Shown here: positions 1-21,702 of the stretch, in pieces | Layout of the letters: the number at the start of each line of letters is the position of its first letter | Numbering within the stretch: the stretch's first letter is position 1 | Assembly (NCBI GenBank): GCA_037137535.1 | Contig: JBAXKC010000042.1 | Coordinates: 1 to 21,702, forward strand | DNA from: a bacterium | GTDB taxonomy: Bacteria > Cyanobacteriota > Vampirovibrionia > Gastranaerophilales > JBAXKC01 | DNA: 21,702 bases | Direction: 5' to 3' | Made by a program: the position numbers and the translations under genes | The notes under the pieces: generated by a model | Databases searched by the model: none | The model's input: the letters and a program-made list of their open reading frames with translations, nothing else | Told to the model about the DNA's origin: nothing

Positions 1-48
1 AAGTTAAAGAGGAATAGACAAAGCAAAGAGGAAAAAGCACAAAATTAG
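1..48 (+). CDS. 3' end of an upstream gene entering the window (KLKRNRQSKEEKAQN*)
   Basis: Frame 1 is open from base 1 to TAG at 46-48, encodes a charged tail, and is followed by a terminator-like hairpin. Too short to identify. Confidence 0.45.
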   Translation, partial: KLKRNRQSKEEKAQN

Positions 49-122
49 GCGCTACCGACTGGGAATGGGGATAATAATTTAGAATAAAACTAATTAATTT
101 ACATGTTTATAGAAAAAGAGTT

Positions 123-145
123 TGTCGGCATTTGCCGACATTTTT
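123..145 (+). terminator. Rho-independent terminator
   Basis: Stem TGTCGGC / GCCGACA with a 4-nt loop (ATTT), followed by TTTTT. Confidence 0.7.
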
Positions 146-373
146 GTTGCTTGAATTTATAAAAAATAAATTACTCTGAAATTCCTATTAATAGCTAAAA
201 TGCGCCATATTACTACTAAAAGATGGTAGGTTTAATTTTTGGGTTTTATATTAATTTTTGTAAATTAAACACGCAAAACAGCGTAATATAGGCAATATTT
301 TTAAAATGATTAACTTTATAATATTAGGATGAAGTGTCCTATAAACAATTTCTTTGTGTGGAAGGGCTAATTA

Positions 374-1720
374 ATGATAAGCAGGATGGGGAATAGTCAA
401 AACAGAATAAATTATGGCTATTTAAACAGAACTGACTCTAACAGAAAATTAGAATCAAATAAAGTTAATCTATCTAATAATGAGAAAACAAATTCTCATC
501 AGAATGCAGCTAAACAGGTTTCATTTGGCGGTGCAGGCATGCCTGTTGTCGATGGACTCATTGCTTTTATTGAGTGGATGGAAAATGGCGGAAAAGCTGT
601 AGAATTTACAGTTATTGATTGCATGTCAATGATTATGCCGAGAACCTTCCAAGCGTATAACAGAAACAGCAAAGAATTGGGGCATCCTAACTACAAGGCT
701 GGAACAGAAGAAGCAATAAGAGAATTTCTTACAGGTCCTAGTATGTTTTTAATTCCTGTTATGTTTATGAGTACAGCTCAAAAATTATTTGGAGCTGCTA
801 CTAAAATCGGATTTACCAATCAGGATAAATTTAAAGAAACAATTAGTGATGTAGCAAAAGATGGATTTAATAAGGAAACAAAAAGTAACTTCTATAAAAA
901 ATTACTTAGCGAAGCATTAGGCAATGGAACACAAGTACAATCTGAAGGCACATTAGAAACACTTGCAGCTAATGTTGTAGAAATTGAAAGTCATAATAAT
1001 AGTATTGCAGAGAAGTCCAAAAATCCTATTAAAAACGTGATTGTTTCAATTGAAAGTAATATTTCTAAAGTTGTTAATTTCCTTGAGGAAAAATCTCCTA
1101 AGTTCCTTAAAAAGCCTTTAACTCAAATCAAAGATTATATTAACGGTGCTTTTAAGGCTAATTTAGACATAGCTAAAGATTTAGATACTCATAAAGCTAA
1201 AATTAAAGAATTTAAAAAAGAAATAAGTGATAAAATTATTTCAATGAATAGAGGAGGCGATGACGATAAAATTATAACAAAAATTGCTAACTTTATTAAT
1301 CCTGATCATGTTAAATTGAATAAAGCAAAAACCGTTGAAACCTTTGAAACATCAGTCGGGTCTTTAGTTGATGATATGCTTACTTATGCTGGTGATGTAA
1401 TAAATAAAGGCTTAAAATCTAAAGAAGAAGCTTCTAAGTTCATTGAAAAAGCCGCAAATCAAAGAGCAGGGGGCAGAGTGTTAACAATTGCTACAGCAAT
1501 CGCTTCTACAGCAGCCTTCTTGTATTGCATACCAATGTTATACAAAAGAAATAAGCAATATCCGGGTATTGACGGACTTGTTAAAAATTCAGCAGCCCCA
1601 CAACCACAGGTTAAAACACCGATAACTCAACCTGTATATGTTAATAATACTGTTCAACAACCAACTCAAGACTCCAATAATCCACTGCTAAAAGCATATC
1701 AGCATGGAGGGATAAAATAA
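374..1720 (+). CDS. Hypothetical membrane-associated protein, 448 aa, with a polar N-terminal leader ending in VSFGG
   Basis: Long ORF with GAAGGG upstream. N/S/Q-rich first ~48 aa, hydrophobic segments around aa 75-135 and near the C-terminus (LTIATAIASTAAFLYCIPML), Lys/Glu-rich middle and P/Q-rich tail. No family recognised. Confidence 0.85.
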   Translation: MISRMGNSQNRINYGYLNRTDSNRKLESNKVNLSNNEKTNSHQNAAKQVSFGGAGMPVVDGLIAFIEWMENGGKAVEFTVIDCMSMIMPRTFQAYNRNSKELGHPNYKAGTEEAIREFLTGPSMFLIPVMFMSTAQKLFGAATKIGFTNQDKFKETISDVAKDGFNKETKSNFYKKLLSEALGNGTQVQSEGTLETLAANVVEIESHNNSIAEKSKNPIKNVIVSIESNISKVVNFLEEKSPKFLKKPLTQIKDYINGAFKANLDIAKDLDTHKAKIKEFKKEISDKIISMNRGGDDDKIITKIANFINPDHVKLNKAKTVETFETSVGSLVDDMLTYAGDVINKGLKSKEEASKFIEKAANQRAGGRVLTIATAIASTAAFLYCIPMLYKRNKQYPGIDGLVKNSAAPQPQVKTPITQPVYVNNTVQQPTQDSNNPLLKAYQHGGIK

Positions 1721-2862
1721 TGTTAATACAAAATAATTACTCACATGTAAATATGCAGTTAAAAAAACAAAATAAACAAAATGTTTCAAATACTCAATTT
1801 TCGCAAACAAGTAATTTATCCTTTAAAGGAACTGCTGCTCCTGCCGTTCAAGTTAACACTTCAACTGATAATATTTTTCAAAGAATGGCAGAAAGCTTTG
1901 GCAAATTAAGAAACTCAGATGGAAAGGGTTTCATTTCAAAAATTGGCAAAGGTTTTGCTAAAGGTGTTGAAAAGTTTGGCGAATTTAAAGGCAATAATAT
2001 GTCTTTACCCGCACTTCTTGGTCTATGTTTCGGTATTGTATTAGGTGCAAGGTTAATACAGGCAAGAGATAAAAACGAAAGACGTGAAGTTGTAACAAGA
2101 GATTTTGCTGCGGTAACTACAATTATTTTCGCATTACCTTTATTTAAAAAAGCTACTTCTTTCGCAACAAGAGTTCTGACAGGTCTTCCAATTTCATTTA
2201 CCTTAAATAAAGAAAAAGCCAACTTCTTGAGTAATTTATGGCCAAATACCGGAATCCAGCCGGCTTCTTTTGAACAGCTTGAACACTGGTATAATGGAAC
2301 AAAAAATGTTAATCAATTCTCTAAATTAATGGTTGAACTTGGTGGAAATTTAAGAAAAATCTTTGAATTAGTAGATGGAGATGCAAAAAATGCATTGAAT
2401 ACAATTGCAGAACATTGTTCAGAAGTTGGAGCTAATAAGTCTCAACCGTCAGGTATTGGTTTCTCAATATTCAAGTTTGTTACAGCTCCATTTAATAAAG
2501 GAAAAGGTGTTGACTTAAAAATACCTCAATCAACAGAAGCTATTAATAAAATGTTGGAAGAAGCCGCTAAATCAGACAAAAAAGAAATAAAAGACGCATT
2601 AAATAAGTTAAGTCTCTACTTTAATAATACTAAGACAATGTTGAAAGAAGAAAGTAATATTTTAAAACTGGCAAACTTCTTAAAAAGTGTTCCTGATGCT
2701 GTAAGTTTAGGTGTTATTGCAGGATTCCTCGGATGGTTCTTACCTTGGTTTAATATTCAATATACTAAAAAGATGGTACAAGCAGAGCAAAATAATAATA
2801 ATAATACTCTTGCTAGTAATCCATTAAATGCTAATCAACATCCTTCACTAAAAAAAGCATAA
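1720..2862 (+). CDS. Hypothetical membrane-associated protein, 380 aa, with a polar N-terminal leader ending in LSFKG; probable distant paralog of the upstream gene
   Basis: TAATG stop/start overlap with the upstream ORF and GGAGG at 1706-1710. Hydrophobic segments LPALLGLCFGIVLGA, FAAVTTIIFALPLF and C-terminal AVSLGVIAGFLGWFLPWF. Confidence 0.85.
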   Translation: MLIQNNYSHVNMQLKKQNKQNVSNTQFSQTSNLSFKGTAAPAVQVNTSTDNIFQRMAESFGKLRNSDGKGFISKIGKGFAKGVEKFGEFKGNNMSLPALLGLCFGIVLGARLIQARDKNERREVVTRDFAAVTTIIFALPLFKKATSFATRVLTGLPISFTLNKEKANFLSNLWPNTGIQPASFEQLEHWYNGTKNVNQFSKLMVELGGNLRKIFELVDGDAKNALNTIAEHCSEVGANKSQPSGIGFSIFKFVTAPFNKGKGVDLKIPQSTEAINKMLEEAAKSDKKEIKDALNKLSLYFNNTKTMLKEESNILKLANFLKSVPDAVSLGVIAGFLGWFLPWFNIQYTKKMVQAEQNNNNNTLASNPLNANQHPSLKKA

Positions 2863-2884
2863 GCTATTATATTTATAAATAATT

Positions 2885-2932
2885 TTAACCCTATTAACAC
2901 AGAATTAAAAACTCTGAAAGTAATAGGGTTAA
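2885..2932 (+). terminator. Long stem-loop after the two-gene operon, probable terminator
   Basis: Perfect 12-bp inverted repeat TTAACCCTATTA (2885-2896) / TAATAGGGTTAA (2921-2932), with inner CAGA/TCTG pairing and a short T run after it. Confidence 0.6.
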
Positions 2933-3043
2933 TTTATGAATATAGCTACTATGTATCTTAAAAAATAAGATAGAGATAAATTAAAAATTTCTTTTACTTT
3001 CTTTTTGTAGAAATATTGCTATAATTGATAAGCAAATTCTATC

Positions 3044-3084
3044 TTGATAAAAATCAATTCGGTAAATCTAATAATGTTTATTAT
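3044..3084 (+). promoter_or_regulatory. FNR-type box (TTGAT-N4-ATCAA) with a candidate -10 element
   Basis: TTGAT-AAAA-ATCAA at 3044-3057 matches the FNR consensus exactly. TATTAT at 3079-3084 would place the box centre about 40-41 bp upstream of the expected start site. Confidence 0.6.
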
Positions 3085-3105
3085 GTATTAAAGAGAAAGG
3101 TGTTT

Positions 3106-5139
3106 ATGAAGTTTATAAATAATTATAAAGTTGCAAAAAAAATTGTTGAACTTAATATTATAATGATTTCACTGCTGTTAATAGGTGGAACAATTAGTCT
3201 TTTATTTAATATTAAAATCAGTAATGATATGGAAAATTTTTATAATAAAAATTTAAGATCAGTAATGAGATTAAATATGACAAGATCTAATTCAAATGCT
3301 ATAAAAGCCGATTTGTTTGAGTTAACTGTACAAACAGATAAAGATGGAATTAAAGCTGCAATAAAAGATATAAATAAACGCAGAAAAGATATAGATAAAT
3401 TTATCGGTGAATACGAAAATAATAAATTAGATACTTATGAAAAAGAACAATTTCAACTTTATAAACAATCTCTTACTGACTATGATAATACTAGAAAAAA
3501 AATTATGGAACTTGCTGTTATAAGTAAAAGCGATGCGTTAAATTATCTATTATTGCACTTATCAGACTTAAATGATTCACAAAAATATCTGAGATCATTA
3601 GGTCAATATAGTGAAGCAGAGGCAGTTAAAACAAATAAACAGAATACAAATGATTCTAATGTTGCAAAAATTATTATTGCTCTAATTATTATAATTGCAA
3701 CAGTATTATCTGTTTTAATAGGATTATTTACATTTGGTTTAATAGTAAATCCGCTTGTCGAAATAAATGATAAAATGCAAAAAGTAGCAAATGGAAATAT
3801 TGCTAATGATGTTGAAGAAGGGCAATCTAAAATTGAAATTTTAAACCTGATTCAAAAATCATTTTACGCTTCACATAATATTATGATTGCATTTTTAGAC
3901 AAACTTTTCTCTATCTTGGAGCATGGTTTAGTCGTTAGAGATAAAACAAAACTTTCAATAGATGAATGTAAAGTGATAAAAAGATCAATTGATATTTCAT
4001 GTGATGAACAACAAAATATTTTAAGTTCAGTACAAGAAATTGCAGCTTCGATTAATGAGTCAGCTCAAGTAATAAGCGAAGACTCAAAAAAATGTATTAC
4101 ACTTACTGAATTTAGTGGCAATGTTACAAATTATGTAAAAGAGGGGCAAGGCAAAGCTGATAATATGTCGGTGAGTTTCAATCATCTTCAAAAATCCTTT
4201 CTAAATCTTGAAAACCAAATGATTGAATTGCAAAAAGACTCGGAATCCATAGGTAGTATTATAGAAATTATCAAAGGAATCGCCAATCAGACTAATTTAT
4301 TAGCATTAAATGCAGCTATAGAAGCGGCTAGAGCCGGTGAACAAGGTAAAGGTTTCGCAGTTGTTGCTGATGAAGTTAAACAATTAGCTGAAAAAACAAG
4401 TGAAATGACAGGTCAGGTTGAAGAGAAAGTTAAAGAAATACAACATATTTCTGCCTCAAATATTAAAGCCTCATCAGAAACTCTAATTTATCTTAAAGAA
4501 AACGAAACAAATTTTTGTGCTTTAAATGATAATCTAGGCTTAATCAGCAAACAAGTTATAAATATAGAAAAAATAATAACAGAAGTTAGTCATAGTTATC
4601 AGCGTTCTGCGGAAAGGGCTGATCAAATGAATTGTGCCGTTCAAAATACAGCTACTTCTGTTGAGAAAGTTACGCATCAATTTTCTGATATTGAAAATCA
4701 AGTGAATAATTTTATGCAATTACAGCAGGAGCTTCAAACTTTATCTATTCCACTTACAGATTTAGCAACAAATTTTAAGCCAATAGAAAAATGTTATTTC
4801 TTGGATTTAAGATTAGTTGATCATCATAATTGGGTTAAAACTCTTAGAAATATAATTGATTCTAAAAATCCAAATATAAGTTTACAATTAAATCATACTT
4901 TATGTAAATTTGGTAAGTGGTATTTTAACTATGTACCATCTAAAAACGAAAAAGTAATATTTGATAGAATTGATAAACCTCATCAATTAATTCATGCAAC
5001 AGGTAAAAAAATCATTGATGAAGTAAAGAAAGGTAATTTCACAGCAGCAGAAAATATTTTCCAAAATGAAACTTTGACCTATATGCACGAAATAGAAGGT
5101 TTATTTAAAGAATTAAAACAAATATTTATTCAGCAATAA
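3106..5139 (+). CDS. Methyl-accepting chemotaxis protein (TM, four-helix-bundle sensor, TM, HAMP-like, MCP signalling domain, C-terminal CZB)
   Basis: Signalling hairpin [38 protein letters not shown]; two TM helices; CZB motifs [15 protein letters not shown] and PHQLIH. Start moved from TTG 3025 to ATG 3106 because AAAGGTG lies at 3096-3102. Confidence 0.93.
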
Positions 5140-5156
5140 TCATTTTTTATATAAAT

Positions 5157-5190
5157 TATAGGAGAGTCTAAATAAATGGACTCTCCTATA
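5157..5190. terminator. Probable bidirectional terminator between the convergent MCP gene and nifS
   Basis: TATAGGAGAGTCTA / TGGACTCTCCTATA inverted repeat (one G-U pair) with AT-rich flanks. Confidence 0.75.
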
Positions 5191-5217
5191 TTATTTTATC
5201 GATTTTTTATAAAGAAA

Positions 5218-6432
5218 CTAGCTTTTTAATGTTTTAGATTCTTTAAGCTCTTTTAATTGTTTTTGGAATGGTGATATTTCATTAAGTTTTGCAATAACTT
5301 TAGGAACATTTTCAATGACATAATCAACTTCAGCTTCAGTTGTATATCTGCTTAAACTAAATCTTATACTGCCATGAATAGAGGTAAACGGTATGCCCAT
5401 CGCTCTTAATACATGACTTGGCTCAAGACTACCGCTTGTACAGGCTGAACCTGAACTGGCACATATACCTAGGTCACTTAGATGTAATAAAATCAGCTCA
5501 CCTTCAATGAATTCAAAACTGATATTGGTAGTATTAGGCACTCTGTTAATTTTTGAGCCATTAACTCTTGCATTAAATACTCGCTCTAATATTCCTTTTT
5601 CAAGTTTATCTCTTAAAGCTCTTATTCTTGTATTTTCATCATCAAGATAACTAATAGCTATTTCTGATGCTTTGCCAAGAGCTATGATACTTCCAACGTT
5701 TTCAGTACCGCCTCTTTTGCCTCTTTCCTGATGTCCGCCAATCATAAATGGAGGGAGCAATGTTCCTTTTTTAATATATAAAACACCAATACCTTTTGGC
5801 GCGTGAACTTTATGACCTGAAATGCTCAATAGGTCTATTTTAGTTTCTTTTACATTGATAGGAAGTTTTCCTGCCATTTGAACGGCATCAACAAAGAACT
5901 TTGTTGATGGACTTTTTTCTTTAATTATTTCAGCAATTTTTTCTACAGGGAAAATAACACCTGTTTCATTATTCGCCCACATTATAGAAACTAAAGCCGT
6001 TTCTTCTGTTATAGCTTCTTTTAGTTCTTCAAGATCAAGTTCACCTTCATTATTTACATTTAAGAAAGTAGTCTTATATCCTTTTTTCTCAAGCCATTTG
6101 TATATATTGGTTACGCAGGCATGCTCAACTTTAGTTGTTATTAGATGTTTTTTAGTCGGATTTGCTTCTAAAACCCCTCTAATTGCCATATTTGAGCTTT
6201 CAGTTCCACAACTTGTAAAGACAACTTCTTCGTGTGAAGCTGCTCCTAATAATTCAGCAACTTGATTTCTTGCTTTATAAATGAATTGACCGACTTTTCC
6301 GCCAAATTCGTGCATGCTGGAAGGATTCCCATAATTTTCTGTCAAAAACGGAATCATTTCTTCAACAGCTTCATCGCAAACTCTTGTTGTAGCATTATTA
6401 TCAAAATAAATTGGTCTTGTGATGTCATTCAT
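5218..6432 (-). CDS. nifS: Cysteine desulfurase NifS (group I, PLP-dependent)
   Basis: YFDNNATT, ANNETG, PLP-lysine motif SGHKVHAPKG, catalytic Cys motif SSGSACTSGSLEPSHVL; adjacent to nifU. Confidence 0.95.
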   Translation of the reverse strand: MNDITRPIYFDNNATTRVCDEAVEEMIPFLTENYGNPSSMHEFGGKVGQFIYKARNQVAELLGAASHEEVVFTSCGTESSNMAIRGVLEANPTKKHLITTKVEHACVTNIYKWLEKKGYKTTFLNVNNEGELDLEELKEAITEETALVSIMWANNETGVIFPVEKIAEIIKEKSPSTKFFVDAVQMAGKLPINVKETKIDLLSISGHKVHAPKGIGVLYIKKGTLLPPFMIGGHQERGKRGGTENVGSIIALGKASEIAISYLDDENTRIRALRDKLEKGILERVFNARVNGSKINRVPNTTNISFEFIEGELILLHLSDLGICASSGSACTSGSLEPSHVLRAMGIPFTSIHGSIRFSLSRYTTEAEVDYVIENVPKVIAKLNEISPFQKQLKELKESKTLKS

Positions 6433-6448
6433 TATATTTACCTACTAC

Positions 6449-7273
6449 TTACGCTTCTATAACTTCGATTTCAGGTCCTAAATGTTCTTTTAATGTCATT
6501 TCAACAAAGTTTTTAAGAGTTGAACTGCTACTTGGACAATGGCTGCAAGCTCCACGAAGTTTTACAAATATTTTATTATCTTCAACATCAACTAGTTCAA
6601 TATCACCGCCATCTTTTTGTAATTCAGGGGCAATATAATTCTCGATAATTTTATTTATTTGAACAATTAATTGAGTTTTAGTTAATTTAGGTTTTTTATC
6701 GGCAAGTTCTCTTTTGGTTATTTCATCGCCTAAAATTTCATGAATATCTGAAATGCACATTCCGCATCCGCCGCCTGCTTTACAGAAGTTTGTTATGTCT
6801 TCAAGAGAAGTAAGTTTATTTTCTTTTATTATTTCTCTTACTTTTTTCTCTGTTATGCTGAAGCATTTGCAAACAATTCTATCTTGATCAGTTTTTGCGA
6901 TTGGTGTTCCAAAATAATTTGATAATGCTGCTTCAAGTGCTTCATGTCCTAGTACGCTGCAATGCATTTTTTGATCAGGAAGACCGCCTAAAGCATCGGC
7001 TATATCCATATTTGTAATTTTTGCCGCATCTGCAATCGGCTTACCTATAATCATTTCGGTTAACATTCCTGCGCTTGCTACAGCAGAACCGCAACCAAAA
7101 GTTTGAAATTTTGCATCTTCAATTATACCGTCTTCACTTACTTTTAAATAAAGTTTCAACGCATCGCCACAAGCTAAACTCCCAACTTCACCAACAGCAT
7201 TGGCATCTTCAATTTCGCCAACATTTTTTGGATTTCTATATAAATCTTTGACCTTGTCAGTATATTCCCACAT
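6449..7273 (-). CDS. nifU: Three-domain Fe-S cluster scaffold NifU
   Basis: IscU-like domain (ACGD, FGCGSA, KMHCS), central BFD-like [2Fe-2S] domain (VCKCF...AGGGCGMC) and C-terminal Nfu domain (DGGDIELV...GACSHC). Confidence 0.95.
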   Translation of the reverse strand: MWEYTDKVKDLYRNPKNVGEIEDANAVGEVGSLACGDALKLYLKVSEDGIIEDAKFQTFGCGSAVASAGMLTEMIIGKPIADAAKITNMDIADALGGLPDQKMHCSVLGHEALEAALSNYFGTPIAKTDQDRIVCKCFSITEKKVREIIKENKLTSLEDITNFCKAGGGCGMCISDIHEILGDEITKRELADKKPKLTKTQLIVQINKIIENYIAPELQKDGGDIELVDVEDNKIFVKLRGACSHCPSSSSTLKNFVEMTLKEHLGPEIEVIEA

Positions 7274-7296
7274 ATTTATTTTCCTTTATAAAATAT

Positions 7297-7354
7297 TTAA
7301 ACTATACTATTTTTGTATACTTTAATTTTACTCTAAAATCTGAAAACATGTAAA
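7297..7354 (-). promoter_or_regulatory. Candidate sigma70 promoter of nifU-nifS with an overlapping Rrf2/IscR-like operator
   Basis: Minus strand TTTACA (7349-7354) - 18 bp - TAAAAT (7325-7330). Inverted repeat TTAAACTATAC-N7-GTATACTTTAA at 7297-7325 (one mismatch) covers the expected start site. Confidence 0.55.
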
Positions 7355-7544
7355 GCCCTAAATTTTATTCGTTTATATTTCTTGATATTAGCTGTAAAAC
7401 TTCTCACTAAATTATAGCAAGAGCATAAAGCACTTTAAAGTACACTAATCAACTATTAATTGCACTTGATTTTAGCTTTATTTAAAAGCTATACTTTTAT
7501 AAATAGTAAGCAATAAATTTAATTTAAAATAGATAAGTAAATTA

Positions 7545-9539
7545 ATGAAAAAAGAATTTAAAATACATTCTTCATATACTCCAGCAGGCGATCAGCCTAA
7601 AGCTATTGATGAGCTTGTAAGCGGACTTAATGCTAAGTTCACAAATCAGACATTACTCGGAGTTACAGGATCGGGTAAAACTTTTACCATTGCAAATGTT
7701 ATAGAAAAAGTACAACGACCTACACTTGTAATTGCTCATAACAAAACTCTTGCCGCTCAGTTATATAATGAGTTAAAAGAATTTTTTCCGGACAATTCAG
7801 TTGAATATTTTATAAGCTATTATGACTTTTATCAGCCGGAGGCTTATATTCCAAGAACTGATACTTTTATAGAAAAAACAGCAAGCATTAATGACGAAAT
7901 TGACAGATTAAGACATAGTACAACTCGAAGTTTATTTACAAGAAACGATGTGATTGTTGTAGCAAGTGTAAGTTGTATTTACGGCTTAGGAAGTCCAGAA
8001 AGTTATTTTAAAGGTTCTTTTAAAATTGAACTTGGCGATGTTATTGACAGGGATGATCTTTTAAGAGAATTGGTTAATATTCACTATGAAAGAAACGATA
8101 TAGAGCTAAAACGTGGATGTTTCAGAGCAAGAGGAGATGTTATTGAGCTTTACCCAGCTTATGAAACTATCGTAACTAAAATACATATGTTTGGCGACGA
8201 AATTGAAAAAATTTCAACAGTTAATCCTGTTACGGGTGAAATTATTGAGCTTCTTGAAGAAACAGTAATTTTTCCTGCTGTTCACTATTTGTCAGATACG
8301 GATGAAATAAAAGAAACCTGTGAATTAATAAAAGAGGAAATGATCGAAAGGGTAGATGAGTTACAAAGTCAGGATAGGCTTATAGAAGCTCAAAGAATAA
8401 AACAGCGGACTTTGCATGACCTTGAAATGATTAAAGAAGTCGGATATTGTAACGGAATTGAAAATTACTCAAGAATTATCGAAAGAAGAGCTCCAGGTAC
8501 TCCTGCCGAAACGCTTTTAAGCTATTTCAAAGAGGATTTTTTACTTGTTATTGATGAATCTCACGTTACATTACCTCAAATTAGAGCGATGTATAACGGA
8601 GATAGAGCAAGAAAAGACACTTTAATTGATTATGGTTTCAGATTACCTTGTGCTAGAGATAACAGACCGTTAAAATTTGATGAGTTTTGGGAAAAGACAG
8701 GTCAAAGAATTTTTGTTTCTGCTACTCCTGCTGACTTTGAACGTGAAAATTCTGAGCAGATAGTTGAACAAATAATCAGACCCACAGGGCTAATAGATCC
8801 TGAAATTGAAATAAGACCAACTGAAAATCAAGTTGATGATTTAATTGGCGAAATTAAAAAAAGAGCTGATAAAAAAGAACGTGTCTTAATCACTACTTTA
8901 ACTAAAAAAATGGCTGAAGATTTAACAGATTATTTTTTACAGCTTAGTATAAAAGTTCGTTATCTTCATAGTGATGTAAAATCTCTTGATAGAGTTGAAA
9001 TTCTTAGAGATTTAAGGTTAGGTGAATTTGACGTGCTTATTGGTGTAAATCTTTTAAGAGAAGGTTTGGATATACCTGAAGTTACTCTGGTTGCCATTAT
9101 GGATGCCGATAAAGAAGGCTTTTTGCGTTCAGAAACCAGCTTAATTCAGACAATAGGCAGAGCCGCCAGAAATTCACTAGGCAAAGTTATTATGTATGCT
9201 GATAAAATAACAGGAAGTATACAGCGAGCAACAGGGGAAACTGATAGAAGAAGGCTTATTCAGCTTGAGCATAATAAAATCAACAATATAACGCCAAAAA
9301 CTATAAAGAAAAGTATTTCTAATAACCTTTTAGAATTGGTTAATTCTTATAGAAGTATTGAGGACGTTATAGCCGAGCAAATGGCAGAAAATAAAGTTTC
9401 TTTGAAAGACTTGCCTAAACTTATTGATAAAATTGAAAAAGATATGCACTCTGCAGCTAAACTTCTTGATTTTGAAAAAGCAGCAGAATTGCGTGATAAA
9501 TTAAAAACATTGAGAGAAATGCAGAAGGCTAAAAAATAA
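7545..9539 (+). CDS. uvrB: Excinuclease ABC subunit B
   Basis: PAGDQP, Walker [20 protein letters not shown], beta-hairpin [22 protein letters not shown]-like motif [19 protein letters not shown], and C-terminal UVR domain [11 protein letters not shown]. Confidence 0.98.
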
Positions 9540-9544
9540 AGATA

Positions 9545-12500
9545 TTAAAGGTTTATTGGTAGCTCAATAGTAAAGGATGTTCCTTTGTTATTTTGACTTT
9601 CAAACCATATTTTACCTTTATGAGTTTCAATAATTTGTTTAGTAAGATATAGCCCAAGCCCAGAGCCAATTTTACGTTCAGTTGTCTTAGACATAGCATA
9701 TCTTTCAAATATTTTGTTTTTTAGTTCATCATCAATACCTGAACCATTGTCATGAATATAAATTCTTATATTATTGTCAGTTTTTGTTAATTTTATAAGT
9801 ATTTTTCCCTCTGATTTAACGTATGTAACTGCATTTTCTATTATTGTGAATATAGCTTTATGCATTTCTTTTGCATCAATTTCTATAATTGGTATATCAG
9901 AAAAATTTAGCTCGACATCTATGTTTTTTAATTCAATGGTCTCTTTTATCTCAAAAAGTACATCATCAATTATGGTTTTAATATTAGCTTTGCCCATAAG
10001 TAGGTTAACTTTTCCGGCTTCATAATTATAGCTATCAACGAGTTTATATAATAATTTATATAGACTTTCATTACTTCTCATTATTTCGTGGATTATATCT
10101 TTGTATTTTGACAGAGGGTGACCATCAGGTCTACTCAGGCAGAATTCTAGCGCTTTATGTTCACCAACTAATGGTACTCCAATATCATGAGCTAAAGTTG
10201 AAATAAAAGTATCTCTCATTTCTTCAAGCTCTATACGTTTCATTATTTCCCATAAAATTGGAACAACTGCCTCTGATATTAGATTAAGCAGAGAAAATTC
10301 GTCATAAGTCCAACTTCTTTCTTTGTTTGTACATAATATTGCTGTACCTAATAGCTTTGCTTTATCTGTGAATTTTGTAAATGGTTGGATTAGTGTGGCG
10401 TTAATATGTTGTAGATCTAAAAAAGTTATTCCTTCAACTTCATCGGGGAAATAATCATTTATATTATTTATTTCTATCGTTTCAATGTTTTTTATAGAAG
10501 TATTTAAAACATTGAAAAACAAATCAGGTATTTTAATATTTTGAAATTTAGAAAAATTCCGTTCACTATCTAATTCATATACAATTTTTAATTTATCACT
10601 TTTAAAGGGATAAAATTCAGCAAATAGAATTTTGTCTATATTAAATATACTCATGAGTTTTTCTGATAAATATTTATATGCTTCCTCTAAACTCGAAGTT
10701 AATTTGACATTAGTAATTATTTCTTTTAATAATCTTTCAGTTTCTGCATTTTTTTTGACTTTTTCATATAACTGTGACTGATAAATAGCAATTCCACACT
10801 GGTTTGCAATAATTCTTGCAAACTCTATATCTTCAGCTGTAAAAGTTTTTTCTGGCTCTGTATAGTGAATCACCATTACACCTAATAGTTTATTTAAATA
10901 AAAAATAGGCAATGCAAATAATGATTTTATGTCATACTTTGTTATATAGTTAGCAGTTACGCTATTTTCTAAATGGTTATTCTTTATATATTCATTAGTA
11001 TTTTGAATTATATTATCTTCTCCACTTAGTATTTTATTTATAAAAATAGGTGCATTTGCTTCAATATCTTCGCCTGTAATACTCTTTATCTGTTCAGTAG
11101 ATCTATATTCGTTAATTATAGGAATAAAAGTTTCAGTAATATTGTCATATTCAAGAATGAAGCATCGATCAGCATTAAATAAGTTCGCTGTTTCATTTAC
11201 TATAAGGTTTTTAATTTCATTAATTTCGACAGTGCTTCTAATAGCTACTACTACATTTCTAAAGATATTTTCTCTATCTGCTAACTCTTTTGTTTTTCTA
11301 TATAAGTCAGCCTGCTTTATTGTCATATATATTTGATTTGATACAGCTTTTAAAAGTTCAATATCATTTTTATTCCATTGTTTAATAGAGTCAAATTTTT
11401 GAATTAATAAAAAGCCCCAAGATTCATTGTTTTCTTTAAGTATAGGTGATGCAATAAGTGATTTTGCATTAATTGTTTTATAAAAATCTTTTATATAGTC
11501 AGGTATATCAGAATTAGCTATGTCTTCAATAATTAATAATTTATTTTCTTTAATTAATCTAGTCGAATAAAATTCACCTATTTTTTTATAAATTGTAAGA
11601 TACTTAAAGTTCTCAATTATTTCTTTTTTATTAATATCATCCAGGTATTCGCCCTTTATATCAAAGTTTTCGATGTTGTTAAGATTTGAATATTCTATGA
11701 CCATTACTCTCTCAACATTAAATAAATTAGCAAGTTTAGTGCAAATGATTTTTAGTAGCTCCTCTGTATCTAATGTAATTTTAGAGGTTTCAATTATGTC
11801 TCTTAATACTTTTTCTCGTCTTGCCTGTTCCCATATTAATTCATTTGATTCGTTTATTTTTTCTGTTAGTAATCCTATCTCATCACTTGATATAACAGGT
11901 ATTTCAAGCGGTTTTTCATCGGTTTTTATTTTTTCTATATGCTGTATAACAGTATCTATCGGCTTTGTAAATCTAAATGATAATAAATACTGAACAATTG
12001 TTGTTAAAAGAAAATATATAAGGAATAAAAAGGTGGAATAAAAAGGAAAATTTACCCCTGCTATTGTTGCACCTATCGGTATAAAAACCATATATGAAAT
12101 TATTAAAAATAATGATAAAAATGCTGCTAATTTTTGCCTTATATTCAATTTATAGTTATTAATGTCCTTTAGCCCAAAGAAAATAAAACTAAATCCTATA
12201 ATTTGAGCTAAATAATTAAATAAAGGATACAACGTTGTTGAATACCCTAGAATAAACATTATGGGCAGAAATCCAAGAATAAATAATCCAATGTTGAAAT
12301 TTGAATATATTTTTTTATTATCAGATATTCTTAAGTCAGCATAAATAAAGGCAGTTAATAAATAAAATGCTTCTTCTGCTATTTTACTAAGATAAAAATT
12401 TAATTCAATTTTATATATATATTCTCTAAATAAATCAAATAATAGAGGTACAAGTAATAAGTCAAAGAGAATTAGAAAAATATTTATACCGATAAAAAAC

Positions 12501-12949
12501 ATATATATGTTTTTACGGAATTTATTGTCTAAAGTATTTATTGTTTTTGGCATGTAAATTATAGTGGCAAAGAGAGCTAGTGCAGGAATAAAGTCTCCAA
12601 ATAAATAGGAAAAATTCTGTGAATCAAATAAATAATTACCGCCTATATTAATTCGACAAAAAGAAATAAAACTAATCATCTCAATAATTGAGTAACACAG
12701 AAAACTCCCTGCAATGATTACCATTTTTTTATTTTTATTTAGGCTATATTCTTTATTGGCTTTTAAGAAAATCGCAAAGGAGATAATTGCAATAATTAAA
12801 TTGAAACTAGCTTTATTTAATACGCCAATTGGTAAATAATACAGCACAAAAATTGATGGTACAAATTGAACTATCCAGCCATAAATCAACACAAAGGCAA
12901 GAAATATATATAAAATTATTAAAATTTTTGATTGAGATGTTTTATTCAT
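9545..12949 (-). CDS. Membrane sensor histidine kinase (multi-TM MASE3-like region, HAMP, 3 GAF, HisKA, HATPase)
   Basis: About 330 aa hydrophobic N-terminus; HAMP (KPID...DEIGLL); three GAF-like repeats; H-box TLAHDIGVPL, N-box ENAVTY, G1 DNGSGI, G2 GSGLGL. ATG 12949 (MNKT...) preferred over GTG 12967 because the paralog also begins with xNKT. Confidence 0.92.
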   Translation of the reverse strand: MNKTSQSKILIILYIFLAFVLIYGWIVQFVPSIFVLYYLPIGVLNKASFNLIIAIISFAIFLKANKEYSLNKNKKMVIIAGSFLCYSIIEMISFISFCRINIGGNYLFDSQNFSYLFGDFIPALALFATIIYMPKTINTLDNKFRKNIYMFFIGINIFLILFDLLLVPLLFDLFREYIYKIELNFYLSKIAEEAFYLLTAFIYADLRISDNKKIYSNFNIGLFILGFLPIMFILGYSTTLYPLFNYLAQIIGFSFIFFGLKDINNYKLNIRQKLAAFLSLFLIISYMVFIPIGATIAGVNFPFYSTFLFLIYFLLTTIVQYLLSFRFTKPIDTVIQHIEKIKTDEKPLEIPVISSDEIGLLTEKINESNELIWEQARREKVLRDIIETSKITLDTEELLKIICTKLANLFNVERVMVIEYSNLNNIENFDIKGEYLDDINKKEIIENFKYLTIYKKIGEFYSTRLIKENKLLIIEDIANSDIPDYIKDFYKTINAKSLIASPILKENNESWGFLLIQKFDSIKQWNKNDIELLKAVSNQIYMTIKQADLYRKTKELADRENIFRNVVVAIRSTVEINEIKNLIVNETANLFNADRCFILEYDNITETFIPIINEYRSTEQIKSITGEDIEANAPIFINKILSGEDNIIQNTNEYIKNNHLENSVTANYITKYDIKSLFALPIFYLNKLLGVMVIHYTEPEKTFTAEDIEFARIIANQCGIAIYQSQLYEKVKKNAETERLLKEIITNVKLTSSLEEAYKYLSEKLMSIFNIDKILFAEFYPFKSDKLKIVYELDSERNFSKFQNIKIPDLFFNVLNTSIKNIETIEINNINDYFPDEVEGITFLDLQHINATLIQPFTKFTDKAKLLGTAILCTNKERSWTYDEFSLLNLISEAVVPILWEIMKRIELEEMRDTFISTLAHDIGVPLVGEHKALEFCLSRPDGHPLSKYKDIIHEIMRSNESLYKLLYKLVDSYNYEAGKVNLLMGKANIKTIIDDVLFEIKETIELKNIDVELNFSDIPIIEIDAKEMHKAIFTIIENAVTYVKSEGKILIKLTKTDNNIRIYIHDNGSGIDDELKNKIFERYAMSKTTERKIGSGLGLYLTKQIIETHKGKIWFESQNNKGTSFTIELPINL

Positions 12950-12960
12950 ATTGCTGCCTT

Positions 12961-13962
12961 TCACCAAATAACTTTTGAACTGTCAAGGAGCTCTGGTGGA
13001 ATATTTAATTTGAGCTGTACTGCTCTTTTTGCATTTATATAAATAACACCGTCCTGCGTGGGTTTAATTTTAAAACTAGTCGGTTTCCTTCCTTTTAGAA
13101 TTCCAATTGCCATAACTGCAGCATTATAACCTTGAGAGTTACCTTTTAATGCAACAGCTGTTAAGCCGCCATCGTCTACAAAAAACGGCCACAAGCCTAT
13201 TTCTGGTAAATCAGAATTTGAAGTTAACATATTTATCATGTCTTTTTCATTTATATGATTACCATTATTATCTTTTACTGTGAAATATAAAATAACCATT
13301 ATGGCATCTACTTTATTTTGGTAAGATTTAATTAAATTTTTCCATTCATCAAAAGAGTTTGATTGGTGAATTTCTGTAATATTAACATGCAGTTTAGCTT
13401 CTTTAAGTTGTTTTATCATTATAGAAGAAGTTTCTGATTCATCACTTATTACTGCAATTTTATGTATATTGTTATCTATAAGCCTAAGTACCCTTGAAGC
13501 ATCATCAAAACGATGTCTTTCTAGAACACCTGTAATATTGGACTTTGGTAAACCATAGGTTTCAGGTTCGCCATTTACTCCGCAAAATACAAAGTTATAT
13601 TTTGTATTTTGCATTGGTAATGCAACATATAATAAGGCATTTTCATCAGAGATTATTATAATATCAGGGTTGTGTTTTAAAATATAACTTTTTACAATTT
13701 GTGCAGAGCTTAAAATTTGTTTTTTGCTTGATTTTCTTTTAGTATCCATATATATAGATTTAAAATGTATAGGCATATTTTTATCTTTAAAAGCCGATAG
13801 TATACCTGATTCAATATCTTTACTCCAACTAAATGTTTCATGATAAGAGGCAACATATAAAACATTATAAATTCGAGTATTTTTTTGGGGTAGTTTAAAA
13901 ATATAAATACTAAAACTGAGCAATATTATTATAATTATAAAAATTATTGATTTTTTAAACAT
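12961..13962 (-). CDS. Extracytoplasmic solute-binding protein (ABC_sub_bind-like, periplasmic binding protein type I)
   Basis: N-terminal signal or anchor MFKKSIIFIIIIILLSFSIYIF; motifs SYHETFSW, VFCGVN, NITGVLE, ILKGRKP and C-terminal IYINAKRAVQLKLNIPPELL. ATG 13962 preferred over GTG 14004. Confidence 0.8.
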   Translation of the reverse strand: MFKKSIIFIIIIILLSFSIYIFKLPQKNTRIYNVLYVASYHETFSWSKDIESGILSAFKDKNMPIHFKSIYMDTKRKSSKKQILSSAQIVKSYILKHNPDIIIISDENALLYVALPMQNTKYNFVFCGVNGEPETYGLPKSNITGVLERHRFDDASRVLRLIDNNIHKIAVISDESETSSIMIKQLKEAKLHVNITEIHQSNSFDEWKNLIKSYQNKVDAIMVILYFTVKDNNGNHINEKDMINMLTSNSDLPEIGLWPFFVDDGGLTAVALKGNSQGYNAAVMAIGILKGRKPTSFKIKPTQDGVIYINAKRAVQLKLNIPPELLDSSKVIW

Positions 13963-14191
13963 AAGCTCAACCCTATTTTGTATGAATAGCTTTTTAAGCC
14001 ACATTACAGCTTATCATATTTTAATCTATTAAAATAGATTTGCTATTCACTATCATTCTATAGAATTTATGTTTATGGCTGTATAACAAGCTAATAGCTG
14101 TTTTTATAAAACTACACATATTTTGAATTTGTTTAATTAGAAGTAGTATAAGAATAAAAATACTTATAAAAATTATAATTTTGTAAAAAAG

Positions 14192-14677
14192 TTAAATTGT
14201 ATCGTCAATAATAAATTCTGTTTGACCTTCAATTTGCTGATTTTCTATTTTTTTATACATAAATGCAGCCGCCATTCCACTTAGTGCATTAAATAATGCA
14301 AGCATTGGGGCTATAGCTGTTAATACTAGAATTATTGAAATAAATATATAAGAAAAAACCATATTAGGTCCATGCCAAGTGTTAGTTTTAAGGGCAGGAC
14401 TGATGAAAAACCAATAGATTATGTTAAAAGGTAGATAAATTAAAGAAGCGGCAATCGTAGCACAAAATCCTGATACAGCGCCCATAATCGCACCATCTTT
14501 TACTGTTATGATACCTATAAAAGAATAATGCTTTAAATACCAGACAATTCCAACTCCAATTAACATAAAAGCAAGAAAACCGAGTACATTTAAAAATGGA
14601 ATTAATAAAATAATACCTAAAGCAGCTCCTAAAATTGCGCCTAAAACAGCAGACGGTTTTATTAATGTGTTCATCAT
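14192..14677 (-). CDS. Small Gly-rich integral membrane protein of unknown function (about 4 TM)
   Basis: 161-aa ORF with AAGGA upstream; hydrophobic helices with GxxxG repeats (LGAILGAALG, DGAIMGAVSG). Confidence 0.8.
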   Translation of the reverse strand: MMNTLIKPSAVLGAILGAALGIILLIPFLNVLGFLAFMLIGVGIVWYLKHYSFIGIITVKDGAIMGAVSGFCATIAASLIYLPFNIIYWFFISPALKTNTWHGPNMVFSYIFISIILVLTAIAPMLALFNALSGMAAAFMYKKIENQQIEGQTEFIIDDTI

Positions 14678-14800
14678 ATCTTAATAATTCCTTATCAAAT
14701 AAAAGTTTTAAAATGCTTACGATTATATTATACTAAAATTACCTGTAAAAAGCAGTTATTTGATATTTACTATGTACTTTAAATTGTAAAATGGTGAAAA

Positions 14801-15895
14801 ATGGCAAAAGTTAAACTTTTAAATTTATCTAAATCCTATGAAAAAAATCAACAAACAATTAAAAATATATCGTTAGATATTAAAGATAAAGAATTTATTG
14901 TACTTGTAGGGCCGTCAGGTTGTGGTAAATCTACTGCTTTAAGAATGATTGCAGGTTTAGAAGATATTACTTCTGGTGAAATTCATATTGACGACCAAGT
15001 TGTTAATGACATTCACCCAAAAGATAGAAATATTGCAATGGTTTTCCAAAACTACGCTTTATATCCTCATATGAACGTCTATGATAATATGGCATTTGGG
15101 CTGAAAATGCGTAAAGTTCCTAAAGATGTTATAGATAAAAAAGTATTAGAAGCTGCAAAAATATTAAATCTTGATGACCTCTTAAAAAGAAAGCCAAAAC
15201 AATTATCAGGTGGTCAAAGACAAAGAGTAGCTTTAGGAAGAGCGATTGTAAGAGATCCTCATGTGTTTTTGATGGATGAACCTCTATCAAATTTAGATGC
15301 GAAATTAAGAGTTCAAATGAGGTCTGAAATTAAGAAATTACATCAAAAACTTCAGACTACATTTATATATGTAACTCATGATCAAGTTGAAGCTATGACA
15401 ATGGGCGACAGAATTGTTATTTTAAACGGTGGAATAATTCAACAAGTAGACACACCGGATAATGTTTATAGTAATCCTGCAAACATGTTTGTAGCCAGCT
15501 TTATTGGTTCTCCTGCAATGAATTTTATTGAAGTAGAAGTTATTTCTGAAAACAAAATCCAATTTAATAATCAAACTTTAAATTTATCAGAACAACTTAT
15601 TAATATAGTAAAAAATAATAGCTTACTTAATAAAACAGTTGTTTTAGGTATTAGACCGGAACATTTTTCTGACGAAATCAAATCAGAAAATAGCTTAACC
15701 ATAATGCCGCAACTTGTGGAGATGCTCGGAAGTGAAAAACTTGTTCACTTTAAAATTGGAGATAAAGCTGTTTCTGCCAAAATATCACCTGATATTCATT
15801 TAGAAGCAGATCAAGAATTTTGTCTTGGTATAAATATGGATAAAGCTTTAATTTTTGATAAAGAAAGTCAGCTTAGAATCGGTGTGAAAAGTTAA
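14801..15895 (+). CDS. Carbohydrate ABC transporter ATP-binding subunit (MalK/MsmK/UgpC family, C-terminal TOBE/OB domain)
   Basis: Walker [21 protein letters not shown], signature LSGGQRQR, Walker B/D-loop [31 protein letters not shown]. Confidence 0.95.
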
Positions 15896-16293
15896 GTTAA
15901 ATACTCGACAACAATATTACACATTTTAAATTAGTTTTCAGACTGCTTCTAAGCTGTAGAATTGTCTACTAAATAATTTCTAAGTTGGCAAAATTCTTCA
16001 ATTGCTCTATAACTTTATGGTTGTTTTAAATAAAAAGTTACAGTTTTAATTATTATGTATTTTGGATATCGCATATCTTTGAAAGTCATTTTTAATTAAT
16101 CCTTAATAAAATTTTCTAATTTTTGATAATTTTATTAAAAATTTGATTTTCTTTCAATTAATGCGACACTTCCAATTTTTTTTTGGAGAGAACAAAGTAT
16201 GTCTGTGTGTTTATAGTACTCTATCTGATGAAATTATTTTAATTATATATGAACTTTATTAAATAAGTTTATTTTATAAAAAAGTGAGATAAA

Positions 16294-19200
16294 GTGAATA
16301 AAACTATAAGAATTTATCTTTTAATAGCAATGATTATAGCTGGTATGTTTTTTTTCACTGGCTTTATTTCCCAAACTTATGCATTTAATTTTATATTTAT
16401 TTATAAGACTCATGTATTATTAGAGATATTAACCGTAATTTTATTACTGTTGATTTTTATTAAAGTCAACTCATTATTTAATAAAAGTCATAATGCTAAA
16501 GCAGCTTTAATTGCGGGAGGTTTTCTTTCAGGATTTTTATTAGAACTCCACCATTTAATTGCAGCAAAAAGTTTTCCTTATGACGTTTTATCTTTAAATA
16601 ATGCCTTGGATAATCCTGATTTATTTTATATTCTAATAGGCAGATTGTTTATCCCAATATGCTTATTTAGTTCTATTTTTTTTGATTTTAAACAAAATGA
16701 AACAGAACAAAAAAAATTAAGAAATAAAATATATATTGGGTTTCTTTTTTCTACATTTATAATTATTTTTTTAGATTACATGTTTAATCATTATCTTTTA
16801 TCTTTTGTAAAGCCACATATTGGCAAAATGGTAATATTCAGTAACTCTTTAGAAGTAATAAATAATGCAATATATCTACTGATAGCTTTTATTTTTCTTG
16901 ATATGAAAATTGAAAAAAAGCTAAATATAGCCAGCTTTTTAATCGCAGGACTTTTAGTCTTCGGGACAGAACAGTTATTTTTTTTAGTTCCTTTGACACA
17001 AAATGGGATTTTCGGATTTTTTACACATATAGTAAAAATAATAGGTTTTATACTAATATATTTAGGTATTGAAGATGCTATAAAACCATCTTTTTATTTA
17101 TTTAAACATAAATTAATTTCCTATTTATCATTGTTTTTAATCATGTCCTATTTTATTTTTGTTTCATTAACTTCCACTCTATTTAACTTGGTTTTTCCTG
17201 CGTTTTCATCTTTTTTATTTCTTGAGTCTTTTATATTTTCAATAATTATTCAGTACAAACTTCTTGAAAATTTTGTAAATCCTATAGAAAATATTATTTT
17301 AGGCATTAGCAAATATAAACCCGAAGAGGAATTCAAAAAAATTCAAATAGAATCTAATGATGAAATAGGTTTATTGGCCGAAGATATAAATTATTTAATA
17401 GAATCAAACCAAAAATATATTAAAGAATTAATTTTGAATCAGAAAAAAGAAATAAAAAATTCTGCAAAACAAGAATTACTAAGAAAATTATCCAATCAAA
17501 TAAGAAGCGAACTAGATATAAATTTAATTAAGCAGAGGTTTGTTTTTGAATATGGGAAAATATTAGGAGCTCAAAGGTCTTTTTTCTGTGAATACGATTT
17601 ATATAAAAAAAACTTTTTGCCTCCTGATGAATATTCAGAATATTTAGATAACCCAACAGTTTTAAGCATAAAAAAAGCAGATTCGGCTTTTTTAAATCAA
17701 TTTCTTTCACTTTTTAATGAAATTAGTTTAAAGAAAAAAATCGTAATATTAAATTCTGAAGATTACATAAAAGAATTTAATTTTAAAAACAAAGCCGAAG
17801 AATTGAATTTTAAAAAATATAAAATTTCTTCTGCGATCATTCTTCCCTTAATTTTTAAAAACCAATTATACGGAGCTTATTATTATGATTTTGACAGAGA
17901 GAATGCTTTTGAAGAAGACGAAATGAAATTTACCGAACTTCTTATTGAACAAGCAGCAATAGCAATACATCAGAGCAAATTATTAATTTATTTTAAAAAA
18001 ATTGCTGAAAGAGAGGCATTTTTAAAACTTATAACTAATAAAATTTTAATGGCAAGTAGCATTGAAGAATCAATGTACAGCCTTTCAAAAGAAATAGCAG
18101 AGTTATTTAATGCTGAAAAAACTTGTCTTAGAATGTTTGATCCTGTTTCCAAGGGTTTTATGGATTCCATTGCAGAATATAACACAAGCAAAGACCATTC
18201 ATGTGCGTGTTGCAAAATTAAAGACTATAAAATCTTCGATGATTTTATTAAAGAAGAACTGTTTTCTAATAACCAGTCAATCATTATAGATAATATAGAC
18301 AAATCTGATTTTTCCGAAAAAATCAAAGCAATTTTTAAAAAAATTAATTTTTTTTCGGGGATAATATTTCCTATCAGATATTTAGATAATCCAATAGCTA
18401 TAATCATTATTTCAAACTCAGCAGAAAATAAAAATTTTAAAAAAGATAATTATGAGCTGTTAATACCTCTTTCTGAACAAATTGGCATATCAGCCAGACT
18501 GTTTCAGTTGAATGAAAATTTAACAAATTCTTTAAATGCTGAAAAATTAATAAAAGATCTAATTATTGAGGCAAGGGAATTAGAAGACCCTACGGTAATA
18601 ATAAATACTCTTCTGCAAAGAATGAAAGCATTGTTTCATTCTGATAAAGCATTAACTTTATCAATAGATAAAGCTAATAAAATTAGTATTAATAACCTTA
18701 TTGATGATACCTATACTGATAAATTATTTTTTGACGATTCAGTGGATGCCAGATATATAATTAGTTATTTTAAGAAGCATCCGCAAGAAGCACTAACCAT
18801 AAACAATGTTGAGTTGGAAATTGATAATATAAGTTTTAAAGATTATTTAATTAAAAATGATATTAAAGCATTCATTGCATACAGGATTAATATTTCTTCT
18901 AATCAGAAAGAAGTTCAGCCTACAGTAAAAAATATAATAATGATTTGCTCTAATACCACTAAAAATTGGAAATCTGAAGACATAGAAACTTTTAAAATGA
19001 TTGTAAACTCAGGAGAAATTATTTTATTTCAAATAATGCAAAAAATTGAAATAGAAGATACTAAAAAAACTTTTTTAGCGACATTAACTCATGATTTGAG
19101 AAGTCCGATATATGCAGAACAAAAAGCACTTGAATTTATTATTTCAAGAAAGGGCGAAACTCCATTAAGTGATTTTTGCGAATATCTTCAAGATATTTAC

Positions 19201-19728
19201 AATACAAATGAAGAACTGTTGAGAATAGTCAATAATATCTTAATGGTTTATCATTATGAATCAGGTAAAAATCTTCTTAATACAGAACCTAATGATATAA
19301 GGGAAATTATTGAATATTCCGTACGTTCGATGCAGCCACTTGCATTAGCTCAAAATTCTTATATAGACATTAATTTAGAAGAAAAAATGCCTTTTGTTTT
19401 GGCAAATAAAGATGAAATAATTAGAGTAATAATTAATTTGATCAGCAATGCAATAAAACATAATCACTCTGAAACAAATATAATTGTTTCAGCAAGAAAA
19501 GCAAAAGAATATATTGAGATTTCGATAAAAGACAACGGTAAGGGCATACCAGATGATGCCAGAGATAAAATATTTCAAAGGTATCCAACTCAAAAACGTC
19601 AAATAGGGACTGGACTTGGATTATATTTATCTAAACAAATAGTTGAAGCTCATAATGGTAAAATTTGGTTTGAAACAAAAGAAGGAGAAGGAACAACGTT
19701 TTGTTTTACACTGCCGGTTTTAAATTAA
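16294..19728 (+). CDS. Membrane sensor histidine kinase (MASE3-like TM domain, HAMP, 3 GAF, HisKA, HATPase), upstream of kaiBC
   Basis: GTG start; HVLLEI...GGFL...LELHH...FP pattern in the TM region; HAMP (NPIE...DEIGLLA); three GAF-like repeats; H-box TLTHDLRSP, N-box NLISNAIKH, DNGKGI, GTGLGL. Confidence 0.92.
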   Translation: MNKTIRIYLLIAMIIAGMFFFTGFISQTYAFNFIFIYKTHVLLEILTVILLLLIFIKVNSLFNKSHNAKAALIAGGFLSGFLLELHHLIAAKSFPYDVLSLNNALDNPDLFYILIGRLFIPICLFSSIFFDFKQNETEQKKLRNKIYIGFLFSTFIIIFLDYMFNHYLLSFVKPHIGKMVIFSNSLEVINNAIYLLIAFIFLDMKIEKKLNIASFLIAGLLVFGTEQLFFLVPLTQNGIFGFFTHIVKIIGFILIYLGIEDAIKPSFYLFKHKLISYLSLFLIMSYFIFVSLTSTLFNLVFPAFSSFLFLESFIFSIIIQYKLLENFVNPIENIILGISKYKPEEEFKKIQIESNDEIGLLAEDINYLIESNQKYIKELILNQKKEIKNSAKQELLRKLSNQIRSELDINLIKQRFVFEYGKILGAQRSFFCEYDLYKKNFLPPDEYSEYLDNPTVLSIKKADSAFLNQFLSLFNEISLKKKIVILNSEDYIKEFNFKNKAEELNFKKYKISSAIILPLIFKNQLYGAYYYDFDRENAFEEDEMKFTELLIEQAAIAIHQSKLLIYFKKIAEREAFLKLITNKILMASSIEESMYSLSKEIAELFNAEKTCLRMFDPVSKGFMDSIAEYNTSKDHSCACCKIKDYKIFDDFIKEELFSNNQSIIIDNIDKSDFSEKIKAIFKKINFFSGIIFPIRYLDNPIAIIIISNSAENKNFKKDNYELLIPLSEQIGISARLFQLNENLTNSLNAEKLIKDLIIEARELEDPTVIINTLLQRMKALFHSDKALTLSIDKANKISINNLIDDTYTDKLFFDDSVDARYIISYFKKHPQEALTINNVELEIDNISFKDYLIKNDIKAFIAYRINISSNQKEVQPTVKNIIMICSNTTKNWKSEDIETFKMIVNSGEIILFQIMQKIEIEDTKKTFLATLTHDLRSPIYAEQKALEFIISRKGETPLSDFCEYLQDIYNTNEELLRIVNNILMVYHYESGKNLLNTEPNDIREIIEYSVRSMQPLALAQNSYIDINLEEKMPFVLANKDEIIRVIINLISNAIKHNHSETNIIVSARKAKEYIEISIKDNGKGIPDDARDKIFQRYPTQKRQIGTGLGLYLSKQIVEAHNGKIWFETKEGEGTTFCFTLPVLN

Positions 19729-19819
19729 GTTTGAAATAAATTATCGTATTAGGCTATACAAATAAAGCAGATACTAAGAGAAAATAGAGTTATATAAAAT
19801 TATCCGAATAGGTACTTAT

Positions 19820-20095
19820 ATGGAAAATAAATATATTTTTAAGCTCTACGTATATGGGCATTCAAGTGAATGCGATTTGGCTTTGTATAATTTAAAAAAT
19901 ATTTGCAAAAAGCATCTTAACAATAATTATGAAATTCAGTTAATTGATATAGAAGAATATCCTAATCAATCAGAAGAAGCGAGGCTTATTGCTTTGCCTA
20001 CACTGATCAAGGAATCGCCTTCCCCTATAAGAAGAATTATAGGCAATTTGGAAGATGAAGAGAAAGTTCTTTTAAAATTGGGCTTAAAATTTTGA
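19820..20095 (+). CDS. kaiB: KaiB family protein
   Basis: YIFKLYVYG, IDI...P, IALPTLIK..PSPIRRIIGNL...EKVL align without gaps to cyanobacterial KaiB (LKLYVAG...[22 protein letters not shown]). Confidence 0.95.
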   Translation: MENKYIFKLYVYGHSSECDLALYNLKNICKKHLNNNYEIQLIDIEEYPNQSEEARLIALPTLIKESPSPIRRIIGNLEDEEKVLLKLGLKF

Positions 20096-20120
20096 TTTTT
20101 TTTCAATAAGGAGTAATTTA

Positions 20121-21623
20121 ATGAAAAAATCTGATTCTAAAAAATATATTAATGAAATAAAAAAAATAAAAACACATATAGATGGCTTTGATGAAATATC
20201 TAGGGGGGGTATCCCGGAACATAGAAGCACCTTAATTGCAGGATCATCAGGGAGTGGAAAAACAATATTTTCAATACAATTTTTGGTAAACGGAATCAAT
20301 TACGAAAAGGAAAATGCTGTTTTTATTACTTTTGAAGAAAATCCTGACAGTATTTGCCAAAATATGCTTTCATTCAATTGGGATATAAAAAAGCTTATAG
20401 ATGAAAAAAAGTTTATATTAATAAACGCTTCGTCTTTGTATGATATTGATACTGTTGGCGATTATAATCTTTCCGGATTAGTTACAAGGATAGAACAGGC
20501 AATAAAATCTATTGATGCAAAAAGAATAGTTATAGATTCTTTAGGTTCACTGTTATTTCAGTTTAATAATGACCGAATAATAAGAAGAGAAGTCTTTATG
20601 TTAGCAGATAGACTTAAAGAATTCGGAGTAACTGTTTTAATGACAGCAGAAAGAACAAAAGAATATGGGGATGTTTCGCGTTACGGAATAGAAGAATTTG
20701 TAACAGACAATGTAATAATATTAAGGAATACGCTTGAAGAAGAAAAGAGAAGACGCACAATAGAGATACTAAAATACAGAGGAGCTTTTCACCAGAAAGG
20801 TGAGTATCCATATACAATACTTCCCGGTAAAGGTGTAATAGGAACCGCTTTATGTTCTATTGACTTAAATCAAGCTGTATCAAATGAAAGAATTTCATCC
20901 GGCTCTGAAAATATTGATAAAATGTGTAAAGGCGGTTTATTAAAAGGGTCAATAGTTTTAATCTCGGGTGCAACAGGAACAGGAAAAACTCTGCTGGTGA
21001 CTGAATTTATGAAAGGCGGAGCAAAAGCAGGAGAAAAAAGCATTCTTTTCGCTTTTGAAGAAAGTAAAGATCAAATTTTAAGAAATGCTATGGGTTGGAA
21101 TATTGACTATGAAAAAATGCAAAAAGACGGTTTGCTCAAAATAATAGCCTTATATCCCGAAACCATGAACCTTGAAGAACATTTAATAGAAATCAAACGT
21201 GAAATTGAAGAGTTTCAACCCTCGAGAATTGCAATAGACAGTCTTTCTGCATTAGAAAGAATTTGTACATCAAAAAGTATAAAAGAATTTGTTATCGGGC
21301 TTACAGCATATATAAAACAGAAACAAATAAGTACTATGATCACTGCTACTGCACCAACAATCATTGGAGCAAGTACAATAACCACCGCTCATATATCTAC
21401 GATAACAGATACAATTATTTTATTAAGATATTTAGAATATTTTGGAACAGTGAAAAGAGGTATGACTATTTTAAAAATGCGTGGCTCTGATCATGATAAG
21501 AGCATCAGAGAATTTACTATAGATGAAAATGGAATGAATCTAATGGGACCATTTAGAAATGTACATGGAATTTTAACGGGATTTCCAAGAGAGAGAAGCA
21601 ATCCTGAGTGCGAATCACTATAA
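20121..21623 (+). CDS. kaiC: Double-domain KaiC ATPase/autokinase
   Basis: RBS AAGGAG; two Walker A motifs (GSSGSGKT, GATGTGKT); catalytic EE pairs (FEEN, FEES); RYGIEEFVTDNVIILRN; phosphosite motif HISTITDTII; KMRGSDHDKSIREF. Confidence 0.97.
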   Translation: MKKSDSKKYINEIKKIKTHIDGFDEISRGGIPEHRSTLIAGSSGSGKTIFSIQFLVNGINYEKENAVFITFEENPDSICQNMLSFNWDIKKLIDEKKFILINASSLYDIDTVGDYNLSGLVTRIEQAIKSIDAKRIVIDSLGSLLFQFNNDRIIRREVFMLADRLKEFGVTVLMTAERTKEYGDVSRYGIEEFVTDNVIILRNTLEEEKRRRTIEILKYRGAFHQKGEYPYTILPGKGVIGTALCSIDLNQAVSNERISSGSENIDKMCKGGLLKGSIVLISGATGTGKTLLVTEFMKGGAKAGEKSILFAFEESKDQILRNAMGWNIDYEKMQKDGLLKIIALYPETMNLEEHLIEIKREIEEFQPSRIAIDSLSALERICTSKSIKEFVIGLTAYIKQKQISTMITATAPTIIGASTITTAHISTITDTIILLRYLEYFGTVKRGMTILKMRGSDHDKSIREFTIDENGMNLMGPFRNVHGILTGFPRERSNPECESL

Positions 21624-21702
21624 GTGTTTCCCATAATTTGGCCAAAAAAAAGAATCCATAAATAATTTTGTGTAAACCTCCGAGAAAATGTATAGTAGAA
21701 AC

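What the first reader, a model, noticed from the sequence alone, without database searches (positions are those of the whole stretch)
16294..21623. Kinase-kaiB-kaiC locus: candidate KaiA-less clock or timer in a probable non-photosynthetic cyanobacterial relative
Seen: kaiB-kaiC in the cyanobacterial order, but the position held by kaiA in kaiABC is taken by a co-oriented 1144-aa membrane kinase (91-bp gap, no terminator hairpin seen). The kinase has no KaiB-like SasA N-terminal domain and no CikA-like receiver domain. KaiC has both ATPase domains intact and a phosphosite segment HISTITDTII identical to S. elongatus (T421/S426/T427 = T426/S431/T432). Established: KaiBC-only systems in Prochlorococcus and Rhodobacter behave as hourglass timers. 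Inference: a KaiBC timer or stress switch whose input or output runs through a MASE3-like/GAF kinase. If the host is Vampirovibrionia, this bears on whether kaiBC predates the photosynthetic cyanobacteria or was acquired laterally.
Basis: partly seen in the sequence, partly recalled or inferred. Interest (0 to 1): 0.82.

Follow-up and report, generated by a model that had tools for sequence, protein, structure and literature searches.

The report
Clock genes in non-photosynthetic cyanobacterial relative
A non-photosynthetic relative of cyanobacteria carries the clock genes kaiB and kaiC beside a sensor kinase, with no kaiA found in its genome; the sequence suggests a stripped-down KaiC3-type switch that likely lost its KaiA partner and is predicted not to keep time on its own.

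Summary
The locus is real: a 1144-aa MASE3-GAF histidine kinase, kaiB and an intact two-domain kaiC in a 100%-complete Gastranaerophilales (Vampirovibrionia) genome. Neither KaiA1, KaiA3 nor SasA was found there; RpaA-like and RpaB regulators were. KaiC is KaiC3-type, not the cyanobacterial clock KaiC1 (19 of 27 diagnostic columns KaiC3, 0 KaiC1). It has three of five residues tied to arrhythmic ancestral KaiC and lacks the C-terminal tail that tracks KaiA3 in 47 of 49 genomes. The quoted phosphosites occur in almost all KaiC3-type proteins. Kinase-kaiB-kaiC recurs with orthologous kinases in a second family, but there the kinase has no membrane domain; kaiC was found in 4 of 401 genomes of the order. 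Other Vampirovibrionia carry full kaiA3-kaiB3-kaiC3 sets. Kinases beside kaiBC are already known in other bacteria. Best reading: a KaiA3B3C3 module that lost KaiA3 and likely works as an externally reset switch read by a native kinase. All four KaiBs carry a Cys at the thioredoxin active-site position (4 of 209 KaiBs), a possible redox input. Trees could not decide between vertical and lateral origin. I found no report of kai genes in this class.

The parts
16294..19728 (+). Sensor histidine kinase, 1144 aa: membrane MASE3 region, HAMP-like linker (seen by eye; Pfam HAMP is called in relatives only), three GAF repeats (first called by Pfam, second by homology to the L007 orthologue, third inferred), HisKA, HATPase. 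Member of a Gastranaerophilales GAF-kinase family; orthologue of the kai-linked kinases of family f4.
16408..17070 (+). MASE3 membrane domain (residues 39-259); absent from the 775-779-aa kai-linked orthologues
19090..19092 (+). Phospho-acceptor His933 (THDLRSPIYAEQKALE helix, shared with paralogues on C33, C37, C9 and unlike the SasA helix)
19729..19819 (+). 91-bp kinase-kaiB gap without terminator-like hairpin; co-transcription not shown (gap 110-195 bp in L007-L009)
19820..20095 (+). kaiB, 91 aa, divergent; modelled in the fold-switched thioredoxin-like state; Lys86 replaces the usual Gly
19862..19873 (+). KaiB S15-x-x-C18 motif; Cys18 found in 4 of 209 KaiBs, all four kai-linked Gastranaerophilales ones; lies at the position of the thioredoxin CxxC (register inferred from aligned ranges)
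20121..21623 (+). kaiC, 500 aa, KaiC3-type, both ATPase domains intact; P235, E389, R436 as in arrhythmic ancestral KaiC-beta; S43 and T195 not beta-like
21381..21401 (+). Phosphosite segment T421 ... S426 T427 (= T426/S431/T432 of KaiC1)
21555..21623 (+). A-loop and short C-terminal tail lacking the R-L-x-x-L/M-F motif that KaiA3-bearing KaiC3 proteins carry, the KaiC1 tail and the KaiC2 coiled coil

Best explanation
This is a KaiC3-type kaiB-kaiC pair, next to an orthologous native GAF kinase in two Gastranaerophilales families, that likely descends from a KaiA3-KaiB3-KaiC3 module which lost KaiA3, and is predicted to work as an externally reset switch likely read out by the kinase rather than as a self-sustained clock. 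Shown: gene order, intact catalytic residues, no KaiA1/KaiA3/SasA found, KaiC3-type residues, loss of the tail, orthology of the kinases. Inferred steps: (1) KaiC hexamer hydrolyses ATP and autophosphorylates at S426/T427 without KaiA, with a loose A-loop (R436) and weak CI-CII coupling (E389). (2) KaiB binds the CI ring in its thioredoxin-like state and damps ATPase, so the state follows ATP/ADP, growth phase or redox, possibly through KaiB Cys18. (3) The state of KaiBC tunes the GAF2-GAF3-HisKA part of the kinase. (4) The kinase passes phosphate to NarL-type regulators shared with its paralogues, not to RpaA. The MASE3 region is a lineage-specific extra input.
For: KaiC matches KaiC3 at 19 and KaiC1 at 0 of 27 diagnostic columns; 54% mean identity to cyanobacterial KaiC3, 49% to KaiC1. 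Best PDB hit is ancestral KaiC-beta, 8ZN5; P235, E389 and R436 are residues tied to its arrhythmicity, and Q394E makes S. elongatus KaiC arrhythmic (PMC12081879 sections 7-8). No KaiA1 and no KaiA3 by a profile that finds held-out KaiA3 at about E 1e-39. Tail motif and KaiA3 co-occur: 31 both, 16 neither, 2 tail only, 0 KaiA3 only among 49 genomes. Where kaiA3 is linked it often lies directly upstream of kaiB3, the slot the kinase holds here (L054, L058, L102). Kai-linked kinases form one clade (94; 99 with two unnamed proteins). The two families are not sisters in the UvrB+RpoB tree (95), so the link looks old. Published: KaiC3 autophosphorylates without KaiA-7942 (PMC5520375, passages); its ATPase is temperature dependent and lowered by KaiB3 (10.1101/700500, passages); Pseudomonas KaiC binds its neighbouring kinase through a PAS domain (10.1101/2022.01.26.477890, section 21). 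The H-box helix is nearly the same as that of the C9 paralogue, which has a NarL-like receiver gene directly downstream.
Against: E389 and R436 are also in all 11 cyanobacterial KaiC3 examined, and KaiC3 cycles weakly when KaiA3 is present (PMC11372060, passages), so these residues alone do not exclude rhythm. In a Synechocystis kaiA3 mutant KaiC3 is mostly dephosphorylated (same paper), so KaiA-free phosphorylation may be weak. S43 and T195 are not beta-like. Trees leave the position of this KaiC open. Monophyly of families f1+f4 is not rejected (p-AU 0.127), and only two families carry the locus. The tail motif was chosen by eye after seeing the tails, and kin are not independent (about six separate tail-less lineages). 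No binding, co-transcription or activity was shown. The receiver assignment rests on helix similarity and recalled specificity rules.
Confidence: 0.58

Rival explanations
1. Vertical relic: the Gastranaerophilales KaiBC descends from the common ancestor of Vampirovibrionia and photosynthetic cyanobacteria (sister to KaiC1, or branching before the KaiC1/KaiC3 split) and is a living pre-clock KaiC.
For: Under the C20-PMSF model the clade falls outside the KaiC3 crown (SH-aLRT 83 and 94). Without the KaiC2 outgroup it groups with KaiC1 and P0009 against the crown (97/84). A clade with KaiC1 is not rejected (p-AU 0.568), nor is monophyly of all Vampirovibrionia KaiC3 (p-AU 0.313). The carriers may span the base of the order. 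RpaA/RpaB are ancestral in the class (PMC3787301, passages).
Against: LG+G4 with 104 rows nests it inside the KaiC3 radiation, and a clade with all KaiC3-types is also not rejected (p-AU 0.456). SR4 recoding pulls the KaiC2 outgroup into the clade, a sign of long-branch attraction; the clade is compositionally biased (FYMINK 0.33 vs 0.26). It shares 7 of 102 KaiC1-typical columns against 2-6 for six other KaiC3 clades. Found in 4 of 401 genomes of the order. Gloeobacteria lack kai genes (10.1101/2021.02.18.431691, passages). KaiC1 and KaiC3 both have KaiA partners, which makes loss the simpler account.
Confidence: 0.14
2. The kinase is only a long-standing neighbour. KaiBC acts on other targets (for instance on RpaA through another kinase) or has no signalling output.
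For: The kinase belongs to an expanded host family: 31 kinase-domain hits in this genome, several with the same build, 72 relatives in the protein database. The gap grows to 110-195 bp in the relatives. It sits upstream, whereas kai-linked kinases elsewhere are mostly PAS kinases downstream of kaiC (15 of 19 KaiC3-type loci in other Vampirovibrionia).
Against: All other flanking genes differ between the window and L007-L009 while the kinase stays. Among 61 family members the kai-linked ones form one clade.
Confidence: 0.16
3. A day-length hourglass timer as in Rhodobacter or Prochlorococcus, reset each day by swings in substrate, oxygen or ATP/ADP in surface fresh water.
For: Intact phosphosites and KaiB; best sequence holder is a freshwater metagenome (one study, possibly the source itself). 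The Rhodobacter KaiBC timer is reset by ATP/ADP (PMC10076222, passages).
Against: No coiled-coil tail of the Rhodobacter type and no KaiC1 identity. No reaction centre or phytochrome PHY domain found in the four carriers. KaiC-epsilon sets, the ancestor of this group, were arrhythmic (PMC12081879 section 7). Pseudomonas KaiC follows culture age, not the day (10.1101/2022.01.26.477890, abstract).
Confidence: 0.12

Closest known systems
KaiA3-KaiB3-KaiC3 of Synechocystis sp. PCC 6803 (Koebler et al. 2024, PMC11372060; Wiegard et al., 10.1101/700500)
   Same: KaiC3-type sequence, ST phosphosites, E389/R436 states, kaiB-kaiC order, no coiled-coil tail.
   Different: No KaiA3 in the genome, no KaiA3-associated tail, no KaiC1 system, divergent KaiB with Cys18, a native GAF kinase in the kaiA3 slot, non-photosynthetic host.
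Reconstructed ancestral KaiC-beta (PDB 8ZN5; Mukaiyama et al. 2025, PMC12081879)
   Same: Best solved-structure hit (612 bits vs 530 for S. elongatus KaiC); shares P235, E389, R436.
   Different: S43 and T195 differ from beta; beta is a reconstruction, and the likeness is shared by KaiC3-type proteins in general.
kaiBC next to a histidine kinase in non-cyanobacteria (De Luca et al. 2011, PMC3164672; Rhodobacter kaiC-kaiB-HWE kinase; Aquisphaera plasmid kinase-kaiB-kaiC; Anaerolineae L010)
   Same: KaiA-less kaiBC with an adjacent kinase; the same kinase-kaiB-kaiC order in L123 and L010.
   Different: Here the kinase is a host-family tandem-GAF kinase, not a PAS kinase or PAS-rich hybrid; the host is the sister class of photosynthetic cyanobacteria.
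KaiBC hourglass of Rhodobacter sphaeroides (PMC10076222) and Prochlorococcus
   Same: No KaiA.
   Different: Rhodobacter KaiC is KaiC2 (about 36% identity) with a coiled-coil tail; Prochlorococcus KaiC is KaiC1 with SasA.
KaiABC-SasA/CikA-RpaA clock of Synechococcus elongatus
   Same: Catalytic residues and phosphosites; RpaA-like and RpaB genes in the genome.
   Different: No KaiA, no SasA, no KaiA-binding tail, Q394 to E and Q441 to R.

Membership tests
KaiC3-type KaiC | Two intact ATPase domains with ST phosphosites and R-linker | tested here: met
KaiC3-type KaiC | KaiC3 rather than KaiC1 or KaiC2 states at diagnostic columns; no coiled-coil tail | tested here: met
   19 of 27 KaiC3, 0 KaiC1, 8 other; tail 23 aa vs about 100 in KaiC2
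KaiC3-type KaiC | Branches inside the KaiC3 clade | tested here: inconclusive
   inside under LG+G4, outside the crown under PMSF and LG+F+R4; no AU test rejected
KaiA3B3C3 oscillator | KaiA3 (receiver + KaiA-like domain) in the genome | tested here: not met
   best E 3.2 in six-frame search of G000; 0 of 4 carriers, control G474 positive
KaiA3B3C3 oscillator | KaiC3 tail motif that co-occurs with KaiA3 | tested here: not met
   (motif defined here, not a published criterion)
KaiA1B1C1 circadian clock | kaiA present | tested here: not met
   PF07688: 0 hits, control S. elongatus positive
KaiA1B1C1 circadian clock | Q394, Q441 and KaiA-binding tail | tested here: not met
   E389, R436, short tail
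KaiA1B1C1 circadian clock | SasA output kinase | tested here: not met
   one PF07689 hit only; NF006800 over cut-off in 2 of 5 genomes, both cyanobacteria
KaiA1B1C1 circadian clock | CikA input/output kinase | not tested
   no genome-wide CikA search; the linked kinase has no receiver domain
KaiA1B1C1 circadian clock | Self-sustained, temperature-compensated 24-h cycle | not testable with these tools
   needs purified proteins
Rhodobacter-type KaiBC hourglass | KaiC2 with coiled-coil dodecamer tail | tested here: not met
Rhodobacter-type KaiBC hourglass | Phosphorylation reset by ATP/ADP with KaiB | not testable with these tools
   needs in vitro assay
KaiC with cognate histidine kinase (Pseudomonas type) | Conserved linkage to one kinase orthologue | tested here: met
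   4 of 4 carriers; one clade
KaiC with cognate histidine kinase (Pseudomonas type) | Physical interaction of KaiC and kinase | not testable with these tools
   needs pull-down or two-hybrid assay
Thioredoxin-fold thiol sensor (KaiB SxxC) | Cys at the CxxC position of a thioredoxin fold | tested here: inconclusive
   structural ranges 1-91 vs 18-108 of E. coli thioredoxin give offset 17 (C32/C35 numbering recalled); profile alignment only 4.7% probability and offset 16 downstream

The most novel reading that the evidence does not exclude
The last common ancestor of Gastranaerophilales carried a KaiBC module inherited from the ancestor shared with photosynthetic cyanobacteria. It survives in free-living families as a KaiA-free, pre-clock switch whose KaiB has a thioredoxin-type active-site cysteine, reads redox or oxygen state, and signals through a dedicated GAF kinase: a living proxy for the non-rhythmic ancestor of the circadian clock.
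Probability: 0.12. Interest if true: 0.87.

Novelty: new variant of a known kind. Interest (0 to 1): 0.52.

Why it matters
Published genomes of the non-photosynthetic sister class of cyanobacteria are described as having the clock regulators RpaA and RpaB without SasA; I found no report of kai genes there. Here the class carries KaiC3-type systems in two forms: complete KaiA3B3C3 sets and KaiA-less, tail-less ones. That gives natural test cases for what KaiBC does without KaiA, for whether the KaiC3 tail is the KaiA3 docking site, and for the unknown KaiC3 output kinase. All three proteins can be expressed and assayed. If the vertical reading held, it would date kaiBC before oxygenic photosynthesis in this phylum; the present data do not show that.

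Tried and rejected
Complex prediction of KaiC + KaiB + kinase GAF2-GAF3-HisKA: score 0.00, no answer, no evidence either way. Careful mixture-model trees did not finish; quick trees are quoted instead. Three AU tests on KaiC rejected nothing. RNA: three contigs of run X6 lie on kaiC and none on the kinase or kaiB, but the control stretch 1-14700 holds 18 such contigs; contigs show neither strand, level nor a shared transcript, and DNA carry-over is not excluded. Runs X4 and X5 hold only small shares and were not used for habitat. KaiB fold state: both AlphaFold2 models are fold-switched, but the method is reported to be unreliable for fold switchers (search listing), so I do not claim KaiB is locked. 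KaiB-thioredoxin profile alignment was not significant. Kinase as RpaA kinase: H-box helix unlike two SasA proteins; rejected as best reading. Kinase as light sensor: no PHY domain in four carriers, and Cys clusters in the GAFs are at different places in the window and in L007-L009. MASE3 as the conserved input: rejected. Promoter scan is at chance level (40 vs 37.5). The metagenome scan gave no further locus of this clade (15 loci, best 55%). Earlier-finding look-ups by place and words gave nothing relevant. Rows dropped before trees: 27 of 90 locus KaiCs, a further 41, and a 40-row subset.
Full report
Observation. The window is all of contig C42 of a 2.95-Mb genome rated 100% complete, 2% contaminated. 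KaiC keeps both P-loop lysines, both glutamate pairs and T421/S426/T427. The kinase has MASE3, GAF, HisKA and HATPase domains, an intact H933 and no KaiB-like or receiver domain. No terminator-like site lies in the 91-bp gap.

Host. The closest KaiCs in named records (68-69%) are in loci L007-L009, titled Gastranaerophilales; the same proteins occur in same-order genomes G003, G011 and G018. UvrB from the window itself branches inside this order (99), so the contig is not a contaminant. No reaction-centre gene or phytochrome PHY domain was found in 0 of 4 carriers. The best holder of the DNA is a freshwater metagenome, possibly the source itself.

What is missing. PF07688 (KaiA) found nothing in G000. 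KaiA3 escapes that model, so I built a profile from 17 KaiA3 C-terminal domains; its motifs match Sll0485 as printed in the supplement of PMC11372060. It finds held-out KaiA3 at about E 1e-39 and some KaiA1 weakly, but nothing in G000 (best E 3.2) or in G003, G011, G018. There is one KaiB domain and no SasA. RpaB passes its cut-off and an RpaA-like regulator is present; the latter is in 15 of 15 genomes tested, with or without kai genes. CikA was not searched. The assembly has 81 contigs, so absence is 'not found'.

Distribution. KaiC was found in 4 of 401 genomes of the order, KaiB in the same 4 of 121: G000 (family f1) and 3 of 3 genomes of f4; 0 of 367 in the large family f3. In all four a kinase lies directly upstream of kaiB while the other neighbours differ. 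The f4 kinase is a soluble 775-779-aa protein, 41% identical over GAF-GAF-HisKA-HATPase, with no MASE3. These kinases form one clade within a host-specific family (94; 99 with P0254 and P0255 among 61 rows); named members are Melainabacteria, Gastranaerophilales or UBA9579. In a UvrB+RpoB tree f1 groups with f2, f3, f8 and f9 rather than f4 (95), though f1+f4 is not rejected (p-AU 0.127). The link therefore likely goes back to near the base of the order, with later losses. In a class sample, 42 of 301 genomes matched; 21 others hold a near-full-length KaiC at 48-54% identity (20 in f12, 1 in f18). KaiA3 was found in 9 of 21 f12 genomes and in G474. 15 of 19 such loci have a kinase directly after kaiC, PAS-type in all those scanned, and four lie beside bacteriophytochrome genes.

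Type of KaiC. At 27 columns that separate KaiC1 from KaiC3-type proteins the clade has the KaiC3 state at 19, the KaiC1 state at 0. The best solved relative is reconstructed KaiC-beta, 8ZN5. PMC12081879 (sections 7, 8) ties its arrhythmicity to P42, A195, P235, E389 and R436; this protein has P235, E389 and R436 but S43 and T195. E389 and R436 are general KaiC3 features (11 of 11 cyanobacterial KaiC3), as are the phosphosites, so neither set decides rhythm by itself. The tail is more telling. A motif R-[LIY]-x-x-[LMIV]-F after the A-loop goes with KaiA3 in the genome: 31 both, 16 neither, 2 tail only, 0 KaiA3 only, of 49. I chose the motif by eye and the genomes are related; about six separate lineages lack both. 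All four Gastranaerophilales proteins lack both. That this tail is the KaiA3 docking site is my inference from the KaiA1-tail interaction (PMC5520375, passages).

Origin. LG+G4 nests the clade in the KaiC3 radiation. C20-PMSF quick trees and an LG+F+R4 tree without outgroup put it outside the KaiC3 crown, near KaiC1. SR4 recoding draws the outgroup into it. AU tests rejected none of: with KaiC1 (0.568), all Vampirovibrionia (0.313), with all KaiC3-types (0.456). It shares 7 of 102 KaiC1-typical columns, against 2-6 for six other KaiC3 clades. The vertical-or-lateral question is open; an old acquisition followed by KaiA3 loss is the simpler account.

KaiB. It is divergent (under NCBIfam cut-offs; nearest non-clade relatives about 50-54%). 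Position 18 is Cys in 4 of 209 KaiBs, exactly the four kai-linked Gastranaerophilales ones, giving S-x-x-C where most have T-P-x-S. The model overlays thioredoxins end to end with offset 17, which would put S15/C18 on C32/C35 (numbering recalled). Profile alignment does not confirm the register. A thiol input is a hypothesis only; that SxxC motifs can be redox active is recalled, with search listings only.

Mechanism. Likely a KaiA-free KaiB3C3 switch: KaiC turns over ATP and phosphorylates itself, KaiB binding damps it, cell energy or redox state resets it, and the linked kinase reads it out to NarL-type receivers. The kinase's H-box helix matches paralogues C33, C37 and C9, not SasA, and C9 has a NarL-like receiver directly downstream. 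Precedents: KaiC3 phosphorylates without KaiA-7942 (PMC5520375), has temperature-dependent, KaiB-lowered ATPase and an unknown output (10.1101/700500), and Pseudomonas KaiC binds its neighbouring kinase (10.1101/2022.01.26.477890). Against: KaiC3 is mostly dephosphorylated in a kaiA3 mutant (PMC11372060). No activity, binding or shared transcript was shown here.

What is known. A kinase beside kaiBC is described for most non-cyanobacterial kaiBC clusters (PMC3164672, passages), and the same order occurs in an Aquisphaera plasmid and in Anaerolineae locus L010, whose genome has no KaiA3. For this class, PMC3787301, PMC4040986 and PMC5877343 (passages) report RpaA/RpaB, and the first also notes the lack of SasA; the passages report no kai genes. 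Full-text searches for kaiC with Melainabacteria or Vampirovibrionia, Gastranaerophilales with circadian, Melainabacteria/circadian/kaiABC, and Obscuribacter/Vampirovibrio/Sericytochromatia with kaiB/kaiC showed none. Supplements of PMC10076222, PMC12081879 and PMC10808063 have no such names; two picture PDFs were unreadable. In PMC11372060 the 2 of 21 'Melainabact' hits I saw are lineage strings of cyanobacteria. Subscription papers and bioRxiv supplements were not searched. Other papers seen: PMC8113500 (passages, section 12), 10.1101/2021.02.18.431691 (passages), 10.64898/2026.04.01.715469 (first fifth), PMC10076222, PMC10808063 and PMC13421787 (passages).

Verdict. Real and conserved, a new variant of a known kind. 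The host class, the paired loss of KaiA3 and tail, the orthologous kinase and the KaiB cysteine make it worth a bench test. Interest 0.52.

Noticed in passing
L054 (G474), L053, L055, L056, L058, L059, L062, L065, L067, L071: Other Vampirovibrionia families carry complete kaiA3-kaiB3-kaiC3 sets, mostly with a PAS kinase after kaiC; four f12 loci (L058, L059, L067, L071) lie beside bacteriophytochrome-type genes. I found no report of KaiA3 in this class.
   Followed up: partly
KaiC3-type proteins of 49 genomes: The C-terminal motif R-[LIY]-x-x-[LMIV]-F tracks KaiA3 in 47 of 49 genomes; a candidate KaiA3 docking site and a quick marker for KaiA3 dependence.
   Followed up: partly
window 21648-21702: About 55 bp at the contig end recur at the ends of nine other contigs and once inside C1; likely a collapsed mobile or repeated element 25 bp after the kaiC stop.
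   Followed up: partly
window 9545-14004 (-): A second MASE3-like/GAF kinase (1140 aa, 28% identical to the kai-linked one) overlaps a gene for an ABC-type substrate-binding protein, a likely periplasmic sensor pair.
   Followed up: no
window 18196-18213 and L007 6647-6664: Cys clusters in the GAF repeats (CACC in the window, CxCxxC in L007-L009) sit at different positions; possible metal or redox sites gained separately.
   Followed up: no
G000:C2:33687-34400 (L197) and C32 (L187): RpaA-like and RpaB regulators without SasA; the RpaA-like gene lies about 1.6 kb from a 1370-aa hybrid kinase on the same strand.
   Followed up: partly
window 374-2862: Two overlapping ORFs (448 and 380 aa) with hydrophobic segments and no Pfam match.
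   Followed up: no
window 3025-7273: Chemoreceptor with 4HB sensor and C-terminal CZB domain, followed by a nifS-nifU pair on the other strand.
   Followed up: no
L007 3596-4897: A regulator with four GntR-type helix-turn-helix repeats lies upstream of the kai-linked kinase in all three f4 loci.
   Followed up: no
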